DNA from: Anaerolineae bacterium | GTDB taxonomy: Bacteria > Chloroflexota > Anaerolineae > J102 | DNA length: 64,000 bases | Assembly: GCA_026991225.1 (NCBI GenBank) | Contig: JALXCB010000044.1 | Coordinates: forward strand, 6,490-70,489 | Direction of reading: 5' to 3' | Part shown: positions 1-64,000 of the stretch, in pieces | How the letters are laid out: each line of letters begins with the position of its first letter | Numbering within the stretch: position 1 is the stretch's first letter | The notes under the pieces: model-generated | Databases searched by the model: none | Seen by the model: only the letters and a program-made list of their open reading frames with translations | What the model was told of the DNA's origin: nothing | Position numbers and translations under genes: made by a program

Positions 1-1299
1 CTGGATGTCGACGCGGGGCGTCTTTATGTGGCCGATGGCGAGGATGGCCTGCGCATCTACGATGTGAGCCAGCCCGATGCGCCCCAGGAGATAGGCCACT
101 GGCCCGCGGTGGGCGTAAGCCGGGATGTCACGGTCGCGGGCGGATACGCCTACGTGGCCGATTTTCATCAAGGGTTGCGGGTGGTGGATGTGAGCGACGC
201 GGCCGCGGCGCAAGAGGTGGCGGCCCTGACCTGGCCGGGCCGGGTGTATGGCGTAGGCAAAGCCCTGCGGCTGCATCGCAGCGGCCAGCGATTGTATGTG
301 GCGTTGCGAGAGGATGGTCTGGCCGTGGTGGATGTCAGCGATCCCGCTTATCCCCAGCCCCTGGGCCGCTGGGGCCAGGGGGAGGATGTGCGGGATGTGA
401 CCATGACCCCTGCGGGCTTGGCCCTGGCCGACCGGAATCGCGGCGTCCATCTGCTGGATGGGAGCGATCCCGCGGCGCTCAGCCGTCTGGGCGGCTACGA
501 GACCCTGGGGTGGGTGTCGGGTGCGATCCTGACCGATGGCGAGGGCGAAGCCGCACCCTATGTCGCCGCGGGCGGGGATGTGAAATCCCTGACCTGGAGC
601 CCGGAAACAGGGTTCCACCTCGTGGGATGGATGACCACGCCCGGCGTCGCCCATGACGTGGCCCTGCTGCCCGCAGGCCACGCAACGAAACTGGCCGTGG
701 CCGATGGCCCGGTGTGGAACGGCCATGATTGGGAGCCGGGCGGCCTGCGGGTGCTGGACGCGGATTCGGGCCAGGAACTCGCCTTTTATGCCAGCCGGGC
801 TCAGGCCGTGGCCGTGACCGTGGCCGGAGAGCGGGTGTATCTGGCTGATGATGCGGACGGCGTGCATGTCTATGAGCGGGCGGGGGATGGGCTGGTGGAA
901 AGCCAATGGCTGGACTGGCCCGGACACATTCGCGACCTAGCGTTCACCTCTCGTGGGGCATGGGTGGCCCTGCCCGGCCAGGGCGTGGTGGAAACCGCGG
1001 CCGATTTGCCGCCCACGTTCCAGGCCCGCTTCCGTTATGATGGCGTGCTGCGGGTGCAGGGGCTGACCGTCAACGGCAGCCAATTGCTGGTGACGGAAAG
1101 CCTGCCCCACGGGGATCCTTTGCTGTGGGGGCGGCGCTTCCCCAGCCGCATCCACGTGCTGGATATCTCGCGTCCGGGGCAGGTTGTGAGCCAGGGCGAG
1201 GCCGCCACGCCGGGCGAAGCCCTGGACCTGACCGTGAGCCGGGGGTTCATCTTCCTGGCCGCCGGCGACGCGGGCCTGCTGGTCTACGCGCCAGAATGA
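1..1299 (+). CDS. LVIVD-repeat beta-propeller protein (5' partial, runs off window start)
   Basis: Open frame from nt 1; repeated motifs YAYVADFHQGLRVVDVSD / LYVALREDGLAVVDVSDP typical of LVIVD (PF08309) repeats. Confidence 0.7.
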   Translation: MDVDAGRLYVADGEDGLRIYDVSQPDAPQEIGHWPAVGVSRDVTVAGGYAYVADFHQGLRVVDVSDAAAAQEVAALTWPGRVYGVGKALRLHRSGQRLYVALREDGLAVVDVSDPAYPQPLGRWGQGEDVRDVTMTPAGLALADRNRGVHLLDGSDPAALSRLGGYETLGWVSGAILTDGEGEAAPYVAAGGDVKSLTWSPETGFHLVGWMTTPGVAHDVALLPAGHATKLAVADGPVWNGHDWEPGGLRVLDADSGQELAFYASRAQAVAVTVAGERVYLADDADGVHVYERAGDGLVESQWLDWPGHIRDLAFTSRGAWVALPGQGVVETAADLPPTFQARFRYDGVLRVQGLTVNGSQLLVTESLPHGDPLLWGRRFPSRIHVLDISRPGQVVSQGEAATPGEALDLTVSRGFIFLAAGDAGLLVYAPE

Positions 1300-1504
1300 A
1301 GCCGGAGGGCCAGAGGTCAGAGCTACAGAGGTCAGAGCCGCAGAAGCCAGAAGGCCAGAGTGCCAGAAGGCCAGAAAGCCAGAGGGACAGAAGGCCAGAG
1401 GCCCGGCCCCCTGAACACTGAAAACTGAACACTGAACACTCCCCCACCTCCCCTGAAACCCCCATTGACAATTAGCCATTGACCATTCCCCAAAGGAGCT
1501 TCCC
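1300..1504. repeat. intergenic cassette: (GGCCAGARG/GTCAGAGGT)n 9-mer minisatellite + CTGAACACTGA heptamer block + (CATTGACAATTAGC)n promoter-proximal repeat
   Basis: About 11 nine-mer units at 1300-1405; heptamer block 1411-1440; about 1.5 units of the TTGACA-containing 14-mer at 1465-1490. Confidence 0.8.
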
Positions 1505-2635
1505 ATGAACCGCACGCATCTCCGCCTCCTCCCTCCCCTGCTGCTAGCCGCGCTGGTGGCCCTCCTCCTGGCCGGGCTGGCCGCGGCGGGCGGACCGGGC
1601 GTCGGGCCCGCGGCCGCGCCTCCCATTCCCGAGACGAACATCACCTTCGACAGCGACGTCCTCTCCGTGGCCGTCCAGGGCAATTACGCATACGTGGGTT
1701 TGGAATCGGGCGTGGTCATCCTGGACATTACCAACCCCCTTCAGCCGGTGCGACGCGGCTTTTTGGACACCAGCGTGGGCTTCCCACCTTATGCCATTAC
1801 TTCTCCACGATACCTTCAAATTGAAGGGGATCTGCTAGTGATCTCGAATGGCTCCCTTATTGCCACAGTCGATGTGAGCGACTCTGACCATCCCACGCTT
1901 CTTTCGCCTTATCAACAGTATACGACTTATGCCGTTCCTTTTAAACTACTCAATCGCTATCTCTATATCGTTGAGACGGGGAAGTTCCATATCTTCGACC
2001 TACACGATCCCACTCAAATACAGGAAATTTATAAGCTTGATGATGAACGCCTTTTCGCTGATATAGATAGTATGGACGCAGAGACACACCCTTTAGATGG
2101 GCGTACCTATGTGTACATGGTTGGGTACTCACTTTGCTCTCCCGCTGGATGCCCTGGGGGCAATTTTTTGATGATGGATGTTACTAACCTGACCAATCCA
2201 CAGATATTACCTCAAGCTATTTCAATCATGGGGGTCTCACCAGCAATCCGAGTGGAGCAAACGTATGCCTACATCATTGATTCTGATTTGACGATTTATG
2301 ACATTTCGGATCCCTCTTCGTTCCAGCTCGCGGGTAACTATTATGAGGACAACGCAATCTTTGTGGGGCTTGAGGTGTCAAACAACAAATTGGCTACGGG
2401 GGACCAATATGGCTCCGTCCTATATCAATTCGACACCACAGATAAAGTACATCCAAAGAAAATAGCTGTTCATAGGAATGTCAACGGATACCCTGATGCA
2501 TTTTCTGTGAACAGTGACTGCGTCTTCATACCAGAAAAGGAACGAGGTCTACACATCCTTTGTGAAGCTCAGCTCCCTCCACACCCCCCCGTCCAGGTCT
2601 GGCTGCCTATGGTGCAGGCCCGGTTTGAGCGATGA
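1505..2635 (+). CDS. secreted LVIVD-repeat protein, tandem paralog 1
   Basis: Signal peptide MNRTHLRLLPPLLLAALVALLLAGLAAAGG; LVIVD-like repeats (YAYVGLESGVVILDITNP); SD AAAGGAG 8 nt upstream of ATG; conserved N- and C-termini shared with the next two genes. Confidence 0.75.
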   Translation: MNRTHLRLLPPLLLAALVALLLAGLAAAGGPGVGPAAAPPIPETNITFDSDVLSVAVQGNYAYVGLESGVVILDITNPLQPVRRGFLDTSVGFPPYAITSPRYLQIEGDLLVISNGSLIATVDVSDSDHPTLLSPYQQYTTYAVPFKLLNRYLYIVETGKFHIFDLHDPTQIQEIYKLDDERLFADIDSMDAETHPLDGRTYVYMVGYSLCSPAGCPGGNFLMMDVTNLTNPQILPQAISIMGVSPAIRVEQTYAYIIDSDLTIYDISDPSSFQLAGNYYEDNAIFVGLEVSNNKLATGDQYGSVLYQFDTTDKVHPKKIAVHRNVNGYPDAFSVNSDCVFIPEKERGLHILCEAQLPPHPPVQVWLPMVQARFER

Positions 2636-2804
2636 AGGCCGGGGCAGAGGTCAGAGGTCAGAGGCCAGAAGGCCAGAGGGCCAGAGGCCCGGCCCCCTGA
2701 ACACTGAAAACTGAACACTGAACACTCCCCCACCTCCCCTGAAACCCCCATTGACAATTAGCCATTGACAATTAGCCATTGACCATTCCCCAAAGGAGCC
2801 TCCC
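2636..2804. repeat. same intergenic cassette, second copy (about 6 nine-mer units, about 2.5 14-mer units)
   Basis: Read directly; same architecture with different unit counts. Confidence 0.8.
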
Positions 2805-3944
2805 ATGAACCGCACGCATCTCCGTTTCCTCCCTCCCCTGCTTTTGGCCGCACTGGTGGCCCTCCTCCTGGCCGGGCTGGCCGCGGCGGGCGGGCCGGGC
2901 GTCGGGCCCGCGGCCGCGCCCCGCCTCGATCCCCCCGCGCCCGTCAACATCACCTTCGACAGCGACGTTTGGAGCGTTGCAGTACAAGAGAACTATGCTT
3001 TCGTAGGACTGGAAAAGGGGGGCGTCATCATCCTCGATATCACCAATCCTCTCCGTCCCACCGTCGTGAGCACGTTCGATGATCCTGATTCCTATGGCTT
3101 GTATTATGTGGATGACCTCTTCCCCAACGGGGATATCCTGGTCATTCCAGTCGGTTCTGTCTTCTATATCGTCGATATCAGCGATATTACCCACCCGTCC
3201 TGGCTCAGTTATCGCCATCCCGCGGCTTACGAACTGAAGGCCATGGCTCTTTACGACCAGCGGGCTTACGGCCTGGGGCCGGATTCCTTCGAGATTTGGG
3301 ACCTCCAGGACCCCTCCTCGCCTCAGTTGTTGTACGGCATGCGGGATCAGTACCACCGCCTCTTTGCGGATATGCAACAGATCGCGGTCGCTCGCAACCC
3401 CGCAGATGGCCGCATCTACGCCTACATGACCGGCGAGCCCCTCTGTTTCCACGACTGCGTAGGCAATGGCCTGGTTTTCATGGATGTCACCGACCCCTCC
3501 CAGCCCCAAGTCGTCTACACTTCAAGGTGGAATGGAGTCACGCTGGCCGCCCAAGAGGAGTATCTCTATTGGAGCGATTCGGATGCCAGTTTGCAAATCC
3601 TTGGTCTTACCGACCCGCGACAACCAGAACTGTTAAGTCGCATCGATTTAGCCGATATTGGCTTTGCGATGGATAGGAAGGGGAATAGGCTTTTCCTTGC
3701 CCTGGCATACGGAGAAGATGGCCAGATCGATGTTATAGATGTGACTAACAAGACGAAGCCCACTTCCATGACAAGGTATGAAGACGTGAAACACGGGAAA
3801 AGTCTATCTCATTCGGATGAAACAGGCTGCCTGTTCGTGGCGGAGCTTAGCCGCGGCCTGCGCATCCTTTGCGACATCAACGCCAATCCGCACCCCCCCG
3901 CCCTGGTCTGGCTGCCTATGGTGCAGGCCCGGTTTGAGCGATGA
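2805..3944 (+). CDS. secreted LVIVD-repeat protein, tandem paralog 2
   Basis: Near-identical signal peptide and C-terminus VWLPMVQARFER to paralog 1; LVIVD repeats. Confidence 0.75.
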   Translation: MNRTHLRFLPPLLLAALVALLLAGLAAAGGPGVGPAAAPRLDPPAPVNITFDSDVWSVAVQENYAFVGLEKGGVIILDITNPLRPTVVSTFDDPDSYGLYYVDDLFPNGDILVIPVGSVFYIVDISDITHPSWLSYRHPAAYELKAMALYDQRAYGLGPDSFEIWDLQDPSSPQLLYGMRDQYHRLFADMQQIAVARNPADGRIYAYMTGEPLCFHDCVGNGLVFMDVTDPSQPQVVYTSRWNGVTLAAQEEYLYWSDSDASLQILGLTDPRQPELLSRIDLADIGFAMDRKGNRLFLALAYGEDGQIDVIDVTNKTKPTSMTRYEDVKHGKSLSHSDETGCLFVAELSRGLRILCDINANPHPPALVWLPMVQARFER

Positions 3945-4183
3945 AGGCAGGAAGGCCAGAGGTCAGAGGTCAGAACCACAGAGGTCAGAGGCCAGAAGGC
4001 CAAAAGGCCAGAAAGCCAGAGGGCCAGAAGGTCAGAGGCCCGGCCCCCTGAACACTGAAAACTGAACACTGAACACTCCCCCACCTCCCCTGAAACCCCC
4101 ATTGACAATTAGCCATTGACAATTAGCCATTGACAATTAGCCATTGACAATTAGCCATTGACCATTCCCCAAAGGAGCCTCCC
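3945..4183. repeat. same intergenic cassette, third copy (about 11 nine-mer units, about 4.5 14-mer units)
   Basis: CATTGACAATTAGC repeated 4 times plus a partial unit at 4100-4165. Confidence 0.8.
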
Positions 4184-5317
4184 ATGAACCGCTCGCATCT
4201 CCGTTTCCTCCCTCCCCTGCTGCTGGCCGCACTGGTGGCCCTCCTCCTGGCCGGGCTGGCCGCGGCGGGCGGGCCGGGCGTCGGGCCTGCGGCCGTCCCC
4301 CGCCTGGATCCCCCCGCGCCCGTCAACATCACCTTCGACAGCGACGTCCTTTCCGTGGCCGTCCAGGGCGATTACGCGTATGTGGGTTTGGAAAAAGCAG
4401 GCGTAGCCGTTCTTGACATTTCCGATCCCTTGCACCCCATTATCATAAGCACCTTCGATGATCCCGATCCTTCCGGGCTGAATTATGTGGATGAGCTCAT
4501 TCCCAATGGGGATATCCTGATCATTCCCTATGGCTCTGTCTTTTACGTCGTCGATATCAGCGACCCCGCTCATCCCGCCTGGCTCAGTTATAGTCATGAT
4601 GCGGCTTACGAACTGAAGGCCATGGCCCTTTACGACCAGCGGGCTTACGGCCTGGGACCGGACTCCTTCGAGATTTGGGACCTCCAGGACCCCTCCTCGC
4701 CCCAGTTGTTGTACAGCATGCGGGATCAGTACCACCGCCTCTTTTCGGATATGCAGCAGATCGCGGTCGCCCGCAACCCCGCAGATGGCCGCATCTACGC
4801 CTACATGACCGGCGAGCCCCTCTGTTTCCACGACTGCATAGGCAATGGCCTGGTTTTCGTGGATGTGACCGACCCCTCCCAGCCCCAAGTCGTCTACACT
4901 TCAAGGTGGAATGGAGTCACGCTGGCCGCCCAAGAGGAGTATCTCTATTGGAGCGATTCGGATGCCAGTTTGCAAATCCTTGGTCTTACCGACCCGCGAC
5001 AACCAGAACTGTTAAGTCGCATCGATTTAGCCGATATTGGCTTTGCGATGGATAGGAAGGGGAATAGGCTTTTCCTTGCCCTGGCATACGGAGAAGATGG
5101 CCAGATCGATGTTATAGATGTGACTAACAAGACGAAGCCCACTTCCATGACAAGGTATGAAGACGTGAAACACGGGAAAAGTCTATCTCATTCGGATGAA
5201 ACAGGCTGCCTGTTCGTGGCGGAGCTTAGCCGCGGCCTGCGCATCCTTTGCGACATCAACGCCAATCCCCAACCCCCCGCCCAGGTCTGGCTGCCCCTAA
5301 TTGGAATCCAGGGATAG
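4184..5317 (+). CDS. secreted LVIVD-repeat protein, tandem paralog 3
   Basis: Same signal peptide; 3' two-thirds almost identical at DNA level to paralog 2 (3296-3944 vs 4675-5270). Confidence 0.75.
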   Translation: MNRSHLRFLPPLLLAALVALLLAGLAAAGGPGVGPAAVPRLDPPAPVNITFDSDVLSVAVQGDYAYVGLEKAGVAVLDISDPLHPIIISTFDDPDPSGLNYVDELIPNGDILIIPYGSVFYVVDISDPAHPAWLSYSHDAAYELKAMALYDQRAYGLGPDSFEIWDLQDPSSPQLLYSMRDQYHRLFSDMQQIAVARNPADGRIYAYMTGEPLCFHDCIGNGLVFVDVTDPSQPQVVYTSRWNGVTLAAQEEYLYWSDSDASLQILGLTDPRQPELLSRIDLADIGFAMDRKGNRLFLALAYGEDGQIDVIDVTNKTKPTSMTRYEDVKHGKSLSHSDETGCLFVAELSRGLRILCDINANPQPPAQVWLPLIGIQG

Positions 5318-5340
5318 CTCATTCTGCCATCAGGAGGTGC

Positions 5341-8300
5341 ATGGTGAACGTCATCCGACAACGTTTGCTCATGGTCATTATGTTGGTCGCGTTGGCAGGC
5401 ATTTTGCTTCATGTGACCGCCAGGTCCAGCGATCTCGCCGTGGCCAGGAACCAGGCCGCGACGCCGCCGACCGCAACCACGCAGCCCAAGCTGAAGGAAT
5501 TCCTCGATGAAGCGCCTTTTCCTCGAATTTATGCTTTCTATCACAACGCGACATCCTGTGTTTCTGGGGGCCAAAAGGCATACTTTGTTGACCAGATGAA
5601 GTATGTCAATGTGGCGGAACTGCACTATCAGTTGGGCGGCGCCAAAACCGAATCCAGTTGGTGGAGATATCGATATTCGAAAATCGATGTCAATGACAAT
5701 GGCAATTGCGATGACCCGGATGACATGCGTGTCGTCGACTGGTTGGAAAAGCAATGGAGAGATATGCCCGCTAACGCCCACGGCGTCTCAATTCCCCACT
5801 ATCAACTGGCGTTTCTGCCTCTTTGGTATTTCAAAGAGGATGATGCCAGTGGTTTCGACGTTATGCACCGCAGAACCATCGATGACTGTGACGCTGCTTA
5901 CACCTTCATTCCTACACCCACCCCTACCCCCACGAATGCAACGCCTCCAACCCCTGGAGGACCGCCCACGTCCACGCCAGTACCCACCGCAACCCCTGAC
6001 GCTGACTATCTTGAGAAACAGGTCTGGGCCTTGCACGCAGCAACGAATGGCGATGTCATGAGATGGCGGGATGGCGCCAATTTGGCGTTAATCAACGTTT
6101 ACGCAGGCACGCCCATTGCGACTTCGGTGGTCATCCGTTGCGACACCCGCATTACCGAAGGACTGATCCCGGCAGAAACACCGGCGCCGCGCACCTATCA
6201 CGAATGGATGCCACTGTGGGTGGATGCCCGCATCGGCGAAACGCAGTTGGATAACGACCCAAATGAAATCAATCCATGGGATGGCATCCGCATCGACTCT
6301 CAGGCCAATCTCTTCTCCTGGGCCAGGCAAGCGGATTTCGATCTCGATGGACATCTCGATATACGGAAAGAAGAGAGTGGTGGATATGACGACAAGAATG
6401 ATACAGCTTTTGGGCGCCATTATCTCGATGATCTCTATCAGCAGGGAGTGGACAAGCTATTCCAAAACATCTATCAATATCATCCTGGCGAATGGCTCAT
6501 GGGAGGCAATGACGCCTGGCATCCCAATGGGAGCAGCCCCGATGACCCCTCTGGCTTTGGCGAACTGCCTAACATGCATTTCACTATCGCTGAAAACTGG
6601 ACGAAGGATTGGGGGAGTAATGGGCAGTACCATTTTATGCGCTGGCCCAATCCCGATGACGGAGGTTATTCTTCCAACGTAACATTCAGCAAAGCCGTTC
6701 GCATCTGGGACAACTGGGCCCATCACGGAAACGGTCGCAAAGGCTATGTCATTCTATCGAAATGTGACGATGCAGCGAATGATTGCTTGTCCCTTCCCAG
6801 CCAGACCGATGAGACAACCTATGGCTGGGATGATATGCACCGGGAATTCCGCTTCAGCCTGGCTGCGGCGCTGATGCTGGATGCATATCATGCGTTTACG
6901 GGCGCGGGCTATGACATGACGCCCTACTGGTACGACGAGTACGCGGTCATTTGGGATGACAGCAAAGCCCAAGCCGCCCGCACCAACGATGAAAAAGCCA
7001 AAGGCATTGGCTGGCTGGGATATCCGATTTCTGCTCCTTTAGAAGTGGACAGTAGCGGACATGTAACGGGTGTCAACTTGTGTTCGGCAATTGATGGCTG
7101 GCGCAAGGCAACGCCTACTCCCACGCCCGCTCCCGGTGAGACTCCGACACCTAAACCTGCAACAGCCTGGATTCGTTACTTCGAGCATGGCGTGGCCATT
7201 TTGAATCCATCCTCCAATGATATTACAGTGGAGTTGGACCCAAACACGACATATTACCGTATTCAGTGTTCCAGTGGAGGCGGCTCAACGGTTAACGCCG
7301 AGGTTGATTGCCACACCAATAACGGCCAGCCAGTGGACAACCATCAGGTGACGGTTGAGGCGCACGATGGTCTGCTCTTGTATGGCGAAGCGAATCAAAC
7401 GGATAAAATCGCCATTAGCGCATCGCAATATGACATCCAATATTGGGAGGGGCCGGAGTTATTGATCGATGACCGGGGCGAACAAACATGGCAATGGGGC
7501 AATAGAACGGACGAGACCAGTCCCACCATCAGCATCGCGAACGATGAACTGCGCGAGGTGGTTTCCGGCAGGTTGATTTTTCACATCAACGACCCCGATT
7601 TGCAAATGGATATCAAAAATGGAGACATTGTCGACGCCTTTTTGAGCTTACGAACAGATGCCAATCTCAATGACGCATCCATGTGGCTTATCGCTCAAAA
7701 ATCCGCCGAAGACGCTGAGGAGAATTTTCAGAAAATCTTATGGATTGATCCCAATCTGCAGGGACAGGGATGGCATCGCTCACCATCATTGCGAGAGGCT
7801 TTGATCGAGCTTGCCGACCAATCTGGATGGAATGGTCATGTCGAATTTTTCCTTGTTCCCACAGCCTTCAACCACCAATTGGTCTTCGACGCTTACGATA
7901 AAGCAGTGACGAACGCCCCTACACTGGTGATTCTCCGGAAAAAAGTGAGAAGCACCCCATGCGTTACGGAGAATACAACGGGGCCTTATCAGGCCACCTA
8001 CCAACACGGCGTCAACGGCTACTATGGCGGCGAGGACACTTACATCGTCACCACCGACTGGGAGCCCCCCACCACCCACGACACCTTCCCCGCGCTCTAC
8101 ATCCGCGTCAACTACCCCAACGAGCAAATTCACTCCTCCCTCATCCGTTTCAACAACGCCACGCTCCCCGCCGGTGCGGAGATCGTCAAGGCCCAGCTCG
8201 ACATGTTCTACGCTGGGCAATCGGTCAATGGCGGCGACCTCACCGCCTATGTGGCCTACACCAAAGAGCCCTGGAAAGCCTCCGAGACCACCTGGGTCAA

Positions 8301-8574
8301 CTTCCAGACTTCCCTCTACTGGAATGCTACAGGCGTGAAGGGCGTGGACGACCGGGATCCCCACGTCTATGTCCTGCCCGTCAACTACCAGCAAGTGGGC
8401 AACTGGCTCAGCTTCAACGTCACCCAGGTGGTGAAGGACACGCCGGGGGATGATTACGATTTCTTCTTCTACGGCTCCTTCGACGGCGTCAACAAGAACA
8501 TCTACTTCCATTCCAACGACTACTGGAAGGCGAGCGAGCGGCCCAAGCTCACCATCTGGTATCGGATGCCGTAA
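5341..8574 (+). CDS. large N-terminally anchored extracellular protein of unknown function with Pro/Thr-rich linkers (possibly carbohydrate-active)
   Basis: ATG at 5341 preceded by AGGAGG; N-terminal TM helix; PTPTPTPTNATPPTPGG and TPTPTPAPGETPTPKP linkers; no family recognised by eye. ORF-track start at 5248 overlaps the upstream gene and is less likely. Confidence 0.6.
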   Translation: MVNVIRQRLLMVIMLVALAGILLHVTARSSDLAVARNQAATPPTATTQPKLKEFLDEAPFPRIYAFYHNATSCVSGGQKAYFVDQMKYVNVAELHYQLGGAKTESSWWRYRYSKIDVNDNGNCDDPDDMRVVDWLEKQWRDMPANAHGVSIPHYQLAFLPLWYFKEDDASGFDVMHRRTIDDCDAAYTFIPTPTPTPTNATPPTPGGPPTSTPVPTATPDADYLEKQVWALHAATNGDVMRWRDGANLALINVYAGTPIATSVVIRCDTRITEGLIPAETPAPRTYHEWMPLWVDARIGETQLDNDPNEINPWDGIRIDSQANLFSWARQADFDLDGHLDIRKEESGGYDDKNDTAFGRHYLDDLYQQGVDKLFQNIYQYHPGEWLMGGNDAWHPNGSSPDDPSGFGELPNMHFTIAENWTKDWGSNGQYHFMRWPNPDDGGYSSNVTFSKAVRIWDNWAHHGNGRKGYVILSKCDDAANDCLSLPSQTDETTYGWDDMHREFRFSLAAALMLDAYHAFTGAGYDMTPYWYDEYAVIWDDSKAQAARTNDEKAKGIGWLGYPISAPLEVDSSGHVTGVNLCSAIDGWRKATPTPTPAPGETPTPKPATAWIRYFEHGVAILNPSSNDITVELDPNTTYYRIQCSSGGGSTVNAEVDCHTNNGQPVDNHQVTVEAHDGLLLYGEANQTDKIAISASQYDIQYWEGPELLIDDRGEQTWQWGNRTDETSPTISIANDELREVVSGRLIFHINDPDLQMDIKNGDIVDAFLSLRTDANLNDASMWLIAQKSAEDAEENFQKILWIDPNLQGQGWHRSPSLREALIELADQSGWNGHVEFFLVPTAFNHQLVFDAYDKAVTNAPTLVILRKKVRSTPCVTENTTGPYQATYQHGVNGYYGGEDTYIVTTDWEPPTTHDTFPALYIRVNYPNEQIHSSLIRFNNATLPAGAEIVKAQLDMFYAGQSVNGGDLTAYVAYTKEPWKASETTWVNFQTSLYWNATGVKGVDDRDPHVYVLPVNYQQVGNWLSFNVTQVVKDTPGDDYDFFFYGSFDGVNKNIYFHSNDYWKASERPKLTIWYRMP

Positions 8575-8595
8575 AAACGCCTGTTGCGAGGTAAC

Positions 8596-8735
8596 TACCT
8601 TGACAATGTCACATTACGTCATTCCGAGGGAGCGAAGCGACCGAGGAATCTAGCCCGCAGGGCGCTTCGCTAGATTCCTCCGCCCTTCGGTCGTCGGAAT
8701 GACGTGCTTGGAGGTAATTTGACATTGTCGAACTA
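8596..8735. repeat. large imperfect palindrome / stem-loop downstream of the 1108-aa gene
   Basis: Arms GGTAACTACCTTGACAATGTCACATTACGTCATTCCG and its imperfect reverse complement flank an internally palindromic loop (GAGGAATCTAGC...GCTAGATTCCTC). Confidence 0.6.
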
Positions 8736-8744
8736 CTCAGGTGT

Positions 8745-8949
8745 CGCCACCACTTTTTGCCGCGAAGACACGAAGGAAACGAGGGCGCAAAGTCATCCAA
8801 AAAAGGTAACTGCTAAGGTAGTTGGCCCCAATCGCCCCTTTTTTGCCACGAAGACACGAAGGAAACGAAGGCGCGAAGTCATTCAAAAAAGATTTTATCC
8901 GTGTTTCCTCGTATCCGTGTCGAGTGAACAGGGCTACGTTAGCAGTTAT
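8745..8949. mobile_element. MITE-A variant copy (8806-8949) preceded by a partial tandem half-copy (8745-8805)
   Basis: GTAACTGCTAAGGT ... ACGTTAGCAGTTAT; internal sequence matches the outer element at 24178; lies between convergent gene ends. Confidence 0.7.
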
Positions 8950-8953
8950 AGTT

Positions 8954-9496
8954 TCATGTTGCTGACTGCGCGCCATAATGAAACGCGCCGGGAAAATCTT
9001 CGGCAACTTGTTTCTGCTTGCCGATCCACGTTTCGATATCGAGACGAATCACGGCTGTGATCTTCAGGTCTTCGGGTTGGGCGGGAAGGTAATCCGCGTC
9101 TGGTTGCAAATGGGGCGCGTACTTGTCCATGATCATCTGCAAGGCCCGTGCCGCTTCCTCCCCCTCCACCAGGCTCGCCCGCCCGAACAGCATGACGCTG
9201 GCGTATTCCACGCTGAAATTCAGCGCCCGTTTCGCGGGCAGCAACCGGCCCATGCGGAAGACCGTGGCCGACGCCTTGGGATGGTTCCGGGCCAGCGCCG
9301 CGGTGCGCCCCTGGTTGGTGGCGTGGATGTACACCACGCGCCGGGCTTCGTCAAAGGCATACAGCGTGGGGAAGAGAAAGGGCTGATCGTCCTGGCAAAA
9401 GCCCAGCGTGATCACGGCTTCCTCACGCAAAAAATCGGTGATCCAGGCGTCATCGGTGATGGCCCGGTCCTTGCGTCGAATGTTGGTCAGACTCAT
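8954..9496 (-). CDS. pyridoxamine 5'-phosphate oxidase-family FMN-binding protein
   Basis: ~180 aa [33 protein letters not shown]...; PNPOx-like split-barrel pattern; start ATG overlaps pdxT stop (ATGA). Confidence 0.7.
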
Positions 9497-10101
9497 GCTG
9501 TTTGCACCATGTGGAGGAAGTAGCGGTGGAAGCGGAGGTCGTCGCTGAGTTCGGGGTGGAAGGCGGTGCCCAGGAGATGGCCTTGTCGTACGGCCACAAT
9601 GGGCCCGTTCTCGGGCAGTCGGGCCAGCACCTGCACCTCCGGCCCGACTTCGACCACCGCGGGGGCGCGGATGAAGATGGCGTGGAAGGGGCCGTCGGGG
9701 TCTTCGGGGCGGGCGACTTCGGCCAGCGCGGGCACGTCCAGATCGGCTTCGAAGCTGTCCACCTGCCGCCCGAAAAAATTCCGATCTACGGTAATGTCCA
9801 GCCCGCCGATGAGGGGCTGCCCGCCCTTCTTCTGCCGCACGGCCCGATTCGCCAGCAGGATGAGGCCGGCGCAGGTGCCCCAGGCTGGCTTCTGACGGGT
9901 GAAAGCCTTCAGCGGCTCCAGCAGACCGAAGGATTCGGCCAGCTTGCCCATGGTGGTGGACTCGCCGCCAGGGATGATGAGCGCGTCCAAATCGTCGAGA
10001 TGCTCGGGCAGACGCACCTCGGGCGCGTCCACGCCCAGGGCTTGGAGCTTGAGGATATGTTCTCGAAACGCCCCTTGCAGGGCCAAAACGCCGATTTTCA
10101 T
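9493..10101 (-). CDS. pdxT: pyridoxal 5'-phosphate synthase glutaminase subunit PdxT
   Basis: [16 protein letters not shown]...[10 protein letters not shown]...GTCAG; class I glutamine amidotransferase of PdxT type. Confidence 0.9.
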
Positions 10102-10150
10102 AGGCTAAACGTCCTCTTGCATCGGAAATGATAACGGAGTAAAATGTGGT

Positions 10151-10390
10151 ATGACCATCGTCACATGGCATGAAATGAAACAATCTTTTAGAAAATATCT
10201 GCAACGAGTCAAACAGGGGGAAACGTTGCTGGTGGTGGAGGACGGACGCCCCGTAGCCGAAATGCGGCCCGTTGTGGAGGATGAAGCGCGCCTGAGGCCC
10301 TTCGGATTATGCGCTGGCGAATTCCATGTGCCTGACGATTTCGATAAACCACTTCCTGAAGAAGTCCTCGCATTATTTGAAGGGCGATGA
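10151..10390 (+). CDS. type II antitoxin (Phd/YefM-like, VapB partner)
   Basis: 79 aa, MTIVTWHEMKQSFRKYLQRVKQGETLLVVEDGRPVAEM; 4-bp overlap with the downstream PIN toxin. Confidence 0.6.
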   Translation: MTIVTWHEMKQSFRKYLQRVKQGETLLVVEDGRPVAEMRPVVEDEARLRPFGLCAGEFHVPDDFDKPLPEEVLALFEGR

Positions 10391-10791
10391 GGTTATTACT
10401 CGACACCCACATCTTTCTGTGGTACATCGCCGGCGAAAGGAAGATCAGCGAATCGATCCTTGCCATGATCCGTGATCCGGACAATCAGGTGTATCTGAGT
10501 GTGATTTCGGAGTGGGAAATCATCATCAAGCATCAGTTGGGACGGCTTCCTTTGCCTGCATCACCCGGCGTCTACATTCCTGCACAACGTCGCAGACACC
10601 GCATTGACGTCCTATCGCTGGATGAGGATGCAGTGAGTGCATTGGGGGAATTACCCGCAATTCATCGCGATCCATTTGATCGCATGTTAATCAGTCAGGC
10701 AATGTATCATGGATTGATTCTGGTCACTGTTGATAGAGTCGTCATGAAATATGGGGACGTGATGAACGTGCGGATGCTGTTGGCGAATTGA
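10387..10791 (+). CDS. vapC: PIN-domain toxin VapC
   Basis: MRLLLDTHIFLWY... PIN acidic residues; followed by hairpin plus T-tract terminator. Confidence 0.8.
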   Translation: MRLLLDTHIFLWYIAGERKISESILAMIRDPDNQVYLSVISEWEIIIKHQLGRLPLPASPGVYIPAQRRRHRIDVLSLDEDAVSALGELPAIHRDPFDRMLISQAMYHGLILVTVDRVVMKYGDVMNVRMLLAN

Positions 10792-10795
10792 AAAA

Positions 10796-10838
10796 ACAAG
10801 ACCCCGAAAGACTCCGAGGTCTTGTTTCTTCTTATGCG
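10796..10838 (+). terminator. Rho-independent terminator after vapC
   Basis: AACAAGACCCCGAAAGACTCCGAGGTCTTGTT hairpin followed by TCTTCTT. Confidence 0.7.
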
Positions 10839-10961
10839 TGTCTTTGGGTTGCGGCTTTGCCGCGATACGGACTACGCATCACGCATTACGTTGCCTGGTT
10901 TCCCGCGACAGAATGGCTTGGCTAGGATTTATCACTCCGACGAGCTCCTCTCCATCGCCAC

Positions 10962-11849
10962 TTACCAGCCCCGATACGCGATGCGCTCTTCCTCGGGCAT
11001 GGATTCCACCGTGCGCCCGACCATGGGCTCGCCCAGATTGCGGCTCACCTCGGCCAGGATGGCGGGGTCGCGGTAGTGGGTGACCGCTTTGACGATGGCC
11101 GCGGCCCGCTTGGCGGGATTGCCGCTCTTGAAGATGCCCGAGCCCACGAACACGCCGTCCACGCCCAATTGCATCATCAGGGCCGCGTCCGCGGGCGTGG
11201 CGATGCCGCCCGCCGCAAAATTCACCACGGGCAGCCGTCCCATCTCTGCGGTCAGCTTGACGAGCTGATAGGGCGCGCCGAGGTTTTTGGCGTACGCGTA
11301 CATTTCCTCAGGGGCCATGGTTTGCAGGCGGCGAATTTCGCCCAACACGGCCCGGGCGTGGCGCACGGCCTCGACCACGTCGCCCGTGCCCGCCTCGCCT
11401 TTGGTGCGGATCATGGCCGCGCCTTCGTTGATGCGGCGCAGGGCCTCGCCCAGGTTGCGGCAACCGCACACAAAAGGCACTTTGAAGTCCCATTTGTTGA
11501 TATGGTGCTCCTCGTCGGCCGGGGTCAGCACCTCGCTCTCATCGATGAAGTCCACGCCCAGATACTCCAGGATCTGCGCCTCGACGAAATGGCCGATGCG
11601 CACCTTGGCCATGACGGGAATGGTCACCGCGTCCATGATCTCGAGGATTTTCTCGGGATCGCTCATGCGGGCTACGCCGCCCTCAGCCCGGATGTCGGCC
11701 GGGACGCGCTCCAGCGCCATGACGGCCACCGCGCCCGCCTCTTCGGCGATGCGGGCCTGCTCCGCATTGGTCACATCCATGATCACGCCGCCTTTCAGCA
11801 TCTCGGCCAGGCCCGATTTGACAGTAAATGTGCCGGTAATGGGTTCCAT
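10962..11849 (-). CDS. pdxS: pyridoxal 5'-phosphate synthase lyase subunit PdxS
   Basis: [54 protein letters not shown]...; highly conserved PdxS/SNZ. Confidence 0.95.
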
Positions 11850-12119
11850 AAGTGGATTTTTCCTCCGAATTTTTTATTTAATAGGAATAGCATCTGGGTT
11901 TTGAAGCTGTCCCGCCCACAGGACGAGACCAAAAGCGCTTCTCAACTGACCACTGATTACTGATCACTGGTCACTCCAATTGTACCCCTTTTCCCCGCGT
12001 TTCGTCCAGACGCCAGCAGGAAAAAACGCTCTCATGGATTGTTTTCTTCGGAAATTTCGGGCCTTCCTGTGCTCATGATACAATAATAGGTCTGGAAATC
12101 GGTCGATGCAAGGATTTGC

Positions 12120-15100
12120 ATGAAACGACTGACTGACCAGGCGACTTCACGACTGACCGACCATCCTATGAATCTCCCATCCAAAATCTACCTTCACCGC
12201 CGCCGTCAGGAGCGCCTGCACCGGGCGCAGATGCCCGCGTGGCAGAAACTCCTGGGCGTGGCGGCCATCGCGCTATTCGTCTTCATCACCCTGACCGTTA
12301 CGGCCACAGCCAGCGTTGCCGCGGTCGCGGGCGGCGTCTACTACTATTTCACTCGCAATCTGCCCGATCCCAGCGCCATTGTCACCAAGCAGGAAAACTT
12401 CGAGACGGTCAAGATCTACGACCGCACGGGCAAGGTGCTGCTTTACGAATCCATCGACCCCCGACCCTTCCGCGGCGATCGCACCTACGTCACGCTGGAC
12501 CAGATCAGCCCTTACCTCATCAACGCCACTGTCGCTCTGGAAGACCGATCCTTTTGGGAGAATCCGGGCATCAACCTGCGGGGAATTGGCCGCGCGTTCG
12601 TGCAAAATCTCCAGGGCGGAGCCATTCAGGGCGCGTCCAGCATCACCCAACAGCTTGTCAAAAATGTGATCATCCCGCCTGAAGAGCGCTATCAGCGGTC
12701 CTACACCCGCAAGATCAAAGAGATGCTCATGGCGCTCAAGATCACCCAGAAATATGACAAGACCCAGATTCTGGAGTGGTATCTCAACAACAACTTCTAC
12801 GGCAACTTCAGCTATGGCATCGAATCAGCGGCCCAGACCTATTTCGGGAAACCGGCCAAGGACTTGAATCTGGCCGAGGCGGCCATGCTGGCGGCGCTGC
12901 CCCAGTTTCCGGGCCTGAACCCCATCCAGGCGCCCGAGGACGCGAAGCGTCGGCAGCGCAAGGTGCTGCAGGCCATGGTCGAAGCAGGGTATATCACCCA
13001 GGAGCAGGCGGATGAGGCGTATGCCCAGGAGCTGGATGTGCGGGAATCCGCGCTGGAGCGCTTCGACAACGACATCGCGCCCCACTTCGCGCTTTACGTC
13101 CTCGACCAGCTCAAGAAGGAATTCAACACGCCCGAAGACCCCTACTTCATCTGGCGCAACGGCCTCACCGTGCGCACCACGCTGGATGTGGATATCCAGC
13201 ATTATGTGACCTGCGTAGCCCGACAGCGCGTCGCCCATCTCGCCCACGAAGACCCCACCATCCCCGGCTGTCCCGATCTCGATCCCGAGCCCTTCCTGCA
13301 AAGCGGCAAGCACAGCAAGATCGACCACAATGTCAGCAACGCCGCCGTGGTGGTGCTGGCCCCGAAGACGGGGGAGATTTTGTCCATGCTGGGGTCGCTG
13401 GATTACAACAATCGGGAGATCGACGGCGAGGTGAATATCGCCCTGGCCGACCGCCAGCCCGGTTCCTCCTTCAAGCCCATCACCTACCTCACCGGCTTCA
13501 GCCAGGGGTTGACCGCAGCCACCGTGGCCTGGGACGTGCGCCAGGTCTTCCCTGATGCGGTGGAGCCTTACACGCCCGAGAATTACGACCGCAAGTATCA
13601 CGGCCCCGTGCCCCTGCGCGTCGCCCTCCAGCGCTCCTACAACATCCCCGCGGTGTGGGTGATGAGCCAGGTCGGGGTAAAGAACGTCGTGAATATGGCC
13701 CATCGCCTGGGCGTCACCAGCCTGAACAAGGACTACTACGGCCTCAGCCTCACCCTGGGCGGGGGCGAAGTCAAGCTGCTGGATATGGCCTACGTCTTCG
13801 CCACCTTCGCCAACATGGGCGTGATGAAAGGGGAGCCCGTGCTGCCCCAGGACTTGCGTCCGGGCTATCGCACTCTCGATCCTGTCGCCATTTTGGAGGT
13901 GAAGGATCGGGAAGGGAATATCGTGAAGGAATACGAAGGCCCGCAGGAGCAGCGCGTCATCAGCGAGCAGCTTGGCTATCTCCTGGACAACGTGCTCAGC
14001 GACCCCCGGCCTCGTCCGCCCGCATTCGGAACTTTCGCCCAATACCTGGAACTGCCCGACCGCCCCATCATCGCCAAGACGGGCACCACCAACGACTTCC
14101 GCGATGGCTGGACCCTGGGCGCGAGTCCGCAATACGCAGTGGGCGTCTGGGTGGGCAACGCCGACAATACGCCCATGGAGAGCACGTCGGGCTCGGTGGG
14201 CGCGTCCCCCATCTTCCACGACATCATGGCTTATCTTCACAAGGACAAGCCCGTGGAGAAGTGGGAGGAGCCCGATGGCTTCGTGCGCCGCACCGTCTGC
14301 TACGAGAGCGGCCTGCTCGCCACCGATATCTGCCCGCGCCGTTACACTGAAATCTTCATCGACGGCACCGAGCCCAAGGAGTACGACAACTTCTGGCAGG
14401 TGTTCGAGGTGAACAAGCTGAACGGCAAACTGGCCACCCCATACACCCCGCCCGATCTGATCGAACGCCGCGTCTATCCCGTCTTCCCGCCTGTGGCCAA
14501 GGATTGGGCGCAAGAGCAGGCGGAGTTGGGCAAGATTCAGCTTCCGCCGACGGAATACGACGACACCTTCGGGCCCGTTTTCACCGACGAAGAGGTGGCT
14601 ATCGCCAAGCCCGCGCCTTTCAGCTATATCAAGGGTCAGGTGGAAATCTGGGGCAACGCCCGCAGCGGCGACTTCCGTCTCTACCAGCTTCACTTCGGGC
14701 AGGGCTTGCAGCCCCAGACATGGACCCAGATCGGCCCCGACCATTACAACCAGGTGGACAAGGGCGTGCTCGAGTATTGGGATGTCTCGGGCCTGAGCGG
14801 GCCTTACACCCTGCGCCTTTCCGTGGTCGAAAACAGCGGCAATGTACGCCAGGTGGCCATACCCATCACCGTGGATAACACCCCGCCCACCGTCGTGCTC
14901 AGCACCCCCGAAAATGGGAAAGTGTATGTGAAAGAGGACGATGAGTGGGTGAATATCAACGCCCTGGCCACCGACGACTGGGCCATGGACCGGGTGGTGT
15001 TCTATCTCGATGACACGCCGCTCATCACCACCACGGTCTCGCCTTACAGCGCCAAATGGACCATCACCATGTCGGACACAGTGCCCACGCTGGACATGGA

Positions 15101-15458
15101 GCCCATCACCGCCCGCGTGCCCATCACGCAACCCGACGGCACGGTCACGTACGAACAACGTCCCATCAGCACGGTCGAGGCCGATCCCGACGATCCCAAT
15201 CGCATCATTCTTACTGCCACCAACGGTTTCGGCATCATCCACGACACCAAAGGTTACACCGAAACGCACGTCATCAAGGCCGTGGCCTACGACGTGGCCG
15301 GAAACAAGGCCGAAAGCCAGCCCGTGCGCATCTTCGTCATCCACAAGGAAGGCAAAGGTCCCAAGCCGCGCGGGCAGGAAGGCCGCCTCCCCGATCTGGA
15401 TGACCCCACCCGTTACGCTCTCCGCCCCATTGTATCATGGAACGAACGGCATCTTTGA
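12120..15458 (+). CDS. bifunctional class A penicillin-binding protein (PBP1A: GT51 transglycosylase + transpeptidase) with long C-terminal Ig-like extension
   Basis: GT51 motifs ALEDRSFWENPGIN, SSITQQLVKN; transpeptidase SSFKP (SxxK) and KTGTT; ~400-aa C-terminal extension. Confidence 0.9.
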   Translation: MKRLTDQATSRLTDHPMNLPSKIYLHRRRQERLHRAQMPAWQKLLGVAAIALFVFITLTVTATASVAAVAGGVYYYFTRNLPDPSAIVTKQENFETVKIYDRTGKVLLYESIDPRPFRGDRTYVTLDQISPYLINATVALEDRSFWENPGINLRGIGRAFVQNLQGGAIQGASSITQQLVKNVIIPPEERYQRSYTRKIKEMLMALKITQKYDKTQILEWYLNNNFYGNFSYGIESAAQTYFGKPAKDLNLAEAAMLAALPQFPGLNPIQAPEDAKRRQRKVLQAMVEAGYITQEQADEAYAQELDVRESALERFDNDIAPHFALYVLDQLKKEFNTPEDPYFIWRNGLTVRTTLDVDIQHYVTCVARQRVAHLAHEDPTIPGCPDLDPEPFLQSGKHSKIDHNVSNAAVVVLAPKTGEILSMLGSLDYNNREIDGEVNIALADRQPGSSFKPITYLTGFSQGLTAATVAWDVRQVFPDAVEPYTPENYDRKYHGPVPLRVALQRSYNIPAVWVMSQVGVKNVVNMAHRLGVTSLNKDYYGLSLTLGGGEVKLLDMAYVFATFANMGVMKGEPVLPQDLRPGYRTLDPVAILEVKDREGNIVKEYEGPQEQRVISEQLGYLLDNVLSDPRPRPPAFGTFAQYLELPDRPIIAKTGTTNDFRDGWTLGASPQYAVGVWVGNADNTPMESTSGSVGASPIFHDIMAYLHKDKPVEKWEEPDGFVRRTVCYESGLLATDICPRRYTEIFIDGTEPKEYDNFWQVFEVNKLNGKLATPYTPPDLIERRVYPVFPPVAKDWAQEQAELGKIQLPPTEYDDTFGPVFTDEEVAIAKPAPFSYIKGQVEIWGNARSGDFRLYQLHFGQGLQPQTWTQIGPDHYNQVDKGVLEYWDVSGLSGPYTLRLSVVENSGNVRQVAIPITVDNTPPTVVLSTPENGKVYVKEDDEWVNINALATDDWAMDRVVFYLDDTPLITTTVSPYSAKWTITMSDTVPTLDMEPITARVPITQPDGTVTYEQRPISTVEADPDDPNRIILTATNGFGIIHDTKGYTETHVIKAVAYDVAGNKAESQPVRIFVIHKEGKGPKPRGQEGRLPDLDDPTRYALRPIVSWNERHL

Positions 15459-15808
15459 TGCATACGCCATCGGCGATACCCTTTCTGGATGAAATCGTCG
15501 CCCGATTAGAAAGCATCGATCCAGAGAAAATCATCCTTTTCGGCAGCCAGGCGGAAGGTCGCGCCGACCCATGGAGCGATTTGGACCTGATTGTTGTGAC
15601 AAGCGACGACCGAATGCCTGCTACGTATCGGGAGAAAGAAGAAATTTACCTGCAAGTCTCGCGCCTGATTCGAGACATCCGACAGAAAATCCCCATCGAT
15701 CTCATCGTGCACACCCGGCCCATGCATGAGCGCTTTCTCACCATGAACAGTCTCTTCGCACAAGAAGTCCGGGAAAGAGGCCTGGTGCTCTATGAAAAAG
15801 ACCACTGA
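15458..15808 (+). CDS. minimal nucleotidyltransferase (MNT) antitoxin-type protein
   Basis: LFGSQAEGRADPWSDLDLIVV nucleotidyltransferase motif; ATG overlaps PBP stop (TGATG). ORF-track alternative start 15437. Confidence 0.75.
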   Translation: MHTPSAIPFLDEIVARLESIDPEKIILFGSQAEGRADPWSDLDLIVVTSDDRMPATYREKEEIYLQVSRLIRDIRQKIPIDLIVHTRPMHERFLTMNSLFAQEVRERGLVLYEKDH

Positions 15809-16187
15809 AGAATGGCTGGCCAAGGCCGCGGAAGACCTTTTGGCTGCGGAACTCCTGCTATCGCAATGGGAACTGACCAATATCGTGGCTTTTCATGCGC
15901 AGCAAACGGTTGAAAAGGCGTTCAAAGCCGCGATTGAAGAACTGGAACTTGGTCTAATTCGCACCCACAGTCTGACGCGACTCTACCAGCTCATCGAATC
16001 AGAATTTCCCGTAGTTGATGACCCTGACATGTTAGACCGTCTTGATGCGGTTTACATTGAGGCGCGCTATCCCAGCGAGCTTGGCCTGATCCCATCGGGC
16101 AAACCAACCAGTGAGGAAGCGGCTGCTTTTCATGCGTTTGCCACCCGTGTTTTGAAGCAGATTCAAACAGCCCTGACCCAACGCTAA
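15792..16187 (+). CDS. HEPN-domain protein (partner of MNT)
   Basis: 131 aa helical protein with GLIRTHSL HEPN-like motif; overlaps MNT gene end. Confidence 0.75.
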   Translation: MKKTTEEWLAKAAEDLLAAELLLSQWELTNIVAFHAQQTVEKAFKAAIEELELGLIRTHSLTRLYQLIESEFPVVDDPDMLDRLDAVYIEARYPSELGLIPSGKPTSEEAAAFHAFATRVLKQIQTALTQR

Positions 16188-16193
16188 TTTCTC

Positions 16194-16970
16194 ATGCCTC
16201 ACATTCTCATCACCAATGACGACGGCGTACACTCGCCCGGCCTGCTGGCCCTGGCCCAGGCCCTGTGCGACCTCGGTCAGGTCAGCATCCTCGCGCCCGA
16301 CCGCAACTGGTCGGTCACGGGCCACAACAAGACCCTGCACAAACCCCTGCGGGTCTGGCCCGTCACCCTGGACGACGGCAGCCAGGCCCTGACTACTGAC
16401 GGCGGCCCCTCCGACAGCGTGGCCCTGGCCGCGATGGGCGTCGTGGACCTGCCCATCGATCTGGTGGCCTCAGGCATTAACACTCGCCCCAACCTGGGCG
16501 ACGATATCACCTACTCGGGCACGGTGGCCGCGGCCATGGAAGCCGCCATCTTCGGCATCCCCGCCATGGCCATTTCTCAGGAAGAAGGCGAGCCCCGGCG
16601 CTGGGAGACCGCGGCCCGCGCGGCCGCCATCATCGCCCGCAAGATGCTCGCCAACGGCGGCATGCCCAAGGGAACCCTGCTCAACGTCAACGTTCCCAAC
16701 CTGCCCTGGGACGAGATCAAGGGATTCGAGGTCACCCGGCTGGGCCAGCGACGCTACCATGACGAGCTCATCGTGCGCCACGACCCCGGCGGCAGACCCT
16801 ATTACTGGATCGGCGGCGGGCCTCCCTCCAGCGTGCTGGAGCCTGGAACCGACGTCCACGCCCTGGCCCACGGCTTCATCTCCGTCACCCCCCTCAGCCT
16901 CGACATGACCCACGACGCCTTCCTTACCACCCTCCGCCAGTGGTTCGAGCCGTCTCTTACAAATCCTTGA
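16194..16970 (+). CDS. surE: 5'/3'-nucleotidase SurE
   Basis: MPHILITNDDGVHSPGL N-terminus diagnostic for SurE. Confidence 0.9.
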   Translation: MPHILITNDDGVHSPGLLALAQALCDLGQVSILAPDRNWSVTGHNKTLHKPLRVWPVTLDDGSQALTTDGGPSDSVALAAMGVVDLPIDLVASGINTRPNLGDDITYSGTVAAAMEAAIFGIPAMAISQEEGEPRRWETAARAAAIIARKMLANGGMPKGTLLNVNVPNLPWDEIKGFEVTRLGQRRYHDELIVRHDPGGRPYYWIGGGPPSSVLEPGTDVHALAHGFISVTPLSLDMTHDAFLTTLRQWFEPSLTNP

Positions 16971-17190
16971 GCAATTGCTGAAACGCCTCGGGTGTGAGCT
17001 CTATCTCGCGCAAAATCTCACGGATGAGCGGTCGCGCCAGGTCTCTACCGCGATGATGAGGCAAGGTCGTTGTGCGGCCATCTGGATGGCGATAAAATGC
17101 ATGGCTGCCTCGCTGCCTGACCTTTTCAAATCCGAGCCGGAACAACAGTTTTTCCATCGTCTTTGCATCGACGATCGGCAACCGAGTCAC
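16957..17190 (-). CDS. hicA: HicA-family toxin (mRNA interferase)
   Basis: 77 aa, KLLFRLGFEKVRQRGSHAFYRHPDGRTTTLPHH; YcfA/HicA pattern. Confidence 0.8.
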   Translation of the reverse strand: MTRLPIVDAKTMEKLLFRLGFEKVRQRGSHAFYRHPDGRTTTLPHHRGRDLARPLIREILREIELTPEAFQQLLKDL

Positions 17191-17408
17191 CCTGCCACCT
17201 CGATCTGCTGAATGCCCACAAATTGCGGCATGATTTCCAGAATATCCTCTTGTTCTTCCAGACAGAGTTCAAGAACCTCTTTCAGGTTCCTTTGTAATTC
17301 GTCAAGCGTCGCGCCCTGAGTATGCGCGCCAGGAATGCCAGGCACGATGCCAACATAGAGTCTGGTGTCTGGATCGTATTCGATATATGCTGTAAAGACT
17401 TTCATCAT
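17187..17408 (-). CDS. hicB: HicB-family antitoxin
   Basis: 73 aa UPF0150-like; 4-bp overlap with hicA. Confidence 0.75.
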   Translation of the reverse strand: MMKVFTAYIEYDPDTRLYVGIVPGIPGAHTQGATLDELQRNLKEVLELCLEEQEDILEIMPQFVGIQQIEVAG

Positions 17409-17496
17409 TCACCTCCACTTCAATTATGCCCGAACCAGGCGGTTGATGCAATCCCCACACTGAACACTCCCTCACTGATCACTGATTACTGAATCC

Positions 17497-18384
17497 ATGT
17501 CCTTCCGCCCCCTCTTCTCCCGCGACCGTCTCTGGGCCAGTTTGCTCACACTGGCCCTCATCGCGTTGGCCCTCATCGCGCTGCGCGCGATGGCTGCGCG
17601 GCCTGTTGGTCCGGGCACAGTCCTCCTGGGCGGGTTTGCGCTGATCCTGGGCGGACTTAGTCTGCTGTTGATCTACCGCCTGTGGGCGCTGCATACGCTG
17701 GATTATTGGGTGCAGCGAGACGCCATCCATATCCTCTGGAATGGCGAGGAAGCCATCGTGCCTTTGGATCATGTCCAACGCGTGGAGCGAGGCGACGGCC
17801 TGGACCTGAAACCGAACTGGTTGCACTGGCCCGAACCGTGGATCGGCTACGATGCCGACGCCCGCATTCTCGCCTACGCTTCCCAACCGCCTGAACGCAG
17901 CCTCATCATCGTCACTGACGAGGAGAACTACCTGATCTCGCCCGACGATCCCGACGCGTTCATTGCCGCTTTCGAGGAGCGCCGCGACTTCGGCCCGGCC
18001 CGCAAGCTGAAACCCGTCATCTATCTCGCCCCCTGGCGACAGCATTGGCTGCTACGCGACCGTGTGGCGCAACTGCTGCTCTTTGGCGGGCTCGCCCTGG
18101 GCCTTGTTCTGCTGGCCTACGTCACCTGGCGCTATCCTCAACTGCCCGAGACCATCGCCCTCCACTTCGATCTGGACGGCAACCCCGACCTCCTTAGCCC
18201 CCGACGTTCCATCTTTCTCATTCCGGGCGTCGCTCTGCTGATTGGCTTTCTCAACGCGGCCATCGGTTACGCATTCTACGCGTATCGACGATTCATCGCC
18301 TATCTTCTCTGGAGCGCGTCGGTGATCTTGCAACTGATGGGCCTCTATATCGCCATGCGCCTCATCAATCTTGCTGTGGGATAG
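17497..18384 (+). CDS. membrane protein with bacterial PH-like N-domain and DUF1648-like C-domain
   Basis: Multiple TM helices; C-terminal RYPQLPETIALHFDLDGNPD resembles DUF1648/SdpI-like proteins. Confidence 0.5.
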   Translation: MSFRPLFSRDRLWASLLTLALIALALIALRAMAARPVGPGTVLLGGFALILGGLSLLLIYRLWALHTLDYWVQRDAIHILWNGEEAIVPLDHVQRVERGDGLDLKPNWLHWPEPWIGYDADARILAYASQPPERSLIIVTDEENYLISPDDPDAFIAAFEERRDFGPARKLKPVIYLAPWRQHWLLRDRVAQLLLFGGLALGLVLLAYVTWRYPQLPETIALHFDLDGNPDLLSPRRSIFLIPGVALLIGFLNAAIGYAFYAYRRFIAYLLWSASVILQLMGLYIAMRLINLAVG

Positions 18385-19249
18385 GTGGATGCCCGCCTGG
18401 CCTTTCACCTCCCTGCTTTTGGGCTTTGCCCTGGCCGCTGTCATCGCCCTGGCCGGGTGGAAGCTGAGGGCGTTGAGCTTCAGCGGCGCGGTGGGGGCCG
18501 TCCTCATCGGCGGCTTCGTCTTCGGTTTCGGCGGCCCCACCTGGGCTGTGCTCCTGGTGGCGTTTTTCGCGGCCAGCAGCCTGCTCAGCCGTCTGGGGCG
18601 GAGCCGCAAGGCCCGGAATCCCCATCTGGAGAAAGCAGGCCCGCGCGATCTGGCCCAAACCCTGGCCAATGGCGGCGTGGCCTTGCTCATGGCTCTGGCC
18701 GTGGGCGCGACGGGCCATGATTCGCCCTGGTATCCCTACTTCGCCCTGGCCTACTTCGGCTCTCTGGCTGCGGCCACGGCCGACACCTGGGCCACGGAGA
18801 TCGGTCTGCTCTCCTCCCAGCGCCCGCGCCTCATCACCACCGGCGAACCCACGCAGCCGGGCGTGTCGGGCGGCGTCACCCGCATGGGGCTGCTGGGCGG
18901 CCTGGCCGGAGGCGCATTCATCGGGATAACCGCGTTCGTCACCATCCAGGCGGCGTCGCTGCTGACCACGGGCGCATGGTTTCTCAGCGATGGATTCCTG
19001 CTCATCACCCTGCCTGTCGCGGGCTTTCTTGCATCTCTATTCGATTCATTTTTGGGCGCAACGGTGCAACGGTTGTATTATTGCGAGCGTTGCCAGACGT
19101 CCACCGAGAAAAAAGTGCATGACTGCGGCCAGACCGCCCGTCCCATCCGCGGTCTCGCCTTCATGAACAACGACATGGTCAATTTCCTGGCAACCTGCGT
19201 CGGAGCCCTCGCCGCTATCTTGCTATCCTACCCCTTCCTGGTTTCATGA
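18371..19249 (+). CDS. DUF92 (TMEM19-like) integral membrane protein
   Basis: Polytopic membrane protein with DUF92-like hydropathy and C-terminal CxxC...C cluster. Confidence 0.65.
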   Translation: MLWDRWMPAWPFTSLLLGFALAAVIALAGWKLRALSFSGAVGAVLIGGFVFGFGGPTWAVLLVAFFAASSLLSRLGRSRKARNPHLEKAGPRDLAQTLANGGVALLMALAVGATGHDSPWYPYFALAYFGSLAAATADTWATEIGLLSSQRPRLITTGEPTQPGVSGGVTRMGLLGGLAGGAFIGITAFVTIQAASLLTTGAWFLSDGFLLITLPVAGFLASLFDSFLGATVQRLYYCERCQTSTEKKVHDCGQTARPIRGLAFMNNDMVNFLATCVGALAAILLSYPFLVS

Positions 19250-20046
19250 CCGAAAACGCTTCCTCTTCTTCCTCTGCATCCCCAAAGCCTTTGCTCAGCA
19301 TCATCATTCCGGCCTATAACGAGGAGCAGCGCCTGCCCGACTCCCTCGATCAGATTGTCGCCTGGTGCGAGACCACGCCTTATGAGGTCGAGGTCATCAT
19401 CGTCGAGAACGGCAGCAGCGACCGCACTACGGAGATCGCGGAAGCGTACGCCCGGAAACACCCCAACATTCGCGTCTTTCATAGCGAAAAGGGCAAGGGT
19501 GCAGCCGTGCGCAAGGGCATCTACGAAGGTCGGGGCGAGTATCTTTTCATGTGCGATTCCGACCTTTCCATGCCCATCTCCGAGGTGGAGAAGTTCCTCC
19601 CGCCTCAGCTCAACGGCTACGATGTCGCCATCGGCAGTCGCGAAGCGCCGGGCGCACAGCGGTTCAATGAGCCCGCTTATCGCCATTTTATGGGCCGCAT
19701 TTTCAATATCATTGTGCGGGTGTTGGCCGTGCCTGGTTTCAGCGATACGCAGGCCGGGTTCAAGATGTTCAAACGGGATGCGGCCATGGATATCTTTCCC
19801 TACCAGACCATCATGGGCTGGACGTTCGACGTGGAGGCCCTTTATATCGCCCTGAAGCAGGGCAAGAAGGTGGTGGAAGTGCCCATCAACTGGTACTTCG
19901 ATGAAGACAGCCGCGTGGATCCCTTGAAAGACACCTGGCGCATGTTCTGGGATGTCATCACCATCCGTCTTAACGACCGGCGCGGCCTATATGACGCCGC
20001 GACTCGCGCCAGGGATGAAGACCGAAGCCCATCTTCTCAGCCATAA
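19246..20046 (+). CDS. family 2 glycosyltransferase (dolichyl/polyprenyl-phosphate glucosyltransferase-like)
   Basis: LSIIIPAYNEE...VEVIIVENGSSD...CDSDLS (DxD). Confidence 0.8.
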   Translation: MTENASSSSSASPKPLLSIIIPAYNEEQRLPDSLDQIVAWCETTPYEVEVIIVENGSSDRTTEIAEAYARKHPNIRVFHSEKGKGAAVRKGIYEGRGEYLFMCDSDLSMPISEVEKFLPPQLNGYDVAIGSREAPGAQRFNEPAYRHFMGRIFNIIVRVLAVPGFSDTQAGFKMFKRDAAMDIFPYQTIMGWTFDVEALYIALKQGKKVVEVPINWYFDEDSRVDPLKDTWRMFWDVITIRLNDRRGLYDAATRARDEDRSPSSQP

Positions 20047-20057
20047 GGTGAACCGAT

Positions 20058-20903
20058 ATGACCAACGATCTCATCAATCAACTGCAAGCCATCGCCCAAC
20101 AGGCCGAGGATGATCCTCGCGCCGCGCGCAAGGCCCTGCGCCGCCTGGCGCCCGCGCTGCCCGAAACCGCAGAAGTGCAGACCGGGCTGGGGTTGACCTA
20201 TCTCGAACTGGGCCAACCTCGCGACGCCATGCGCGCGTTCAAGCGAACGATCCAGCTGGACCCGGACAACGCCACGGCCCGCTACCAACTGGGCCTGTTG
20301 CAATCGGACCAGGGATTGCTGCCTCAGGCCGAGGCCAATTTGCGCGTTGCTGTGGAGGCGGAGCCCGAGAATCCCGACTATCTGTCGGCGCTGGGGTTCA
20401 CCTACTACCGCGCGGGCAAAAATGATCGGGCCATCGAGACCCTGGAGAAGGCGTTGGCTGCGGGCGCGGAGAATGAGAACGCGTTTACTGCCTTGGGCTA
20501 TCTCTATTACGAGGCGGGCGATTTCGCCAAATCTCGGGACGCGTTCTCCCGTCTTCTGGATTTGGATCCCGAGCGGGCGGACGTTTACAACAACCTGGGC
20601 TACCTCGATATCCTCACCGGCGATCTGGATCGAGCGACCGAGGAGCTGACCGCGTGTCTGGAGAAGGACGACAGCTATCTCCGGGCCCGCTACAACCTCG
20701 CTCTGGTCGCGTGGCTGCAAGGCGACCAGGAGAAAGCCATCGATCTCTACAAAGACGCCCGCCGTCAGGACCGCGGAGACGCCGAGCTCCAGCAGCACAT
20801 GGCCGATCTGGACGAGGTGGCGGAACACTACGACGAGGAGAAGGGCCTGGCCGCGCTGAAGAACAAGCTGGCCGTGGCGCTGAAGACTGGACGATTGAAG
20901 TAA
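20058..20903 (+). CDS. TPR-repeat protein
   Basis: Repeated 34-aa TPR units (YQLGLLQ..., LGFTYYRAGKNDRAIE..., LGYLYYEAGDFAKS...). Confidence 0.75.
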   Translation: MTNDLINQLQAIAQQAEDDPRAARKALRRLAPALPETAEVQTGLGLTYLELGQPRDAMRAFKRTIQLDPDNATARYQLGLLQSDQGLLPQAEANLRVAVEAEPENPDYLSALGFTYYRAGKNDRAIETLEKALAAGAENENAFTALGYLYYEAGDFAKSRDAFSRLLDLDPERADVYNNLGYLDILTGDLDRATEELTACLEKDDSYLRARYNLALVAWLQGDQEKAIDLYKDARRQDRGDAELQQHMADLDEVAEHYDEEKGLAALKNKLAVALKTGRLK

Positions 20904-20909
20904 GGCGCA

Positions 20910-21409
20910 TGGAGAAAGAATTCCTGACCTGGCAGGACGTGGACAGGCTGGTGGATGAGCTGTTGCCCCAGATCGCGGGGAAATTCGACGCCATCCTCAT
21001 AGTCACGCGTGGGGGCATCATCCTGGGCGGCATTCTGGCCGAAGCTTTGGACATACGCGATGTGCTCACCGCGGCCGTGGAATTCCCTCGCGACCCGGAA
21101 CTCGAAAAGCTCGCCTGGCCCACCTTCCTCCAATTCCCCAGCGACGCCATCCTGCGCGGCCGCCGCATCCTCATCGTGGATGATGTGTGGGACAGCGGGC
21201 GCACCATCAACACGGTGCGCGGCCGGGTGGAGGCCGCGGGCGGCATGCCCGCCACTTGCGTGCTCCACTATAAGCCGGGCCGCTCCCTCTTCCCCGACCG
21301 CCAGCCCGACTATTACGGCGCGGTCACCAATCGTTGGATCGTCTATCCCTGGGAAATCGACCGCGGCGGGGACTTTGCGGAGTTGATCCCCGATCTCTTT
21401 CTGACGTGA
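20910..21409 (+). CDS. phosphoribosyltransferase-domain protein (purine PRTase-like)
   Basis: ILIVDDVWDSGRTI PRPP-binding motif; start MEKEFLTW at 20910 just after the TPR stop. Confidence 0.7.
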
Positions 21410-21414
21410 GATGA

Positions 21415-21485
21415 CCTTCGGGAGGTGGGCGAGCAGTTTTGGGCTTGACCTGACGGTTTTCGCCCACCTCCCGGAGGTCTGGAGG
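21415..21485. repeat. family-I palindrome (GACCTCCGGGAGGTGG ... CCACCTCCCGGAGGTC)
   Basis: 14-bp perfect arms; related copies at 58752-58830 and partial at 33985-34035. Confidence 0.7.
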
Positions 21486-21500
21486 CAACCGCCGAGCACG

Positions 21501-22325
21501 CTACTCTTCGAGCAGCCTCCTCGTCCCCCGCGCCATGATCCAGTCCACCAGCCAGGGGAAGAGGCGGTCGAGCCGCCAGATCAGCCTGCCCGCCCAACTG
21601 AGGACGACAATGCGGGGGCGTCGCCGCGTCGCCCGCAGGATGGCCTGCGCTGCCTCCTCTGCGGTCTGCGTGCCTGGCGCCCGCCGCTCCTTACCCGGCC
21701 GATTGTGCAGACTGCCCTCTCGAATGACGCCCTTCTGGGCCAACTGCACCCCGCTGGTGAAGTAGGGACACACGGTGACAACGTCGACGCCAGCGGGCTT
21801 GAGCTCCACCCACAGCGCCCGGGCCCACGCGTTCATGGCCGCCTTGGACGCACTGTACACCGAGGCGGTGGGCGTGCCGATGAGTCCGGCCACCGAGGAG
21901 ACGTTGACGATGACCCCGCGGCCGGCTTTGAGATGGGGTAGCGCCGCCCGGGCGCAGTACAACGCTCCGAAGAAGTTGACCTGGAACTGACGCTCCGCGT
22001 CGCCCGGCTGCAAGTGCTCGAACAGGCCGGAGACGACCATGCCCGCGTTGTTCACCAGCGCATCCACGCGGCCGAAATGCGCGGCCGCCTCGGCCACGAA
22101 TCGCTCACACTGGACGGGATCGCTCACGTCGGAGGGGATGGCGATGGCCCACTCGGGCCCGCCAAGCTCCTCGGCCAGGCGGGCAAGGACGTCTGCGGAG
22201 CGGGCGGCCAATGCCACCCGCGCGCCCGCCTCCCGAAAGGCGATGGCCGCGGCCCGGCCGATGCCCGTGGACGCGCCGGTGATGAGAATGACCTGGCCGT
22301 CGAAATCCGTCATGGTTTGCGTCAA
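21501..22325 (-). CDS. SDR-family oxidoreductase
   Basis: ILITGASTGIG Rossmann motif; NNAG; YSASK catalytic motif. Confidence 0.85.
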   Translation of the reverse strand: MTQTMTDFDGQVILITGASTGIGRAAAIAFREAGARVALAARSADVLARLAEELGGPEWAIAIPSDVSDPVQCERFVAEAAAHFGRVDALVNNAGMVVSGLFEHLQPGDAERQFQVNFFGALYCARAALPHLKAGRGVIVNVSSVAGLIGTPTASVYSASKAAMNAWARALWVELKPAGVDVVTVCPYFTSGVQLAQKGVIREGSLHNRPGKERRAPGTQTAEEAAQAILRATRRRPRIVVLSWAGRLIWRLDRLFPWLVDWIMARGTRRLLEE

Positions 22326-22636
22326 TGCACCTGGTGGGGATCGAAGCCCATGGGCGGGCGTTTGGGCAGGCCCGACCCCTGCATCTTGATCTCCCCGAAC
22401 CGCTTCTCGTAATTCTGGAGGTTGTGCGTCAGCGCTTGCAGCAGCAGCTTGGCGTGGTAGGGCGTGAGCACGATGCGGGTTTGCACTTGCGCGTGGGGCA
22501 TGTTGGGCATCACATGGGCGAAATCGATGACGATCTCATTGTAATTGTGATGGATGATGGCGAAGTTGCTGTAAATGGGCTTGAGGTCCTTGGGCGCTTC
22601 GATTTTGAGCTGTTTGGGTTGCTCTTGATTCGACAT
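22322..22636 (-). CDS. DUF3467-family small protein
   Basis: MSNQEQPKQLKIEAPKDLKPIYSNFAIIHHNYNEIVIDFAH pattern; the upstream part of the track ORF (22637-22759) lies in a repeat element and is not coding. Confidence 0.6.
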   Translation of the reverse strand: MSNQEQPKQLKIEAPKDLKPIYSNFAIIHHNYNEIVIDFAHVMPNMPHAQVQTRIVLTPYHAKLLLQALTHNLQNYEKRFGEIKMQGSGLPKRPPMGFDPHQVH

Positions 22637-22659
22637 GGTGGCTCCTGTTCCGAAGATAG

Positions 22660-22835
22660 CGTTGCGTTGGTTTGCAAAAGCAACTCGAAGCCCGCGTTGG
22701 GCGAGTCTGCAACGGGCGTGATGCGTGAAAACGTGGAACGTGAGAGCGTTACGCATCACGCATTACGCATCACGTGCTTGGCTTCCCGCGCGGCCCTGGC
22801 CGCGGGGCGTTTTCGTTCGTCTCGGCGAACCGCCG
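22660..22835. repeat. family-B REP-like element (CGTGATGCGTGAAAACGTG...TTACGCATCACG hairpin core with GGCCGCGrGGCGTTTTCGTTCG tail)
   Basis: Homologous copies at about 24525-24665 (inverted), 42083-42240, 42425-42525 (inverted), 43720-43830, 45035-45180, 57060-57215; degenerate variants at 10860-10930, 38870-38990, 63120-63195. Confidence 0.75.
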
Positions 22836-22984
22836 CTGTGAATTGCGTCATTCCGCCTCTGATTGTCCATCCCTTGCCTTGAAATGTCAAGGCGGGATGA
22901 TCCGAGTTTCCAGTGAATGGAGACTGGCTTACCGAACGTTGTCAGATCATGCTTTCTGTGCTATGATCCATCTGTATTCATTGT

Positions 22985-23012
22985 TTCATTCATTCATTCA
23001 TTCATCCCATTT
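22985..23012. repeat. (CATT)n tetranucleotide microsatellite in an AT-rich promoter region
   Basis: TTCATTCATTCATTCATTCATCC, about 45 bp upstream of a TTGACA and about 80 bp upstream of the PIN/TRAM gene. Confidence 0.6.
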
Positions 23013-23080
23013 ATTCTTCATCATTCCGAGCTGCCGTTTGGCAACAGCTCATTGACAACGCCATAGGAGGTCTTATCCTC

Positions 23081-24181
23081 GTGTTCGATCGGATTTTTCG
23101 CATCCTTGGACTTATCGTTTTCGCCATCATCGGATGGGAGATCGGCGTCATCATGACGGGCGTCTCGAATCCCCTGCAGGACCTGGAATCGCTGAAGTAT
23201 GTGGCGCCTTTGACGTTGGTTGGGGCCGTGGTGGGGTGGATCATCGCTCCCTGGATTACAACCCGCCCCGCGCGTTACGCCATTCGGGTGGTGCGGCAGA
23301 TACCCATCGAGGAAGTCATCGCCGGCAGCATCGGCCTGATCCTGGGCCTGATCGTCTCCGCGCTGGTGGCCATCCCCCTGGCCAAACTGCCCCCGCCCTT
23401 CGGGCCGATTCTGCCCTTCATCGCCAGCATTGTCTTCGGCTACCTGGGCGCGCTCATCCTGGTGTTGCGCCGGGATGATCTGGTGAAGCTGTTCCGTTCC
23501 TTCCAGAAAGAGCGCGGCGATCAGGCCGTGACGACGGAGGATGCGGTCGCACCCGCTCCCTCCCCTCTGCCCCCCGGCCCGACGCCCTTGCTCCTCGACA
23601 CCAGCGTCATCATCGACGGCCGCATCCTGGACGTGGCCAAAACCGGATTCCTTCCCGGCCCCTTGCTGGTCCCCCGCTTCGTCCTCTCCGAACTCCAATA
23701 TATCGCAGATTCCTCCGACGCCCTGCGGCGGGCCCGCGGGCGCCGGGGACTTCAGGTGCTGGATGATCTCCAGAAGCTGGACAGTCCCAGGCTGGAGATT
23801 GTGGACCTGGACGCGCCCGACGTGAAGGAGGTGGATGAGAAGCTCATGGCCCTGGCCCGTCAATATGGCATCGGCATCGTCACCAACGACTACAACCTCA
23901 ACCGGGTGGCTGCTCTCCAGGGCGTGAAGGTGCTCAACCTGAACGATCTCGCCAACGCGGTGAAAGCCATCTACCTGCCGGGCGAGCATCTGCGCCTGCG
24001 CATCATCCAGGAGGGCAAGGAGCCCGACCAGGGGGTGGGCTATCTGGAAGATGGCACCATGGTGGTCGTCGAGCGCGGCCGCGACCTCATCGGCCAGGAG
24101 GTGGAGCTGGAGGTGACCAAAGCCTTGCAGACCAGCGCCGGGCGCATGATCTTCGCCGCGCCCGTGCGAGATTCCGAGTAA
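23081..24181 (+). CDS. PIN/TRAM-domain protein (YacL-like)
   Basis: N-terminal TM helices, central PIN domain, C-terminal TRAM-like domain; stop codon lies inside the inserted MITE. Confidence 0.75.
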
Positions 24182-24471
24182 CCGCTAACGTAGCCCTGTT
24201 CACTCGACACGGATACGAGGAAACACGGATAAAATCTTTTTTTGTAACTGCTAACGTACCCCGGTTAACAAACCACAAAGGGCACAAAGGCGCCAAGAAC
24301 ACGAAGAAAAAAATGTATAAATTCCCCTTTGTGCCTTTGTGTCTTCGTGTTCTTAGTGGTTTTCGGGTGATGACCTTAGTAGTTACCTTTTTAAATGACT
24401 TCGCGCCTTCGTTTCCTTCGTGCCTTCGTGGCAAAAGAGGGGCTACTGGGGCCAACTACCTTAGCAGTTAC
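24178..24471. mobile_element. composite MITE-A: outer variant copy (TSD GATTCCGA) carrying a nested MITE-A (24244-24386)
   Basis: Outer TIRs GTAACCGCTAACGT / ACCTTAGCAGTTAC with TSD 24170-24177 = 24472-24479; inner element has its own TIRs and a degenerate CTTTTT flanking repeat; the outer body matches the copy at 8806-8949. Confidence 0.75.
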
Positions 24472-24714
24472 GATTCCGAATCCAATTTCCACGGCCGGTA
24501 GCGCGCAAAGCCGGCGATACGAGCAACGGCTCGCCGATGCGAACGAAAACGCCTCGCGGCCAAGTCGGCGCGGGAAGCCAAGCACGTAATGCGTGATGCG
24601 TAACGATCTCACGTTTCACGTTTTCACGCATCACGTCCGTAGCAGACTCGCCCAACCTCGTCCTGGCGTTCCTCAATCCTAATCCTGATCCTACTCCTAT
24701 TTATCAAAGCAGCC

Positions 24715-26115
24715 ATGACCCTCAAAGTCTACAACACCCTCACTCGCCAAAAAGAAATCTTCGAGCCCCTGGAACCGGGCGTCGTGCGCATGTATGTGTG
24801 CGGCCCGACGGTCTACTCGGACGCGCACATCGGCCACGCCATGTCGGCCATCGTGTTCGATGTCATCCGCCGCTATCTGGAATACAAAGGCTACAAAGTC
24901 ATCCACGTCATGAACTTCACCGACGTGGACGACAAGATCATCAACAAGGCCCGAGAGCTGGGCGTGGACCCCTTCGAGCTGGCCAACGGCTACATCGAGA
25001 AATTCCTGGAGCAGATGGACGCGCTCCATGTGGAGCGGCCTACGGTCATGCCGCGGGTGTCAGGCACGATTGACGAGATCATCGCCATGGTGCAGGACCT
25101 CATCGACAAAGGCTATGCCTACGAGGTGGATGGCAACGTCTTCTTCCGGGTGCGCAAGGATGAGGATTACGGCAAGCTCAGCCGCCGCAAGCTGGATGAG
25201 ACCATGCGCGGGGATCGGGAGAAGTACGCCGAGGAGTTGAAGGAAGACCCCCTGGACTTCGCCCTGTGGAAGGCGCAGAAATCGCCCGACGAGCCCGCCT
25301 GGGACAGCCCCTGGGGCAAAGGCCGCCCCGGCTGGCATATCGAATGCTCGGCCATGGTGCGCAAACACCTGGGCCCGACCATCGACATTCACGGCGGCGG
25401 CAACGACCTCATCTTCCCCCATCACGAAAACGAGATCGCGCAAAGCGAAAGCTGCAACGACGCGCCCCTGGCCAAATACTGGCTGCACAACGGCATGGTC
25501 GTCCTCAGCGGCGAGAAAATGTCCAAATCCCTGGGCAACCTCATCACCATCGACGAATTTCTGGCCGAACATGACGCGGACGTCTTCCGGCTGCTGGTGC
25601 TGGGCTCCCACTATCGCAAGCCCCTGGTCTATGACGATCACGTGGTGGCGCAGGCCGAAAAGGCTTATCAGCGCCTGCTGGGCGCCCTGCGCCCGCCCAC
25701 GGGCGACAAAACCGAAGGCCCGGACGCGGAGGCGCTGTTGGAGGCCGCGCGCGTCGCCAGGGAGCGCTTCGAGGCGGCCATGGACGACGATTTCAACACC
25801 GCGGCCGCGCTGGGCCACATCTTCGATCTGGTGAAGGCCATCAATACGGCTCGGGATGCGGGCGTGGGCGGCGAGCCCTTCGCCCAGGCCCAGGCCGTGC
25901 TGAAAGAACTGGCGGGCGTGCTGGGGTTGCGTTTGCAGCCCAGGGAAAGCGCGCGGTCGGACGCGGCGCCTTTCATCGATCTGCTGGTGGAGGTGCGGAG
26001 CGAGTTGCGCAAGGCCCGGCAATGGGCTTTGGCCGACATGATCCGCGACCGCCTGGCCGAGTTGGGCGTGGTATTGGAAGACACCCGCGAAGGCACGACA
26101 TGGTCGTGGAAGTAG
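24715..26115 (+). CDS. cysS: cysteine--tRNA ligase
   Basis: [14 protein letters not shown] (HIGH) and KMSKSLGN motifs. Confidence 0.95.
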
Positions 26116-26243
26116 TCTTTATCCAATTGGGGGAACGCTGATGCCGCAGATGGAATGGATGAACTCAGATAAGCATTGAGGGAGTCATCTGCGAAAATCT
26201 GCGTCGCATCAGCGTTCATCAGCGTTCTCATTTCAAACATTTC

Positions 26244-27062
26244 ATGCCCAAATCCCATCGGAAGTCGCGGCCGACGGGCGGCCAACTGCCCAAACGCCCG
26301 CGGGGCGACTTGCTTTACGGGCGCAACGCCGTGCGCGAGGCCCTGCGCGCGGGCCGACGCCATTTCCACGACCTCTACCTGGCCCAGGGCGTCAAGGAAA
26401 GCCCGGTCATCCGCGATATCCAGGCCCTGGCCCGGCAGCGCGGCTTGCCCGTGCAGCGTCTCGACCGCCGCGTGCTGGACGCCTGGCTGGAGGGAGCGAA
26501 TCATCAGGGCGTGGCCTTGCGCGCGGGCGGATACCCCTACGTCGAACCTGATGCCATGCTCGCTCACGCCGCGTCGCTGAACGAGCCCCCCTTCCTGCTC
26601 CTCCTGGACCGGGTGCAGGACCCGCAGAACCTGGGCTCCCTCTTCCGGGCGGCGGAAGCCTTTGGCGTGCATGGGGTCATCCTGCCCAAACGCCGGGCCG
26701 CGCACATCACCCCCGCGGTGGTCAACGCCTCGGCCGGCGCGGTGGAGCACCTGCGGGTGGGGCTGGTCACCAACCTGGTGCAGGCGATGAAGGCGCTGAA
26801 GGACGCGGGGTTGTGGATCGCGGGCCTGGAGGCCCGGGAGGACGCCGTAAGTCTGGATGAAATCGACCTGCGCGGGCCTCTGGCCGTGGTGGTGGGCTCC
26901 GAAGGCTTTGGCCTCTCCCGCCTGACGGCCGAGACCTGCGACTGGCTGGTGAAGCTGCCCATGCGCGGGCGCATCAACTCCCTCAACGCGGCCGTGGCCG
27001 GCTCCATCTTCCTGTTCTGGGCCATGAAGGCTCGCAAAGTTACACAGAGCTCACAGAGCTGA
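26244..27062 (+). CDS. rlmB: SpoU/TrmH-family rRNA 2'-O-methyltransferase (RlmB-like)
   Basis: GRNAVREALRAG N-terminus, C-terminal SPOUT knot motifs. Confidence 0.8.
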   Translation: MPKSHRKSRPTGGQLPKRPRGDLLYGRNAVREALRAGRRHFHDLYLAQGVKESPVIRDIQALARQRGLPVQRLDRRVLDAWLEGANHQGVALRAGGYPYVEPDAMLAHAASLNEPPFLLLLDRVQDPQNLGSLFRAAEAFGVHGVILPKRRAAHITPAVVNASAGAVEHLRVGLVTNLVQAMKALKDAGLWIAGLEAREDAVSLDEIDLRGPLAVVVGSEGFGLSRLTAETCDWLVKLPMRGRINSLNAAVAGSIFLFWAMKARKVTQSSQS

Positions 27063-27268
27063 TTTGGAGCTTCGCAGAGCTTACAGAGATTCATGGATCT
27101 TCGGCCCGGCCATCGACTCAGGCCGGGAGCCTCGCTGGTGGCATTTCCGCTATCGCCAGGGCGTCATCGAAAACTGGGAGGATCGCCCCCTGCCCGCATG
27201 GGTGCGGTTGGGCGGTCGGCTGGCCTGTTGCCGAAATCGGGCGTGAGGCCGCCAAGGCTTCAGGGCGA

Positions 27269-27297
27269 TTTGACAGGGGCGATGAAACCTGTTACAG
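27269..27297 (+). promoter_or_regulatory. sigma70-like promoter of csp
   Basis: TTGACA-17 nt-TACAGT about 145 nt upstream of the csp ATG. Confidence 0.5.
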
Positions 27298-27335
27298 TGT
27301 GTCTCGTAGGCCAACAAGCGCATCTGTCTCAAGTA

Positions 27336-27372
27336 GCAGTCGCCGCAGTTTGGGCGACTGTTTTTTGTTTCA
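27336..27372 (+). promoter_or_regulatory. terminator-like hairpin plus U-tract inside the csp 5' UTR
   Basis: CAGTCGCCGCAGTTTGGGCGACTG followed by TTTTTTGTTT. Confidence 0.45.
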
Positions 27373-27439
27373 GGAGTCATCGGGCCTACGGCAACAATTC
27401 TTTTCCCCAGTTTCACCTTATAGGAGTTAATGTAACACC

Positions 27440-27649
27440 ATGTCTGCACGAGAACAAGGCACCGTCAAATGGTTCAACGCCAGCAAAGGCTACGGCTTCA
27501 TCGCTCGCGATGATGGCGAAGACGTCTTCGTCCACTTCTCCGCTATCCAGATGGATGGCTTCCGCACCCTGGAAGAGGGACAGCGCGTCGAGTTTTCCGT
27601 CGAGAGCGGCCCCAAAGGGCTCCAGGCCCGCGACGTCACCGCCATCTAA
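27440..27649 (+). CDS. csp: cold-shock protein (CspA family)
   Basis: [36 protein letters not shown]; SD TAGGAG; long structured 5' UTR. Confidence 0.95.
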
Positions 27650-27681
27650 ACTAAACGCATTTTGAAATCAGGTGTTTTCGG

Positions 27682-27836
27682 GTAACTGCTAACGTACTTG
27701 ACTTTAGACCGCCAAAAGCCACGAAGGCTCGAAGTTTTTCGAAGCCACGAAGGAAAAAATAAAGAAAAATACGTCGTGCCTTCGCTTTTCTTCGTGTCTT
27801 CGTGGCAAAAAGTGGTCGCGATACCTTAGTAGTTAC
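27682..27836. mobile_element. MITE-A copy (155 bp) with 8-bp TSD GTTTTCGG, inserted in a family-E repeat
   Basis: TIRs GTAACTGCTAACGT / ACCTTAGTAGTTAC; direct repeat 27674-27681 = 27837-27844; the uninterrupted family-E copy at 60293-60475 (reverse complement) has a single GTTTTCGG at this point. Confidence 0.85.
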
Positions 27837-28117
27837 GTTTTCGGCCTTGGCCACCCGGAGCTGAAACTCCGGGCTACGAAACGACGCCGGGTGAACCCGG
27901 CTTTCCGCGGCGCGCGACATGCGCCGTAGCCCCATTGATGGGGCGTCGTTATTAGCCCGCAGGTGAACCTCGGGCGGCGGTGCGGCCAGAGAATCGCCTT
28001 TCATGGATGATCCAATGCAAATCAAAAGCCTTGGTTTCAATTTGCTTTCAGTTTAATGCGTTGAATGCAGACGGATGCCTCACTCGATAGCATCCATTTA
28101 TCTGCTATCATCACGCG

Positions 28118-28152
28118 AAAAGCGCGAGGGTTTCGGCCCTCGCGTTTTTTGA
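28118..28152 (+). terminator. Rho-independent terminator downstream of csp and the family-E repeat
   Basis: AAAAGCGCGAGGGTTTCGGCCCTCGCGTTTTTTGA. Confidence 0.6.
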
Positions 28153-28277
28153 TCTGGTGCACAGCAAACGCGGGGCGATTTCTGGAGCGTCGTCTTTCGA
28201 GAATTGGCGCGACATCGTGTAGAATGAACATGATAGCAAGAGAACCCCCTCTGTCTTCACGTTTCGGGAGGTCAGTC

Positions 28278-29963
28278 ATGCCTTTGTTCAATGAGGAACA
28301 TCTTCAGCGCCTGAGCCAGACGCTCAATCGCTGGAAGGAAACAACCCTGCGCAAGACCCTGGAGAGGCGGCCCGAGCGGTTGAAAAAATTCATGACCACC
28401 TCGTCTCGCCCGGTCAATCGGCTTTACACGCCGCTGGATATCGCGGATTTCGATTACGAGCGGGCGTTGGGAATGCCGGGCGAGTATCCTTTCACTCGGG
28501 GCGTGCACAGCACCATGTATCGGGGGCGCTTGTGGACCATGCGCATGTTTGCGGGGTTCGGCACGGCGGAGGAGACCAATCAGCGTTTCAAATATCTGCT
28601 GGAACAGGGCCAGACGGGCCTTTCCGTGGCTTTCGACATGCCCACCCTCTACGGCTACGACACCGACGCGCCCGAGGCCATTGGCGAATTCGGCAAATGC
28701 GGCGTGGCCATCTCCTCCCTGGCCGATATGGAATTGCTGTTCGATGGCATCCCCATGGGCGAAGTCAGCACCTCCATGACCATCAACTCGCCCGCGGCCA
28801 TCATCTGGGCCATGTATATCGTGGCCGCGGAGAAGCAGGGCTACGACCGCCGCATCCTGCGGGGCACCATCCAGAACGACATCCTCAAGGAATTCATCGC
28901 CCAGAAGGAGTTCATCTTCCCGCCCGATCCCTCCATGCGGCTGGTCACCGACACCATCGAGTTCGGGACCCGCGAGATGCCTTACTGGAACACCATCAGC
29001 ATCAGCGGCTATCATATCCGCGAAGCGGGGGCCACCGCAGCCCAAGAGCTGGCCTTCACCCTGGCCGACGGTTTCGCCTATGTGGAGGCGGCGCTGGAGC
29101 GGGGATTGGATATCGACGCCTTCGCGCCCCGGCTCTCCTTCTTCTTCAATGTCCATAACGACTTCTTCGAGGAGATCGCCAAATTCCGGGCCGCGCGACG
29201 CATCTGGGCCCGGGCCATGAAGGAGAAGTATGGCGCCAAGAACCCGCGCTCCTGGATGCTGCGCACCCACGCCCAGACCTCGGGCGCATCCCTCACCGCG
29301 CAGCAGCCCGAAAACAACATCGTGCGGGTGGCGATTCAGGCCCTGGCCGCGGTGCTGGGCGGCACGCAGAGCCTGCACACCAACAGCATGGATGAGGCCC
29401 TGGCCCTGCCCAGCGAAAAGGCGGTGACTATCGCCTTGCGCACCCAGCAGATCATCGCCCACGAATCGGGCGTGGCCAACACGGTCGACCCCCTGGCGGG
29501 CTCCTACTACATCGAGAAACTGACCGACGAGATGGAAGCGGACGCCAATCGTTATTTCCAGGCCATTGACGCCATGGGCGGCGTCATCCGCGGCATCGAA
29601 TCGGGTTACTTCCAGCGCGAGCTGGCCGAATCCGCCTACCGTTATCAGATGGAGATCGACAATCGGGAGCGGATCGTGGTCGGCGTGAACGAGTATGTGG
29701 CCGAGGAGCCGCTGGAGATTCCGCTGCTGGAAATGGACCCCGAAGGCTACGACCGTCAGGTGGCCCGGCTGAACCGGGTGCGGGCGGAGCGAGACAACGC
29801 CGCGGTGGAAAAAGCCCTGCGCGAGCTGGAGGACGCGGCTCGCGGCGACGAGAACCTCATGGTTCCCATCATCGAGGCGGTGCGGGCCTACGCCACCCTG
29901 GGCGAGATGATGGGCGTCTTCCGCAAAGTCTTCGGCGAATACCACGAGCCTGTGTTCTTCTAA
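28278..29963 (+). CDS. mcmA: methylmalonyl-CoA mutase, catalytic (large) subunit, split form lacking the B12 domain
   Basis: [61 protein letters not shown]; ATG 28278 with GGGAGG SD. Confidence 0.9.
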
Positions 29964-30013
29964 TGGACATGGTGCAATCTTTGTAGTACAATTGTATTGC
30001 AAAGAGGTGCAAA

Positions 30014-30313
30014 ATGACCGAGTTCATCACGACAAATATCCGTCTTCCAGTACAATTGCATCGCGAGCTAAAACGTCGCGCGGCGGAGGAGAACAAAAGC
30101 ATGGCGCAAGTGTTGCGCGAGGCTGCGGTGCAATACATCGCGTCAGCCAAAACTTCCAATCACGAGGAGATGGAAGCAAGAGATGATGATCCTTTGTGGC
30201 TGATCGGGACTGATCCTGTGGATCTGGGGGTGACGGATGCTTCCGTGAACCACGATGTCTATCTTTATGGTCCGCTTTCGGATTCGGCCAAAGCTGAGAT
30301 CACAGAAAAATGA
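30014..30313 (+). CDS. ribbon-helix-helix-type antitoxin (VapB-like)
   Basis: NIRLPVQLHRELKRRAAEENKSMAQVLREAAVQY RHH pattern; 4-bp overlap with PIN gene. Confidence 0.55.
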   Translation: MTEFITTNIRLPVQLHRELKRRAAEENKSMAQVLREAAVQYIASAKTSNHEEMEARDDDPLWLIGTDPVDLGVTDASVNHDVYLYGPLSDSAKAEITEK

Positions 30314-30729
30314 GACCCCTTTTCGTTGATACCGCAGCCTGGTTGGCATTGGAATCTCGAAGGGATCAATACCATGATGTCGCCTTTGCGTTTGCACAAA
30401 ATCAGGCACGAGCATTTCAATGGGTCACGACGAATTGGATATTATCCGAAACCGTGACGATGCTACGCAGACGCGCCAACCATGCCATTGCCGTCCGTTT
30501 TATGGAGCGAGTGCGCGCAAGTAAACGATTGCAGATTGTACGTATTGAGCCTCCCCACGAGGAAAGAGCCTGGGTAATTTTCAAGCGTTATGCCGACAAA
30601 GACTTTGGATTTGTGGATTGCACCAGCTTTGCCGTTATGGAGACCTTTGGCATTGCCGAGGCCTTTTCGTTTGACCATCATTTCCGGCAATTTGGATTTC
30701 AAACGCTTCCCCTTCATGCGTTGAGGTAA
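30310..30729 (+). CDS. vapC: PIN-domain toxin VapC
   Basis: [23 protein letters not shown]...; stop 2 nt before the start of the MCM B12 subunit. Confidence 0.75.
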
Positions 30730-30731
30730 TC

Positions 30732-31136
30732 ATGGATAGAAAAGTACGCGTCTTAGTCGCCAAACCGGGCCTGGACGGCCACGATCGCGGGGCCAAGGTC
30801 ATCGCCCGGGCCCTGCGCGACGCGGGCTACGAAGTCATCTACACCGGCATCCGCCAGACGCCCGAGATGATCGCGGAGGCCGCGCTGCAAGAGGACGTGG
30901 ACGTGGTGGGCCTCTCCATCCTTTCGGGCGCGCACATGGCCCTGGTGCCTCGCGTTATCGAGGAGCTGCGGCGGTTGGGCATGGAGGATGTGGTCGTGCT
31001 GGTGGGCGGCATCATCCCCGATGAGGATGTGCCCGCGCTGCTGGATATGGGCGTGGCGGGCGTCTTCGGCCCCGGCACCCTCACCTCCGAGATCGTGGAA
31101 ACCATCGAGAACGCCCTCGGCCGCGAATTGGCGTAA
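30732..31136 (+). CDS. mcmB: methylmalonyl-CoA mutase B12-binding (small) subunit
   Basis: [33 protein letters not shown]; DxHxxG cobalamin-binding motif. Confidence 0.85.
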
Positions 31137-31152
31137 GGATGTTGGATGGCAG

Positions 31153-31190
31153 TCACCACTGATTACTGAACACTGAACACTGATTACTTT
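31153..31190 (+). promoter_or_regulatory. CACTGA(W)TA heptamer array immediately 5' of the meaB start codon
   Basis: CACCACTGATTACTGAACACTGAACACTGATTACTTTCA-ATG; similar arrays at 1411-1440, 2695-2726, 4048-4077, 11942-11977, 17455-17493, 48757-48800. Confidence 0.5.
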
Positions 31191-31192
31191 CA

Positions 31193-32215
31193 ATGACCCC
31201 ATCCACCGTCCCCGAACTCGTCGACGCCCTGCTCGCGGGCAACCGTCGCGCCCTGGCCCGCGTCATCTCCCATATCGAAAACAACACCGACCTGGCCCGA
31301 CCTCTCCTGGCCGCGCTCTATCCCAGGGCGGGGCGGGCGCACATCATCGGCGTCACCGGCTCTCCCGGCACGGGCAAATCCACCCTGGTCAACGTCCTGG
31401 CCGGGGTCTATCGCCAGCGCGACCTCACCGTGGGCGTCATCGCCATCGACCCCACCAGCCCCTTCAGCGGCGGCGCCCTGCTGGGCGACCGGGTGCGGAT
31501 GCGCGATCTGGCGGGGGATCCAGGCGTATTCATTCGATCCATGGCCACGCGCGGCAGTCTGGGCGGGCTGGCCCAGGCCACCGCGGACGTGATCATGGTG
31601 CTGGACGCGGCCGGCTTCGACCGCATCATCATCGAGACGGTGGGCGTGGGGCAGAGCGAAGTGGAGATCGCCAGCGCCGCCTACACCACCGTCGTGGTGG
31701 AAGCCCCCGGCCTGGGGGATGAAGTCCAGGCCATCAAGGCAGGCGTGCTGGAGATCGCGGATATCTTCGCCGTGAACAAGGCGGACCGGGAGGGCGTGGA
31801 CCGCACGGTCATGGCCCTGAAAATGATGCTCAGCCTGGGCGCGCCCGAGAAGTTCCAGGTGATGCATCATGGCCGGATGCTGCCCGTGGAGATTCCCCAG
31901 GCCCGGACGGAGTCCCATGCCTGGACGCCTCCCATCATCAAGACCATCGCCGTCTCGGGCGAAGGCGCGGTCGAACTGGCCGACGCCATCGAGAATCACC
32001 GCCTCTATCTGGAGCAGAGCGGCGGTCGGGTGTTGCGAGATCGACTGCGGGCCGCCACCGAGCTGCGCATGATTTTGCGCGATTACCTGCTGGAAAAACT
32101 CCTGGCCCGCACGCCCGAAGACGTGCTGAAACAGACCATCGACGCCGTCGCCCGCCGTGAGATCGATCCCTACACCGCGGTGCAACAGTTGGTCGATCAA
32201 GTTCGTAACTGCTAA
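31193..32215 (+). CDS. meaB: methylmalonyl-CoA mutase-associated GTPase MeaB/ArgK
   Basis: GVTGSPGTGKSTLVNVL P-loop; last three codons and stop lie inside a MITE. Confidence 0.9.
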   Translation: MTPSTVPELVDALLAGNRRALARVISHIENNTDLARPLLAALYPRAGRAHIIGVTGSPGTGKSTLVNVLAGVYRQRDLTVGVIAIDPTSPFSGGALLGDRVRMRDLAGDPGVFIRSMATRGSLGGLAQATADVIMVLDAAGFDRIIIETVGVGQSEVEIASAAYTTVVVEAPGLGDEVQAIKAGVLEIADIFAVNKADREGVDRTVMALKMMLSLGAPEKFQVMHHGRMLPVEIPQARTESHAWTPPIIKTIAVSGEGAVELADAIENHRLYLEQSGGRVLRDRLRAATELRMILRDYLLEKLLARTPEDVLKQTIDAVARREIDPYTAVQQLVDQVRNC

Positions 32216-32358
32216 GGTCGCGCCGCCGCTTTTTGCCACGAAGACACGAAGAAAACAAAGGCACGACGTATTTTTCTTTATTTTTTCCTTCGTGGCTTCG
32301 AAAAACTTCGAGCCTTCGTGGCTTCTTGTGGCCTTAAGTCGAGTACGTTAGCAGTTAC
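32205..32358. mobile_element. MITE-A copy with TSD TCAAGTTC, inserted in the last codons of meaB
   Basis: TIRs GTAACTGCTAAGGT / ACGTTAGCAGTTAC; TSD 32197-32204 = 32359-32366; meaB stop TAA lies in the TIR. Confidence 0.85.
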
Positions 32359-32393
32359 TCAAGTTCACTGAACACGGACACGGAGGATCCCCC

Positions 32394-33362
32394 ATGGCCG
32401 AAGGGCTGTATGGCGAACTCGCCGTTGTGAGCGGGTCCTGCCATCCTCAACTCGCCGAAGAGATCTGCGACTATCTGCGCATCCGGCCCACGCCCATGCG
32501 CATTCGCAAATTCCCCAACGAAAATATCTTCGTGCAGATCAAACAGAGCGTTCGGGGCAAAGACGTGTTTCTGATCCAGCCGTTGGGGCGCCCCGTGAAT
32601 GATATGGTCATGGAGTTGCTCATCGCCATCGACGCTCTCCATCGGGACAGCGCCGGGCGCATCACGGCGGTCGTGCCCTACTACGCTTATGGCCGCACTG
32701 ATAAGAAAGATCAGCCCCGCGTGCCCATCACCGCCCGTTTGCTGGCCGACCTGATCACCGTGGCCGGAGCCGACCGCTTCCTCACCATCGACCTCCACGC
32801 CGGGCAGATCCAGGGCTTCTTCACCATTCCCACCGACGAACTCACCGCCCGCTACCTGTTCATCGACTACGTGCGCATGAACAAGCTCACGAACCACGCC
32901 GTGGTCGTGGCGCCCGACGTGGGCGCGGTGCGGCGGGCCCGCAACTTCGCCCACGCCCTCAACCTGCCCCTGGCCATCATCGAAAAACGGCGCAGTCTGG
33001 ATGGCAGCAAGACGGAAATGTACAATCTCATCGGCGAGGTGGCGGGCATGACCTGTATGCTCATCGATGACGAGATCGATACGGCGGGCACGCTGACCCA
33101 GGCCGCCTATTTCATCAAGGAGGCGGGGGCCACCGACGTCATCGCCTTCGCCACCCACGCGGTCTTCTCCGACCCCGCGGCCGAGCGCCTGGGGGATGCG
33201 CCCATCGATCGTCTGGTGGTCACCAATTCCCTGCCCATCCCGCCCGAAAAACGGGAGCGCATCGGCCCTAAACTGGATATCCTCAGCGTGGGGCCGTTGC
33301 TGGGCGAGACCATCCGCCGCATCCACCTGGGCGTCAGCGTGGGCGCGATGTTTCAAGAGTGA
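32394..33362 (+). CDS. prs: ribose-phosphate pyrophosphokinase
   Basis: Prs N-terminal pattern and PRPP-binding loop DDEIDTAGT. Confidence 0.9.
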   Translation: MAEGLYGELAVVSGSCHPQLAEEICDYLRIRPTPMRIRKFPNENIFVQIKQSVRGKDVFLIQPLGRPVNDMVMELLIAIDALHRDSAGRITAVVPYYAYGRTDKKDQPRVPITARLLADLITVAGADRFLTIDLHAGQIQGFFTIPTDELTARYLFIDYVRMNKLTNHAVVVAPDVGAVRRARNFAHALNLPLAIIEKRRSLDGSKTEMYNLIGEVAGMTCMLIDDEIDTAGTLTQAAYFIKEAGATDVIAFATHAVFSDPAAERLGDAPIDRLVVTNSLPIPPEKRERIGPKLDILSVGPLLGETIRRIHLGVSVGAMFQE

Positions 33363-33400
33363 GGAATGGGATTAGGATCAGGATCAGGTTTGGGATTGCG

Positions 33401-33982
33401 ATGAGCGCACATGAGGCCCTGTTCGCCCGCATCCACATTTCGCCCGAAGCGCTGGCCCGCTCGCCCGGGCATGTGAGCGAACGTTTCGCTACGGGCGTGG
33501 CGGCCATGCAGGCCACTCTGGCCTATCTGCGTCCCCTGCCCCCGACGTTGGTGCAGCGCTGGCTGGCGCAGGAGCGTGGCCATATCGTCATCGACGCCTC
33601 GCAGCACAGGTTCGAGCCGGGATCGTGCGCTTTTCGGGGACGATGGTTGGAGGATGTGGCCTGGGTGAAGCTGGCGTTGTTGGTGGATGATCCCATCCGT
33701 TTTCTCACGCCCGTGGGCGCGCTCATCGCCCATCTCATCGGGTGGGGAGAGAGGGGCGGGCGCAGTGACCAGGCCTGGGAGGATTTTCGTCGCGGGGTGT
33801 GGTCTGGGTTCGAGGCGGGCTACGGGCGCAGTGACGCGGCCCGGTGCGATGTGGACGCCTATCTGGCTGAAGGAATCGCCTGGTATCTCGCGGATCGTCG
33901 GAATCTGAACGTCGCCAATCCCCGGCTGGAGAAGCTGCTGCGGGCCACGGTCTTCAACAACGCCTGGTATTCATCGGTTTAG
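33401..33982 (+). CDS. hypothetical protein
   Basis: ORF only; start chosen at MSAHE; no recognisable family. Confidence 0.4.
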   Translation: MSAHEALFARIHISPEALARSPGHVSERFATGVAAMQATLAYLRPLPPTLVQRWLAQERGHIVIDASQHRFEPGSCAFRGRWLEDVAWVKLALLVDDPIRFLTPVGALIAHLIGWGERGGRSDQAWEDFRRGVWSGFEAGYGRSDAARCDVDAYLAEGIAWYLADRRNLNVANPRLEKLLRATVFNNAWYSSV

Positions 33983-33992
33983 AGTCTGCTTT

Positions 33993-35435
33993 TTGACCTC
34001 CGGGAGGTGGACGAACGCCGGAGGTCTGGAGATAAACGCTTTGTCCTCCCGCCGAGCTTATCTCATCCTCTTCCTCACCGCCCTGGCCCTGCGCCTGGGC
34101 TTTCTTGCATGGAACTGGGGCGCCGCGCCCGATTGGAATATCGATGCGCTGGGGTATCATCAACTGGCAGTAAACCTGTTGCAGCGTGGGGTTTTCTCGC
34201 TGAACACCGAGCCGCCCTTCCTGCCCGACGGCATCCGCACGCCCGGCTATCCCATCTTTCTGGCCCTGATCTACGCCCTGACGGGCGTCGCGCCCCGCGT
34301 GGTTCTGATCCTCCAGGCCCTTTTGGATTCCCTGACGGTTGTGATCGTCATAGATTTGACCCGACGGCTGTCCGGTTCACGGGGGATGGCCTGGCTGGCG
34401 GGGCTGCTCTACGCGTTTCTGCCCCTGGCCTGGCGCTACGCGGCCGAGCTTTACGTGGAAAGCTTCCTGGCCTTCTGGCTCACCCTCACTTTCTGGCTGG
34501 CACTTTGGGTCGTGCAGGCGTCGGGGCGGAGGCGGATGGGAAGCGCGGCGGCGCTGGGCGCGGTCGCGGGCGTGAGCCTGCTGGTCAAGCCCAATGTGAT
34601 GCTTCTGCCCCTTTTCATCGCCGCCATCCTGCTGGCCCATCGCCTCTATCGCCAAACGCTGATCTTTGCCGCGGCCTTTGCACTTGTGCTGACGCCCTGG
34701 GTGGCGCGCAACGCCCTCGTCTTTGGTCATCCCACCCTGTCTATGGCTTTCATGAACAACCTGGCCCGGGTGAGCGCGCCCGCGACCCTGGCCCAGGCCC
34801 GGGGCGAGACCATCGCACCCTGGACCCCGCGTTGGGAGGCGTTATTCAACCAGGTGGCGGATGCCGCTGCGCGGGAAAATCCCACCCTGTTCGCTGCGCC
34901 TGAGGCGTCTCTCACGCCCCGGCAGGCATATCAACGTCAGGCCGCGCTGGCGGACGCGGCCAAAGCCGTCATCCGGGCGCATCCCCAGGCGTTTGTGGTC
35001 AGCTATCTGGCAGGGGCGTTGGGCGGCTGGACGCCTTTGGAGCAGCGATTCTGGTATGCGCGGCTCACGGGTAAGGGCTGGGAGGCTACATTCCCCGACG
35101 GTATTATCTATCACCTGATGACGCGAGGCTGGAAGCAGACGCCCGTTCTGGCCCTGGCGCTGTTCCTTTTCTTCCTGACCTGGCAGCTTGTTCGGGTGAC
35201 GATGGCCGCGTGGGGCGTCGTGCGGCTCTATCCCCGCGACCGAGCCTTTGTCATAGCCGCGGCCCTGTTCATCCTCAATGTGACAGCGTTGCCCGGGCCC
35301 ATCGCCTACGACCGCTTTCACATGCCCGTCATGCCCCTGCTGCATGTGTTCATAGCCGCGGGACTGGTGGGGTTGGCCCATCGCGCCATGATGCGGCCAA
35401 TTCCTTCCTCTCCCACGCCTGATACGCGTCCATGA
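33993..35435 (+). CDS. GT39/GT83-like integral-membrane glycosyltransferase (PMT_2/ArnT-like)
   Basis: Polytopic N-region typical of the family; true start uncertain because the annotated ATG sits in a palindromic repeat. Confidence 0.7.
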   Translation: MTSGRWTNAGGLEINALSSRRAYLILFLTALALRLGFLAWNWGAAPDWNIDALGYHQLAVNLLQRGVFSLNTEPPFLPDGIRTPGYPIFLALIYALTGVAPRVVLILQALLDSLTVVIVIDLTRRLSGSRGMAWLAGLLYAFLPLAWRYAAELYVESFLAFWLTLTFWLALWVVQASGRRRMGSAAALGAVAGVSLLVKPNVMLLPLFIAAILLAHRLYRQTLIFAAAFALVLTPWVARNALVFGHPTLSMAFMNNLARVSAPATLAQARGETIAPWTPRWEALFNQVADAAARENPTLFAAPEASLTPRQAYQRQAALADAAKAVIRAHPQAFVVSYLAGALGGWTPLEQRFWYARLTGKGWEATFPDGIIYHLMTRGWKQTPVLALALFLFFLTWQLVRVTMAAWGVVRLYPRDRAFVIAAALFILNVTALPGPIAYDRFHMPVMPLLHVFIAAGLVGLAHRAMMRPIPSSPTPDTRP

Positions 35436-36210
35436 GTCGCCGGGTGATGGGCCCGGGCGGGCCGATCTCGATATCCCCCACGCGGCGCACAGGCAGGACG
35501 CCGCGGCGCGTGGAGGTGAGAAAGGCTTCCTGCCAGCGAGGGATGTCGGCCGCGGGGAGAGGGCGGCGCTGGAAGGGGATGCTTAGATCCTGAGCCAGGG
35601 CCATCACCCGCCGCATGACCGTGCCCTCCAGCACGACGCCCAACGGCGGTGCGGCCAGCACGCCGTCCTGCACGATGAACACGTTGCAATTGGAGCCTTC
35701 GGTCACGTTGCCGTCCCGATCCACCAGCAGGGCGTCGTGCACGCCCGCGGCTTTAGCCGCCTTGCGGGCCAGACCGGGCACCAGGGTGTTGAAGGATTTG
35801 ACCAGGGGCATGGCCCGTTCGCCATGATAGAGGATGACGGGCACGCCCTGGGCGTATTCTTCGGGCGTGGGCGCGGCATAGCTCATCTCGTAGAGAAACA
35901 CGTCCGCATAACCGTTGCCCAGGTCCATGACCAGCACCCGCACCAGGCCATCGGGCGCGTTGGCCTCGACCACCTGTTGCGCCCAGGCGATCAGCTCATC
36001 CATGCCGGGCTGCAAGCGCAATTGCGCCCCCGCCACCGACTGGAACAGACGCTCCAGGTGCTCGTGCAGGGCCACATAACACCCGCTTTTCACCAGGATG
36101 GTCTCATACACGCCCAGCGCGCCCACCAATGAGGGCGTGTAAACCGGGAAACAGGCTTGCTCTTTGGAGATGATCTGGCCGTTGTGGATGACGCGTTCGT
36201 AGATGGACAT
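35350..36210 (-). CDS. class IV aminotransferase (branched-chain/D-amino acid/ADC lyase family)
   Basis: Fold-type IV PLP pattern (VDRDGNVTEGSNCNVFIV, LEGTVMRRV). Confidence 0.8.
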   Translation of the reverse strand: MSIYERVIHNGQIISKEQACFPVYTPSLVGALGVYETILVKSGCYVALHEHLERLFQSVAGAQLRLQPGMDELIAWAQQVVEANAPDGLVRVLVMDLGNGYADVFLYEMSYAAPTPEEYAQGVPVILYHGERAMPLVKSFNTLVPGLARKAAKAAGVHDALLVDRDGNVTEGSNCNVFIVQDGVLAAPPLGVVLEGTVMRRVMALAQDLSIPFQRRPLPAADIPRWQEAFLTSTRRGVLPVRRVGDIEIGPPGPITRRLMDAYQAWERKELAASWRDGPTPPVPRL

Positions 36211-36505
36211 GGTAGTATTCGGGGAGAAGGATGGGAATGGTTGCCCGCTTCGCTGGTGCGAGAAGCCGAGGACGTGACGAGTTATGCGTGATGCGGAAGT
36301 GCCTCACGGATTACGGGTGGCGGCAGTCGGTAACCCAGTAGACCAGGAAACCAGAAAACCGGGAAACCGGGCCACCTTCCTGGGCTACTGGGCTACTGGT
36401 TTCCTGGTTTACTACCTTTATTTTCAAATCAGAAAATTGCGCTCAGGCTTTGAAATCATTATACTGCTACCCGATAGAAATCTTCCAATCCCCCTCGGAG
36501 CGACC

Positions 36506-37381
36506 ATGACAAACGACCTCAAAGGCACAGGCGCAGCGCAGCGCCCCATCTGGGAAAAGTACCTGACTGATTACAACGAAGGGCTGGGGCTGGTGTATGA
36601 GCGTTTCGTGCTCAATGATTTTCTGGAGGAGCTTCGTCAGAGATTCGGCATTGAGACCGTGCTGGAAGCGCCCATCTACGGCATGGCGGGCGTGACCGGC
36701 ATCAACAGCGTCATGCTGGCCCGGCAGGGCGCCCGCGTGACCCTGGTGGATGACATCCCCGATCGGGCCGAGGCCGTGAGGCGCATCTGGGACGAGCTGG
36801 GGCTGGAACCCGACATCCACGTCATCCCGCCCGACGGCTGGGGCCAGCTTCCCTTCGCAGATAGCAGCTTCGATTTGACCTGGAATTGGGCGGCGCTGTG
36901 GTATCTGCCCGACCCCGCGGCCCTGCTGCGGGAACTGGTCCGCACCAGCCGCAAGCTCGTGTTCGTGGCCATGCCCAACAACCTGCAGGCGGGCTACTGG
37001 ATGCGTAAATACGTCCTGGACAAAGACTTCTTCGACACCGTGGACGAGCGCTGGGTGGATATCGACCGCATCCGCTGGCATTTGCGCAACGAGGGCGTGG
37101 AGATCATCGCTCAGGGCGTGCTGGACGCGCCTCCCTGGCCCGATACGGTCATGCCCGCGAACGAGGTGTTGCAGCGCTTGGGCGTCCGCAGCGAAAAGCT
37201 GGAGGATCAGTTCACGGGCGACAGTTGGGAATGGAACACGATGGCCTATTACCTGGGCGAACAACCCGACCTCTACGACCGGGTGATCAAATACGCCTGG
37301 CTGGATCACGCCCGCCTGCCCTGGCGATTGAAATCAGTGTGGGCGCATCACCGCTGGCTGTTGGGCCGGGTGGATGGATGA
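36506..37381 (+). CDS. class I SAM-dependent methyltransferase
   Basis: VLEAPIYGMAGVTGINSVMLARQGARVTLVDD Rossmann SAM motif; start MTNDLKG at 36506 (the upstream ORF part is a repeat). Confidence 0.7.
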   Translation: MTNDLKGTGAAQRPIWEKYLTDYNEGLGLVYERFVLNDFLEELRQRFGIETVLEAPIYGMAGVTGINSVMLARQGARVTLVDDIPDRAEAVRRIWDELGLEPDIHVIPPDGWGQLPFADSSFDLTWNWAALWYLPDPAALLRELVRTSRKLVFVAMPNNLQAGYWMRKYVLDKDFFDTVDERWVDIDRIRWHLRNEGVEIIAQGVLDAPPWPDTVMPANEVLQRLGVRSEKLEDQFTGDSWEWNTMAYYLGEQPDLYDRVIKYAWLDHARLPWRLKSVWAHHRWLLGRVDG

Positions 37382-37403
37382 ACGCAACAAGGAGCAATGA
37401 CCT

Positions 37404-38846
37404 ATGAGCCCATCTCGCGTCTATTCTTTTGCCGATTTCCGAGCGCGTTACCCCGATTGTGAAGAATTCATGTTGCTGAGCGATCTGCGCAGGCAGGAGT
37501 ACAAGCGGCTGGACCAGCAGGGGCACGTGTATCTGGACTATACGGGCGGGGGGCTGTATCCCGACCGACTGGTGCAGGAACATGCCGAGTTTCTGCGTCA
37601 TGTCGTGTTGGGCAATCCGCACTCCCAAAACCCGACCTCGCTGGCTTCCACCCATCTCATGCAGCAGGCTCGCGAGGACGTGCTGCGCTATTTTCGAGCG
37701 GACCCCGACGAATACACTGTCATCTTCACCGCCAACGCCAGCGCCGCGCTGAAACTGGTGGGCGAGAGCTACCCCTTCCAACCGGGCAGCCACTTCTGCC
37801 TGGTGGCGGACAATCACAACTCGGTGCAGGGCATCCGCGAATTCGCCCGCCACAAAGGCGCGCACATCACCTATGTCCCTCTCGATCCCCGCACCCTCCG
37901 TTGTCCCGATCTTCGGCCCTATCTCGAACACTGGGATGAAACCAAGCCCAACCTCTTCGCTCTGCCCGCCCAATCCAACTTCTCGGGCGTGCAGCACCCG
38001 CTGGCGGCCATCGAGCTGGCCCATGGTCTGGGGTATGACGTCATTCTCGACGCGGCCGCGTTCGTGCCAACCAACCGTCTCGACCTGAGCCAGGTCCATC
38101 CTGATTTCGTACCCATCTCCTTCTACAAAATGTTCGGGTATCCCACGGGAGTGGGCGCGCTGTTGGCTCGGCGGGAGACTCTGCGCAAACTGGTTCGACC
38201 CTGGTTCGGCGGCGGCACGGTGCGCCTCGTCTCCACCCGCGCCGACCTGCACATCCTGGCCGAGGATCACGAAGCTTTCGAGGATGGCACGCCCAACTAT
38301 CTCAGCTTTCCCGCCATCAGCATGGGCCTGCGCCTGATGGAAGAGCTGGATGTGGACCGCATCCATCGCTGGGTCATGGCGCTGACCGGCTATCTGCTGG
38401 AGGAGATGCAGGCGCTCAGGCACAGCAATGGCGCCCCCCTCGTGCGCATCTACGGCCCCACCAACACTACGTCCCGCGGAGGCACCATCGCCTTCAATCT
38501 GGTGGATCCGGAGGGCGAGTTCTTCCCCTATCAACTTGTGGAAGCCGAGGCCAATGAGCGTACCATCTCCATTCGGGCGGGGTGTTTTTGCAATCCCGGC
38601 GCGGGCGAATTCAGCCTGGATATCTCCGCCGAGGATGTGCGACGCTGTGTGAAGCAGGCCACGATGGATGGGGTTTTCGACGTGAACCTGTATCACGAGT
38701 GCCTGGGCAGCAAGCCCAGCGGCGCGGTGCGGGCCTCCCTGGGCATGGTCACCAGCTTCGAAGATATCGTCCGTTTCCTGACCTTCCTCACCTCTTATCT
38801 CGACCGCAAGGCCCCTCCCGCGCCCCGCGCAAACCCCAATTGTTAA
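37404..38846 (+). CDS. class V aminotransferase-fold PLP enzyme (MOCOS N-domain/cysteine desulfurase-like)
   Basis: YLDYTGGG...FTANASAALKLVGES...FYKMFGYPTGVGAL PLP-lysine region. Confidence 0.75.
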   Translation: MSPSRVYSFADFRARYPDCEEFMLLSDLRRQEYKRLDQQGHVYLDYTGGGLYPDRLVQEHAEFLRHVVLGNPHSQNPTSLASTHLMQQAREDVLRYFRADPDEYTVIFTANASAALKLVGESYPFQPGSHFCLVADNHNSVQGIREFARHKGAHITYVPLDPRTLRCPDLRPYLEHWDETKPNLFALPAQSNFSGVQHPLAAIELAHGLGYDVILDAAAFVPTNRLDLSQVHPDFVPISFYKMFGYPTGVGALLARRETLRKLVRPWFGGGTVRLVSTRADLHILAEDHEAFEDGTPNYLSFPAISMGLRLMEELDVDRIHRWVMALTGYLLEEMQALRHSNGAPLVRIYGPTNTTSRGGTIAFNLVDPEGEFFPYQLVEAEANERTISIRAGCFCNPGAGEFSLDISAEDVRRCVKQATMDGVFDVNLYHECLGSKPSGAVRASLGMVTSFEDIVRFLTFLTSYLDRKAPPAPRANPNC

Positions 38847-39231
38847 CGGTTTTGAAAAATAACTTCGCGTTCGTTTACACAAGCAACTCAAAGCCAACGT
38901 TGGGCGAGTCTGCTACGGGCGTCAAACGTCATACGTAAAACGTCAGGACATGACGCATGACGTTTGACGCTGACCGACTGACAAAACGTTGCCTATGCGT
39001 TTGCCGTGTCCCTTTGCCCCCTCCCCGGCCCTTATATGATAAAGCGGGGTGAGGATATATGATAACCGTGTCATATAACTCATCTCCCCCGATACTCGCT
39101 CCGTTCGTGTTCGAGAGAAGGGGACGCCCGAAGCCAGTCAGTTTTCACGAAATAAGCGCTTCTTACCGGGCGAAAACATGTCCCCTGCCCTTCGCTCCTT
39201 TTGACCTCGCTACGTTGGTAGCTACGCCTGC

Positions 39232-40521
39232 TCACTCCATGCGAGGCAGGAACTGGCGGTAATCCAGCGCCGGGGCGCGGTCCTGCGCCAGGCCCAGGAA
39301 GGGCGTCTGTTCAAAGTCGGGGAAGACCTCGTCCAATTGGGCGTTGAGCAGCCGTTTCTGCACGATCTCGCTGAGTACGGTGCGATAGTCGGTGGTGATG
39401 GCCAGGTCGCCCCGGTCGAGATGCTCTTCCTCCAGGCCCGGCCAATCGCCATACACCCGGCCGCCGTTGACGCCCCCGCCCAAAAGGAACATGACGTTGC
39501 CGTGGCCGTGATCCGTGCCCTGGCTGGCGTTCTCCTGCACCCGCCGCCCGAACTCGCTCATGGTCACCAGGGTGATGCGGTGGAAATCGTCCTGCATATC
39601 GGTGTAGAACGCGTTCAGGCCCGCGGCCAGCTCCGCCAGCAGATCCGCCATAGCGCCCTCAACGCTCCCCTCCTCCGCGTGGGTGTCCCATCCCCCCAGG
39701 TCGATGCAGGCCACCTCCAGGCCCATGTCCGCCCGGATGATCTGCGCGATCTGCTTCAAGCCCAGGCCGAAGAAATCCTCGCCATAGTCCGCGCCGTGCT
39801 GCGGTTCATATTGCGAAGGGTCCGCGGCTTCCAGGAAATCGAAGGCGTGGAACACCTGCTGGCCCTCCTGGTCGATCCAGTCATCGCCCAGGTAGAGGCT
39901 TTGCAAGGTCTGCTGCACCCGTGCGATCTCTCGCTCGTCGCCGTTGAGGTGGAAATCCGCGATGGATTTGAGGGCCAGGGCGGGGATAGGCCCGTGCAGG
40001 GAGGTCTGCAAGATGTTGCCCATGCCCACGGCCCGGAAGGGTGAGTCGTTTTGCGTGGTCATGCTGGCCAGATGCCGGGCCAGCCAGCCGGAGGAAATGG
40101 TTTTGTTGCCAGGGACGCCCCGCTCCATGAAGTCTTGCGCGTCGAAATGGGAACGGGAGGGGTCGGGGGAGCCAGATGCGTGGACGAAGGCCAGGTCGCC
40201 CTCGTCATAGATGTCCTTCAGCGGCTCCAGCGCGGGATGCAGGCCGAAAAAGCCGTCCAGGTCGATGGCGCCGTTGGGCTGATCGGGGTCGGGGATGCGG
40301 ATGGTGGGGCGCAGGTCGTGATAGCGGGTCTCGGCGTGGGGCGTGACGGCGTTGAGGCCATCCATAGCCCCGCGCAGGAAGATGCAGATGAGGATGTCGC
40401 CGGCGGGCCCGCCCGCGGCCGGGCGAAAGGCCATGCGCGGCATCCAGGCGGGGCGGTTGATGACGCCTGTCAGCGCGGTGAGGCCGGAAAGTTTGAGGAA
40501 ATTGCGTCGCGTCAGGTTCAT
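39232..40521 (-). CDS. DUF1501 protein with twin-arginine signal
   Basis: MNLTRRNFLKLSGLTAL Tat motif; DUF1501 pattern (GGWDTH..., GTDHGHG). Confidence 0.8.
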   Translation of the reverse strand: MNLTRRNFLKLSGLTALTGVINRPAWMPRMAFRPAAGGPAGDILICIFLRGAMDGLNAVTPHAETRYHDLRPTIRIPDPDQPNGAIDLDGFFGLHPALEPLKDIYDEGDLAFVHASGSPDPSRSHFDAQDFMERGVPGNKTISSGWLARHLASMTTQNDSPFRAVGMGNILQTSLHGPIPALALKSIADFHLNGDEREIARVQQTLQSLYLGDDWIDQEGQQVFHAFDFLEAADPSQYEPQHGADYGEDFFGLGLKQIAQIIRADMGLEVACIDLGGWDTHAEEGSVEGAMADLLAELAAGLNAFYTDMQDDFHRITLVTMSEFGRRVQENASQGTDHGHGNVMFLLGGGVNGGRVYGDWPGLEEEHLDRGDLAITTDYRTVLSEIVQKRLLNAQLDEVFPDFEQTPFLGLAQDRAPALDYRQFLPRME

Positions 40522-40538
40522 GAGTCGGCTCCTTGGGA

Positions 40539-42059
40539 TTATCGCCATTGGAAGTAGGGGGAATCGAGGAGCAGGGCCACGAGTTCGGGCACGCGGCGGG
40601 CGTGGTCGGGGTCGTCGATGTCGAAGCCCTGGCCGTCGTGGGTGAGATAGGCCAGCAACTGCGCCCGGTCCTCGGCGTCGATGGAGTGATGCAACACCAG
40701 GTCGATGAAGAAGTCCAGGGTCTCCTCGGCGGTGGCGCCGCCCCCCAATTCGGTCTTGAATCGATCCCAGGGGATCTGCACGCCCGGCGCCCGGCCCTCG
40801 GCCAGGGCCAGCCCGATGTTCCAGCGGGCCAGCAGGGCGTTGGTGTTCAGCCAGGAGGCCGCGTCGTCGGGGTAGCCGTCGGGGGTGGGCCATCCAAACA
40901 GGGGCTGGTCCATCAGGGCCAGGGCCCGGGTCAGCGTCACCCCGCGGGCGTTGGGGATTTCCAGGGTGCGCACGGCCGCGGCGATGAGGTCAAGGGGGCG
41001 GCGCAGTTTCCGCCCCGCGCTGGCCAGGAAGTCTTCGTGGGTGAAGATGGTGCGCAGCACGGCCCGGATGTCGCCGTCGGTGTCGCGGAAGGTCTGCGCC
41101 GCGGCGCTCACCACGTCCTCGGGCGGCTCGTCGGCCACGAAACGGATGCAGAGACGATGCGCTACATAACGGCTGGTGGATTCGTGGCTGGCCAGCATGT
41201 CCAGGGCCTCTTCCCCCTCTTCTTCTCCTCGACCGGCGGGGAAGTCCTGGTTCAGAAAGGTCTTCGCCTCCCAGTCATGGCGGTTGCGGGCAAAGAGAAA
41301 TCTCCCGGTGCGCCGGTCGACCGTCCAGCCGGTGAGGATGCGGGCCAGCTCCTTCACGTCGGTTTCGGTGTAGCCGCCGTCCACGCCCAGGGTGTGTAGT
41401 TCCATGATCTCCCGGGCGTAGTTTTCGTTGGGAGCCTCGGCGCTGCTGCGGGCGTTGTCCAGATAGAGCAGCATGGCGGGGCTGTGCGCATCGGCGCCCA
41501 GGATGTCGCGGAAGGGGGCCAGCGCGTAGGCGCGCATCACCTCCCGGTCTTCGACGGTTTTCATAATGCGCACGGGCCCGTCGCCCCAATAGACGGAGAA
41601 ATGATTGCTCCAGTAATCCACCATCACCTGGAATAACTGACGGCGGCTGTACACCGCCCGCTCCATGGTCGCGCCCCCCAGGTCCCGGCGGATGCGGGCG
41701 AAGTCGTCCAGGGCTTGTAGCTCGAGCGGGTTCATGGTCAGGGTGTCGTAGCGGCGGGCGATGCGGTCTTCCAGGGCGCTGTCGTCGATGGCGTCGGGAT
41801 CGAGCTGCTCATCCAGCCAGGCGTCCACGCCCATGCGCCGCACGCGCGCCAGCTCCGCTCGCGTGGGTCCGAAGCTGGCCCGGCGCAGCAGATGCAGCGC
41901 GGGATCCATCTGGACCGCGGCCGCGGAGCCGCGCCAGCGGATGGCGGGGCGGGGGCGCGCGGGCCGGGCGAGGGCCTCCCGCCCGCCCGCGGCGGCCATC
42001 CCCACGGCCAGGGCCGTCAGTCCGCCCGCCTTGAAAAAGTCTCGTCGCGTCAGTGACAT
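40539..42059 (-). CDS. DUF1800 protein with twin-arginine signal
   Basis: MSLTRRDFFKAGGLTALA; canonical partner of DUF1501. Confidence 0.8.
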   Translation of the reverse strand: MSLTRRDFFKAGGLTALAVGMAAAGGREALARPARPRPAIRWRGSAAAVQMDPALHLLRRASFGPTRAELARVRRMGVDAWLDEQLDPDAIDDSALEDRIARRYDTLTMNPLELQALDDFARIRRDLGGATMERAVYSRRQLFQVMVDYWSNHFSVYWGDGPVRIMKTVEDREVMRAYALAPFRDILGADAHSPAMLLYLDNARSSAEAPNENYAREIMELHTLGVDGGYTETDVKELARILTGWTVDRRTGRFLFARNRHDWEAKTFLNQDFPAGRGEEEGEEALDMLASHESTSRYVAHRLCIRFVADEPPEDVVSAAAQTFRDTDGDIRAVLRTIFTHEDFLASAGRKLRRPLDLIAAAVRTLEIPNARGVTLTRALALMDQPLFGWPTPDGYPDDAASWLNTNALLARWNIGLALAEGRAPGVQIPWDRFKTELGGGATAEETLDFFIDLVLHHSIDAEDRAQLLAYLTHDGQGFDIDDPDHARRVPELVALLLDSPYFQWR

Positions 42060-42316
42060 AGCGTCCTCCTGTTTCGGAAGTGGCGTTGCGTTGGTTTACA
42101 AAAGCAACTCGAAGCCCGCGTTGCGCGAGTCTGCAGCGGACGTGATGCGTGAAAACGTGAAACGTGAGAGCATTACGCATCACGCATTACGTGATTGACT
42201 TCCCGCGCCAACCTGGCCGCGAGGCGTTTTCTGCATCCCAGGATACCCCCCAACCATTCACAAAATGTGATGCGAATGTAAAAAATGTGTCATCCCCCGC
42301 CGCCCAACGGACAAAG

Positions 42317-42390
42317 TGGGGCCCCTCGGGCTTGAACCGAGAACCGGCGGTTTATGAGACCGCTGCTCTAACCACTTGAGCTAGGGCCCC
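42317..42390 (-). tRNA. tRNA-Met (anticodon CAT)
   Basis: Reverse complement folds as cloverleaf: acceptor GGGGCCC/GGGCCCC, anticodon loop CTCATAA, T-loop TTCAAGC; CCA not encoded. Confidence 0.85.
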
Positions 42391-42576
42391 CTATGTGGTT
42401 GCACGCCCCATCGAAAAAACGCTTTGTTGGCGCGGGAAGCCGCGTCGTGAAACGTGATGCGTGATGCGTAACGTTATCACGTTTCACGCATTACGTTTCA
42501 CGTGAGTTGCCGCCTCGGCCAACTTTGGCTTGACGAACCTTTCGCCATCTGCGCCAACGCGCTATCTTCAAAGAAG

Positions 42577-42647
42577 AGCGGGCAACGGGATTCGAACCCG
42601 TGACGAGAGCTTGGAAGGCTCTAGTGTTACCACTACACCATGCCCGC
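42577..42647 (-). tRNA. tRNA-Gly (anticodon TCC)
   Basis: Acceptor GCGGGCA/TGCCCGC, anticodon stem AGAGC/GCTCT with loop CTTCCAA, T-arm GGGTTCGAATCCC. Confidence 0.85.
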
Positions 42648-42792
42648 GCGGAAAACAGTCATCCGTGATGGACATAGAAATTCTACACAGGATCGCGGGA
42701 AATGACAAGTCGAGAAGGAGCACAGATCACAATCTCCCTTCTCTGTGTTCTCTGTGCGATCTCAGTGAACTCGGTGTTCCTCTTTCAAAAAA

Positions 42793-42866
42793 GTCGGGGA
42801 GGCCGGATTCGAACCGACGACCTCTTGGACCCAAACCAAGCGCGCTACCGAACTGCGCTACTCCCC
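42793..42866 (-). tRNA. tRNA-Pro (anticodon TGG)
   Basis: Acceptor CGGGGAG/CTCCCCG, anticodon stem CTTGG/CCAAG loop TTTGGGT, T-arm GTCGGTTCGAATCCGGC. Confidence 0.85.
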
Positions 42867-42872
42867 GATGGG

Positions 42873-43001
42873 AGTAACTGCTAACGTACTCGACTTCAGG
42901 CCACAAGAAGCCACGAAGGGGAAAATAAAGAAAAATACGTCGTGCCTTCGTTTTCTTCGTGTCTTCGTGGCAAAAAGCGGCGGTGCGACCTTAGCAGTTA
43001 C
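42873..43001. mobile_element. MITE-A short variant (129 bp) with TSD CGATGGGA, 6 nt from the tRNA-Pro 5' end
   Basis: TIRs GTAACTGCTAACGT / ACCTTAGCAGTTAC; TSD 42865-42872 = 43002-43009. Confidence 0.85.
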
Positions 43002-43080
43002 CGATGGGATAAGTATAGCGAGATTTGGCCGCAGGGTCAAGGAAAATGGGAAAATGTGAACGGGACGGCGGGGGAAAGTT

Positions 43081-43656
43081 GTGGCAATGGCGGGGAAAGC
43101 GATAAAATTAGCGGTTGTGTCAGGCTCCCCAACGCCATCCCGGATCATGGAGACTTCCCCTTTGATTGCCCGCATCGCCACGAGAACGTCCGTCAACCCC
43201 AAGGAACTCGAACGCTTCATCAAGTTCGCCATCGTGGGGGCCATTGGCGCGGTGGTGGATTTCGTCGTGCTCAATATCATGAAGATCATCTTCGAGCGGA
43301 TGGGGTTGGGCGTGGGATGGCATATCGGGCTGGACCCCAACCAGATTCAGCTCATCGCCGCCAACACCATCTCCTTCACCACCGCGGTCATCAGCAACTT
43401 CACCTGGAACCGCCTGTGGACTTTCCCCGAATCGCGCGACAGGCCCATCATTCCCCAACTGCTGCAATTCGCCACGGTCAACGTCATCGGGCTGGTCATC
43501 AACACCTTCATCCTGGTGTTCATGGACCACTACGTGTTCAGCCAGTTCTTCGACCACCGCATCAGCTACAACCTGGCCAAAGCCTTCGCCATCGGCGTCG
43601 TGCTGTTCTGGAATTTCGGGGTCAACCGCATCTGGACGTACAAAGGCATTGAATAA
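43081..43656 (+). CDS. GtrA-family membrane protein
   Basis: ERFIKFAIVGAIGAVVDFVVLNIMKIIF GtrA signature; four TM helices; start may be downstream. Confidence 0.7.
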   Translation: MAMAGKAIKLAVVSGSPTPSRIMETSPLIARIATRTSVNPKELERFIKFAIVGAIGAVVDFVVLNIMKIIFERMGLGVGWHIGLDPNQIQLIAANTISFTTAVISNFTWNRLWTFPESRDRPIIPQLLQFATVNVIGLVINTFILVFMDHYVFSQFFDHRISYNLAKAFAIGVVLFWNFGVNRIWTYKGIE

Positions 43657-43855
43657 TCTCTGGAAGTTGTCATTTGGAATGAAAAGCGCGCGCCAGCAAG
43701 ATGGGCGCGGGCAGCCAAAGCCGTGAAACGTCATGCGTGATGCGTGACCATCTCACGCGTCACGATTTCACGCATCACGCCCGTTGCCGCCTCGCCCAAC
43801 GTCAGCCTGGCGGGCCTTTCGCAGACGGCGCCAACGCTCTGGACGAAACAGCACC

Positions 43856-44992
43856 ATGAAGATCGCCATCGATTACACGCCCGCGGCGTTGCAAGGCGCG
43901 GGGATTGGCCGCTACACCCGGGGGCTGGTGGATGCGCTTCTGCCTTTGTTGGGGGAGGATGACCAACTGACGCTGCTGTACCCGCGCGGGGATGCGCCCT
44001 TCGCCCGCGCGTCCTGGCCCGAGCGCGTACGCGTGCGCCGCCTGCCCCTGCCCGACCGCTGGCAGACCATCCTCTGGCATCGGCTGCGCGCGCCCCTGCC
44101 GGTGGACTGGTGGACGGGCGACGTGGATATCTTCCACGCGCCCAACTTCCTGCTGCCGCCTGTGCGCCGGGCCAAAACCCTGCTCACTATCCACGACCTA
44201 GCCTTCATGGTGCGGCCGCAGTACGCCTTTCCCGACCTGCGCCGCTTTCTGGAAAAGGCCGCGCCCCGCTCCATCGCCCGCGCCGACCATATCCTGGCCG
44301 ACTCCGAGGCCAGCCGTCAGGACGCCATCCGCCTGTTCGGGTTGGAGCCGCAGCGGGTGACGGTGGTGGGCGCGGGGGTGGAGCCCCGCTTCCGGCCCCT
44401 GCCGCCCGAAGAGACCGCAGCGGTGCGGGGGAAGTACGGCCTGGACGGGCCCTTCGTCCTCTCGGTGAGCACCATCGAGCCCCGCAAAAATTTCGACGGG
44501 CTGGTGCGGGCCTTCGCCCAGGCCCGACGGGAGGCCCGTTTCCCCCATCATCTCGTCATTGCCGGGGGCAAAGGCTGGCTCTACGAGCCGGTCTTTCGGG
44601 CAGTGGAGGAGGAAAACGCGGGGGATATCGTTCACTTTTTGGGATTCGTTCCGGACGAAGACCTGCCCGCGCTGTACAACCTGGCCGAGCTGTTCGCTTT
44701 TCCAAGCCATTACGAGGGCTTTGGCCTGCCCGTATTGGAAGCGCTGGCCTGCGGAACCGCGGTGATCTGCACCGACGTCAGCAGTCTGCCCGAGATCGCG
44801 GGCGATGCGGCCCTGCTCATCCCGGCCGACGATCACGACGCCCTGGTTGTGGGCCTCCTCCGCCTGCTCACCGACGCCGACGCGCGGGACGAGTTGGCCG
44901 CCCGCGGGCCTGCCCGGGCTGCTCACTTCACATGGGACGCGGCCGCGCGCCGCTTGTGGGACGCCTATCGGGCCGTGATTGGATTGCGTTGA
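43856..44992 (+). CDS. GT4 (group 1) glycosyltransferase
   Basis: MKIAIDYTP...; C-terminal EGFGLPVLEALACGTAVICTD motif. Confidence 0.85.
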   Translation: MKIAIDYTPAALQGAGIGRYTRGLVDALLPLLGEDDQLTLLYPRGDAPFARASWPERVRVRRLPLPDRWQTILWHRLRAPLPVDWWTGDVDIFHAPNFLLPPVRRAKTLLTIHDLAFMVRPQYAFPDLRRFLEKAAPRSIARADHILADSEASRQDAIRLFGLEPQRVTVVGAGVEPRFRPLPPEETAAVRGKYGLDGPFVLSVSTIEPRKNFDGLVRAFAQARREARFPHHLVIAGGKGWLYEPVFRAVEEENAGDIVHFLGFVPDEDLPALYNLAELFAFPSHYEGFGLPVLEALACGTAVICTDVSSLPEIAGDAALLIPADDHDALVVGLLRLLTDADARDELAARGPARAAHFTWDAAARRLWDAYRAVIGLR

Positions 44993-45224
44993 AGATGGAG
45001 TGATCGCTGGTCGTTGAAGGATCGCCAGGATTACGTTGGCCGAGGCGGCAACGGGCGTGATGCGTGAAAACGTGATACGTGAGGTCTTCACGCATCACGC
45101 ATGACGTTTCACGTCCTTGGGTTCCCGCGCCACACGGGCCGCGAGGCATTTTCATCGGTATGGGCGAGCTTTCGCCTGTGTCGACCGATTTGTAAGCGGA
45201 TGCGTCCCAAATTATTGGCAGACA

Positions 45225-45360
45225 TTTACCGAGTAAACTCGGGCTCTTTAGGCGCTTCGCGCCAGTGGTCGCCCTTCGGCGACCATTTGTTGGCATAATT
45301 CTGGACGGCGTAGACCGTCCACTGGCCGCAGGCCTGAAGAGTTCGACTTCAGTCGGCTGG
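45225..45360. repeat. family-F repeat (CGAGTAAACTCGGGCTCTTTAGGCGCTTCGCGCC...GTCCACTGGCCGCAGGCCTG...)
   Basis: Second copy at 62770-63100 interrupted by a MITE-A. Confidence 0.7.
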
Positions 45361-45516
45361 ATGACGCCAAATTCCTGGGACGCACCCTTTGTAAGCTCCC
45401 TTATTGCGAGGTTCTCGATTCCTTGTTAAACTTAAAGGCGGCGCGTCTGCACGCGCCTCTCCAATGAGACCATTTCCATCCCCCTTTCATCAATCACTAC
45501 AAGGAGTGACAAAATC

Positions 45517-46209
<693 letters not shown>

Positions 46210-46240
46210 CGCCCGACCTGACAGGTCGCCACCCTTTCAT

Positions 46241-46285
46241 ACCAAAAACGCCCGGTTCGCAGCACCGCGTTCCGGGCGTTTTGCA
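46241..46285. terminator. bidirectional terminator between convergent sodA and moeA
   Basis: AAAAACGCCCGGTTCGCAGCACCGCGTTCCGGGCGTTTTG, symmetric A/T flanks. Confidence 0.65.
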
Positions 46286-46320
46286 TGGCGATGGTCGCCA
46301 GCGACCTGTCAGGTCACCGG

Positions 46321-47565
46321 TCACGCGACCTCCGGCCAATCCAGCATCATCACCTTGACGGGGAAATTGGGCGGCGTGCTGTTCAGCTCCTCGGAGATGA
46401 TAGCCAGGCCGTCGGCACGCACCATGGACAGCAGGATGCCCGAGCCCTGGTCGCCCGTGAGATGCGCGTAAGTCTGACCATCTTTCTCCTCCAGCCACAC
46501 CCGCAGGTAATGCCGGCGATTGTCCTTGCGCTTCACCGGTTCCACCAGGATGGCGTCGATGACCGGTTTTTCCAGCTTCTTCTTGCCCAGCATGGTGAGG
46601 ATGGCGGGGCGGGCGAAGAGTTCGAAGGAGATCATGGAAGAGACGGGATTGCCGGGCAGCCCCAGCAAAGGGACGCCCTGGATGACGCCGAAGGCCATGG
46701 GCTTGCCGGGTTTCATGCGCGCCCGCCAGAAGCGCATCTCCCCCTCAGAGGCCAGCACCTTCTTCACCACGTCGAAATCGCCCATGGAGACGCCCCCCGA
46801 CGTGAGGATGAAATCCACGCCCAGGGCCAGCGCCTCGCGGATTTTGTCGGTCAGGGCCTCGATGGTGTCGGGCGCGATGCCCAGACGCACGGGCTCGCCG
46901 CCATATTTGAGGATGAGCGCCGAGACCGAATAGCCGTTGGCGTCCCGGATCTTGCCCGGCCGCCAGGGTTCGGTCACGTCGATGACCTCATCCCCCGTGG
47001 AAAGCACCGCCACCCGCGGGCGTCGATACACCTGCACCGTGGGCCGCCCCAACGCGGCCAGCATCCCGATCTCTTGCGGGCGCAGCACGGTCCCCTTCGC
47101 CAGCACGAGCTGCCCTTTCCGTACGTCCTCGCCCGCGTGGCGCACGTTCTTCCATTGGGGATAGGGCTTGAACAGAATGACCTCATCCCCGTCAACTTCC
47201 ACCTGTTCGAAAGGCGCCACCGCGTCGGCGCCTTCGGGCATGGGCGCGCCCGTCATGATGCGCACCGCTTCGCCCGGTTGCACGGGCCGATCCAGCACAT
47301 AGCCTGCGGCCAGGTCCGCCACCACTTTCAGGCGGACGGGCGTCGCCTCGGATGCGTTCTTCGTGTCCTCAGAGCGCACCGCGTACCCGTCCATGGCCGT
47401 GTTCGCCAGGGGCGGAATGTCCATGTCCGAATACACGTCTTCGGCCAGGACGCGGTCCAGCGCTTCGAGGATGGGAAGCGTCTCCGGCTCCAGGGGCCCG
47501 AAGTGGGCCAGGATGCGCGATCGCGCTTCTTCCACCGAAAGCATGGGATATTCGTCGTATTTCAT
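46321..47565 (-). CDS. moeA: molybdopterin molybdotransferase MoeA
   Basis: MoeA N-domain; GGVSMGDFD motif; start MKYDEY with GGAGGA SD. Confidence 0.85.
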   Translation of the reverse strand: MKYDEYPMLSVEEARSRILAHFGPLEPETLPILEALDRVLAEDVYSDMDIPPLANTAMDGYAVRSEDTKNASEATPVRLKVVADLAAGYVLDRPVQPGEAVRIMTGAPMPEGADAVAPFEQVEVDGDEVILFKPYPQWKNVRHAGEDVRKGQLVLAKGTVLRPQEIGMLAALGRPTVQVYRRPRVAVLSTGDEVIDVTEPWRPGKIRDANGYSVSALILKYGGEPVRLGIAPDTIEALTDKIREALALGVDFILTSGGVSMGDFDVVKKVLASEGEMRFWRARMKPGKPMAFGVIQGVPLLGLPGNPVSSMISFELFARPAILTMLGKKKLEKPVIDAILVEPVKRKDNRRHYLRVWLEEKDGQTYAHLTGDQGSGILLSMVRADGLAIISEELNSTPPNFPVKVMMLDWPEVA

Positions 47566-47643
47566 CGTCGTCCTCCGTGATTGGCGTATTTCAGACCCCA
47601 ATCATATCACAACTCATCCCGGAATGTTGAAAATGCACAACGC

Positions 47644-48614
47644 TTACAGCTCGACTTCCATCCCCAGCCCCATCGCCTCCGCCCGGGCCAGGACCTGCGC
47701 CGCCGCGGCCGCGTCCTGCACCGCCAGCCCCACGCTCTTGAACAGAGTGATCTCCTCCTCCGACTCCCGGCCAGAAATCTGGCCCAAAAGCAACTGCCCC
47801 AGCGTTCCCGTCACCCGATCGAAGGAATAGAGGCCCGCGCGCACCGGCTTGATCAGATCCCCCGCCTCGTGGGCCGCGGCCATGACGTCATCCACATACA
47901 CCTTCGCCCGCATGATGGTCGACGCGGGGGCTTCCTGCATGTCGCGGGTGTAGGCTCCCACCAGATTGATATGCGCGCCGGGAGCCACGTCCGCATCCAG
48001 AAACACGGGCGTCGTGCTGTCGGTGGCCGCTGTGATGATATCCGCGCCCTGCACTGCCTCTCGCACGTCCACTGCCCGGGCGTTGACGCCCTCCTGACGT
48101 AGTCGCTCGGCCAGGCGCGCCGCGCTCGCCCCGCTTTTGCTGGCGATGCGCACTTCGAAGATCTCCCGCACGGCCAGCACGGCCCGGGCCTGATCATACG
48201 CCTGGCCCCCAGCGCCGATGAGCGCGAAGACCTGCGCCCGGGGGCGAGCCAGCAAGTCGGTGGCCAGACCGCTGGCCGCGCCCGTGCGGATGGCGGTGAG
48301 GGACGCACCCTCCAGCAGCGCCCGGGGCTGGCCCGTGTCCGGGTCCAGCGCGATGACCAGGCCGTGGATCGCGGGCAGGCCGCGGGCGGGGTTGCCGGGG
48401 AAGACGGAAACGATCTTCTCGGTCAGGGCGCGGCTTTCGGGGAGATACGCGGGCATGAACAGACTGACCCCCGCGTCGGCGCTGATGACCAGACGTTGGG
48501 GCGATTGCGCCTGCCCGCGGGCGAGTTGGGCGAAGGCCTGGCGCATGGCGTCGATGGCCTCGGGCATGGGCAGGGCCTGGCGCACGTCGTCGGCGGTGAG
48601 AATGCGTAGTTTCA
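47644..48614 (-). CDS. ornithine cyclodeaminase/mu-crystallin family protein
   Basis: MKLRILTADDVRQALPMPEAIDAMRQAF...IGAGGQA Rossmann motif. Confidence 0.8.
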
Positions 48615-48804
48615 TGGCAATTTTTTCTCCGAATTCGGGATTGCGTCTTTTTGACATTATAAGCGATTCTGAAAAGAACGGAGAATGCGCCATCTTATAA
48701 AAACAACTGGACAATTGAATCGATTGCGGGTATGATCCCAAGGCTGGATCATTCACCTGAACACTGATTACTGAACACTGCACACTGATTTCTCAACGCC
48801 AACC

Positions 48805-49575
48805 ATGTCCCAACCCTCGATCATCGTCACCGGCGCGTCGCGCGGCCTGGGCCGCGCCATCGCCCTGGAACTGGCCCGCATGGGCGCGGCCGTCACCCTC
48901 AACGCCCGCTCGCAAGACGCTCTGGCCCGCGTTCGGGAGGAGATCGAAGCGATGGGCGGTCGGGCTGAGCTCCTGGCCGGGGATGTGAGCCAGCCCGACG
49001 TGGCCGAGCGCCTGATCGCGGCCGCGGTCCTGGCGTTCGGGCGTCTCGACGCGGTGATCAACAACGCGGCCATCCTCGATCCCCTGGCCCGCATCGCGGA
49101 CAGCGACCCCTTCGAGTGGCAGCGCAATCTCCAGATCAACGTCGTCGGCCCCTACCTGGTCACGCAGGCGGCGCTGCCCCACCTGCGCCGCGCGCCCCAG
49201 GGCCGGGTGATCAACGTCTCCAGCGGCGCGGCCGTGCGAGCCACCGCGGGCTGGTCCGCCTATTGCAGCAGCAAGGCGGCGCTGAACATGTTCACCGCGG
49301 TGCTGGCCGAGGAGGAGCCGGAGGTCATGGCCCTGACCGTGCGCCCGGGCATGGTGGATACGGCCATGCAGGCCGAGCTGCGGGCGCAGGGAGACCGGGC
49401 CATGAAACCCGAGGTCTATCGGCGTTTCATCGACCATCATCAACGCGGAGAACTCTTGCCGCCCGAGCTGCCGGGCCACGCTCTGGCGGCGCTGGCGCTG
49501 AAAGCGCCCCTGAGCTGGTCCGGCCGTTTTATCTCGTGGAATGACCCCAAGGTTGAAGCGCTACTCCGAAAATAG
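48805..49575 (+). CDS. SDR-family oxidoreductase
   Basis: IVTGASRGLGRAIA, NNAA, YCSSK motifs. Confidence 0.85.
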   Translation: MSQPSIIVTGASRGLGRAIALELARMGAAVTLNARSQDALARVREEIEAMGGRAELLAGDVSQPDVAERLIAAAVLAFGRLDAVINNAAILDPLARIADSDPFEWQRNLQINVVGPYLVTQAALPHLRRAPQGRVINVSSGAAVRATAGWSAYCSSKAALNMFTAVLAEEEPEVMALTVRPGMVDTAMQAELRAQGDRAMKPEVYRRFIDHHQRGELLPPELPGHALAALALKAPLSWSGRFISWNDPKVEALLRK

Positions 49576-49577
49576 AT

Positions 49578-49680
49578 TTGGGAAACCGGGAAACCGGTAG
49601 ACCAGTAGACCGGGTTGAGCGAGTTGGCCCGGTTTACTGGTTTACTGGTTTCCCTGGTTTACGAGTTTACCGGGATACTG
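49578..49680. repeat. family-D palindromic repeat (CCGGTAGACCAGTAGACCGG ... CCGGTTTACTGGTTTACTGG)
   Basis: Copies at 36325-36420, 52165-52262, 58930-59005, partial 60278-60302. Confidence 0.7.
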
Positions 49681-49717
49681 GCCGCGAGGCGTTTTCGTTC
49701 TCGCGTCGCCCGCTTTA

Positions 49718-52105
49718 TCAATACCGCAATTTGGGCTTGAGCTCGATGGGATCGCCCACGGGATTCCCGGCGGGATCGAGCAATTGCAGTGAGAGGCGGT
49801 GATGCCGGCCCGTGGCCCGTTCGGGCGGCAGGGGGATGGCGTGCTCGCCGCGCCAGGGCAGGTCCGGCAGCCATTGGCTGGTGGGATAGCCCGGCCCGGC
49901 CAGGGGATAGCGTCCCAGTGCCGCGTCATCCATGCGGAATTCGAATTGATAATCGCCGTCAGGCGGCTCCAGCGCCTGCCAGAAGGTGGTGAGATGCAGG
50001 ATATCGCCCGGCTGCAGGGGCGTGTCGGGCGCATGAGCGAAGCCCTGCTTATAGCGGTCGTGCCCCAGAAAGCGGAAGGGGCCGCGGACTTCGTCCGCAG
50101 GATAGCGGATGGAGAGGATGGCCAGGGGCGGCGCTTCCGCGGGCGGAACGATGGTCACATCCCCCAACAACAGATAGTTGCCCTGCGCGCCTTCGCCCGA
50201 GACCGGCAGCCGCGCCCCCGTAGCCGCGTCATACACCGCCAGGATGAGGGGATAGCCGCCCGGCGGCGTAGCCAGAGGGATGGCCAGGCCATAGCCATCC
50301 TCGACGGTCTCGCCCGGTCGCCAGGAAGTGGTGGGGCGAGCGCCGCCGTTGGGCTCGCTGTCCACCTGCGCCACCACTTGATTGGCCGGGTCCAGCAATT
50401 GCAGGGTGATCTTGTAGCGAGTCTCCAAAGGCGCGGTCGCCAGCCAGGCTAACCGCACCTGGGCGATATCTCCCGGCTGCAAGGAGTCTGAGCTGTATCC
50501 TGCGGCCTCCAACAGAATGTTCTCGCCAAAGTGCACGGGTTGGTCAAAGGGAATGAGTTCGGGCGGGGGGGCGGCGCTGTACGCCACGAAACGCAGCCGT
50601 CCCACCCAGGCGTCCCAGGCCTTGAACGCGTGCTGGCCCAGATAGCGCTCGATGAAACCATCCGGGTCGGCCTGTTCTGTGGCCCAATAGATGGCGAAGA
50701 TGCGATGCGCCCGCGCCAGAATGGCGTCGAGCTGCGCTTGCGTCCGGGCCTTGTCCATGGGACGGGTCTCGGGCAGAGGATAGACGGGCGCGGGCCCGTG
50801 GTCGTACTCGCTGAACGCGTCGATCTGGCCCGGCGCCACCAGAATGATGGCGTCGTCAGGCCCGGCCACGGCCTTGAGATAGGCGGCGATGCCGCGATAA
50901 TCGTCCCGTGCCACCGCCGGGTCATGATAATAATGGTTGAGGGAGGGGATCGCGGGCAGGGCCAGCGCCAGCACGAAGATGGGCGTCAGCGTATAGGCCC
51001 GGATGGTCGCCCAATCCCGCTGCTCCCCGCGCATGACGATGCGGGGACGGTGCAGGGAGGGGATGCCCACCGCATCCAGCCCAAGGGCCAGGAGCAGCAG
51101 ATAGGCGGGCAGAGCCAGAATCAGGAATTTGAAGAAGGTGGGGGTGAACGCGCCCGAGATCATCATAGCCGCGATGGGCAGCAACAGCCACAGCATGGGC
51201 AGCGTCAGCCGGGCCCAGGTCATGCGTTTGCGACGCCACTGCCGCCACACGCCCCAGCCGATGAGAGCCGCCGCGAACAGAGCCGCGACCATCTGCGCCA
51301 GGGGATGGATGGGGCAGGGAATGGGGCCGCAGGTGAAGAGCTGGAAGGTCGCGGCCAGGGCCTGCATCCCATTGAGCGTCACTTCGGGCCGGGGCCAGAC
51401 CGCGAGCTGGCGCAGGGCGATGGGCAGCCAGGGCAGGAACAGCAGCGCCACCACTCCTTGCAGGATAGCCCAATACAGCAGATGCAGCCCCTTGCGCCTC
51501 ACCTTCCCGTTGGAAACAATCAGCCAGATCAAAAAGACCGCGTTCAGGGTGACGAGATGGATGGGGAAAGCGTAGTGCGTGTAGAGGCCCAGGGTGGCGA
51601 AAAACAGGTAGAACAGCGAGGCGGCGACGGGCGGCCATTTGCCCGACTCAGGCGCATCCTGCACCCAATGCAGAAAGGCCCAGGCGCTGAACACGCCCGC
51701 CAGCGCCAAAAGCTGATACATGCGCGCTTCCTGGCTGTAATAAATGAGGAAGGGATTGATGGCGGCCAGCAACGCGGCCAGCAGCCCCGTGCGCTTGTTC
51801 TTCAGCATCGCCCCCGCCAGATACACTCCCAGCACGACGATCACCCCCAGCGTGGCGGAGAGGCTGCGCGCGCCCTTCTCATCCAATCCAAAAACGCTCC
51901 CCCAGACTTTGAGCAGCAGATAATAGGCCGGCGGATGGATATCCGCGGCCGCGGCCTGGAGAATATTGCCCGTCGATTCCCGGGCCAACACCACCGAATT
52001 GCCTTCATCCGCCCAGAAACTCTGACCGTCCAGCAGATAAAACCGCAACGCCGCGGCCAGCAGCAGGATCAGCAGCAAGATCAGGAGGGGGAGCGCTCGC
52101 TTCAT
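49718..52105 (-). CDS. large GT39/ArnT-like membrane glycosyltransferase with C-terminal extracytoplasmic domain
   Basis: N-terminal polytopic region with ArnT/PMT_2 motifs (FWADEGNSVVLARE..., NPFLIYYSQEARMYQL); ~450-aa soluble C-domain. Confidence 0.7.
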   Translation of the reverse strand: MKRALPLLILLLILLLAAALRFYLLDGQSFWADEGNSVVLARESTGNILQAAAADIHPPAYYLLLKVWGSVFGLDEKGARSLSATLGVIVVLGVYLAGAMLKNKRTGLLAALLAAINPFLIYYSQEARMYQLLALAGVFSAWAFLHWVQDAPESGKWPPVAASLFYLFFATLGLYTHYAFPIHLVTLNAVFLIWLIVSNGKVRRKGLHLLYWAILQGVVALLFLPWLPIALRQLAVWPRPEVTLNGMQALAATFQLFTCGPIPCPIHPLAQMVAALFAAALIGWGVWRQWRRKRMTWARLTLPMLWLLLPIAAMMISGAFTPTFFKFLILALPAYLLLLALGLDAVGIPSLHRPRIVMRGEQRDWATIRAYTLTPIFVLALALPAIPSLNHYYHDPAVARDDYRGIAAYLKAVAGPDDAIILVAPGQIDAFSEYDHGPAPVYPLPETRPMDKARTQAQLDAILARAHRIFAIYWATEQADPDGFIERYLGQHAFKAWDAWVGRLRFVAYSAAPPPELIPFDQPVHFGENILLEAAGYSSDSLQPGDIAQVRLAWLATAPLETRYKITLQLLDPANQVVAQVDSEPNGGARPTTSWRPGETVEDGYGLAIPLATPPGGYPLILAVYDAATGARLPVSGEGAQGNYLLLGDVTIVPPAEAPPLAILSIRYPADEVRGPFRFLGHDRYKQGFAHAPDTPLQPGDILHLTTFWQALEPPDGDYQFEFRMDDAALGRYPLAGPGYPTSQWLPDLPWRGEHAIPLPPERATGRHHRLSLQLLDPAGNPVGDPIELKPKLRY

Positions 52106-52382
52106 GAATGGATATTATCGAACCAGAGGGGGCGATCACGCAAATCTGCGTTGAAAATAGAGTTTGGTAAACCGGGAAACCGGTAGACCAGTAGACCGGG
52201 AGGGTGAGCGAATCGGCCCGGTTTCCCTGGTTTCCTGGTTTACCGGTTTACGGGGCTACGTAGCCCGCCATTTTCATCCGTATCGGCAAGCGATCGGTCG
52301 TGTCGCCTGCGTTGAAAACAGGATTAGAGAACGCGGATGACGCAGATTGAAACGGATGAGCGCTGATAATAAAGAAAAAATC

Positions 52383-52535
52383 GTAACTACTAACGTACTC
52401 GATTTCAGGCCTCGAAAAGCCACGAAGGCTCGAAGTTTTTCGAAGACACGAAGGAAAAATAAAGGAAAAACTTCGTGCCTTCGTTTTTCTTCGTATCTTC
52501 GTGGCAAAAAGCGGTGGCGAGACCTTAGTAGTTAC
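52383..52535. mobile_element. MITE-A copy with TSD AAAAAATC, inserted in a family-C repeat
   Basis: TIRs GTAACTACTAACGT / ACCTTAGTAGTTAC; TSD 52375-52382 = 52536-52543. Confidence 0.85.
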
Positions 52536-52738
52536 AAAAAATCTGTGAAAATCATCTGCGAAAATCAGCGTCGCATCCGCATTATCAGCGTTCTCCTTTT
52601 CATCCGTATCGGCGAGCTGTCGCTCGGGCCGAGTGCGTTGAAGATAGAAGGGCAGGCTTGCGACGTTGGCGGGCGGCTTTGTACAATAGCGAAGACATTT
52701 CCAACCCCTCATTCCCTATCCAGACACGCCAACATCCC

Positions 52739-53989
52739 ATGCAATTCTCCAAACTCGGACAGAAATTCACGGCCCATTCGGGCATCATGCAACTCATGGC
52801 CGACCTGGGCGAGGCGCTGAACAGCGACCAACCCATGATCATGCTGGGCGGCGGCAATCCCGCCAAGATCCCCCAGGTGCAACAGGTGTTGCGCCAGCGC
52901 ACCTACGACATCCTGCTGGATGAAGCCCGCTTCGACAGCATCATCGGCGATTACGCGCCGCCCGCAGGCAATTTCGCCTTTCGCAAGGCCATGGCAGACC
53001 TGCTGCGTCGGGAATTCGGCTGGAAGCTGGGGCCGGAGAACATCGCCCTCACCAACGGCAGCCAGACCGCATTCTTCTACCTGTTCAATCTCTTCGGCGG
53101 CGAAACGCCCGATGGCGGCTTCCGTCGCATTCTCCTGCCTCTCACCCCCGAATACATCGGCTATGCCGATGCGGGCGTGGCCGAGGACCTCTTCGTCTCC
53201 GCCAAACCCAGCATCGAATATCTGGACGACGTGCTCTACAAATACCACGTGGATTTCGCCCATCTGGACGTGGGCGATGACATTGCGGCCATCTGCGTCT
53301 CCCGCCCCACGAATCCCACGGGCAACGTGCTCACCGACAAGGAAATGGCGCATCTCGCCCAGATTGCTCGCGAGCATGACATCCCCCTGATCATCGACGG
53401 GGCCTACGGCACGCCCTTCCCCAACATCATCTTCACCCAGGCCCAACCCCTGTGGGATGACCATATCGTACTGCTGCTCAGCCTCTCCAAGCTGGGGATG
53501 CCGGGCGCGCGCACCGGCATCGTCGTGGCCAATGAGACCATCGTCCAGGCCATTGCCAGCATGAACGCCATCGCCAGCCTGGCGCCGGGCAACATCGGCG
53601 CGGGCATCGCCCAGGATATGGCCCGCACGGGCGAACTCATCCGTCTGGGTCAGGAGGTGGTGGGGCCTTACTACCGGGCCATGGCCCAGAAGACGCTGGG
53701 CTGGTTCGCCGAGGCCATGGGCGATACGCCCTACCGCATCCACAAGCCCGAAGGTGCATTCTTCCTGTGGGTGTGGTTCCCCGACCTGCCCATCACCAGC
53801 GCCGAGCTCTACGCCCGCCTCAAAGACCGGGGCGTCATCGTCGTGCCCGGCCACTACTTCTTCCCCGGCCTGAAGGAGGACTGGCGGCATCGCTATGAAT
53901 GCCTGCGGGTGAGCTACGCCCAGCCGGATGACGTGGTGCGGCGGGGCGTCGCCATCATCGCCGAGGAAGCGCGGCGGGCCTATGAGTAG
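52739..53989 (+). CDS. class I/II PLP aminotransferase (valine-pyruvate/alanine aminotransferase-like)
   Basis: [17 protein letters not shown]-lysine; start MQFSK at 52739. Confidence 0.8.
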
Positions 53990-54995
53990 CCCCACCCCTC
54001 TGCAAAAAGCCTGGCTGGCCCGGCTGCGGCCCGAACTGCCCCGCTACTTCCCCGACGCCCGCGGGCATCTCGACCTGCGCATCGCGGGCCCGCCCGAACT
54101 GCGCACAAACTCCCGACTCTTCCCCTTCACCCTCCTGGAAGACGGCCTGCCCCGGGCCGAGATCCTGGTGAAAGCGCCCCAGGGCCGCAAGGCCGCGAAT
54201 GTGCGCCTGGCATTCGAGGCCTACCGGCTGCTGAACAGGCGCCTGGCGGACGATCCCGATCTGGCCGCGCCCGAGGCGTTGGACGCGTGGGAGGATCCCC
54301 CCGCCCTGATCATGATCCGGGCCGAGGGCGATCCTCTCTACCTGCGCCTGCGTGATTGCCGCAACTGGGCTGGCGAGGCGGGCTGTCAGCTGGCCCAGAA
54401 CTTCGTGAAGCAGGCGGGGCGCTGGCTGGCCCGGCTGCACGACACGCGCCCGCCCGACTGGTCCCGGCCCGCGCCCGCGCCCCTGGCCCGGCTGGACGAT
54501 TGGCTGAACACGCTCCGGGCCCATGGCATCGATCCTCTGGAAGAGAAGCGCATTCGCGATCGAACGCGCATTCTGGCCGACGCCCCGCCATCTGGGGCAG
54601 CCCCCCTGCATGGGGACTTCACCCTGCGCAATGTGCTTTGCAGGCTGCCCCAGCATATCACCGTCCTCGACACGGAGCTGGCGCAACACGGCGACCCCGC
54701 GGCCGATATCGGCTGGTTCCTGGCGGCGCTGCACGCCATCGACAAATGGCAGATCGTGGGCGGGGAGATGGTCTACACCCGCGCGGTCATCCGCCAGACC
54801 GAAAACGCGTTCCTGCAAGGGTATGAGTCGGTGCGCCCGCTGCCGCCGAAGGAGATCATCCGGGCCTACACGACCCTACGGCTGACGGAACGCTGGGCGG
54901 AGTTTGTGGAGCGGGAGAAGCAGCGCGACATCGCGGGGCTGCGCACCTTCGTCATCCGCCGCATCAATCAGCATTTCGTGCGGGCGATGGGTTGA
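53982..54995 (+). CDS. phosphotransferase-family protein (APH/choline kinase fold)
   Basis: [11 protein letters not shown] (HGD) and [18 protein letters not shown] motifs; ATG overlaps the upstream stop. Confidence 0.65.
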
Positions 54996-55019
54996 GGGCG
55001 TCCTTGAGATCGGGGTGGG

Positions 55020-55115
55020 CGTTCCGAAAAGAAAAAAGCTGTGAAAATCATCTGCGAAAATCAGCGTCGTATCCGCGTCATCTGCGTTCCCATTTTCATC
55101 CGTATCGGCGAGCTT
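55020..55115. repeat. family-C repeat (GAAAATCATCTGCGAAAATCAGCGTCG...CCATTTTCATCCGTATCGGCGAGCT)
   Basis: Copies at 52536-52625, 26150-26230 (partial), inverted partial at 52262-52375; shares the ...TTTTCrTyCGTATCGGCGAGCT module with family B. Confidence 0.7.
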
Positions 55116-55244
55116 TCGTTCCACCTTAAATTGCAGACGCCTCAAATCCAACTTGACGAATCTTCGAGAACCGTTTATCATATCCCCTCATTATCTTGAA
55201 TTCTTTACACAAAAAGGATTTTCACAACAGGTTCTTTTGAAGGG

Positions 55245-55742
55245 ATGGCATCAATGTCGTTTCAACACAAACTGGATAAGATCGATTTCAAAATCCTGGA
55301 CATTCTGCAACGAGAAGGGCGCATCAGTAACGCAGAACTGGCGCGGCGCATCGACCTCTCACAACCCGCCACCCACGCCCGCCTCAAGCGGCTGGAGCAA
55401 AGCGGCATCATCCACGCCTACATGGCGGTGCTGGATCGGGAGAAGCTGGGGTTCGAAATGCTGTGCTTCGTCCATGTCACCCTGGAAAAACACCAACCCG
55501 ATTGGGTGAAGACCTTCCATGAGCGGGTGACGGAGATGCCCGAGGTTGTGGAATGCTATCACGTCACGGGCGACTTCGATTATCTCCTCAAAGTCGTCAT
55601 GCACCAGCGACGCGACCTGGAAGATTTTCTGGTGGATAAACTCTCGCGCATTCCCGGAGTGGGACGGGTGCACACCAGCGTCGTGCTGCGCGAGGTCAAA
55701 GAGACAAACGTTTTGCCCATCCTTCCCGAACAAGAAACCTAG
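55245..55742 (+). CDS. lrp: Lrp/AsnC-family transcriptional regulator
   Basis: LDKIDFKILDILQREGRISNAELARRIDLSQPATHARLKRLEQSGII HTH plus RAM domain. Confidence 0.85.
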   Translation: MASMSFQHKLDKIDFKILDILQREGRISNAELARRIDLSQPATHARLKRLEQSGIIHAYMAVLDREKLGFEMLCFVHVTLEKHQPDWVKTFHERVTEMPEVVECYHVTGDFDYLLKVVMHQRRDLEDFLVDKLSRIPGVGRVHTSVVLREVKETNVLPILPEQET

Positions 55743-55783
55743 CGGGCGACGGGGGCGCGGGGCCGTCCGCCGCCCGCCTTCGA

Positions 55784-57013
55784 TTACGCGCCAAAACGTT
55801 TCAGCCGGTCGGCGTAGCCCAGCGCCCAGGGGATGATCTCCGTGGCGTGGAAGACGCCCATAGCGCCGCCCTCGCTGGCCCGCTCCCCGAACGTGGTAAC
55901 GGAATCCTGCATCACGTTCGGGCCCCAGAACAGGGTGGGCACAGGGTGGTAGGAGTGGGCGCGCAGCTTGGCGGGCGTGCTGTGGTCGCCTGTGACGATG
56001 AGCACGCTGGGGCCAAGGGCCAGAATGTCAGGGATGACCGCGTCCACGGCCTCGATCTCGTGGACCTTGGCGTCGAAGTTGCCATCCTCGCCGTAGCTGT
56101 CGGTCTTCTTGATATGGACGAAGAAGAAGTCGTACTCGTCCCACACCGCTTTCAGCGCCGCGACTTCATGGTGAGGCCGGTCGCCCTCGAAATCGATGAC
56201 GGTCATGCCCACCAGTTTGGCCACGCCCTTGTACATGGGGTAGACGGCGATGGCCGCGGCATGGAGCTTGAAGATATCCTGGAATTGCGGCAGGCCCGGG
56301 TCTTTGGCAATGCCGCGCAGATTCAGGCTGTTGGCCCGAGGCTCATCGGCCAGCACGGCCCGCGCCTGCTCGATCCACTTGTTGACCAGCGCCGCGGTGC
56401 GGCCTCCCTCGGGCGTGCCGCTGAGGTCCTCCACGGGCAGAGGGGGCTTGCCCGTGACCAGGGGATCGGTCTCGGTGAGTTCGCCGCCCAGGCCCTCGCC
56501 GCGGAAGACCACCGCGAATCGGTGCTCCTTCACCGGCAACACAAACACCTGGACGCCATCCTCGGCCAGACTCGTGTTCTCTTGCAATTTCTTGGTGAGA
56601 CGGATGCACTCCTCTGTGGGAATGCGCCCGGCGCGGCGGTCTACGATGAGGCCGTTCTCATCCACTGTGGCGAAATTGCCGCGGGCGGCCAGATCGTTGG
56701 GACCGAGGTCGAAGCCGATGCCCAACGCCTCCAGCACGCCCCGCCCGATCTCATACTGCACGGGATCGTAGCTGAACAGGGCCAGATGCGCGGGGCCGGA
56801 GCCGGGTGCAATGCCCGGACGCACGGGGATGGATCGGCCGCTGCTGCCCTCCCGGGCCAGACGATCGAGGTTGGGCGTGTACGCAGCCTCCAGCTCGGTC
56901 AGGCCGTTGGGCTTCATGGGCAGACCGCCCAGTCCGTCCATCACCAGCAGGACGATTTTGTTGTCGTTTTTTTCAGCGAGTTCTTCGTAGACTTTGTGAG
57001 CCGTGATGACCAT
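55784..57013 (-). CDS. apgM: cofactor-independent phosphoglycerate mutase, archaeal type
   Basis: VLLVMDGLGG metalloenzyme pattern; ~409 aa ApgM-like. Confidence 0.85.
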   Translation of the reverse strand: MVITAHKVYEELAEKNDNKIVLLVMDGLGGLPMKPNGLTELEAAYTPNLDRLAREGSSGRSIPVRPGIAPGSGPAHLALFSYDPVQYEIGRGVLEALGIGFDLGPNDLAARGNFATVDENGLIVDRRAGRIPTEECIRLTKKLQENTSLAEDGVQVFVLPVKEHRFAVVFRGEGLGGELTETDPLVTGKPPLPVEDLSGTPEGGRTAALVNKWIEQARAVLADEPRANSLNLRGIAKDPGLPQFQDIFKLHAAAIAVYPMYKGVAKLVGMTVIDFEGDRPHHEVAALKAVWDEYDFFFVHIKKTDSYGEDGNFDAKVHEIEAVDAVIPDILALGPSVLIVTGDHSTPAKLRAHSYHPVPTLFWGPNVMQDSVTTFGERASEGGAMGVFHATEIIPWALGYADRLKRFGA

Positions 57014-57282
57014 GTTGGCCTCCTGCTTTGAAAATAGGATTCGGATTGAGGATCGTCAGGACAACGTTGAGCGAGCCTGCAACGGACGTGATGCGTGAAA
57101 ACGTGAAACGTGAAGGCCTTACGCATCACGCATTACGTTTCACGGGCCGGCTTCCTGCGCGGCCCTGGCCGCGATGCGTTTTCGTTCGTATCGGCGAGCT
57201 TTGGATCAGGGTGCTCGCTTCAAAGAAAAAGGGGATGGCAGCAAACGGCGACCATCCCCTGAGTCAGCGATAGAACGGCGGA

Positions 57283-58389
57283 TCAAACGATCGCCATTTC
57301 GGTATTGGGATCGAACAGGTGCATGTTGGCCATGTTGACCACCAGATCGATGGGCTGGCCGGGCACGGCTCGGGTGCGAGGATCGACGCGGGCAATGAAC
57401 TGCTTGCCGCCCGTCAAGGCGTAGACGAAGATCTCATTCCCCATGAGCTCGAAGAAGTCCACCTCGGCTTTGAGGGGCGCCGCCACGATGTCGGGCGGGG
57501 TGTAGTTCGCTGCGTGGATATCTTCGGGCCGGATGCCGAAGATGAACTGCTGCCCCTTGTACTTGCGCACCCGATCCGCGATTTCGGCAGGCACCTCCAG
57601 GCGGAAGGAGCCGCCATCCACAAACACCTTCTTGGTGTCCTGCTCCTCCACCAGAGTAACGTCGAAGAAATTCATGCTGGGGCTGCCGATGAAGCCCGCC
57701 ACGAAGACATTGGCCGGGTGATTGTAAAGCACCTGGGGTGCATCCACCTGTTGAAGGATGCCGTCGCGCAGCACGGCGATGCGGTCAGCCATGGTCATGG
57801 CCTCCACCTGGTCGTGAGTCACATAGATGAAGGTGGCGCCCAGGCGTTTGTGCAGGCGGGTGAGGTTGGCGCGGGTCTCGACGCGCAATTTCGCATCCAG
57901 GTTGGAAAGGGGCTCGTCCAAAAGGAAGACCTTGGGATTGCGGACGATGGCACGGCCCAGAGCGACGCGCTGACGCTGGCCGCCGGAGAGGGCCTTGGGC
58001 TTGCGGTCCAGCAAATTGCTGATGCCAAGCAGCTCCGCGGCCTCCTTCACCTTCTGATCGATCTCCTTCTTGGGCACCTTGCGCAGCTTCAGACCGAACG
58101 CCATGTTGTCGTAGACGGTCATGTGCGGATAAAGCGCGTAGGATTGGAACACCATGGCGATGTCCCGGTCTTTGGGCGGCACATCGTTCACGATCTTGTC
58201 ATCGATCTTGATGATGCCCTCGGTGATCTCCTCCAGCCCCGCCAACAGCCGCAGAGAGGTCGATTTACCGCACCCGGAGGGGCCGACGTACACCATGAAT
58301 TCCTTGTCATTGATATGCAACGTGAGGTCGTTGACGGCGACGACATCGCCCCAACGCTTGGTTACATGCTCATAATCAACGCTGGCCAT
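57283..58389 (-). CDS. ABC transporter ATP-binding protein (MalK/UgpC sugar-import family)
   Basis: Walker A GPSGCGKST, signature LSGGQRQRVALGRAI, C-terminal TOBE-like domain; no adjacent permease or SBP genes. Confidence 0.9.
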   Translation of the reverse strand: MASVDYEHVTKRWGDVVAVNDLTLHINDKEFMVYVGPSGCGKSTSLRLLAGLEEITEGIIKIDDKIVNDVPPKDRDIAMVFQSYALYPHMTVYDNMAFGLKLRKVPKKEIDQKVKEAAELLGISNLLDRKPKALSGGQRQRVALGRAIVRNPKVFLLDEPLSNLDAKLRVETRANLTRLHKRLGATFIYVTHDQVEAMTMADRIAVLRDGILQQVDAPQVLYNHPANVFVAGFIGSPSMNFFDVTLVEEQDTKKVFVDGGSFRLEVPAEIADRVRKYKGQQFIFGIRPEDIHAANYTPPDIVAAPLKAEVDFFELMGNEIFVYALTGGKQFIARVDPRTRAVPGQPIDLVVNMANMHLFDPNTEMAIV

Positions 58390-59063
58390 GAAAAATCTCC
58401 TTTGTGAGATGGAAGACGCCGTCTATCAGCAGAACTGTTCGGTCGTCAGGTCAGGGCCGGACGCCAGAGGACGGAGCTACTCACCCCGGCTCCCCTGTGG
58501 CCTTTGCGTCCTTGGCTTGTCTGCCTGCGGGCATATCCGCCAACACCGCCTGATAAACGCGTCCGAAGGTCGAAAGATGGTTGGGGAAATGGGAAAACTG
58601 GGAATTCGCGGGAACTTTCTCCGATAATCACCTCCTTTGCAGAACGTGAACGGAAGGAACGTCACAATGTCGACATTATAACGAAGGCGCCCGGCATCCG
58701 TCAAATCGACTTCATCCCCGCCATCCTCGCAGGAAGCATGGGTGTGTCCTTTTTTGGCAGACCTCCGGGAGGTGGCGCTAAACGCTTCGTTTTGCCCCAA
58801 ACCCTGTCGCCACCTCCCGGAGGTCGTCTGCGTCGCCAAATTTCTGGGACGCACCCGGAAGCATCCCTCCCTTGCCCGGCGAGGATGCGATTGCTACAAT
58901 ACAATGACGCAACGACACGACATGGCAAGCTGGGAAGCCAGTAAACCTGGAAACCGGAAAACCTGTAGACCAGGGAAGGCTGCTCGCCTGGTTTCCCGGT
59001 CGACGGATCCACCGGCTTACCGGCCCGCCATCTTCCATATTCCCCATCTCGACCTGACCTCCC

Positions 59064-59486
59064 ATGTGGATTCAAAAGACCATTCATTTGCGCCCGCGAC
59101 CCCGCGGATTCCATCTCATCACCGACGACATTCTGCGGGAAACGCCCGAAATCCGGGAGATTCGCGTGGGCATCATGCACATCTTCATCCAGCACACCTC
59201 CGCCTCCCTGGCCCTGAACGAGAACGCGGACCCCACCGTGCGGGCCGACCTGGAAGCGCACTTCAACAGGCATCTGGCTCCGCCCGACATGCCCTACTTC
59301 CGCCACACCTACGAAGGCCCGGATGACATGCCCGCGCACATCAAAAGCGTGCTCATCGGCAGCTCCCTCACCATCCCCATCACGAACGGGCGTTTGAATC
59401 TGGGAACCTGGCAGGGCGTCTATCTGGGCGAGCATCGGGATCGGGCCCGCGGCCGTCGCCTGGTCGTCACCATCTTTGGAGATTGA
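59064..59486 (+). CDS. yjbQ: YjbQ/UPF0047-family protein
   Basis: HLITDDILRET...HTSASLALNENADPTVRADLE...GTWQGVYLGEHR. Confidence 0.85.
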   Translation: MWIQKTIHLRPRPRGFHLITDDILRETPEIREIRVGIMHIFIQHTSASLALNENADPTVRADLEAHFNRHLAPPDMPYFRHTYEGPDDMPAHIKSVLIGSSLTIPITNGRLNLGTWQGVYLGEHRDRARGRRLVVTIFGD

Positions 59487-59544
59487 CTCTCGACTTTCTT
59501 TTCGCTCCTCCTCCTCCCTGTGGTATACTTTCCCCCGAACTTAT

Positions 59545-59697
59545 GTAACTACTAAGGTCGCGACACCACTTTTTGCCACGAAGACACGAAGAGAACGAAG
59601 GAGCGAAGCCTTCTTCTTTATTTTTCCTTCGTGTCTTCGTAAAACTTCGAGCCTTCGTGGCTTCTTACGACCTAAAGTCGAGTACGTTGGCAGTTAC
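59545..59697. mobile_element. MITE-A copy 30 bp upstream of the SH3-protein gene
   Basis: TIRs GTAACTACTAAGGT / ACGTTGGCAGTTAC; imperfect flanking repeat GAACTTAT / GAACTATC. Confidence 0.75.
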
Positions 59698-59726
59698 GAA
59701 CTATCCTTGTTCCCCCATAAACTTCT

Positions 59727-60275
59727 ATGAAAGAGCGACGCTACCAGCCTCGACGACGACAACAGCGCCCCCGATCTCCATGGGCGGCGTTGCTTATTCC
59801 CTTTCTGGCGATCCTGATCACGGGCGGGCTGTTCTACGTGCTGGCGACTATGCTGGGCGGCGGCGTCATTCCCACGCCCACGCCCACCGTGGCCACGGGC
59901 GAAGTGGCGCAAGGGCTACCCACGCCCACGCCCGCGGAGCCGACCCCCACGCCCACGCCTGTGGAGCCGACCCCCACGCCCACCCCTGAGCCGCCCACGC
60001 CCACGCCCACGCCTCCTCCTGATGTGCTGCAAGTGGGCGGCAAGGCCACGGTCAACGCGGAAGCGGGCCTGCGCGTGCGCAGCGGCCCCGGCACCAGCTT
60101 CGACCTGGTCATCACCCTGCCCTACGGCATGGTGGTCGATATCGTGGGCGGGCCCGAGCGCGCCGATAGCTACACCTGGTGGCAGATCGAATTCTCCACG
60201 CCCGACGGCGAGAAGCAACAGGGTTGGGTCGCAGGCGACTTCCTGGACCCGGGCGTGCAGAATTACAATCAGTAA
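59727..60275 (+). CDS. membrane-anchored SH3b-domain protein with Pro/Thr linker
   Basis: N-terminal TM helix, PTPTPT-rich linker, C-terminal bacterial SH3 fold (GLRVRSGPGTSFDLVITLPYGMVVDIV...WWQIEF). Confidence 0.7.
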   Translation: MKERRYQPRRRQQRPRSPWAALLIPFLAILITGGLFYVLATMLGGGVIPTPTPTVATGEVAQGLPTPTPAEPTPTPTPVEPTPTPTPEPPTPTPTPPPDVLQVGGKATVNAEAGLRVRSGPGTSFDLVITLPYGMVVDIVGGPERADSYTWWQIEFSTPDGEKQQGWVAGDFLDPGVQNYNQ

Positions 60276-60292
60276 TTGGAAGCCAGTAGACC

Positions 60293-60475
60293 CGTAGACC
60301 AGCCGCCGCCCGCAGGTGAACCTGCGGGCTAAAAACGACGCCCCATAAATGGGGCTATGGCGCATGTCGCGCGCCGCGGGAAGCCGGGTTCACCCGGCGT
60401 CGTTTCGTAGCCCGGAGCTTCAGCTCCGGGTGGCCGAGGCCGAAAACACCTGATTTCAAAATGCGTTTAGTTTAA
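60293..60475. repeat. family-E repeat (~180 bp, internal hairpins CCGGAGCTGAAGCTCCGG and CCCGCAGGTGAACCTGCGGG)
   Basis: Second copy at 27650-28000 in opposite orientation, interrupted by a MITE-A. Confidence 0.75.
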
Positions 60476-60489
60476 CTCACAAGCCCGTC

Positions 60490-61506
60490 TCACGACCTGC
60501 TACCCGTCACCCTTTTCCGCATATTCACCAGCACCACAAAGGGTTTGAAACCAAAATCGTACAGGGCCTCGATCGCGGGTTGTTGGTAGTCGTAGAGGAT
60601 GGCGTTGACGGGGCGGTCGGGATACGCCTGGAGATAGCGCAGGGCCCGGGCCAGGAGCGGCCTGCTCCACGCCTCGCGCAGGTCGGGATGAAGGAGAATG
60701 TCGATGCGATGCTCGTTGTAGGTGAGCACGTCCACATCCACCACTCCCGCCAACTCTGACCCCAGGAACAAGCCCCATCGCACCTTGTGCCCCACCCGCA
60801 ACAGGCGGCTCAGACGGCGTTGAATGCCCGAGGAGCTGCTGTTACGGAATCCGGCAGACCGGGTGGGAAGCCACCAGCGCGCGAGTTCGGGCAGCGCCCG
60901 GCTCGACAGATGGCGCACATGCCGCCAGTCCTCATCGCTCAGCAGACGCAGTTCGACATCCTCGGAGGGCAAGGGGATGGCCGGAACGTCGGGGATGAAC
61001 GGGATTTGCAGGCGGTGTTCGACCATGATCTCGGCGAAGCTCAACCGCTGATACATGCCCCGGGCGATGGCGTTATCCTCCCTCACCTGCAACACGGCCC
61101 ACGCCCCGCCCTGCCGGGCGATATAGTCCAGGGTGAGGCGCATGAGCTCGCTGGCGATGCCGCGGCCGCGATAGCCTTTTTTCACCGCCACGTTGGCGAT
61201 GATGTAGCGCGACGGGAACTGGGGGATGCGCTGCACCGTCACATTGCCCACGATCCGGCCATCCTCCACCCACACGAAGCCATTGAGGATGTCGTTGGGG
61301 CGCTGGCCCGGAGGCGCCAACAGGCCCAGCACCGGACTCAGAAACGCTGTCATGCGCAGCTCTCGCAACGCGGCCCAGCCCGCCGCATCCAGCTCCGGCC
61401 CGAACGCCTCCTCGATGAGCGCGGCCACCTGTCGCAGGTCGCGGCGGATATCCAGCGGCCGCGGGCCCGATTCCCCTTTCGCGGCGGTGAGGATCATGCT
61501 CGCCAT
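60490..61506 (-). CDS. GNAT-family N-acetyltransferase (two-domain)
   Basis: IANVAVKKGYRGRGIASELM acetyl-CoA-binding motif. Confidence 0.7.
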   Translation of the reverse strand: MASMILTAAKGESGPRPLDIRRDLRQVAALIEEAFGPELDAAGWAALRELRMTAFLSPVLGLLAPPGQRPNDILNGFVWVEDGRIVGNVTVQRIPQFPSRYIIANVAVKKGYRGRGIASELMRLTLDYIARQGGAWAVLQVREDNAIARGMYQRLSFAEIMVEHRLQIPFIPDVPAIPLPSEDVELRLLSDEDWRHVRHLSSRALPELARWWLPTRSAGFRNSSSSGIQRRLSRLLRVGHKVRWGLFLGSELAGVVDVDVLTYNEHRIDILLHPDLREAWSRPLLARALRYLQAYPDRPVNAILYDYQQPAIEALYDFGFKPFVVLVNMRKRVTGSRS

Positions 61507-61507
61507 G

Positions 61508-62671
61508 TCAGCTTTCGCCTATCAGAATGTGGGTGAGGATGGTGGCGCCCGAGCCGCCGATATTCTGAGTCATGGCGATGTGCGCGTGGTCGAGCTGGTT
61601 CGCGCCCGCCTCGCCCCGCAACTGCATCACCGCCTCCACGATCTGATACACGCCCGTGGCGCCCACGGGATGCCCCCGGGCCTTGAGCCCGCCCATGGTG
61701 TTGATGGGCAGCCGCCCGTCCCGGGCCAGCGCGCCCGACGCGGCCAGCTCCAGAGCCTTACCGCGAGGCGCGAAGCCGCTGGCCTCCAGCGACAGCGCCG
61801 CCATGATGCTGAACGCGTCGTGCAGCTCGAAGAAATCGATATCGTTGGGGGTGACGCCCGCCAGGGTGTAGGCTTTGTGGCTGGAAATGTAGGCGGCCTC
61901 CAGCCACAGCGGGTCGTGACGGTCGTGCACGGCCAGGGTATCGGTAGCGGAAACGGACGCAGCCACCCGCACCAGCCGCTTTCCTCGCCCGAACTCCCGC
62001 GCCTGCTCGTAGGGCATGAGCACCACTGCGGCCGCGCCGTCGCAGATGGGCGAGCTGTCCATGATGTTGATGGGCGGCGCCACAGCCGGGGCTTTTTCGT
62101 AGCGTTCGGGGGTGAGCTTGAGGTGGAACATGGCGTTGGGATTGCCCAACGCGTTCTCGTGAGCGATGATGGGGAAGGGCGCGAAGTCGACCTTGGTCAC
62201 GCCGTATTCATACATATAGCGGCGCATGATCATGGCGTTCAGGGCGACGAAGGTCGCGCCCTCCGCGGCCTCGTAATCCTGATCCGCGGCCATAGCCAGG
62301 CCCGCGGTGGTCTCCGCGGGCAGGGTGTCGGTCATCTTCTCCACCCCGGTCACGATGACCGTATCCGCCATGCCGCTGGCCACGGCCAACACGCCCACGC
62401 GCATGGCCGCCGCGCCCGAAGCGCAGGCCGCCTCGATCTTGGCCGCCTCGATGCCGCGCAGCCCCGTGAAATCCGCGATGAGCGTGGCCAGATGCTCCTG
62501 ACCGCTGAGCTCGCCCGAGAGCATATTGCCCACATAGAGCGCGTCTGCGGTCTCGATGCCCGCGTCCGCCATGGCCGCATGAATCGCGTCATGGCCCAGA
62601 TGGCGCAGGGATTGGTTCCACAACTCGCCCACGGGCGTTTGTCCGATGCCTACGATAGCGACGTCTCTCAT
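61508..62671 (-). CDS. thiolase-domain protein (archaeal-type acetoacetyl-CoA thiolase)
   Basis: MRDVAIVGIGQTP...AACASGAAAMR catalytic Cys region; sits next to HMG-CoA synthase. Confidence 0.85.
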   Translation of the reverse strand: MRDVAIVGIGQTPVGELWNQSLRHLGHDAIHAAMADAGIETADALYVGNMLSGELSGQEHLATLIADFTGLRGIEAAKIEAACASGAAAMRVGVLAVASGMADTVIVTGVEKMTDTLPAETTAGLAMAADQDYEAAEGATFVALNAMIMRRYMYEYGVTKVDFAPFPIIAHENALGNPNAMFHLKLTPERYEKAPAVAPPINIMDSSPICDGAAAVVLMPYEQAREFGRGKRLVRVAASVSATDTLAVHDRHDPLWLEAAYISSHKAYTLAGVTPNDIDFFELHDAFSIMAALSLEASGFAPRGKALELAASGALARDGRLPINTMGGLKARGHPVGATGVYQIVEAVMQLRGEAGANQLDHAHIAMTQNIGGSGATILTHILIGES

Positions 62672-62796
62672 AAAAGCATTGTCCTTTGACTTTGTTGCGT
62701 TTGAATGCACTTGCAAAGGACATCAAACGTCATGCGCTGGTTGACTGACAAATCTTGAGGCTTTCCTTTCCGACCGTATTCACCGAGTAAACTCGG

Positions 62797-62960
62797 GTAA
62801 CTGCTAAGGTATCGCCACCACTTTTTGCCACGAAGACACGAAGAAAAGCCAAGGCACGACGTATTTTTCTTGATTTTTCCTTCGTGTCTTCGAAAAACTT
62901 CGAGCCTTCGTGGCTTTTGGCGGCCTAAAGTCAAGTACGTTAGCAGTTACAAACTCGGGC
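62797..62960. mobile_element. MITE-A copy with TSD AAACTCGG, inserted in a family-F repeat between HMGCS and thiolase
   Basis: TSD 62789-62796 = 62961-62968; the uninterrupted family-F copy at 45225-45360 has a single AAACTCGG. Confidence 0.85.
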
Positions 62961-63195
62961 TCTTTAGGCGCTTCGCGCCTGTGGTCGACCTTCGTCGACC
63001 TGATTTCCATCATGAACATGGACGGCGGAGGCCGTCCACTGGCCGCAGGCCTGGAATGGTACGACTTCAGTCGACAGCATAGGCGACCACAGCAGACCAA
63101 AACGCGTTTTGTCAGCCAATCAGCGTCATGCGTCAAACGTCAAAGAACAGCAACGGAGCGCCTCTGATGACGTTTGACGTTTTACGTTTGACGCC

Positions 63196-64000
63196 TTACT
63201 TCATTTTGATTTTTCCGCGGAAGCGGAGGTAGGTGGCATAGTCGATGACGACCCGCCGGTCGATGTATTGCTTCGTGGTGGGGGCCAGATGACGGCGCTC
63301 CTCGATCTTCTCCGTCACCTCCAGGGAGATGGCGTCGCTGCCCGCGCCCGACCCGAAGGAGACGACCAGGATGCGGTCGCCCGGCTGCGCCTCATCCAGC
63401 ACCGCGGTGAGACCCACCAGCGACGCGCCCGAATAGGTGTTGCCGATGACGCCCGACAGCAGGCCCGTCTCCACCTGCTCCGGCTTGAACCCCAGCATCT
63501 TCGCCGCCCGGCTGGGGAATTTGACGTTGGGCTGGTGCAGGATGACGTAGCGGTAATCGGCCGCGGTGCGGTTCATCTGCTCCATCAGCAGCCTGCCCGC
63601 GGTGACCACGTGCTCGAAATAAGCAGGGTCGCCTGTAAAGCGCATGCCGTGGGAGGGATACTCTGCGCCGGGACGCCGCCAGAAGTCGGGCGTGTCGGTG
63701 ACGTAGGAGAGGGAGCCCTCGAAGCGGGCCAGAGCCTCATGGGCCGGGCCGATGATCAGGGCCGCGCCCCCCGCGGCCGCGGTGTATTCCAGCGCGTCAC
63801 CCGGGCGGCCCTGTGCGGTGTCTGCACCGATGCCCATGGCGTAATCGGCCATGCCCGAGCCCACCAGGCCCACCGCGGCGATGATCGCCTCGGTACCCGC
63901 CTTGCATGCGAACTCCCAGTCACCCGCCTGCAGCAGGGGCACGGCGTCGATGGCCTCGGCCACGATGGTGGAGGTGGGTTTCACTGCGTAGGGGTGGCTT
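63196..64000 (-). CDS. hydroxymethylglutaryl-CoA synthase, archaeal type (N-terminus beyond window end)
   Basis: C-terminal region ...[20 protein letters not shown]...SFGSGAGSD typical of archaeal-type HMGCS; frame stays open to nt 64000. Confidence 0.8.

Follow-up and report, generated by a model that had tools for sequence, protein, structure and literature searches.

The window (the whole 64,000-nucleotide stretch of DNA that was analysed) was found to contain an acyl-CoA mutase operon in which a ribbon-helix-helix (RHH) antitoxin gene and a PIN toxin gene lie between the genes for the catalytic and the B12-binding subunit (Table 1). This arrangement had been noted in a preliminary description of the DNA, and all of its coordinates hold. 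The large subunit carries the catalytic domain of the MM_CoA_mutase family (Pfam, E 3e-232; also TIGR00641), the B12-binding part being a separate subunit, and a gene for a MeaB family GTPase (Pfam MeaB) adjoins the mutase genes. A gap of 50 bp (29964-30013) separates the large subunit gene from the antitoxin gene, and the stop codon of the antitoxin gene and the start codon of the toxin gene share an ATGA overlap. At the position of the antitoxin Shine-Dalgarno, GGAGGTG is kept in relatives.

The pair is tightly joined to the genes downstream, as had been proposed: the toxin stop codon does lie 2 nt before the ATG of the B12-subunit gene, and the Shine-Dalgarno of the latter (GAGG) falls within the last PIN codons. 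The junction sequence TTGAGGTA(A/G) also occurs in the related loci L081, L084, and L086, and in L177 the called PIN gene and the B12 gene overlap by 4 nt.

Table 1. Features of the mutase operon and other toxin-antitoxin modules of the window (positions are those of the window).
Feature	Position	Strand	Details
Phd/YefM-like + PIN module	10151-10791		Beside pdxS
MNT + HEPN module	15437-16187		After PBP1A
HicA/HicB module	16957-17408		After surE
Acyl-CoA mutase large (catalytic) subunit	28278..29963	+	561 aa from ATG 28278; TAA 29961-29963
Predicted sigma-70-type promoter of the toxin-antitoxin pair	29964..29992	+	-35 TGGACA 29964-29969, 17-nt spacer, -10 TACAAT 29987-29992
Candidate VapB operator	29978..30005	.	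28-nt imperfect palindrome, 12/14 arm positions complementary
Shine-Dalgarno of antitoxin gene, AGAGGTG	30003..30009	+	Read from sequence
VapB-type RHH antitoxin	30014..30313	+	99 aa; Pfam RHH_1
Possible second operator copy, AGTACAATTGCATCGC	30049..30064	.	Repeat D1, 14/16 identical, 64 bp after first
VapC-type PIN toxin	30310..30729	+	139 aa; Pfam PIN; stop TAA 30727-30729
PIN/B12-subunit junction	30723..30734	+	GAGG 30723-30726, TAA 30727-30729, 2 nt, ATG 30732-30734
B12-binding small subunit of mutase	30732..31136	+	134 aa; Pfam B12-binding E 9e-29; TIGR00640 E 2e-57
MeaB-type G-protein chaperone of mutase	31193..32215	+	340 aa; Pfam MeaB E 1.7e-92, 309.7 bits

Judged by its sequence, the pair is an intact type II toxin-antitoxin (TA) module of the VapBC kind. 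The antitoxin gene comes first, is co-oriented with the toxin gene and overlaps it, an order which is identical in all related loci. In the antitoxin, an RHH DNA-binding domain at the N-terminus is joined through a variable linker to a conserved motif at the C-terminus (DPLWLIGTDP..DVTDASVNHD.YLYGPLS), which is predicted to bind the toxin. It matches Pfam RHH_1 at 22.6 bits (cut-off 20.5), its match to the FitA-like RHH family of Pfam being weak and sub-threshold (18.2 bits, cut-off 27). An AlphaFold model of the protein has a strand (residues 4-12) followed by two helices (13-26 and 30-56), with a pLDDT of ~80 over residues 11-40. The top matches of a fold search with this model were all RHH proteins, VapB26 among them, each with E > 0.1, and are read as consistency only; VapB26 was also the sole PDB match of the antitoxin, at a non-significant E of 0.37. 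In an alignment of 31 sequences the strand TTNIRLP is nearly invariant. VapB would act as an RHH repressor, with its C-terminal tail neutralising the toxin.

The toxin matches Pfam PIN with an E value of 1.4e-13 (51.9 bits, cut-off 23.6), and none of the acidic catalytic residues D7, E47, D103, and D122 varies among 31 homologues. When the profile of the PIN family was compared with solved structures, VapC20 of M. tuberculosis (5WZF) was the best match, over its full length and with E 4e-27, the next-best having E 8.5e-10. VapC20 and VapC26 cut 23S rRNA at its sarcin-ricin loop (PMC5175351). The toxin is accordingly placed, as a prediction, among the PIN endoribonucleases of the VapC20/26 group, and a sarcin-ricin-loop target is extrapolated for it from the match to VapC20, which covers the full length yet is distant.

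The preliminary description had named the enzyme a methylmalonyl-CoA mutase (MCM), a label that is open to doubt. Tyr89 and Arg207 (P. shermanii numbering) are the residues of MCM which bind the carboxylate of the substrate. Both of these specificity positions are changed in the window, to Phe (RMFAGF vs. RQYAGF in MCM) and to Gln (FIAQKEF vs. FMVRNTY) respectively, and all 88 of 88 homologous large subunits have the same Phe and Gln. The first change is also that of structure 5REQ, the Y89F mutant of MCM. A search of the available literature for these specificity residues found nothing. Isobutyryl-CoA-mutase-type enzymes are marked by Phe and Gln there, and the two residues of the window align to IcmF chain residues 618 and 762, which we take to be Phe598 and Gln742 after removal of a 20-residue tag offset. 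Among solved relatives, HcmA scores highest (4R3U, 577 bits, vs. ~499 bits for MCMs); the HcmA-specific Ile90 and Asp117 are absent, the window having Phe and Ala. The absence of both MCM specificity residues makes the methylmalonyl-CoA mutase label doubtful, and the mutase is more likely to be an isobutyryl-CoA-mutase-type enzyme, as far as its residues indicate. A practical warning is that throughout this widespread Chloroflexota/archaeal group the mutase is probably an enzyme other than MCM.

The predicted promoter of the TA pair has a -35 element which begins at the first base following the mutase stop codon, and it is the best promoter-like match within 27.6-32.5 kb of the window (10/12 positions). 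Its layout, TTGnnn-N17-TACAAT with the -10 element ~27 nt before the antitoxin ATG, was found in nearly all related loci. A related pair outside the mutase context (L091) has a TTGACA-N17-TACTAT promoter of its own with an inverted repeat, which suggests that the promoter belongs to the module.

A palindrome in the 50-bp gap had earlier been put forward as an operator, and it proved a good candidate, being conserved upstream of the antitoxin gene and overlapping the conserved -10 element. The core palindrome TACAATTGTA (29987-29996) has a single exact copy in the 64 kb, and three copies with at most one mismatch, where 0.26 would be expected. The palindrome persists in relatives at protein identities as low as 41-60%. 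The core itself is unchanged in the window, L081, L084, L086, L088, L008, and L094 and also in L099-L101, L103, L149, L174, and L177, while a permuted core (ATTGTACAAT) is present in L089, L096, L097, L102, L175, and L176; the positions flanking the core covary (GGTACAATTGTACC, GATACAATTGTATC, AATACAATTGTATT). Among the loci the TACAAT/ATTGTA half-sites occur in three arrangements, overlapping the -10 element or lying within the spacer. In L001 the N-terminal strand of the antitoxin differs (TLTVDL) and the TACAAT motif is absent, which suggests that protein and DNA site change together; the repeats of L001 are of a GACGAT type. Some RHH-antitoxin/PIN-toxin modules, such as FitAB of Neisseria gonorrhoeae, repress themselves through an inverted repeat in the promoter. 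Repression of the TA promoter here is most likely the work of VapB, with or without VapC, by way of the TACAAT/ATTGTA half-sites overlapping the -10 element.

One of the single-mismatch copies of the core (30051-30060) lies inside the antitoxin gene, within the second operator copy of Table 1. It falls in a V/K-Q-L codon context, and ACAATTG at that codon position is kept only in a close subgroup (the window, L081, L084, L094, and L086). Tentatively, this copy may be regarded as a secondary binding site.

A scan for intrinsic terminators between the genes returned 4 sites against 5.0 in shuffles, none of them convincing. A terminator-like site inside the PIN gene (30645-30661) was given no weight. 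An Rfam scan of the whole window returned three tRNAs only, and no riboswitch or other known RNA was found in the operon. As no convincing terminator is present, the gap is only 2 nt and the ribosome binding site falls within the toxin gene, meaB and the B12-subunit gene are probably co-transcribed with the TA pair from two promoters, that of the operon upstream and the putatively autoregulated one of the pair itself.

A homologous pair occupies this junction in no fewer than 23 distinct loci of related Chloroflexota/Anaerolineae, with PIN identity ranging from 91% down to 44% and large-subunit identity to the window down to 74%. The order large subunit, RHH, PIN, B12 subunit was recorded in L008, L081-L090, and L094-L103, and further in L140, L149, L163, and L174-L177. 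Every PIN of at least 54% identity among the metagenome matches lies in mutase context, as do all of the database PIN homologues looked up at that identity or above; homologues of 53% identity or less are mostly outside it. In distant outgroups, including archaea, the subunit genes are adjacent (13-41 nt apart), which indicates that the pair is an insertion.

The identities of large subunit and PIN to the window fall together (94/91, 90/81, 89/74, 76/60, and 74/52%). Between the window and L081, dS is 0.62-1.13 for the pair and 0.81-1.02 for the flanking genes, with dN/dS of 0.09 for the RHH gene, 0.04 for the PIN gene and 0.045 for the large subunit. Strong purifying selection acts on both TA genes, even as the module evolves ~2-3 times faster than the mutase. 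Such selection gives indirect support to a toxin that would arrest growth and an antitoxin that would neutralise it. The comparison with relatives therefore upholds the insertion that had been suspected, as the outgroups are without the pair, and speaks against a recent or strain-specific arrival. Its presence in so many loci, the co-divergence in the window's own subgroup and the purifying selection together point to an inherited member of the operon.

The base composition of the locus could be taken to say otherwise. The G+C content falls from 0.63-0.69 to ~0.50 exactly over 29964-30731, GC3 of the pair is 0.49-0.55 compared with 0.81-0.86 in the flanking genes, and the window holds three other TA modules and many MITE-like repeats, two of which bracket the operon; a mobile TA cassette might thus have been inserted horizontally into the operon in this genome only, and recently, as an island of low G+C between two genes of high G+C would by default be read. 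All three of the other modules had been described before and were found, as was the pdxS neighbour of one of them, but its second neighbour could not be confirmed as pdxT, the flanking gene matching Pyridox_ox_2. However, the same G+C dip was found in every pair-bearing relative and its value is that of the intergenic G+C of the window, which points to an absence of codon-bias selection and not to recency, and the dip was rejected as a sign of recent transfer. As the same pair also occupies the same junction in the relatives and its dS from L081 equals that of the flanking genes, a recent insertion is extremely improbable. A practical warning follows, in that recent transfer is not proven by a sharp dip in G+C.

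The module instead probably entered the subunit junction once, in the ancestor of a Chloroflexota (Anaerolineae) lineage, and would afterwards have come down by vertical descent as a fixture of the operon, with deletion in at least one descendant. In a tree of the large subunit the pair-bearing loci fall in one clade, the bootstrap of the whole clade being 52% and the deep branches weak. Locus L003, which is without the pair, is sister to the pair-bearing L089 with 100% bootstrap. The gap of L003 aligns to the last PIN codons of L089/L176 together with the PIN-B12 spacer (alignment score 71), and shorter, spacer-only alignments score 63-67 compared with ~17 ± 3 for shuffles. L003 therefore appears to keep a relic of the PIN 3' end, which suggests that the pair was lost there by deletion; a reading of this spacer as the 5' promoter of the module was rejected, since the aligned part is the PIN 3' end and the PIN-B12 spacer. 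Another locus without the pair, L005, has no relic and is placed inside the pair-bearing clade on weak support. An apparent truncation of the PIN gene in the gene calls of L175 and L176 is an artefact, as tblastn shows a full-length PIN in both.

Some of the divergence goes beyond pure vertical descent. In the L008 subgroup the large subunits are 83-86% identical with PINs only 34-66% identical, and for L084 against L086 dS is higher in the pair (1.8-2.1) than in the flanking genes (0.5-0.7), so that some cassette exchange or faster evolution has to be assumed in addition. Over all locus pairs the rank correlation of large-subunit with PIN identity is weak (Spearman 0.25). Related cassettes might have been inserted into a junction hotspot repeatedly and independently, instead of being captured once in an ancestor. 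The excess dS of the L084/L086 pair would fit such a history, as would the very divergent pairs of L163 and L149 (PIN 34-44% vs. all others), whose large subunits nevertheless group with L099 at 86%, the different antitoxin N-terminus and upstream region of L001, and the gain of a second pair in L086. Repeated insertion is nonetheless very unlikely, because all pairs have in common their gene order, the antitoxin strand TTNIRLP, the C-terminal motif and the position of the -10 element relative to the ATG, identities in the window's own subgroup drop in step with the operon, family members of 53% identity or less are mostly not in mutase context, and the relic in L003 represents loss and not absence.

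The explanation which best accounts for the whole is that of an intact VapBC module with its own promoter and operator, captured once in an ancestor, passed on by vertical descent and co-transcribed with the genes downstream; as a reading drawn from comparative sequence data, it is given a probability of about 0.7.

Chromosomal TA modules are usually regarded as highly mobile, strain-variable passengers. Here one such module seems to have kept its place at a single junction of a metabolic operon while its hosts diverged to family level; the module is of an ordinary kind, and it is the context that is unusually stable. It may have persisted in a purely selfish manner, through addiction and a tolerant junction, contributing nothing to the expression or function of the mutase genes. 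The junction does tolerate other genes, since in other phyla it holds unrelated ones for a membrane protein, a hydrolase, a protein resembling thioesterases and a GxxExxY protein; L086/L087 have gained a second, unrelated antitoxin and PIN pair there, L003 lost its pair without destruction of the B12 subunit gene, and the window is generally rich in TA modules. Against this stand the dN/dS values of both genes (0.04-0.09), which at saturated dS indicate a constraint as strong as that on the mutase, and the junction itself, since in most loci the B12 start either overlaps the end of the toxin gene or follows its stop after 2-36 nt. With the ribosome binding site in the toxin gene, such a junction means that downstream expression can hardly be independent of the module. 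Furthermore, L174 keeps the pair together with the B12 subunit and meaB even with its large subunit shrunk to a remnant. Purely selfish persistence is thus a possibility of some substance, though an unlikely one.

A regulatory role goes further than the favoured history of capture and descent. VapBC might have been co-opted as a conditional internal promoter or switch which ties the B12 subunit and the chaperone to growth state or stress: turnover of the antitoxin would de-repress the promoter, and the association of TA module with mutase and chaperone would be selected, not accidental. The conserved predicted promoter/operator does stand immediately ahead of the pair and of the B12 subunit and meaB that follow it, and L099, L149, and L163 have a strong hairpin between the large subunit and the TA promoter. 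The PIN 3'-end relic of L003 bears a consensus-like TTGACA-N17-TACAAT before the B12 gene, an operator-like palindrome of 12 nt, ATTGTGC(A/C)CAAT, lies between PIN stop and B12 start in L089 and L176, and M. tuberculosis presents a convergent case in mutB-mazE4-mazF4-Rv1496 (meaB). However, two convergent cases could arise by chance, TA modules being numerous in these genomes, and many relatives manage without the module. A search of the available literature found no report linking TA modules to acyl-CoA mutase operons or to mutase regulation. Co-option is on balance improbable. If it were true, the cofactor-handling half of the enzyme would be supplied according to the balance of antitoxin and toxin, and hence to growth state or stress, and TA capture at the mutase/chaperone junction would be both recurrent and selected (VapBC in Chloroflexota, MazEF4 in M. 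tuberculosis). The loci would in any event offer a natural system for asking whether TA modules can become entrenched in housekeeping operons or be co-opted there for internal regulation. They would also serve for the study of antitoxin-operator co-evolution, with three half-site arrangements and one lineage in which strand and site have both changed.

Among known systems, the module resembles those of FitAB type in its RHH antitoxin, its PIN toxin and a palindrome overlapping the promoter, the latter being here a candidate operator from sequence; it differs in that the match of its antitoxin to the FitA-like family is sub-threshold. With VapBC20/26 it has in common the full-length profile match to VapC20, the four acidic residues and the overlapping genes with the antitoxin first. 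The similarity to VapBC20/26 is however distant, the antitoxin is longer (99 aa) with a conserved C-terminal motif of its own, and the setting is the inside of a mutase operon, fixed across a lineage. The enzyme is similar to IcmA/IcmB in having a large subunit of ~560 aa and a small one of ~135 aa followed by a MeaB-type GTPase, and in the Phe and Gln positions; it is unlike IcmA/IcmB and IcmF in that HcmA is its highest-scoring solved relative, and its substrate is a prediction from sequence.

A parallel in operon structure is that of M. tuberculosis, in which mazEF4 (Rv1494/Rv1495) begins 13 nt after mutB (Rv1493) and overlaps Rv1496 by 4 nt (PMC8477398). Rv1496 was found to be a MeaB family protein. 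As in the window, the operon for a B12-dependent acyl-CoA mutase has a type II TA module inside it, immediately before an accessory gene and with operon-tight spacing. In contrast, the MazF toxin is unrelated to PIN, the phylum is another one, and the mycobacterial enzyme is a true MCM with a fused B12 domain, so that the pair is found between mutase and chaperone and not between subunits. The mutB-mazE4-mazF4-meaB operon of M. tuberculosis is a convergent analogue of the locus described here.

The antitoxin (RHH, VapB-type) and toxin (PIN, VapC-type) genes placed by the preliminary description between the large, catalytic subunit of an acyl-CoA mutase and its small B12-binding subunit were all found in the sequence, with matching ORFs, Pfam domains and coordinates (see table). 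A gap of 50 bp lies directly 3' of the large-subunit stop, the antitoxin and toxin ORFs overlap by ATGA, and the toxin stop codon TAA (30727-30729) is followed after 2 nt by the ATG of the B12 subunit (30732), whose ribosome-binding site GAGG lies within the final PIN codons. The feature is real, its location is right and the module is of an ordinary kind. Its unusual side, from the comparison of loci, is that it has become fixed in this operon throughout a lineage, together with a conserved candidate operator.

Features of the window discussed in the text
Feature	Position	Strand	Remark
Tandem copies (three) of ~1.3-kb unit	1352-4426		64-94% identical; repeat families D1, D3, D13
Pyridox_ox_2 (pyridoxamine-5'-phosphate-oxidase-like) gene	8954-10204	-	far side of first module from pdxS
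Phd/YefM-like + PIN	10151-10791		beside pdxS
MNT + HEPN	15437-16187		start overlaps PBP1A 3' end
HicA/HicB	16957-17408		convergent on surE 3' end
Large-subunit ORF end	29961-29963	+	TAA stop
-35-like TGGACA	29964-29969
Imperfect 28-mer palindrome	29978-30005
-10-like TACAAT	29987-29992
Palindrome core TACAATTGTA	29987-29996
Antitoxin ORF	30014-30313	+	99 aa; Pfam RHH_1 above gathering score
Toxin ORF	30310-30729	+	139 aa; Pfam PIN, E 1.4e-13
meaB	31193-32215	+	downstream of B12 subunit
MITE-like copies at the operon	27682-27836, 32205-32358		opposite orientation
Further ~155-nt MITE-like copies	near 8729-8890, 42907-43001, 52383-52535, 59545-59708, 62797-62950
Other repeat family	22642-22837, 24522-24686, 42066-42231, 43683-43851, 44981-45131, 57012-57160
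Other repeat family	27837-27970, 60314-60447
Three-tRNA gene cluster	42317-42867	-	sole Rfam matches in window

A scan with the large subunit, taking one genome per species, yielded 80 loci, the closest being from Chloroflexota/Anaerolineae. Locus L008 has the same order as the window (large subunit, RHH, PIN, B12 subunit, MeaB), and in L001 (85% large-subunit identity) the contig ends 134 nt after the stop, with an RHH-like start already visible. Searching with the PIN protein revealed 42 clusters that form a tight family (53-91% identity), followed by a gap to ≤51%, and all members of ≥54% identity that could be placed on a contig lie between the two subunit genes (L081-83, 91%; L084/85, 81%; L086/87, 74%; L088 and a 54-kb JGI contig, 62%; L089/90, 60%). 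Further members of this ≥54% group are those of L094-L103, L140 and L174-L177. Two more divergent pairs, in L149 and L163 (PIN 44%), also occupy the junction; the closest PIN relatives outside it (L091/P0042, L104, L105 and L092) are at ≤53%. With at least 23 distinct loci sharing the arrangement, a private insertion in the window's genome is ruled out.

Between PIN and B12 subunit, L099 has an extra ORF of ~82 aa (2955-3200) whose motif HDCYLYG resembles the antitoxin C-terminal NHD.YLYG; it is possibly a piece of an antitoxin left without its toxin. In L092 (5756-7170), and likewise in L093, the genes draT and draG at the end of a nif cluster are separated by a PIN gene from the same wider family (47% identity), its 82-aa partner and an adjoining second VapB/PIN pair. 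Here too, toxin-antitoxin modules are lodged between genes that are linked in function.

The pair is derived, since in outgroups, archaea included, the subunit genes are adjacent (13-41 nt apart). All pair-bearing loci fall in one clade of the large-subunit tree, with 100% bootstrap for subgroups and only 52% for the whole clade. Large-subunit/PIN identities to the window are 94/91, 90/81, 89/74, 76/60 and 74/52%. Between the window and L081 the pair and its flanking genes are alike in dS (0.62-1.13 and 0.81-1.02, respectively), and dN/dS is equally low in RHH (0.09), PIN (0.04) and mutase (0.045). Locus L003, which has no pair, is sister to the pair-bearing L089 (100% bootstrap). In L003 a spacer of 154 nt aligns with the 3'-terminal PIN codons of L089/L176 (QFGFDILPHLG against ELSFDTPRA, each ending in a stop) and with their PIN-B12 spacer. 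This spacer is a deletion relic, and the absence of the pair in L003 is therefore a loss. In the L008 subgroup divergence is far greater among the PINs than in the mutase, with L163 an outlier, and in L084/L086 the dS of the pair exceeds that of its flanks; descent is not purely vertical, and faster evolution, and probably some cassette exchange, is to be allowed. The insertion suggested in the preliminary description thus stands with respect to the outgroups but not as a recent event, the pair being ancient and inherited across the loci above: insertion and ancestral membership both hold, at different depths.

The G+C content across the pair is 0.50 compared with 0.63-0.69 in its flanks, and GC3 is 0.49-0.55 compared with 0.81-0.86 in its neighbours. 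The pair matches the intergenic G+C of the window, and the dip is common to every relative. It cannot mark recent transfer, because synonymous divergence is saturating and every relative shares it; more likely, the pair escapes the selection on codon bias that its neighbours are under.

The palindrome TACAATTGTA occurs exactly once in the window; when one mismatch is allowed, 3 copies were found against 0.26 expected, one of them 64 bp downstream within the antitoxin gene. Within the surrounding 5 kb the strongest sigma-70-like match is TGGACA and TACAAT with a 17-nt spacer, so that the putative -35 directly adjoins the mutase stop codon and the -10 coincides with the palindrome's left half. 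In nearly all loci with the pair, GGAGGTG precedes the antitoxin ATG, TACAAT lies ~27 nt upstream of it and a TTGnnn hexamer stands exactly 17 nt upstream of TACAAT. The half-sites TACAAT/ATTGTA are laid out in one of three ways: TACAATTGTA across the -10 (window, L081, L084, L086, L088, L008, L094, L149), ATACAATTGTAT in the spacer with GATACAAT as -10 (L099-L101, L103, L174, L177) and ATTGT-N3-ATTGTACAAT (L089, L096, L097, L102, L175, L176). The bases on either side of the core show symmetrical covariation (GG..CC, GA..TC, AA..TT). The antitoxin N-terminal strand EY(V/I)TTNIRLP hardly varies, even where overall identity falls to 41%. In other RHH proteins this strand reads DNA, and by analogy it may do so here. 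Only L001 is without the TACAAT motif, having GACGAT repeats instead, and its strand differs (TLTVDL). The related pair of L091, outside the mutase context, has a promoter-like TTGACA-N17-TACTAT of its own, accompanied by an inverted repeat, which argues that the promoter belongs to the module and arrived with it. The proposal of an operator here therefore gains good comparative support from the conserved motif. As read-through RNA the control region could form a hairpin (-28.1 kcal/mol, z -2.96), predicted to take in part of the antitoxin ribosome-binding site.

The module would most likely behave as a canonical autoregulated VapBC. Downstream of its promoter no convincing terminator was found. 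Across relatives the PIN stop and the B12 start overlap by 4 nt at one extreme and lie 36 nt apart at the other. With a promoter after the large-subunit stop, no such terminator and a 2-nt gap, the B12 subunit and meaB would probably be transcribed from both the upstream and the module promoter. Hairpins lie between large subunit and module promoter in L099 (2122-2152, perfect, TTCG loop, GGTGCCAGGCACTTCGGAAGTGCCTGGCACC), L149 and L163, the latter two similar to the first. The L003 relic has a consensus-like TTGACA-N17-TACAAT in front of the B12 gene, and a 12-nt operator-like palindrome, ATTGTGC(A/C)CAAT, directly follows the PIN stop before that gene in L089 (~6420-6435) and L176 (~5730-5745). 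L089 also has TTGACA-N17-TAAATT within the PIN 3' end. On the 281-kb contig of L174 a large-subunit remnant (4679-4867, residues 32-94) precedes an intact RHH-PIN-B12-MeaB block; either a genuine deletion or faulty assembly could account for this, as the long-read contig has frameshifts in meaB. The hairpins, L003 promoter-like relic, L089/L176 palindrome and L174 remnant hint, without proving it, that expression of the downstream genes is now coupled to the module. A serious rival is selfish persistence at a site that tolerates insertions: the same junction holds unrelated genes in other phyla, and in L086 (2180-2856) and L087 a second, unrelated antitoxin (77-94 aa) and PIN (148-152 aa) pair sits between large subunit and resident pair, making two modules in tandem. 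Other long hairpins occur in the corresponding gap of L010 and L003, that of L010 sharing GACGAT repeats with L001.

The PIN family profile matches Mycobacterium tuberculosis VapC20 (5WZF), a nuclease of the 23S rRNA sarcin-ricin loop, over its full length (E 4e-27), and the four catalytic acidic residues are invariant in 31 sequences; a similar RNA target may be extrapolated. The predicted antitoxin model has a strand (4-12) and two helices (13-26, 30-56), its core pLDDT is ~80 and its C-terminus is disordered. The fold matches are all to RHH proteins, VapB26 included, and none is individually significant. The highly conserved C-terminal motif DPLWLIGTDP..DVTDASVNHD.YLYGPLS is inferred to bind the toxin. 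By sequence, the module appears to be a new VapBC family member closest to VapBC20/26.

The host enzyme was previously labelled a methylmalonyl-CoA mutase (MCM), which is probably wrong. The best solved relative of the large subunit is HcmA (577 bits; MCMs ~499 bits), but the HcmA-specific Ile90 and Asp117 are absent, with Phe and Ala instead. The MCM motifs RQY(89)AGF and FMVR(207)NTY read RMFAGF and FIAQKEF. Phe/Gln is the isobutyryl-CoA mutase (ICM) signature. In the alignment the two positions fall on residues 618 and 762 of the IcmF chain, taken here to be Phe598/Gln742 after a 20-residue tag offset. Phe/Gln is common to 88/88 homologous large subunits collected, a widespread Chloroflexota/Acidobacteriota/archaeal group, and suggests ICM-type specificity. 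Because Phe/Gln replaces Tyr89/Arg207, the enzyme is classed, with probability rather than certainty, as a split acyl-CoA mutase of ICM type, accompanied by a chaperone of MeaB type.

Elsewhere in the window, the three other toxin-antitoxin modules noted previously are real and all lie tight against housekeeping genes. The pdxT said to accompany pdxS was not confirmed, as the gene in question matches Pyridox_ox_2 and not PdxT. The whole mutase/toxin-antitoxin operon is bracketed by two copies of an intergenic, MITE-like element of ~155 nt whose ends are inverted repeats (GTAACTRCTAA...TTAGYAGTTAC), and members of at least two further repeat families are dispersed through intergenic regions.

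A literature search found no functional discussion of this mutase-operon arrangement or of the mazEF4 one in M. tuberculosis. There, mazE4-mazF4 lies between mutB and Rv1496, starting 13 nt after the former and overlapping the latter by 4 nt (PMC8477398). Rv1496 is a MeaB homologue, and mutB-mazE4-mazF4-Rv1496 is one known analogue of the context, although both toxin family and phylum are unrelated to those of the window pair.

Follow-up and report, generated by a model that had tools for sequence, protein, structure and literature searches.

Here we determined that the heptamer NNACTGA is repeated head to tail in seven arrays of the window, meaning the whole 64-kb stretch of DNA that was analysed; every array (7/7) is intergenic, on the plus strand and sense to the next plus-strand gene. 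With a probability of roughly 0.45, and so tentatively, we read them as heptad arrays born by slippage and transcribed in the sense direction, which would form unstructured, start-free leaders with stops in all frames that aid Shine-Dalgarno (SD)-independent initiation. On our best reading the arrays are generic and evolutionarily disposable, and are neither gene-specific switches nor conserved regulators of meaB or the other genes. The host is probably a Caldilineales-like member of the Chloroflexota; the nearest named homologues of its MeaB and DUF1648 proteins belong to Anaerolineae, Caldilineae and Caldilineales, which are all within the Chloroflexota. The arrays, identified with Tandem Repeats Finder (TRF) and a register-aware scan, are as follows:

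31156..31192, plus strand, focal array CC-ACTGA TT-ACTGA AC-ACTGA AC-ACTGA TT-ACTTTCA, adjoining the meaB ATG at 31193
17457..17496, plus strand, array ACACTGAACACT..TCACTGATCACTGATTACTGA, ending 4 nt before the ATG at 17497, no SD
48754..48793, plus strand, array CACCTGA AC-ACTGA TT-ACTGA AC-ACTGC AC-ACTGA TTTCT, 11-16 nt before the ATG at 48805, no SD
11943..11975, plus strand, array CA-ACTGA CC-ACTGA TT-ACTGA TC-ACTGG TC-ACT, 144 nt from the PBP1A ATG
1410..1440, plus strand, LVIVD spacer 1 array (CTGAACA)x4, AAGGAG SD downstream, ATG at 1505
2696..2726, plus strand, LVIVD spacer 2 array (CTGAACA)x4, ATG at 2805
4047..4077, plus strand, LVIVD spacer 3 array (CTGAACA)x4, ATG at 4184

The units repeat with a period of 7 nt in 3.0-4.6 copies (TRF), and the spacer dinucleotides (TT, AC, TC, CC and AA) are mixed within single arrays. 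Judged against shuffles of the window, the hexamer CACTGA alone is at the level of chance (24 observed, 24.2 expected), whereas the dimer pattern ACTGAWYACTGA has an expectation of 0.01 and was observed 10 times; the non-random signal thus lies in the tandem arrangement. Intergenic DNA makes up 14% of the window, and all five independent arrays lie within it (P = 5e-5); at least three of these five end no more than 26 nt from a co-oriented start (P = 0.0017). The original prediction, that such tandem heptamers occur at least seven times, always in intergenic DNA, is borne out by these counts. It had also placed four arrays directly against an SD-less start, which is correct for 31193, 17497 and 48805, three in all. 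The 11943-11975 array and the LVIVD arrays, which had been grouped with these, stand respectively 144 nt from the PBP1A start and 64-106 nt ahead of start codons that have a clear AAGGAG SD; four of the seven arrays are thus 64-144 nt from a start codon.

Array G+C is 38-45%, compared with 61% for the window, and each unit contains one G. The sense strand of every array has TGA in three frames and not a single ATG, GTG or TTG; read in antisense, each array has 2-5 GTG. The genes behind the arrays (meaB, DUF1648/bPH_5, a short-chain dehydrogenase, PBP1A/PdxS and LVIVD) share no functional theme. With seven per 64 kb, or about 1 per 9 kb, the arrays are dense here compared with relatives, which have about one array of at least three units per 130 kb. 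An Rfam search of the window gave no match for the arrays, three tRNAs being the only matches.

The focal array occupies the 56-nt spacer after the gene for the B12-binding MCM subunit (30732-31136), inside the mcm-meaB operon. Window positions 31153-31192 read TCACCACTGATTACTGAACACTGAACACTGATTACTTTCA, with the meaB ATG following at 31193 and no SD, and a promoter-like site was looked for in the 56-nt spacer and none was found. At the orthologous mcm/meaB spacer of relatives the array is absent from L227-L229 (MeaB identity 90, 86 and 84%), and L226 (92%) has other repeats in its place. The missing SD had been tied to the array, a link that does not survive this comparison, as meaB is SD-less in all four relatives (L226-L229), array or not; prs, the gene that follows, has retained GGAGG in three of them, while that of L228 has the weaker TGGAG. 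Of the three array-free relatives, two have a weakly structured meaB initiation region (TIR), and in L229 it folds to -11.0 kcal/mol. Since meaB can be SD-less and weakly structured in relatives that have no array, the array is not needed for that property. Nor is a missing SD distinctive of the arrays, as an SD is present in only about 43% of the window's other genes.

Two side observations concern this operon. GGATGTTGGATGG (31137-31149, just past the upstream stop) is pairable with CCATCCACCGTC (31198-31210, meaB codons 2-6); this pairing would loop out the array and the meaB start (MFE -17.5, z = -1.7) and may be due to chance. Between the genes for the large and small methylmalonyl-CoA mutase subunits there is an RHH/PIN (VapBC-like) toxin-antitoxin pair at 29987-30729, which is likewise found in L227 (5068-5777) and is absent from L226, L228 and L229.

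The gene at 17497 encodes a DUF1648/bPH_5 membrane protein. Only 2-12 nt separate surE from the DUF1648 gene in four relatives, where the surE stop is overlapped by 0-2 ACTGA units; in L273 and L275, one- and two-unit ACTGA seeds overlap the stop codon itself. We tried the stop codon within an array as a clue to its origin and set it aside as trivial, because any ORF that enters an array must terminate there. In the window these two genes are separated by the insertion of a minus-strand toxin-antitoxin-like cassette (a UPF0150/HicB-like gene and its partner) at 16971-17406, and the longer ACTGA array lies at the junction.

At the third start-adjacent locus, a short-chain dehydrogenase gene, the last perfect unit of the array ends 16 nt before the ATG at 48805. 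The array begins 18 nt downstream of the following site:

48708..48736, plus strand, promoter-like site TGGACA-17-TATGAT, with 10/12 consensus matches (0.1 expected in shuffles), a match to the consensus only

From its place downstream of this site, the array would sit in a leader of about 60 nt. On the minus strand, the longest ornithine cyclodeaminase ORF (47644-48783) starts at a GTG within the array. The real start of this protein is the ATG at 48615 according to both a Pfam alignment and the way the gene is called in L263, and the array is therefore intergenic, in a divergent spacer of 189 nt.

The divergent pdxS/PBP1A spacer has promoter-like boxes for both genes. An alignment of 11850-12119 with L275 and L273 indicated that the spacer is well conserved, including these boxes:

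12008-11979, minus strand, pdxS-side promoter-like box TGGACG-18-TACAAT, conserved in the alignment with L275 and L273
about 12064-12072, plus strand, PBP1A-side promoter-like box TGnTACAAT, conserved in the same alignment

With respect to pdxS, the array is in the reverse sense and falls where the 5' end of the leader is predicted. The conserved PBP1A -10 box is about 90-125 nt downstream of the array, which is probably upstream of the promoter of its own gene, PBP1A, and is the only one of the seven for which such a position is predicted. In L275 there are 2 units where the window has 4, a difference of 14 nt, or two heptads, between conserved flanks; L273 has unrelated sequence at the site. 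A conserved 9-bp stem, GGACGAGAC / GTTTCGTCC, flanks the variable array, and a permissive Rfam search of 11800-12200 gave no match.

The position of this array is one of the points in favor of a DNA-level role, as originally proposed, in which the array would either drive leaderless or short-leader transcription as a promoter or serve as an activator site. An activator could bind where the 11943-11975 array lies, the arrays are oriented and near gene starts, and there is a precedent in the ctxAB promoter of Vibrio cholerae, where heptad TTTTGAT repeats recruit regulators (10.1101/2021.05.14.444153). The ctxAB repeats resemble the window arrays as tandem heptamers upstream of a gene, and their copy number matters. 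However, they are DNA sites upstream of the -35 box, whereas two of the window arrays are predicted to fall inside transcripts and the strand rule is that of the mRNA. None of the window arrays has promoter-like hexamers within it or directly behind it, and a sigma-70-like -10 hexamer was found within none of the seven. The meaB array is intra-operonic, in a 56-nt spacer, and at 48805 a strong promoter-like site precedes the array. In addition, about 80% of forward arrays among the genome matches listed are between co-directional genes, and many arrays in related loci are followed by an ordinary SD. The placement of the meaB and 48805 arrays, as predicted from sequence, and the missing -10-like box argue against the promoter, activator and leaderless options alike, and we regard a DNA element as very improbable. 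The same two placements were counted in favor of arrays that would lie within transcripts.

The window encodes four LVIVD proteins, and three paralogous LVIVD spacers carry the remaining arrays, which are identical in all three. These spacers (1300-1504, 2636-2804 and 3945-4183) are mosaics of three tandem families in the order stop, (CAGAGGY/CAGAAGGC)n, (CTGAACA)4, (CCATTGACAATTAG)n and SD. The 14-mer (CCATTGACAATTAG)n is present in 1.5, 2.5 and 4.5 copies over the three spacers, and (CAGAGGY/CAGAAGGC)n is also variable. A hairpin between the CAGAGGY and CTGAACA arrays was considered and rejected, as its folding was not significant (z = +1.0 to -1.5).

Many more tandem families of 6-14 nt are found in the window, for example the 7-8 nt units CAGAGGY, ACGTGAA, CGTGATG, TGACGTT and CACGAAGA; they are intergenic and mostly form inverted hairpin elements. 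Hairpin-repeat sites are at 8575-8977, 24182-24714, 27666-28064, 32216-32393, 42060-43080, 52106-52657, 59487-59726 and 62717-63195. In one MITE-like family, CACGAAG/CTTCGTG arrays are flanked by terminal inverted repeats of the GTAACTGCTAACGTA type; a second consists of (CGTGATG/ACGTGAA)n...(CATCACG/CATTACG)n elements, and a third of octamer elements (GGAAACC/GTAGACC)n...(GGTTTAC)n. These intergenic families are what the original prediction called MITE and REP-like. It had set the ACTGA arrays apart from them, a distinction that is sound in the window, where the array regions form no stable hairpin, or none that is significant against shuffles (z -1.7 to +1.4), and that breaks down elsewhere, where the same heptamers build inverted, strongly folding arrays.

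Within the species, the start-adjacent arrays are stable. The meaB array is identical but for one SNP in 6 same-species contigs, the 17457-17496 array is identical in 8 assemblies and the 48754-48793 array is identical in one (L263), with copy number constant throughout. Because these are independent assemblies, an assembly artefact is ruled out; the look-up needed an identical protein, and therefore these counts sample very close strains only. The combination of arrays that are fixed within a species and change between species by whole heptads or by presence points to slippage-prone simple sequence repeats (SSRs) rather than conserved gene-specific operators. The 4 versus 2 units at the conserved L275 site and the seeds at the surE stop were likewise counted in favor of slippage.

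If the arrays slip, they could also be phase-variable contingency loci, with copy number switching the downstream gene. Heptamer SSRs are slippage-prone, copy number does differ between species, and the neighboring LVIVD 14-mer varies from spacer to spacer (1.5, 2.5 and 4.5 copies). Copy number is nevertheless constant in the 8, 6 and 1 same-species assemblies of the three arrays, the ACTGA array is the same in all three LVIVD spacers, and with 3-5 units only the slippage rate should be low. We therefore give phase variation hardly any credence.

The initiation regions of the three array genes are predicted to be weakly structured. Folded over -45..+18, they have MFEs of -3.6, -4.2 and 0.0 kcal/mol, the last being that of the gene at 48805, compared with -11.1 +/- 5.3 for the window's others. 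The remaining least-structured TIRs of the window carry tandem repeats too, namely the LVIVD 14-mers, (TCCTAA)n and (CATCAGCGTT)2. The (TCCTAA)n repeat, at 24670-24699, is 15-16 nt before the start of a cysS-like gene at 24715 (TIR -0.8 kcal/mol), and (CATCAGCGTT)2, at 26207-26227, is 15-16 nt before the start at 26244 (TIR -4.0 kcal/mol). In the related loci described below, the median TIR MFE is -6.9 kcal/mol with a forward array within 30 nt and -10.9 kcal/mol with none (Mann-Whitney p = 4.5e-10). Compared with shuffles of the same sequence, the three leaders show no consistent deficit of folding (z = +1.4, 0.0 and -1.7), and the low structure is largely a composition effect.

Taken in steps, the leader reading would work as follows. 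NNACTGA arrays would arise and change length by replication slippage in steps of 7 nt. They would be transcribed within the mRNA in the sense direction, so that any action would be at the RNA level and not that of a promoter. An array would then put before the start a G-poor, poorly structured stretch that is free of ATG, GTG and TTG and has UGA in three frames, and such a leader would favor SD-independent loading of the 30S subunit or re-initiation, with S1 or single-strand binders of the cold-shock type as candidate helpers. A further effect would be to shield the start from reading frames upstream of it. The suggestion that the arrays might be a translational element is compatible with the evidence. 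Against the leader reading, the low structure is largely compositional, arrays are absent at orthologous sites and four of seven are not start-adjacent. Generic leader properties also do not explain the preference for the ACTGA core or the reverse-then-forward order seen in other genomes and phages.

The arrays had been put forward as undescribed, and on this point the literature says otherwise, as ACTGA-core heptamers with the same period, orientation, proximity to starts and lack of an RBS were published in 2015. These are the TAACTGA direct repeats of marine Beggiatoaceae, some cyanobacteria and Bacteroidetes (MacGregor 2015, PMC4679880), which are in forward orientation near start codons where the RBS is missing, and for which a translational role was proposed. 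Both they and the window arrays have an ACTGA core and a 7-nt period, are intergenic and point forward toward the start, and both have 2-6 tandem copies, at times split by related heptamers, ahead of functionally unrelated genes. TAACTGA repeats often end a few nucleotides before the start, replacing the RBS, as 3/7 window arrays do. Unlike them, the window arrays never have TA as the dinucleotide and mix their units within an array. No tandem TAACTGA is present in the window, where three singletons occur at chance level. The host is also a high-GC Chloroflexota, a phylum not listed for these repeats in PMC4679880. Since the unit is not TAACTGA, the window arrays are outside the exact TAACTGA family; in anatomy they match it in the respects that could be tested, with adjacency to an SD-less start seen for three of the seven, and are best classed as a Chloroflexota variant of the TAACTGA/STRR class.

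The STRR (short tandemly repeated repetitive) heptamers of cyanobacteria and the heptamer repeats of Nostoc, which also occur near start codons (PMC2670836; bioRxiv 10.1101/2022.06.06.494920), are a second point of comparison. STRR are repeats of (heterocystous) cyanobacteria, with STRR1-3 as their unit sequences. STRR and the window arrays are alike in being intergenic tandem 7-bp units with several unit families per genome, and some STRR/Nostoc copies are next to start codons or promoters while others are hairpins. Roles in transcript stability, translational coupling and regulation have been proposed for STRR, none of them established (PMC2670836; 10.1101/2022.06.06.494920). The window arrays differ in phylum and apparently in unit sequences, and are unpaired, with no significant hairpin. 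More broadly, in the summary given in PMC4679880 of Mrazek et al. 2007, heptanucleotides are the commonest unit among long prokaryotic SSRs of 5-11 nt, with slippage as the accepted origin and a sporadic phylogenetic spread. This long-SSR class has no strand or start-distance rule, whereas the ACTGA arrays obey both.

Arrays of the same kind were then compared across other genomes and phages, using 99 viral loci (L007-L105) from a four-unit pattern and the genome loci L106-L225 (at least 120 matches), with gene contexts from a self-trained frame-composition caller that was checked on the window. Among the genome matches listed, arrays within 30 nt upstream of a start are forward in 50 cases and reverse in 2, over about 50 species (p = 6e-13); on viral contigs the figures are 102 and 14. 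Within 30 nt after a stop the bias is the opposite, with 43 reverse and 12 forward arrays among the genome matches listed and 78 and 19 on viral contigs. Forward arrays are about four times commoner near starts than near stops in the genome matches listed. A check for an orientation artefact, in which reverse arrays are swallowed by over-extended ORFs, added 2 further reverse cases only. The arrays in related loci are intergenic, the few ORF-internal ones being antisense.

At least 10 phyla are represented among the matches listed, with Chloroflexota supplying the most rows; the others include Planctomycetota, Bacteroidota, Verrucomicrobiota, Proteobacteria (including Parabeggiatoa), Desulfobacterota, Cyanobacteria and Gemmatimonadota. 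Some of the Chloroflexota arrays resemble those of the window, for example ...ACTGAACACTGA-ATG in L168 and ...ACTGATAACTGAca-ATG in L110. The core itself is also preferred. In viral contigs there are 99 four-unit stretches of ACTGA compared with 21, 11 and 1 for the same-composition cores AGTCA, ATGCA and GATCA, so that ACTGA is favored 5- to 100-fold over permuted cores. Viral contigs with arrays are often 58-62% G+C and have up to two arrays per kb.

One of these, L035 (IMGVR_UViG_3300038416_000315), contains a genuine tailed-phage structural module at 100-9130, and its capsid protein has distant cultured relatives only. Nearly every spacer in it has the layout stop codon, (TCAGTNN)n, short loop, (NNACTGA)n, SD and ATG, which is also found in L010, L028, L044, L071, L075, L084 and L094. 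A DNA search for isolated phages with such arrays found none, and the low-complexity filter may hide them. Over the 99 viral and 120 listed genome loci, spacers that share both orientations are always reverse-then-forward (132 versus 0). These paired spacers fold strongly (median z = -6.9), and in phages they may be hairpins for RNase III processing or translational coupling. Hairpin stability does not explain the order. As an inverted repeat reads alike on both strands, the reverse-then-forward asymmetry belongs to the palindrome itself. A three-frame stop fence was also considered as a rule for both orientations and was rejected because AC spacers, which give no sense-strand stops, are as frequent in reverse arrays after stops as in forward arrays.

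In another account, the arrays are tolerated slippage debris with no positive function: heptamer SSRs would expand wherever they are harmless, and their strand and position bias would come from purifying filters alone, for example against a GTG or ATG beside the start. Arrays are not kept at orthologous sites and their density differs strongly among close relatives, the conserved pdxS/PBP1A site differs in length by whole heptads, and many other 6-14 nt tandem families share the window. The downstream genes have no common function, which is also what MacGregor found for TAACTGA repeats (PMC4679880). The forward bias of unpaired arrays seems weaker when the reverse strand is start-free (10:4 forward to reverse, versus 69:12 otherwise), a difference that is not significant. 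A filter alone, however, predicts no enrichment at starts, yet the window has P = 0.0017 and the listed genome loci have about four times as many arrays at starts as at stops. It also leaves unaccounted for the preference for the ACTGA core and the recurrence of this core in at least 10 phyla among the matches listed. We consider debris rather unlikely.

The preference for one core could alternatively mean that the arrays are multimeric sites for a sequence-specific single-strand RNA-binding factor and that the genes behind them form a post-transcriptional regulon. A specific RNA-binding factor was already proposed by MacGregor for TAACTGA repeats (PMC4679880). Such a factor would fit the strict strand rule relative to the transcript and a specific core that is common to phyla and phages, and the 7-nt period is compatible with the binding of a single small domain to each unit. 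Cold-shock domains bind roughly 7-nt sites, and a cold-shock-domain protein is one candidate, along with S1, an unknown protein or the ribosome itself. The window does contain a cold-shock-domain gene (27440-27649); genes of this kind are ubiquitous, however, and its proximity is not evidence. The spacer dinucleotides are heterogeneous, and with arrays gained and lost among close relatives before unrelated genes the regulon would have to be very fluid. We think such a factor unlikely.

Returning to SD-independent leaders, occurrence of ACTGA heptads before starts in at least 10 phyla among the matches listed and in phages, with a near-absolute strand rule, makes them a testable candidate for an SD-independent leader or factor site. 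A bolder and distinctly unlikely extension, which we offer as speculation, is that NNACUGA arrays are a cross-phylum, strand-specific RNA signal that is read by conserved machinery and replaces or supplements the SD, the inverted form being a hairpin for translational coupling or processing. The reader of this signal may be the ribosome or S1, a cold-shock-type protein or another factor.

The window alone gives a modest result, in that the arrays are real and their class was already described. The main added value is outside it, in the breadth of phyla and phages, the near-absolute strand rule and the reverse-then-forward architecture. Translation start on SD-less genes is poorly understood, notably in Bacteroidota, cyanobacteria and, as the window suggests, some Chloroflexota. 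If the cross-phylum signal is true, the window would be the first Chloroflexota example of a widespread and unrecognised initiation code, possibly spread by phages.

Follow-up and report, generated by a model that had tools for sequence, protein, structure and literature searches.

Gene ends that lie within transposable elements

The analysed window is a stretch of 64,000 nucleotides from an Anaerolineae bacterium (contig JALXCB010000044.1), which carries nine copies of a family of short, repeat-bounded elements (Table 1). At two sites, a copy of this family reaches into the last codons of a protein-coding gene, i.e., meaB and a YacL-like gene encoding a protein with PIN and TRAM domains.

The assignment of the meaB product is based on its match to PF03308 over residues 21-305 (E=1.7e-92; 309.7 bits against a Pfam cut-off of 23.1), which places it in this family, and on MeaB homologues of solved structure in the PDB, which match it with E-values down to 1e-60. 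Moreover, the genes encoding the methylmalonyl-CoA mutase subunits adjoin meaB, and an identical 340-residue product (P0121) has been called in NCBI, JGI, and ENA records. The open reading frame ends in GTC GAT CAA GTT CGT AAC TGC TAA, corresponding to the C-terminus VDQVRNC, and its final 11 bases, including the stop codon TAA at 32213-32215, are derived from the element and lie within its inverted repeat. The element at this site starts with GTAACTGCTAAGG and finishes with CGTTAGCAGTTAC, its right end being the inverted repeat ACGTTAGCAGTTAC, and RNA folding of this copy predicts a long hairpin of -58.9 kcal/mol (z = -4.6). The insertion has enlarged the spacer between meaB and prs from 22 to 178 nt, while the GGAGGA motif at 32379-32384 was kept.

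The second gene encodes a PIN domain (residues 171-278; PF01850, 41.5 bits) followed by a TRAM domain (residues 301-352; PF01938, 25.2 bits), both of which score above their cut-offs. Its PIN part matches TTHA0540 (3ix7) with an E-value of 9e-32, and an identical product (P0245) is present in public records. The reading frame ends in GAT TCC GAG TAA (C-terminus VRDSE), the junction with the element falling within the last codon GAG, and the stop codon TAA at 24179-24181 is thus located inside the element. The composite structure found here starts with GTAACCGCTAACG, finishes with CCTTAGCAGTTAC, and has lengthened the spacer between the PIN/TRAM gene and cysS. It contains a second, nested copy that is flanked by an imperfect duplication (CTTTTTTT versus CTTTTTAA). 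Removal of positions 24244-24386 together with one copy of that duplication leaves 143 bp, which match the intact copy at 8806-8949 in 136 of 144 positions and thereby confirm the nested interpretation.

An earlier note on this DNA had proposed that the stop codons of both genes are supplied by the elements, by a TAA within the inverted repeat at meaB and by the gTAA that opens the composite at the PIN/TRAM gene. Re-reading of the sequence bore this out, including all coordinates and translations that had been given for the two sites. The description of both as housekeeping genes was loose, since MeaB assists methylmalonyl-CoA mutase as an accessory chaperone.

Table 1. Features of the two gene ends and further element copies in the window (positions counted from its first nucleotide).
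Feature	Positions	Strand	Remarks
PIN/TRAM (YacL-like) coding sequence	23081-24181	+	366 aa; open reading frame
Left 8-bp duplication GATTCCGA, PIN/TRAM site	24170-24177		One copy only in L081 and L083
Composite element, 294 bp	24178-24471		Outer MITE of ~143 bp (second subfamily) split by nested copy
Nested MITE, 143 bp	24244-24386		Third internal variant; in A/T-rich centre of outer element
Right copy of duplication GATTCCGA, PIN/TRAM site	24472-24479		Sequence
Orphaned former PIN/TRAM 3' end (SNFHGR codons and TAG)	24480-24501	+	Now untranslated; translated in empty alleles
meaB coding sequence	31193-32215	+	340 aa, MeaB GTPase; open reading frame and Pfam
Left 8-bp target-site duplication TCAAGTTC, meaB site	32197-32204		One copy in empty allele L082
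MITE copy, 154 bp, ends GTAACTGCTAAGGT / GTAACTGCTAACGT (reverse complement)	32205-32358		Core subfamily, CACGAAG/CTTCGTG arms
Right copy of duplication TCAAGTTC, meaB site	32359-32366		Sequence
Displaced, presumably ancestral meaB stop TGA	32369-32371	+	Empty allele still uses this TGA
prs (ribose-phosphate pyrophosphokinase), downstream of meaB	32394-33362	+	Open reading frame; Pfam Pribosyltran_N/Pribosyl_synth on called genes
Intergenic copy, subfamily of outer 24178 element	8806-8949		No duplication; abuts degenerate half copy 8729-8805
Intergenic copy, duplication GTTTTCGG	27682-27836		Just past cold-shock protein gene; absent from L082
Intergenic copy, duplication CGATGGGA	42874-43001		26-bp internal deletion
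Intergenic copy, duplication AAAAAATC	52383-52535		
Intergenic copy, imperfect duplication	59545-59697		58 bp past gene end
Intergenic copy, duplication AAACTCGG	62797-62950		

The element family, its terminal stop codons and its targets

The repeat GTAACTGCTAA occurs 18 times in the window when up to two mismatches are allowed, and these occurrences form nine inward-facing pairs that are 128-294 bp apart. In shuffled sequences the mean number of occurrences was 3.7, none of 100 shuffles reached 18, and six of the nine copies are flanked by perfect 8-bp duplications, so that the repeats represent an element family rather than chance matches. The terminal inverted repeats have a length of ~14 bp (GTAAC(T/C)(G/A)CTAA(C/G)GT), and in the form GTAACTGCTAA(G/C)GT they terminate all nine copies in the window as well as 45 copies elsewhere. 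The latter are paired copies in metagenome contigs that were found by an exact-match scan with one repeat end and are concentrated in a few JGI metagenomes; their 8-bp duplication is perfect in 25 and has a single mismatch in 7. Copies are also encountered in related MAGs (L002, L005, L008). The elements of the window measure 128-155 bp, those found elsewhere reach ~207 bp, and none contains a transposase gene. Alignment distinguished a core subfamily with arms rich in CACGAAG/CTTCGTG from the remaining subfamilies, which have only the ~14-bp ends in common, as expected when one transposase mobilises several non-autonomous derivatives. The family thus combines terminal inverted repeats, a duplication of fixed length, small size, and mobility as evident from filled and empty sites (see below), which are the characteristics of non-autonomous cut-and-paste transposons of the MITE type. 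In an Rfam scan of positions 23000-33500 with E-values up to 1, no family covered the element.

Both ends of the element carry TAA at positions 2-4 and 9-11, counted inwards (the start being G-TAA-CTGC-TAA), so that in two of the three phases, translation entering from a flanking gene terminates by base 11 of the element. When the interrupted codon retains two host bases, as in the PIN/TRAM gene, the stop is at element position 2 in all nine copies and in both orientations. When it retains one host base, as in meaB, two element codons are read before a stop at position 9 in 17 of the 18 ends, the exception being the reverse end of the copy at 59545-59697, which reads GCCAA and stops at position 24. 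The in-register phase remains open for 10-98 codons (at least 26 in 17 of 18). These stops arise incidentally from the ends to which the transposase binds, and no evidence was found that they have been selected as such.

The 8-mers used as targets have a mean G+C content of 40% in a genome of 61% G+C, approximately 6 standard deviations lower than sets of 8-mers drawn at random from the window (61%), and there is no positional consensus among them. Among 57 distinct copies surveyed, only the two described above overlap a long open reading frame with high third-position G+C, while 8 others are located 6-23 bp beyond a stop codon. Within 600 bp of the copies, 31 flanks facing 3' gene ends and 34 facing 5' gene ends were counted, which gives no detectable bias towards 3' ends when genes are called by a crude filter on open reading frame length and third-position G+C. 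The meaB and PIN/TRAM cases are the tail of an ordinary intergenic distribution that is filtered by host tolerance, and no special targeting mechanism is evidenced. A third apparent coding overlap, at 42874-43001 on the minus strand (third-position G+C of 0.71), was discarded as a spurious antisense reading frame opposite a better plus-strand gene. Likewise, a suspected disruption of a VapC-like PIN gene at ~30270-30690 proved to be a difference in gene calling only, the gene being intact.

Natural empty sites and the altered C-termini

Several metagenome assemblies, among them one labelled as hydrothermal vent metagenome (L091), and two MAGs contain contigs that match the window identically or nearly so. 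The MAGs GCA_054007015.1 and GCA_027029385.1 carry filled alleles. The best species-level genome matches of MeaB, with at most 91% amino-acid identity, are to MAGs that bear the labels Caldilineae or Anaerolineae (Chloroflexota). The cluster of PIN/TRAM proteins at 90% identity contains 366-residue proteins ending in VRDSE next to 372-residue proteins ending in VRDSESNFHGR (P0001 and P0248; P0001 is 97% identical to the protein of the window). The DNA encoding the longer forms (L081 and L083) reads gattccgaatccaattt[c/t]cacgg[c/a]cggtag with a single GATTCCGA, or, as also written, ...gtgcgaGATTCCGAatccaattt[c/t]cacgg[c/a]cggtag, and the C-terminus that the earlier note had reconstructed for the empty PIN/TRAM site is therewith found to the base. 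A more distant protein (P0002, 87% identity) likewise ends in SESNFHGR, and since it shares this tail, the uninterrupted state of the PIN/TRAM gene is ancestral.

For meaB, a single natural empty allele was found. It encodes the 338-residue member of the MeaB cluster (P0243), and its contig (L082) reads ...ggtcgaTCAAGTTCgctgaatactgacacggaggatcccccatg with one TCAAGTTC. The predicted end VDQVH held in part: the predicted TGA is indeed used as stop codon, but the allele reads caa gtt cgc TGA, so that the last residue is R (CGC) and not H (CAC). Filled and empty meaB differ by three bases in the 10 nt downstream of the duplication, and the residue present at the time of insertion may therefore have been either H or R. 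The ancestral MeaB may have ended in VDQV(R or H), which the element changed to VDQVRNC; if the residue was R, the element only adds N and C. Polarity at this site is suggested by the one empty allele together with the logic of the duplication, the tails of more distant orthologues being unrelated.

BLAST breakpoints between empty alleles and the window overlap by 8 nt at the PIN/TRAM site and by 9 nt at meaB, the latter comprising the duplication and one coincidental base. Filled alleles are 97.8-100% identical to the window, whereas the empty ones come from a sister lineage with a DNA identity of ~94-97%. L082 also lacks the stretch that holds the copy at 27682, as seen from a gap in the BLAST alignment, and together with the empty sites this indicates that the lineage of the window gained at least three insertions and a nested one within 12 kb. 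Six contigs assembled independently of one another share the filled meaB junction, with a one-base difference inside the element in L087. The filled PIN/TRAM junction, in its nested state, is present in three other contigs (L086, L090, L091), and among the four filled alleles none has the outer element without the nested copy.

The net effect on the proteins is a loss of 6 residues (SNFHGR) for PIN/TRAM and a gain of 2 for MeaB (or the replacement of H by RNC). Beyond the conserved DPYTAV..LV, the tails of MeaB orthologues range from 2 to ~17 residues without a common sequence, and those of PIN/TRAM orthologues comprise 2-12 residues beyond the conserved SAGRMIFA.P; in both families, tail length and sequence differ in almost every orthologue. 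The Pfam domains stop at residue 305 of 340 in MeaB and at residue ~352 of 366 (TRAM) in PIN/TRAM, and solved structures of the MeaB family align as far as residue 336. Both breakpoints are thus located in unconstrained tails beyond the folded domains, which explains why the insertions were tolerated and persisted. They are probably near-neutral. The comparison with element-free orthologues that had been proposed as a check supports the view that both C-termini were altered, since the orthologues end differently from the genes of the window; to call them rewritten overstates changes of this size in hypervariable tails beyond the Pfam domains.

Origin of the insertions and relation to known elements

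The account that we favour, with a probability of about 90%, is that MITEs inserted into tolerated gene tails, where they supplied the stop codons, and that a nested copy followed. In this account the family has been active in an uncultured hydrothermal lineage of Caldilineae or Anaerolineae, and two of its members entered A/T-richer 8-mers inside the last codons of meaB and the PIN/TRAM gene. At the PIN/TRAM gene the insertion phase brought the TAA at positions 2-4 into use with loss of SNFHGR, while at meaB the TAA at 9-11 was used, changing the tail from a final R or H to RNC. The second copy later entered the centre of the PIN/TRAM element, and mobilisation may have occurred in trans by an IS66-like transposase.

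Several other explanations can be weighed against these data. That the element carries captured 3' ends of host genes, rather than having inserted into them, has virtually nothing in its favour: no support for it was found, the overlap between gene and element is confined to 4 (PIN/TRAM) or 11 (meaB) bases of inverted repeat, the GTAACTGCTAA repeat terminates every copy including the intergenic ones, and the element-free orthologues, which end as predicted from a single target copy, already refute it. An assembly artefact, in which repeats misjoined contigs at the gene ends, deserves equally little credence. MITEs are classic points of breakage and joining in short-read metagenome assemblies, and the composite element is indeed where two contigs (L090 and L091) terminate, but full junctions with flanks and duplications are present in six independent assemblies for meaB and in at least two for PIN/TRAM (the window and L086), the assemblies differ in sample and assembler, and synteny is conserved on both sides. 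It also appears very unlikely that the filled state is ancestral and that precise excision removed the elements from the sister lineage, despite the fact that only one empty meaB allele (L082) is known and that its tail occurs in no outgroup. Cut-and-paste excision usually leaves a footprint, whereas the empty sites consist of exactly one target copy without any; moreover, P0002 has the SESNFHGR tail of the empty PIN/TRAM alleles, the filled alleles are the ones closest to the window (at least 97.8% identical, against ~94-97% for the empty ones), and precise loss at three sites in 12 kb (24178, 27682, 32205) would be unparsimonious.

The insertions might also have been kept for a function, either because the hairpin serves as a processing site, as a stabiliser or as an attenuator and thereby uncouples meaB and the PIN/TRAM gene from prs and cysS, respectively, or because the new tails are adaptive. 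The stability of the hairpin is consistent with such a role, as are the fact that the filled meaB allele varies by a single base across six assemblies that represent several samples, the independent insertion of a related element in the meaB-prs spacer of L005, and the finding that other bacterial MITEs are RNase III substrates or mRNA regulators (PMC2229807; for Coxiella, PMC5896051). However, sites resembling terminators or promoters around both insertions do not exceed the expectation from shuffled sequences, no Rfam family matched, and across copies the flanks show no bias towards 3' over 5' gene ends (31 versus 34). Furthermore, occupancy is not conserved beyond ~2% divergence, the sister lineage functions without the elements, and a specific tail is unlikely to matter where tails are hypervariable. 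Overall, retention for function is improbable. A more speculative variant, which we consider quite improbable as well, is that the pair of TAA codons was selected as a self-terminating feature, so that in a compact genome rich in G+C, insertion into the final codons of a gene would not generate long aberrant tails, and that the hairpin in the 3' untranslated region was co-opted to define transcript ends or stability at meaB-prs and PIN/TRAM-cysS.

The ends of the family offer a lead to a parent element. Inverted repeats of the IS66 family start with GTAAGCG or GTAACCG and are flanked by 8-bp direct repeats (PMC11946415, PMC12888890), and the repeats described here begin with GTAAC(T/C)G and are likewise accompanied by an 8-bp duplication. 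The agreement is nevertheless restricted to the first 5-8 bases, no similarity to the published repeats extends beyond base 8, and, whereas IS66 repeats measure 20-30 bp, the stretch common to both ends is here ~14 bp, starting with GTAACTG or GTAACCG. The search for a parent covered repeat pairs at 0.3-5 kb and inward-facing reading frames beside unpaired repeats on high-G+C contigs. Nothing turned up beyond pairs of MITE size, degraded copies, and pairs that lack duplications and are attributable to chance (L120, L141, L146), and on the high-G+C contigs inspected no transposase was seen beside an unpaired repeat. Neither the window nor the 208 other loci (91 related and 117 from metagenomes) yielded an autonomous element with such repeats, TnpA, TnpB or TnpC genes, or a full-length element with these ends, so that a parent family can be indicated only as a lead. 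Derivation from IS66, as suggested by the terminal bases, is tentative and somewhat doubtful.

Among known systems, the QMITE1 and QMITE2 elements of Coxiella burnetii represent the same phenomenon, as these MITEs likewise have inverted repeats and duplications and are located at the 3' ends of functional genes. They overlap the ends of ubiB, pntAA, mutT, nagZ, ruvB, recN, ogt, and other genes by 1-50 bp, and in the Dugway strain QMITE2 supplies the C-terminus of enhC (33 residues); the effect of these overlaps could not be determined by the authors (PMC5896051). The Coxiella elements are unrelated in sequence and reside in a gammaproteobacterial pathogen rather than in a free-living hydrothermal member of the Chloroflexota, and natural empty alleles here provide the exact state before and after insertion. 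ERIC/RU-1, the Rickettsia palindromic elements, and the 107-bp form of the Neisseria Correia element are known to be fused to open reading frames and tolerated (PMC2229807, a review by Delihas). In those elements open frames add an in-frame peptide, whereas two of the three phases terminate in the family described here. In carrying stops it resembles RUP and the 155-bp Correia form, which have been reported almost exclusively from intergenic positions.

RAYT (Y1) transposases move REPs, which are not known to generate a target duplication. The present elements resemble REPs and BIMEs as short, abundant, hairpin-forming intergenic repeats near gene ends, but they differ from them by a size of ~150 bp, inverted repeats, and an 8-bp duplication; REPs are described in PMC3733652 as palindromes of 20-40 bp. 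Neither this family nor any similar MITE of Chloroflexi was found described in the literature. It is a new MITE family that represents a known kind of element and a known type of event.

Knowledge of MITE biology and of the MeaB and PIN/TRAM proteins is unchanged by these findings, the protein changes being tiny and located in freely varying tails. Their value is in the co-occurrence of filled and empty alleles in related natural populations, by which the C-termini before and after insertion are known to the base. Moreover, the MITE family accounts for many contig breaks in Chloroflexota MAGs, and for the annotation of these genomes it implies that gene ends inside GTAACTGCTAA repeats are element-derived.

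Repeated sequences within and outside the MITE family

The intergenic DNA of the window also holds several further short dispersed-repeat families, one member of which adjoins the composite MITE in the spacer between the PIN/TRAM gene and cysS; the same spacer in the sister-lineage contig L081 carries a different insert of approximately 260 bp. Within the MITE family itself, a degenerate half copy at 8729-8805 directly adjoins the copy at 8806-8949, which is probably why the latter is devoid of a target duplication. Blocks of 141-300 nt are present in three copies at 1308-4426, spaced about 1300-1380 nt apart, and contain short repeats of the GGCCAGAGG/GGTCAGAGG type; this pattern suggests tandemly repeated gene modules.

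Further short dispersed repeats in the window
Feature	Coordinates	Location
Short dispersed repeats	22642-22767, 38856-38929, 42066-42191, 44981-45106, 57012-57137	intergenic
Short dispersed repeats	24584-24673 / 43728-43817	intergenic
Short dispersed repeats	52271-52321, 52536-52647, 55032-55121	intergenic
Short dispersed repeats	45235-45284 / 62951-63000	intergenic

Gene pairs and the cold-shock region

A 99-aa gene and a 139-aa PIN (VapC-like) gene with an intact ORF are located at 29964-30689, between the genes encoding the large subunit of methylmalonyl-CoA mutase and the B12-binding subunit, and the pair looks like a toxin-antitoxin cassette inserted within the mutase operon. The sister-lineage contig L082 lacks the entire pair. 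The sister-lineage contig L083 contains a BrnT/BrnA toxin-antitoxin pair (4987-5530) between cysS and the SpoU methylase gene; this pair is missing from the window, where the equivalent position is about 26116-26252.

The cold-shock protein gene region is overlapped by a match to the Rfam cspA thermoregulator (27322-27680, plus strand; E = 1.2e-16), the score of which, 70.9 bits, is slightly under the Rfam gathering score of 78. A MITE copy (27682-27836) begins immediately 3' of this match, and L082 lacks approximately 400 bp of the region (27650-28050).

The spacers flanking meaB

The spacers flanking meaB (31137-31192 and 32367-32393) consist of short CACTGA/TTACTGA/ACACGG-like reiterations (cactgattactgaacactgaacactgattac), which recur with a different sequence in the corresponding spacers of related MAGs (L001 and L002, downstream of meaB). 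Repeats related to the MITE are encountered in the meaB-prs spacer of other lineages, of which the MeaB proteins are 84-85% identical. The related locus L005 harbors a 174-bp element (2420-2593) with the same ends as the window MITE, 66 bp past the meaB stop, and L006 a fragment rich in CACGAAG (about 8662-8700). The meaB-prs spacer has been hit independently in these other lineages.

What the first reader, a model, noticed from the sequence alone, without database searches (positions are those of the whole stretch)
42793..43009. MITE-A inserted 6 nt upstream of the tRNA-Pro 5' end, displacing the native tRNA promoter
tRNA-Pro(TGG) is encoded on the minus strand with its 5' end at 42866. The MITE TSD (CGATGGGA, 42865-42872 and 43002-43009) overlaps the first two tRNA nucleotides, and the element body occupies 42873-43001. 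Any promoter for this tRNA must now lie inside or beyond the MITE. So either the MITE carries an outward-reading promoter, or the tRNA depends on read-through from upstream, or the three tRNAs Met/Gly/Pro form a cluster whose organisation I cannot resolve.
Basis: partly seen in the sequence, partly recalled or inferred. Interest (0 to 1): 0.55.

Follow-up and report, generated by a model that had tools for sequence, protein, structure and literature searches.

The report
Mobile element splits tRNA-Pro from promoter
A 128-bp non-coding mobile element (MITE) has landed in the 8-bp gap between a proline tRNA gene and its own conserved promoter, so the tRNA is most likely still made from that promoter with the element transcribed as an extra 5' leader that is cut off; this is an ordinary kind of event.

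Summary
tRNA-Pro(TGG) lies on the minus strand at 42793/4-42867. A 128-bp MITE (42874-43001) has perfect 11-nt terminal repeats (GTAACTGCTAA). It is flanked by a perfect 8-bp target duplication, CGATGGGA, at 42866-42873 and 43002-43009.

The native promoter is not lost. A strong sigma-70-type promoter, TTGACC-17-TATACT (43040..43012, minus strand), directly abuts the far duplication. With the MITE and one duplication removed, its -10 box sits 8 nt from the tRNA 5' end.

Five MITE-free relatives carry the same Pro-Gly-Met tRNA operon. All five have the same two hexamers, 8-14 nt upstream of tRNA-Pro, while the spacers between the hexamers differ.

So the MITE inserted about 4 nt downstream of the predicted transcription start. 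It should now be transcribed as a ~138-nt hairpin leader (-47 kcal/mol) that RNase P removes. This copy has no terminator-like site, and no copy has a conserved outward promoter.

All five same-species assemblies that cover the site carry the insertion.

Verdict: the read-through option is supported, from the tRNA's own promoter. It is a new member of a known kind, of low to moderate interest. Expression itself is inferred, not shown.

The parts
42793..42867 (-). tRNA-Pro(TGG) gene. It is intact, with its mature 5' end at 42867.
   Evidence: ARAGORN and Rfam RF00005 at 66.9 bits. The sequence is identical to tRNA-Pro in the MITE-free relatives L018, L020 and L022.
42866..42873 (.). tRNA-proximal copy of the 8-bp target-site duplication CGATGGGA. 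It includes tRNA nucleotides 1-2.
   Evidence: Sequence and flank comparison.
42874..43001 (-). MITE-A copy, 128 bp. The family's 'forward' strand here is the minus strand, the same direction as the tRNA. It carries a 26-bp internal deletion relative to the 153-155-bp copies.
42874..42887 (.). Terminal inverted repeat, tRNA-proximal arm.
   Evidence: pair I12 (14 nt, 93%). The outer 11 nt are perfect.
42988..43001 (.). Terminal inverted repeat, promoter-proximal arm.
   Evidence: pair I12.
43002..43009 (.). Promoter-proximal copy of the target-site duplication CGATGGGA. It contains the predicted transcription start, A at about 43005 on the minus strand.
   Evidence: Sequence. The start position is inferred from a distance of 7 nt after the -10 box.
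43012..43040 (-). Native promoter of the tRNA operon: -35 TTGACC (43040-43035), 17-nt spacer, -10 TATACT (43017-43012).
   Evidence: 10/12 matches. Both hexamers are invariant in five relatives.
42680..42708 (-). Internal promoter ahead of tRNA-Gly: TTGTCA-17-TAGAAT.
   Evidence: 10/12 matches. GTGTAGAAT is invariant in the window, L018 and L022.
42576..42647 (-). tRNA-Gly(TCC), second gene of the operon.
42426..42563 (-). Copy of a second repeat family (MITE-B) filling most of the Gly-Met spacer.
42316..42390 (-). tRNA-Met(CAT), third gene of the operon.
43079..43108 (+). Divergent promoter of the GtrA-family gene (TTGTGG/GTGGCA ... TAAAAT). It is untouched by the insertion.
   Evidence: The block is conserved in L009, L018 and L023.
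43147..43656 (+). GtrA-family membrane protein gene (169 aa), used as the anchor to find orthologous loci.
   Evidence: PF04138.

Best explanation
A non-autonomous transposable element (MITE-A; 8-bp target duplication, ends beginning GTAA) transposed into the 8-bp stretch between the -10 box of the Pro-Gly-Met tRNA operon promoter and the first nucleotide of tRNA-Pro.

The target duplication rebuilt both junctions. The promoter, its predicted start site (A at about 43005) and the first five transcribed bases are unchanged on one side. The tRNA and its six upstream bases are unchanged on the other.

The likely mechanism has three steps:
1. Transcription still starts at the native promoter.
2. 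It runs through the whole MITE, which folds into a self-contained hairpin in a ~138-nt 5' leader.
3. RNase P cleaves at the unchanged tRNA 5' end, and the leader is discarded.

tRNA-Gly and tRNA-Met are further buffered by an internal promoter.

Shown here: the anatomy, the promoter's conservation in relatives, the absence of a terminator motif, and the presence of the insertion in all same-species assemblies that were found. Inferred: the start site, read-through and processing.
For: 1. The promoter TTGACC-17-TATACT lies at 43040..43012, 2 nt outside the far duplication. It matches 10/12; the region has 4 promoter-like sites against 0.6 expected.
2. The reconstructed empty site puts the -10 box 8 nt from the tRNA. 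L022 (Caldilineae bacterium M2005) has an identical tRNA-Pro and the arrangement TTGACC-18-TATACT-8 nt-tRNA.
3. L018, L009/L023 and L013 have the same hexamers 13, 14 and 10 nt upstream, with diverged spacers (alignment).
4. None of these relatives has the MITE at this site.
5. The tRNA-to-GtrA intergenic distance is 279 nt. Subtracting 136 nt leaves 143 nt, against 148 nt in L018.
6. The leader folds as one hairpin at -47.4 kcal/mol with z = -4.0. The tRNA cloverleaf folds independently beside it.
7. There is no terminator-like site on either strand of 42200-43300.
8. No conserved promoter-like site occurs inside any MITE-A copy.
9. The window, L001, L002, L015 and L024 (98.7-99.6% identical) all carry the MITE. 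Their tRNA and both hexamers are intact, while the spacer and duplication positions vary.
10. Three other copies sit 29-36 nt upstream of co-directional genes. This suggests read-through of the element is tolerated.
Against: There are no expression data, so the start site, read-through and RNase P processing are all inferred.

A very stable hairpin 4 nt after the start site could slow promoter escape or cause pausing, so tRNA-Pro output may be reduced.

The polymorphism evidence for selection on the hexamers is weak: about 5 substitutions, none in 12 hexamer positions, p about 0.16.

No exact empty allele was found in the same species. Polarity therefore rests on outgroups that are 84-88% identical in GtrA, plus L022.

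I could not check whether the genome has a second tRNA-Pro(TGG).
Confidence: 0.75

Rival explanations
1. The MITE itself supplies an outward-reading promoter that now drives tRNA-Pro, as some Neisseria Correia elements do. The old promoter would then be redundant.
For: Four copies that sit 6-36 nt upstream of a gene or tRNA all present the same 'forward' orientation to it. Correia elements are known to carry functional promoters (PMC3184786).
Against: No sigma-70-like match of 8/12 or better is conserved in any of six copies, in either orientation, junctions included. The tool scan at 9/12 finds none in this copy. The orientation count is small (4 against 1 counter-example at 62797) and is equally explained by read-through tolerance. 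A strong conserved native promoter sits 2 nt outside the element.
Confidence: 0.07
2. The insertion cripples or silences tRNA-Pro expression. The hairpin would block escape, cause pausing or termination, or misdirect processing. The cell would survive on another tRNA-Pro gene or on very low expression.
For: A hairpin of -47 kcal/mol begins 4 nt after the predicted start. A U-rich tract lies at the apex of the element. The ancestral leader was only about 2 nt, so the substrate has changed considerably.
Against: No hairpin-plus-U-tract terminator was detected in this copy; the U-tract lies in the loop, not after a stem. The tRNA is intact and identical to that of MITE-free relatives. The insertion is present in all five same-species assemblies covering the site, from different samples, so it is not strongly deleterious. 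RNase P tolerates long leaders (established knowledge).
Confidence: 0.12
3. tRNA-Pro is expressed by read-through from a more distant upstream transcription unit rather than from the adjacent TTGACC/TATACT site.
For: None specific.
Against: The next gene upstream (GtrA, 43147-43656) is on the opposite strand, with its own conserved divergent promoter. No co-directional gene lies upstream within 279 nt. The adjacent promoter is conserved in five lineages, including L022 where the upstream neighbour is a different gene.
Confidence: 0.04

Closest known systems
Bacterial MITEs that are co-transcribed with adjacent genes (Neisseria Correia/CREE elements, ERIC, RUP, BOX)
   Same: Small size (about 100-155 bp), terminal inverted repeats, flanking target duplications, many intergenic copies, folding into long RNA stem-loops, and frequent positions in 5' or 3' untranslated parts of transcripts (review PMC3184786).
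   Different: The duplication is 8 bp rather than the TA of Correia elements. No promoter motif was detectable at the ends. The host is an uncultured Anaerolineae/Caldilineae-type Chloroflexota bacterium. The gene downstream is a tRNA rather than an mRNA. RNase III or IHF involvement was not tested.
IS66-family insertion sequences, as the possible parent of the MITE
   Same: An 8-bp target duplication and terminal repeats that begin GTAA (the IS66 description is quoted in PMC11946415).
   Different: The IS66 ends are given as GTAAGCG, whereas this element has GTAACTG. No transposase-bearing parent with these ends is in the window, and none was found in plasmid records. Parentage is a lead only.
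Bacterial tRNA operons with a sigma-70 promoter and RNase P-processed leaders
   Same: Co-directional tRNAs behind a single consensus promoter. The 5' leader is removed endonucleolytically, so leader content is largely irrelevant to the mature product.
   Different: The ancestral leader was unusually short (-10 box only 8 nt from the mature 5' end in the window and in L022). It is now about 138 nt and consists almost entirely of a transposon.

Membership tests
MITE (non-autonomous TIR transposon) | Short length (under about 300 bp) with no coding capacity | tested here: met
   128 bp here and 153-155 bp in the full copies.
MITE (non-autonomous TIR transposon) | Terminal inverted repeats | tested here: met
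   11/11 perfect, 13/14 when extended.
MITE (non-autonomous TIR transposon) | Target-site duplication of fixed length flanking each copy | tested here: met
   Perfect 8-bp duplications in 5 of 6 core copies and in the outer nested element.
MITE (non-autonomous TIR transposon) | Multiple dispersed copies | tested here: met
   At least 8 copies in 64 kb. The end motif occurs 18 times against 0.15 expected.
MITE (non-autonomous TIR transposon) | Empty orthologous site in relatives (shows insertion polarity) | tested here: met
   L022, L018, L009/L023 and L013 have promoter and tRNA contiguous with no MITE. No empty allele was found within the species (uninformative).
MITE (non-autonomous TIR transposon) | Autonomous parent IS with matching ends | not tested
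   None in the window. The plasmid BLAST was negative.
IS66-derived element | 8-bp direct repeats | tested here: met
   The family trait is as stated in PMC11946415.
IS66-derived element | Terminal repeats starting GTAAGCG | tested here: inconclusive
   Only GTAA is shared; this element reads GTAACTG.
IS66-derived element | IS66-type transposase (TnpC) able to mobilise it | not testable with these tools
   The whole genome is not available.
Sigma-70-type promoter of the tRNA operon | -35 and -10 hexamers with 16-18 nt spacing | tested here: met
   TTGACC-17-TATACT, 10/12 matches.
Sigma-70-type promoter of the tRNA operon | Conservation at the orthologous position | tested here: met
   Both hexamers are invariant in 6 sequences from 5 lineages, with diverged spacers.
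Sigma-70-type promoter of the tRNA operon | Mapped transcription start and promoter activity | not testable with these tools
   This needs 5'-RACE, dRNA-seq or a reporter assay.
Correia-like promoter-bearing MITE | Outward promoter motif at the element ends | tested here: not met
Correia-like promoter-bearing MITE | TA target duplication | tested here: not met
   The duplications are 8 bp and of varied sequence.
Intrinsic terminator inside the leader | GC-rich hairpin followed directly by a U-run | tested here: not met
   No sites in 42200-43300. Only copy 59545 has one, created by copy-specific substitutions.

The most novel reading that the evidence does not exclude
MITE-A may not be a passive passenger. 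It could act as a mobile 5'-leader module. In its 'forward' orientation it may be preferentially retained immediately upstream of genes (four cases at 6-36 nt). Its hairpin could set transcript fate there, through RNase III processing, pausing or attenuation. At this locus that would put the output of a probably single-copy tRNA-Pro(UGG) under new control and uncouple it from tRNA-Gly and tRNA-Met, which have their own internal promoter.
Probability: 0.1. Interest if true: 0.5.

Novelty: new member of a known kind. Interest (0 to 1): 0.3.

Why it matters
This is a clean natural example of how tolerant a bacterial tRNA gene is to disruption of its promoter-proximal region. A transposon landed in the only 8 bp that separate the -10 box from the mature tRNA, and both were preserved by the target duplication.

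It offers a ready-made test of whether a near-leaderless pre-tRNA can accept a 138-nt structured leader. It also documents two dense, apparently undescribed small-repeat families in an uncultured Chloroflexota lineage. These repeats break metagenome assemblies.

It does not reveal a new mechanism.

Tried and rejected
- **Empty allele in JGI metagenomes.** An exact-match scan for the empty-site junction gave 0 hits. A scan for the promoter itself also gave 0 hits. The species is therefore simply absent from that collection, and the negative result is uninformative.
- **Genome-collection scan with tRNA-Pro.** This gave only two species. It yielded the best empty-site orthologue (L022) but could not answer whether this genome has a second tRNA-Pro(TGG).
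- **Other GtrA relatives.** P0003, P0004, P0005, P0006 and P0007 have other genes upstream of GtrA and no tRNA operon there, so they are uninformative.
- **Outward promoter in the MITE.** A relaxed scan found nothing conserved.
- **Promoter-targeted insertion as a family habit.** No other copy's reconstructed empty site has a promoter-like site within 120 nt.
- **Terminator in the MITE.** None was found in this copy.
- **Plasmid BLAST for a parent IS.** No match.
- **Rfam.** Nothing other than the three tRNAs.

Full report
**Observation.** ARAGORN finds three minus-strand tRNA genes in the window: Met(CAT) at 42316-42390, Gly(TCC) at 42576-42647 and Pro(TGG) at 42793-42867. Rfam confirms all three and nothing else. 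Directly upstream of tRNA-Pro, at higher coordinates, lies a 128-bp element (42874-43001). Its terminal inverted repeats are GTAACTGCTAA, 11/11 perfect and 13/14 when extended. It is flanked by a perfect 8-bp direct repeat, CGATGGGA, at 42866-42873 and 43002-43009. Only the left-hand coordinates are 1 nt too low.

**It is a genuine MITE family.** The end motif occurs 18 times in the window against 0.15 expected by chance, in pairs about 150 bp apart. Six core copies (27682, 32205, 42874, 52383, 59545, 62797) align end to end. Five of the six have perfect 8-bp flanking duplications of unrelated sequence. A seventh, composite element at 24178-24471 also has a perfect duplication (GATTCCGA) and contains another copy nested inside it. 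The tRNA-Pro copy is a deletion derivative: 26 bp are missing between two CTTCGTGGC direct repeats. All copies are intergenic. Ends beginning GTAA together with 8-bp duplications are the traits quoted for IS66-family elements (PMC11946415). However, the IS66 ends are given as GTAAGCG and no parent IS was found, so that link is only a lead.

**The key finding: the native promoter is still there.** On the minus strand, 2 nt beyond the far duplication, lies TTGACC-17-TATACT (43040..43012). It matches the sigma-70 consensus at 10 of 12 positions. With the MITE and one duplication copy removed, the sequence reads TTGACC-N17-TATACT-TATCCCAT-CGGGGAG(tRNA). The -10 box is then only 8 nt from the mature 5' end.

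**Orthologous loci.** I located orthologues through the neighbouring GtrA gene and through an exact-pattern scan with the tRNA. Five MITE-free lineages carry the same Pro-Gly-Met operon. All have the same two hexamers just upstream of tRNA-Pro:

| Locus | Relationship | Spacer between hexamers | -10 box to tRNA |
|---|---|---|---|
| L022 | Caldilineae bacterium M2005, tRNA-Pro identical | 18 nt | 8 nt (tgggCCAT, against tatcCCAT in the window) |
| L018 / L020 | GtrA 88% identical | 18 nt | 13 nt |
| L009 / L010 / L011 / L023 | GtrA 85% identical | 18 nt | 14 nt |
| L013 | GtrA 84% identical | 17 nt | 10 nt |

In the alignment both hexamers are invariant, while the spacer and flanks have diverged. 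The tRNA-to-GtrA intergenic distance is 279 nt in the window. Subtracting the 136 nt of MITE plus duplication leaves 143 nt, against 148 nt in L018. So the MITE inserted between the -10 box and the tRNA. The promoter was moved 136 bp away, not destroyed.

**Most likely mechanism.** The following steps are inferred. A start 7 nt after the -10 box falls on the A at about 43005, inside the promoter-proximal duplication. Because of the duplication, and because the first base of the element is G, the sequence from the promoter through +5 is unchanged. On the other side, the six bases preceding the tRNA are also unchanged.

The transcript would therefore carry a ~138-nt leader consisting of the whole MITE. 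This leader folds into a single long hairpin of -47.4 kcal/mol (z = -4.0; 0 of 200 shuffles fold as well). When folded together with the tRNA, the cloverleaf forms independently, and a short single-stranded UCCCAU linker lies between the two structures.

No hairpin-plus-U-tract terminator is detected on either strand of 42200-43300. The element's U-rich tract lies in the hairpin loop. Only copy 59545 has a terminator-like hairpin, created by substitutions specific to that copy. RNase P would then cut at the unchanged junction. That step rests on established knowledge of pre-tRNA processing and was not tested here.

**Rival: an outward promoter in the MITE.** A relaxed scan (8/12 or better, -10 of the form TAnnnT) of all six core copies with their junctions, in both orientations, finds nothing conserved and nothing in this copy. 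Four copies that lie 6-36 nt upstream of a gene or tRNA all face it in the same orientation, which is suggestive. The sample is small, however, and there is a counter-example at 62797. Three of the four lie between co-directional genes, where simple read-through explains the arrangement equally well. No other copy's reconstructed empty site has a promoter nearby, so the element does not target promoters.

**Rival: the tRNA is crippled.** The tRNA is intact and identical to that of MITE-free relatives. The insertion is present in every same-species assembly that covers the site: the window, L001, L002, L015 and L024. L003 also begins inside the element. These assemblies are 98.7-99.6% identical and come from several samples. 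Among them, substitutions occur in the promoter spacer and in the far duplication but not in either hexamer. The numbers are too small to demonstrate selection. Reduced expression cannot be excluded.

**Cluster organisation.** Pro-Gly-Met is an ancestral compact operon. The spacers are 14/14 nt in L013 and 25/75 nt in L009. In the window they are 145 and 185 nt.

The Pro-Gly spacer contains a second promoter, TTGTCA-17-TAGAAT (42708..42680, 10/12). Its GTGTAGAAT is invariant in the window, L018 and L022. tRNA-Gly and tRNA-Met therefore do not depend solely on the upstream promoter.

The Gly-Met spacer is mostly a copy of a second repeat family, MITE-B (42426-42563). Another copy follows tRNA-Met (about 42066-42232), and a third separates GtrA from the glycosyltransferase gene (43704-43840). 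In relatives those two genes abut or overlap.

**Dead ends.** Exact-match scans of JGI metagenomes for an empty allele and for the promoter both returned nothing, so the species is absent from that collection. A plasmid BLAST of the MITE was negative. Whether the genome has another tRNA-Pro(TGG) could not be tested.

**Verdict.** This is an ordinary MITE insertion into a transcribed leader, unusual only in hitting an 8-bp gap between a -10 box and a tRNA. I rate it a new member of a known kind, with interest of about 0.3.

Noticed in passing
window 22642-22814, 24545-24656, 38867-38962, 42066-42232, 42426-42563, 43704-43840, 45017-45153, 57049-57183: A second dispersed repeat family ('MITE-B', about 110-170 bp). 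It has a central CGTGAAACGTGATGCG-type hairpin and, in most copies, a terminator-like 3' end (CGCGGCCCTGGCCGCG followed by a T-run). Three copies lie within 2 kb of the tRNA operon. The copy in the Gly-Met spacer lacks the terminal hairpin but keeps a run of six T.
   Followed up: partly
window 24178-24471: A nested or composite element. The outer pair of GTAAC(C/T)GCTAA ends has a perfect 8-bp duplication (GATTCCGA). It encloses a variant copy at 24244-24386 flanked by T-rich sequence.
   Followed up: partly
window 8806-8949, 32205-32358, 59545-59697, 42874-43001: Four MITE-A copies lie only 6-36 nt upstream of a gene or tRNA, and all face it in the same orientation. There is one counter-example at 62797-62950, 81 nt upstream of a minus-strand gene. 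The sample is too small to call this a bias.
   Followed up: partly
window 43002-43017; L022 1421-1434: In the reconstructed empty site and in L022, the -10 box is only 8 nt from the mature tRNA-Pro 5' end. This implies an ancestral leader of about 0-2 nt, a nearly leaderless pre-tRNA. Other relatives have 10-14 nt.
   Followed up: partly
window 59597-59616: Copy-specific substitutions in one MITE-A copy create a terminator-like hairpin followed by a T-run (GAAGGAGCGAAGCCTTCTTC TTTATTTTTC). It is absent from the other copies.
   Followed up: no
L003 position 1 (window about 42922); L024 position 1 (window about 42966): Two metagenome contigs of the same species end inside this MITE, which shows that the repeat breaks short-read assemblies.
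   Followed up: yes
L022 1515-1600; L013 1260-1405 and 1463-1520: Relatives have their own small inserts. L022 has a palindromic block in its Pro-Gly spacer. L013 has a MITE-A-like fragment with CACAAAG repeats ending in CGTTAGCAGTTAC, and a TTGACAATTGACC tandem array elsewhere.
   Followed up: no
window 43079-43108 and 43012-43040: The back-to-back divergent promoters for GtrA and the tRNA operon are both conserved across relatives. Their -35 boxes are about 40 bp apart. The MITE missed both.
   Followed up: partly
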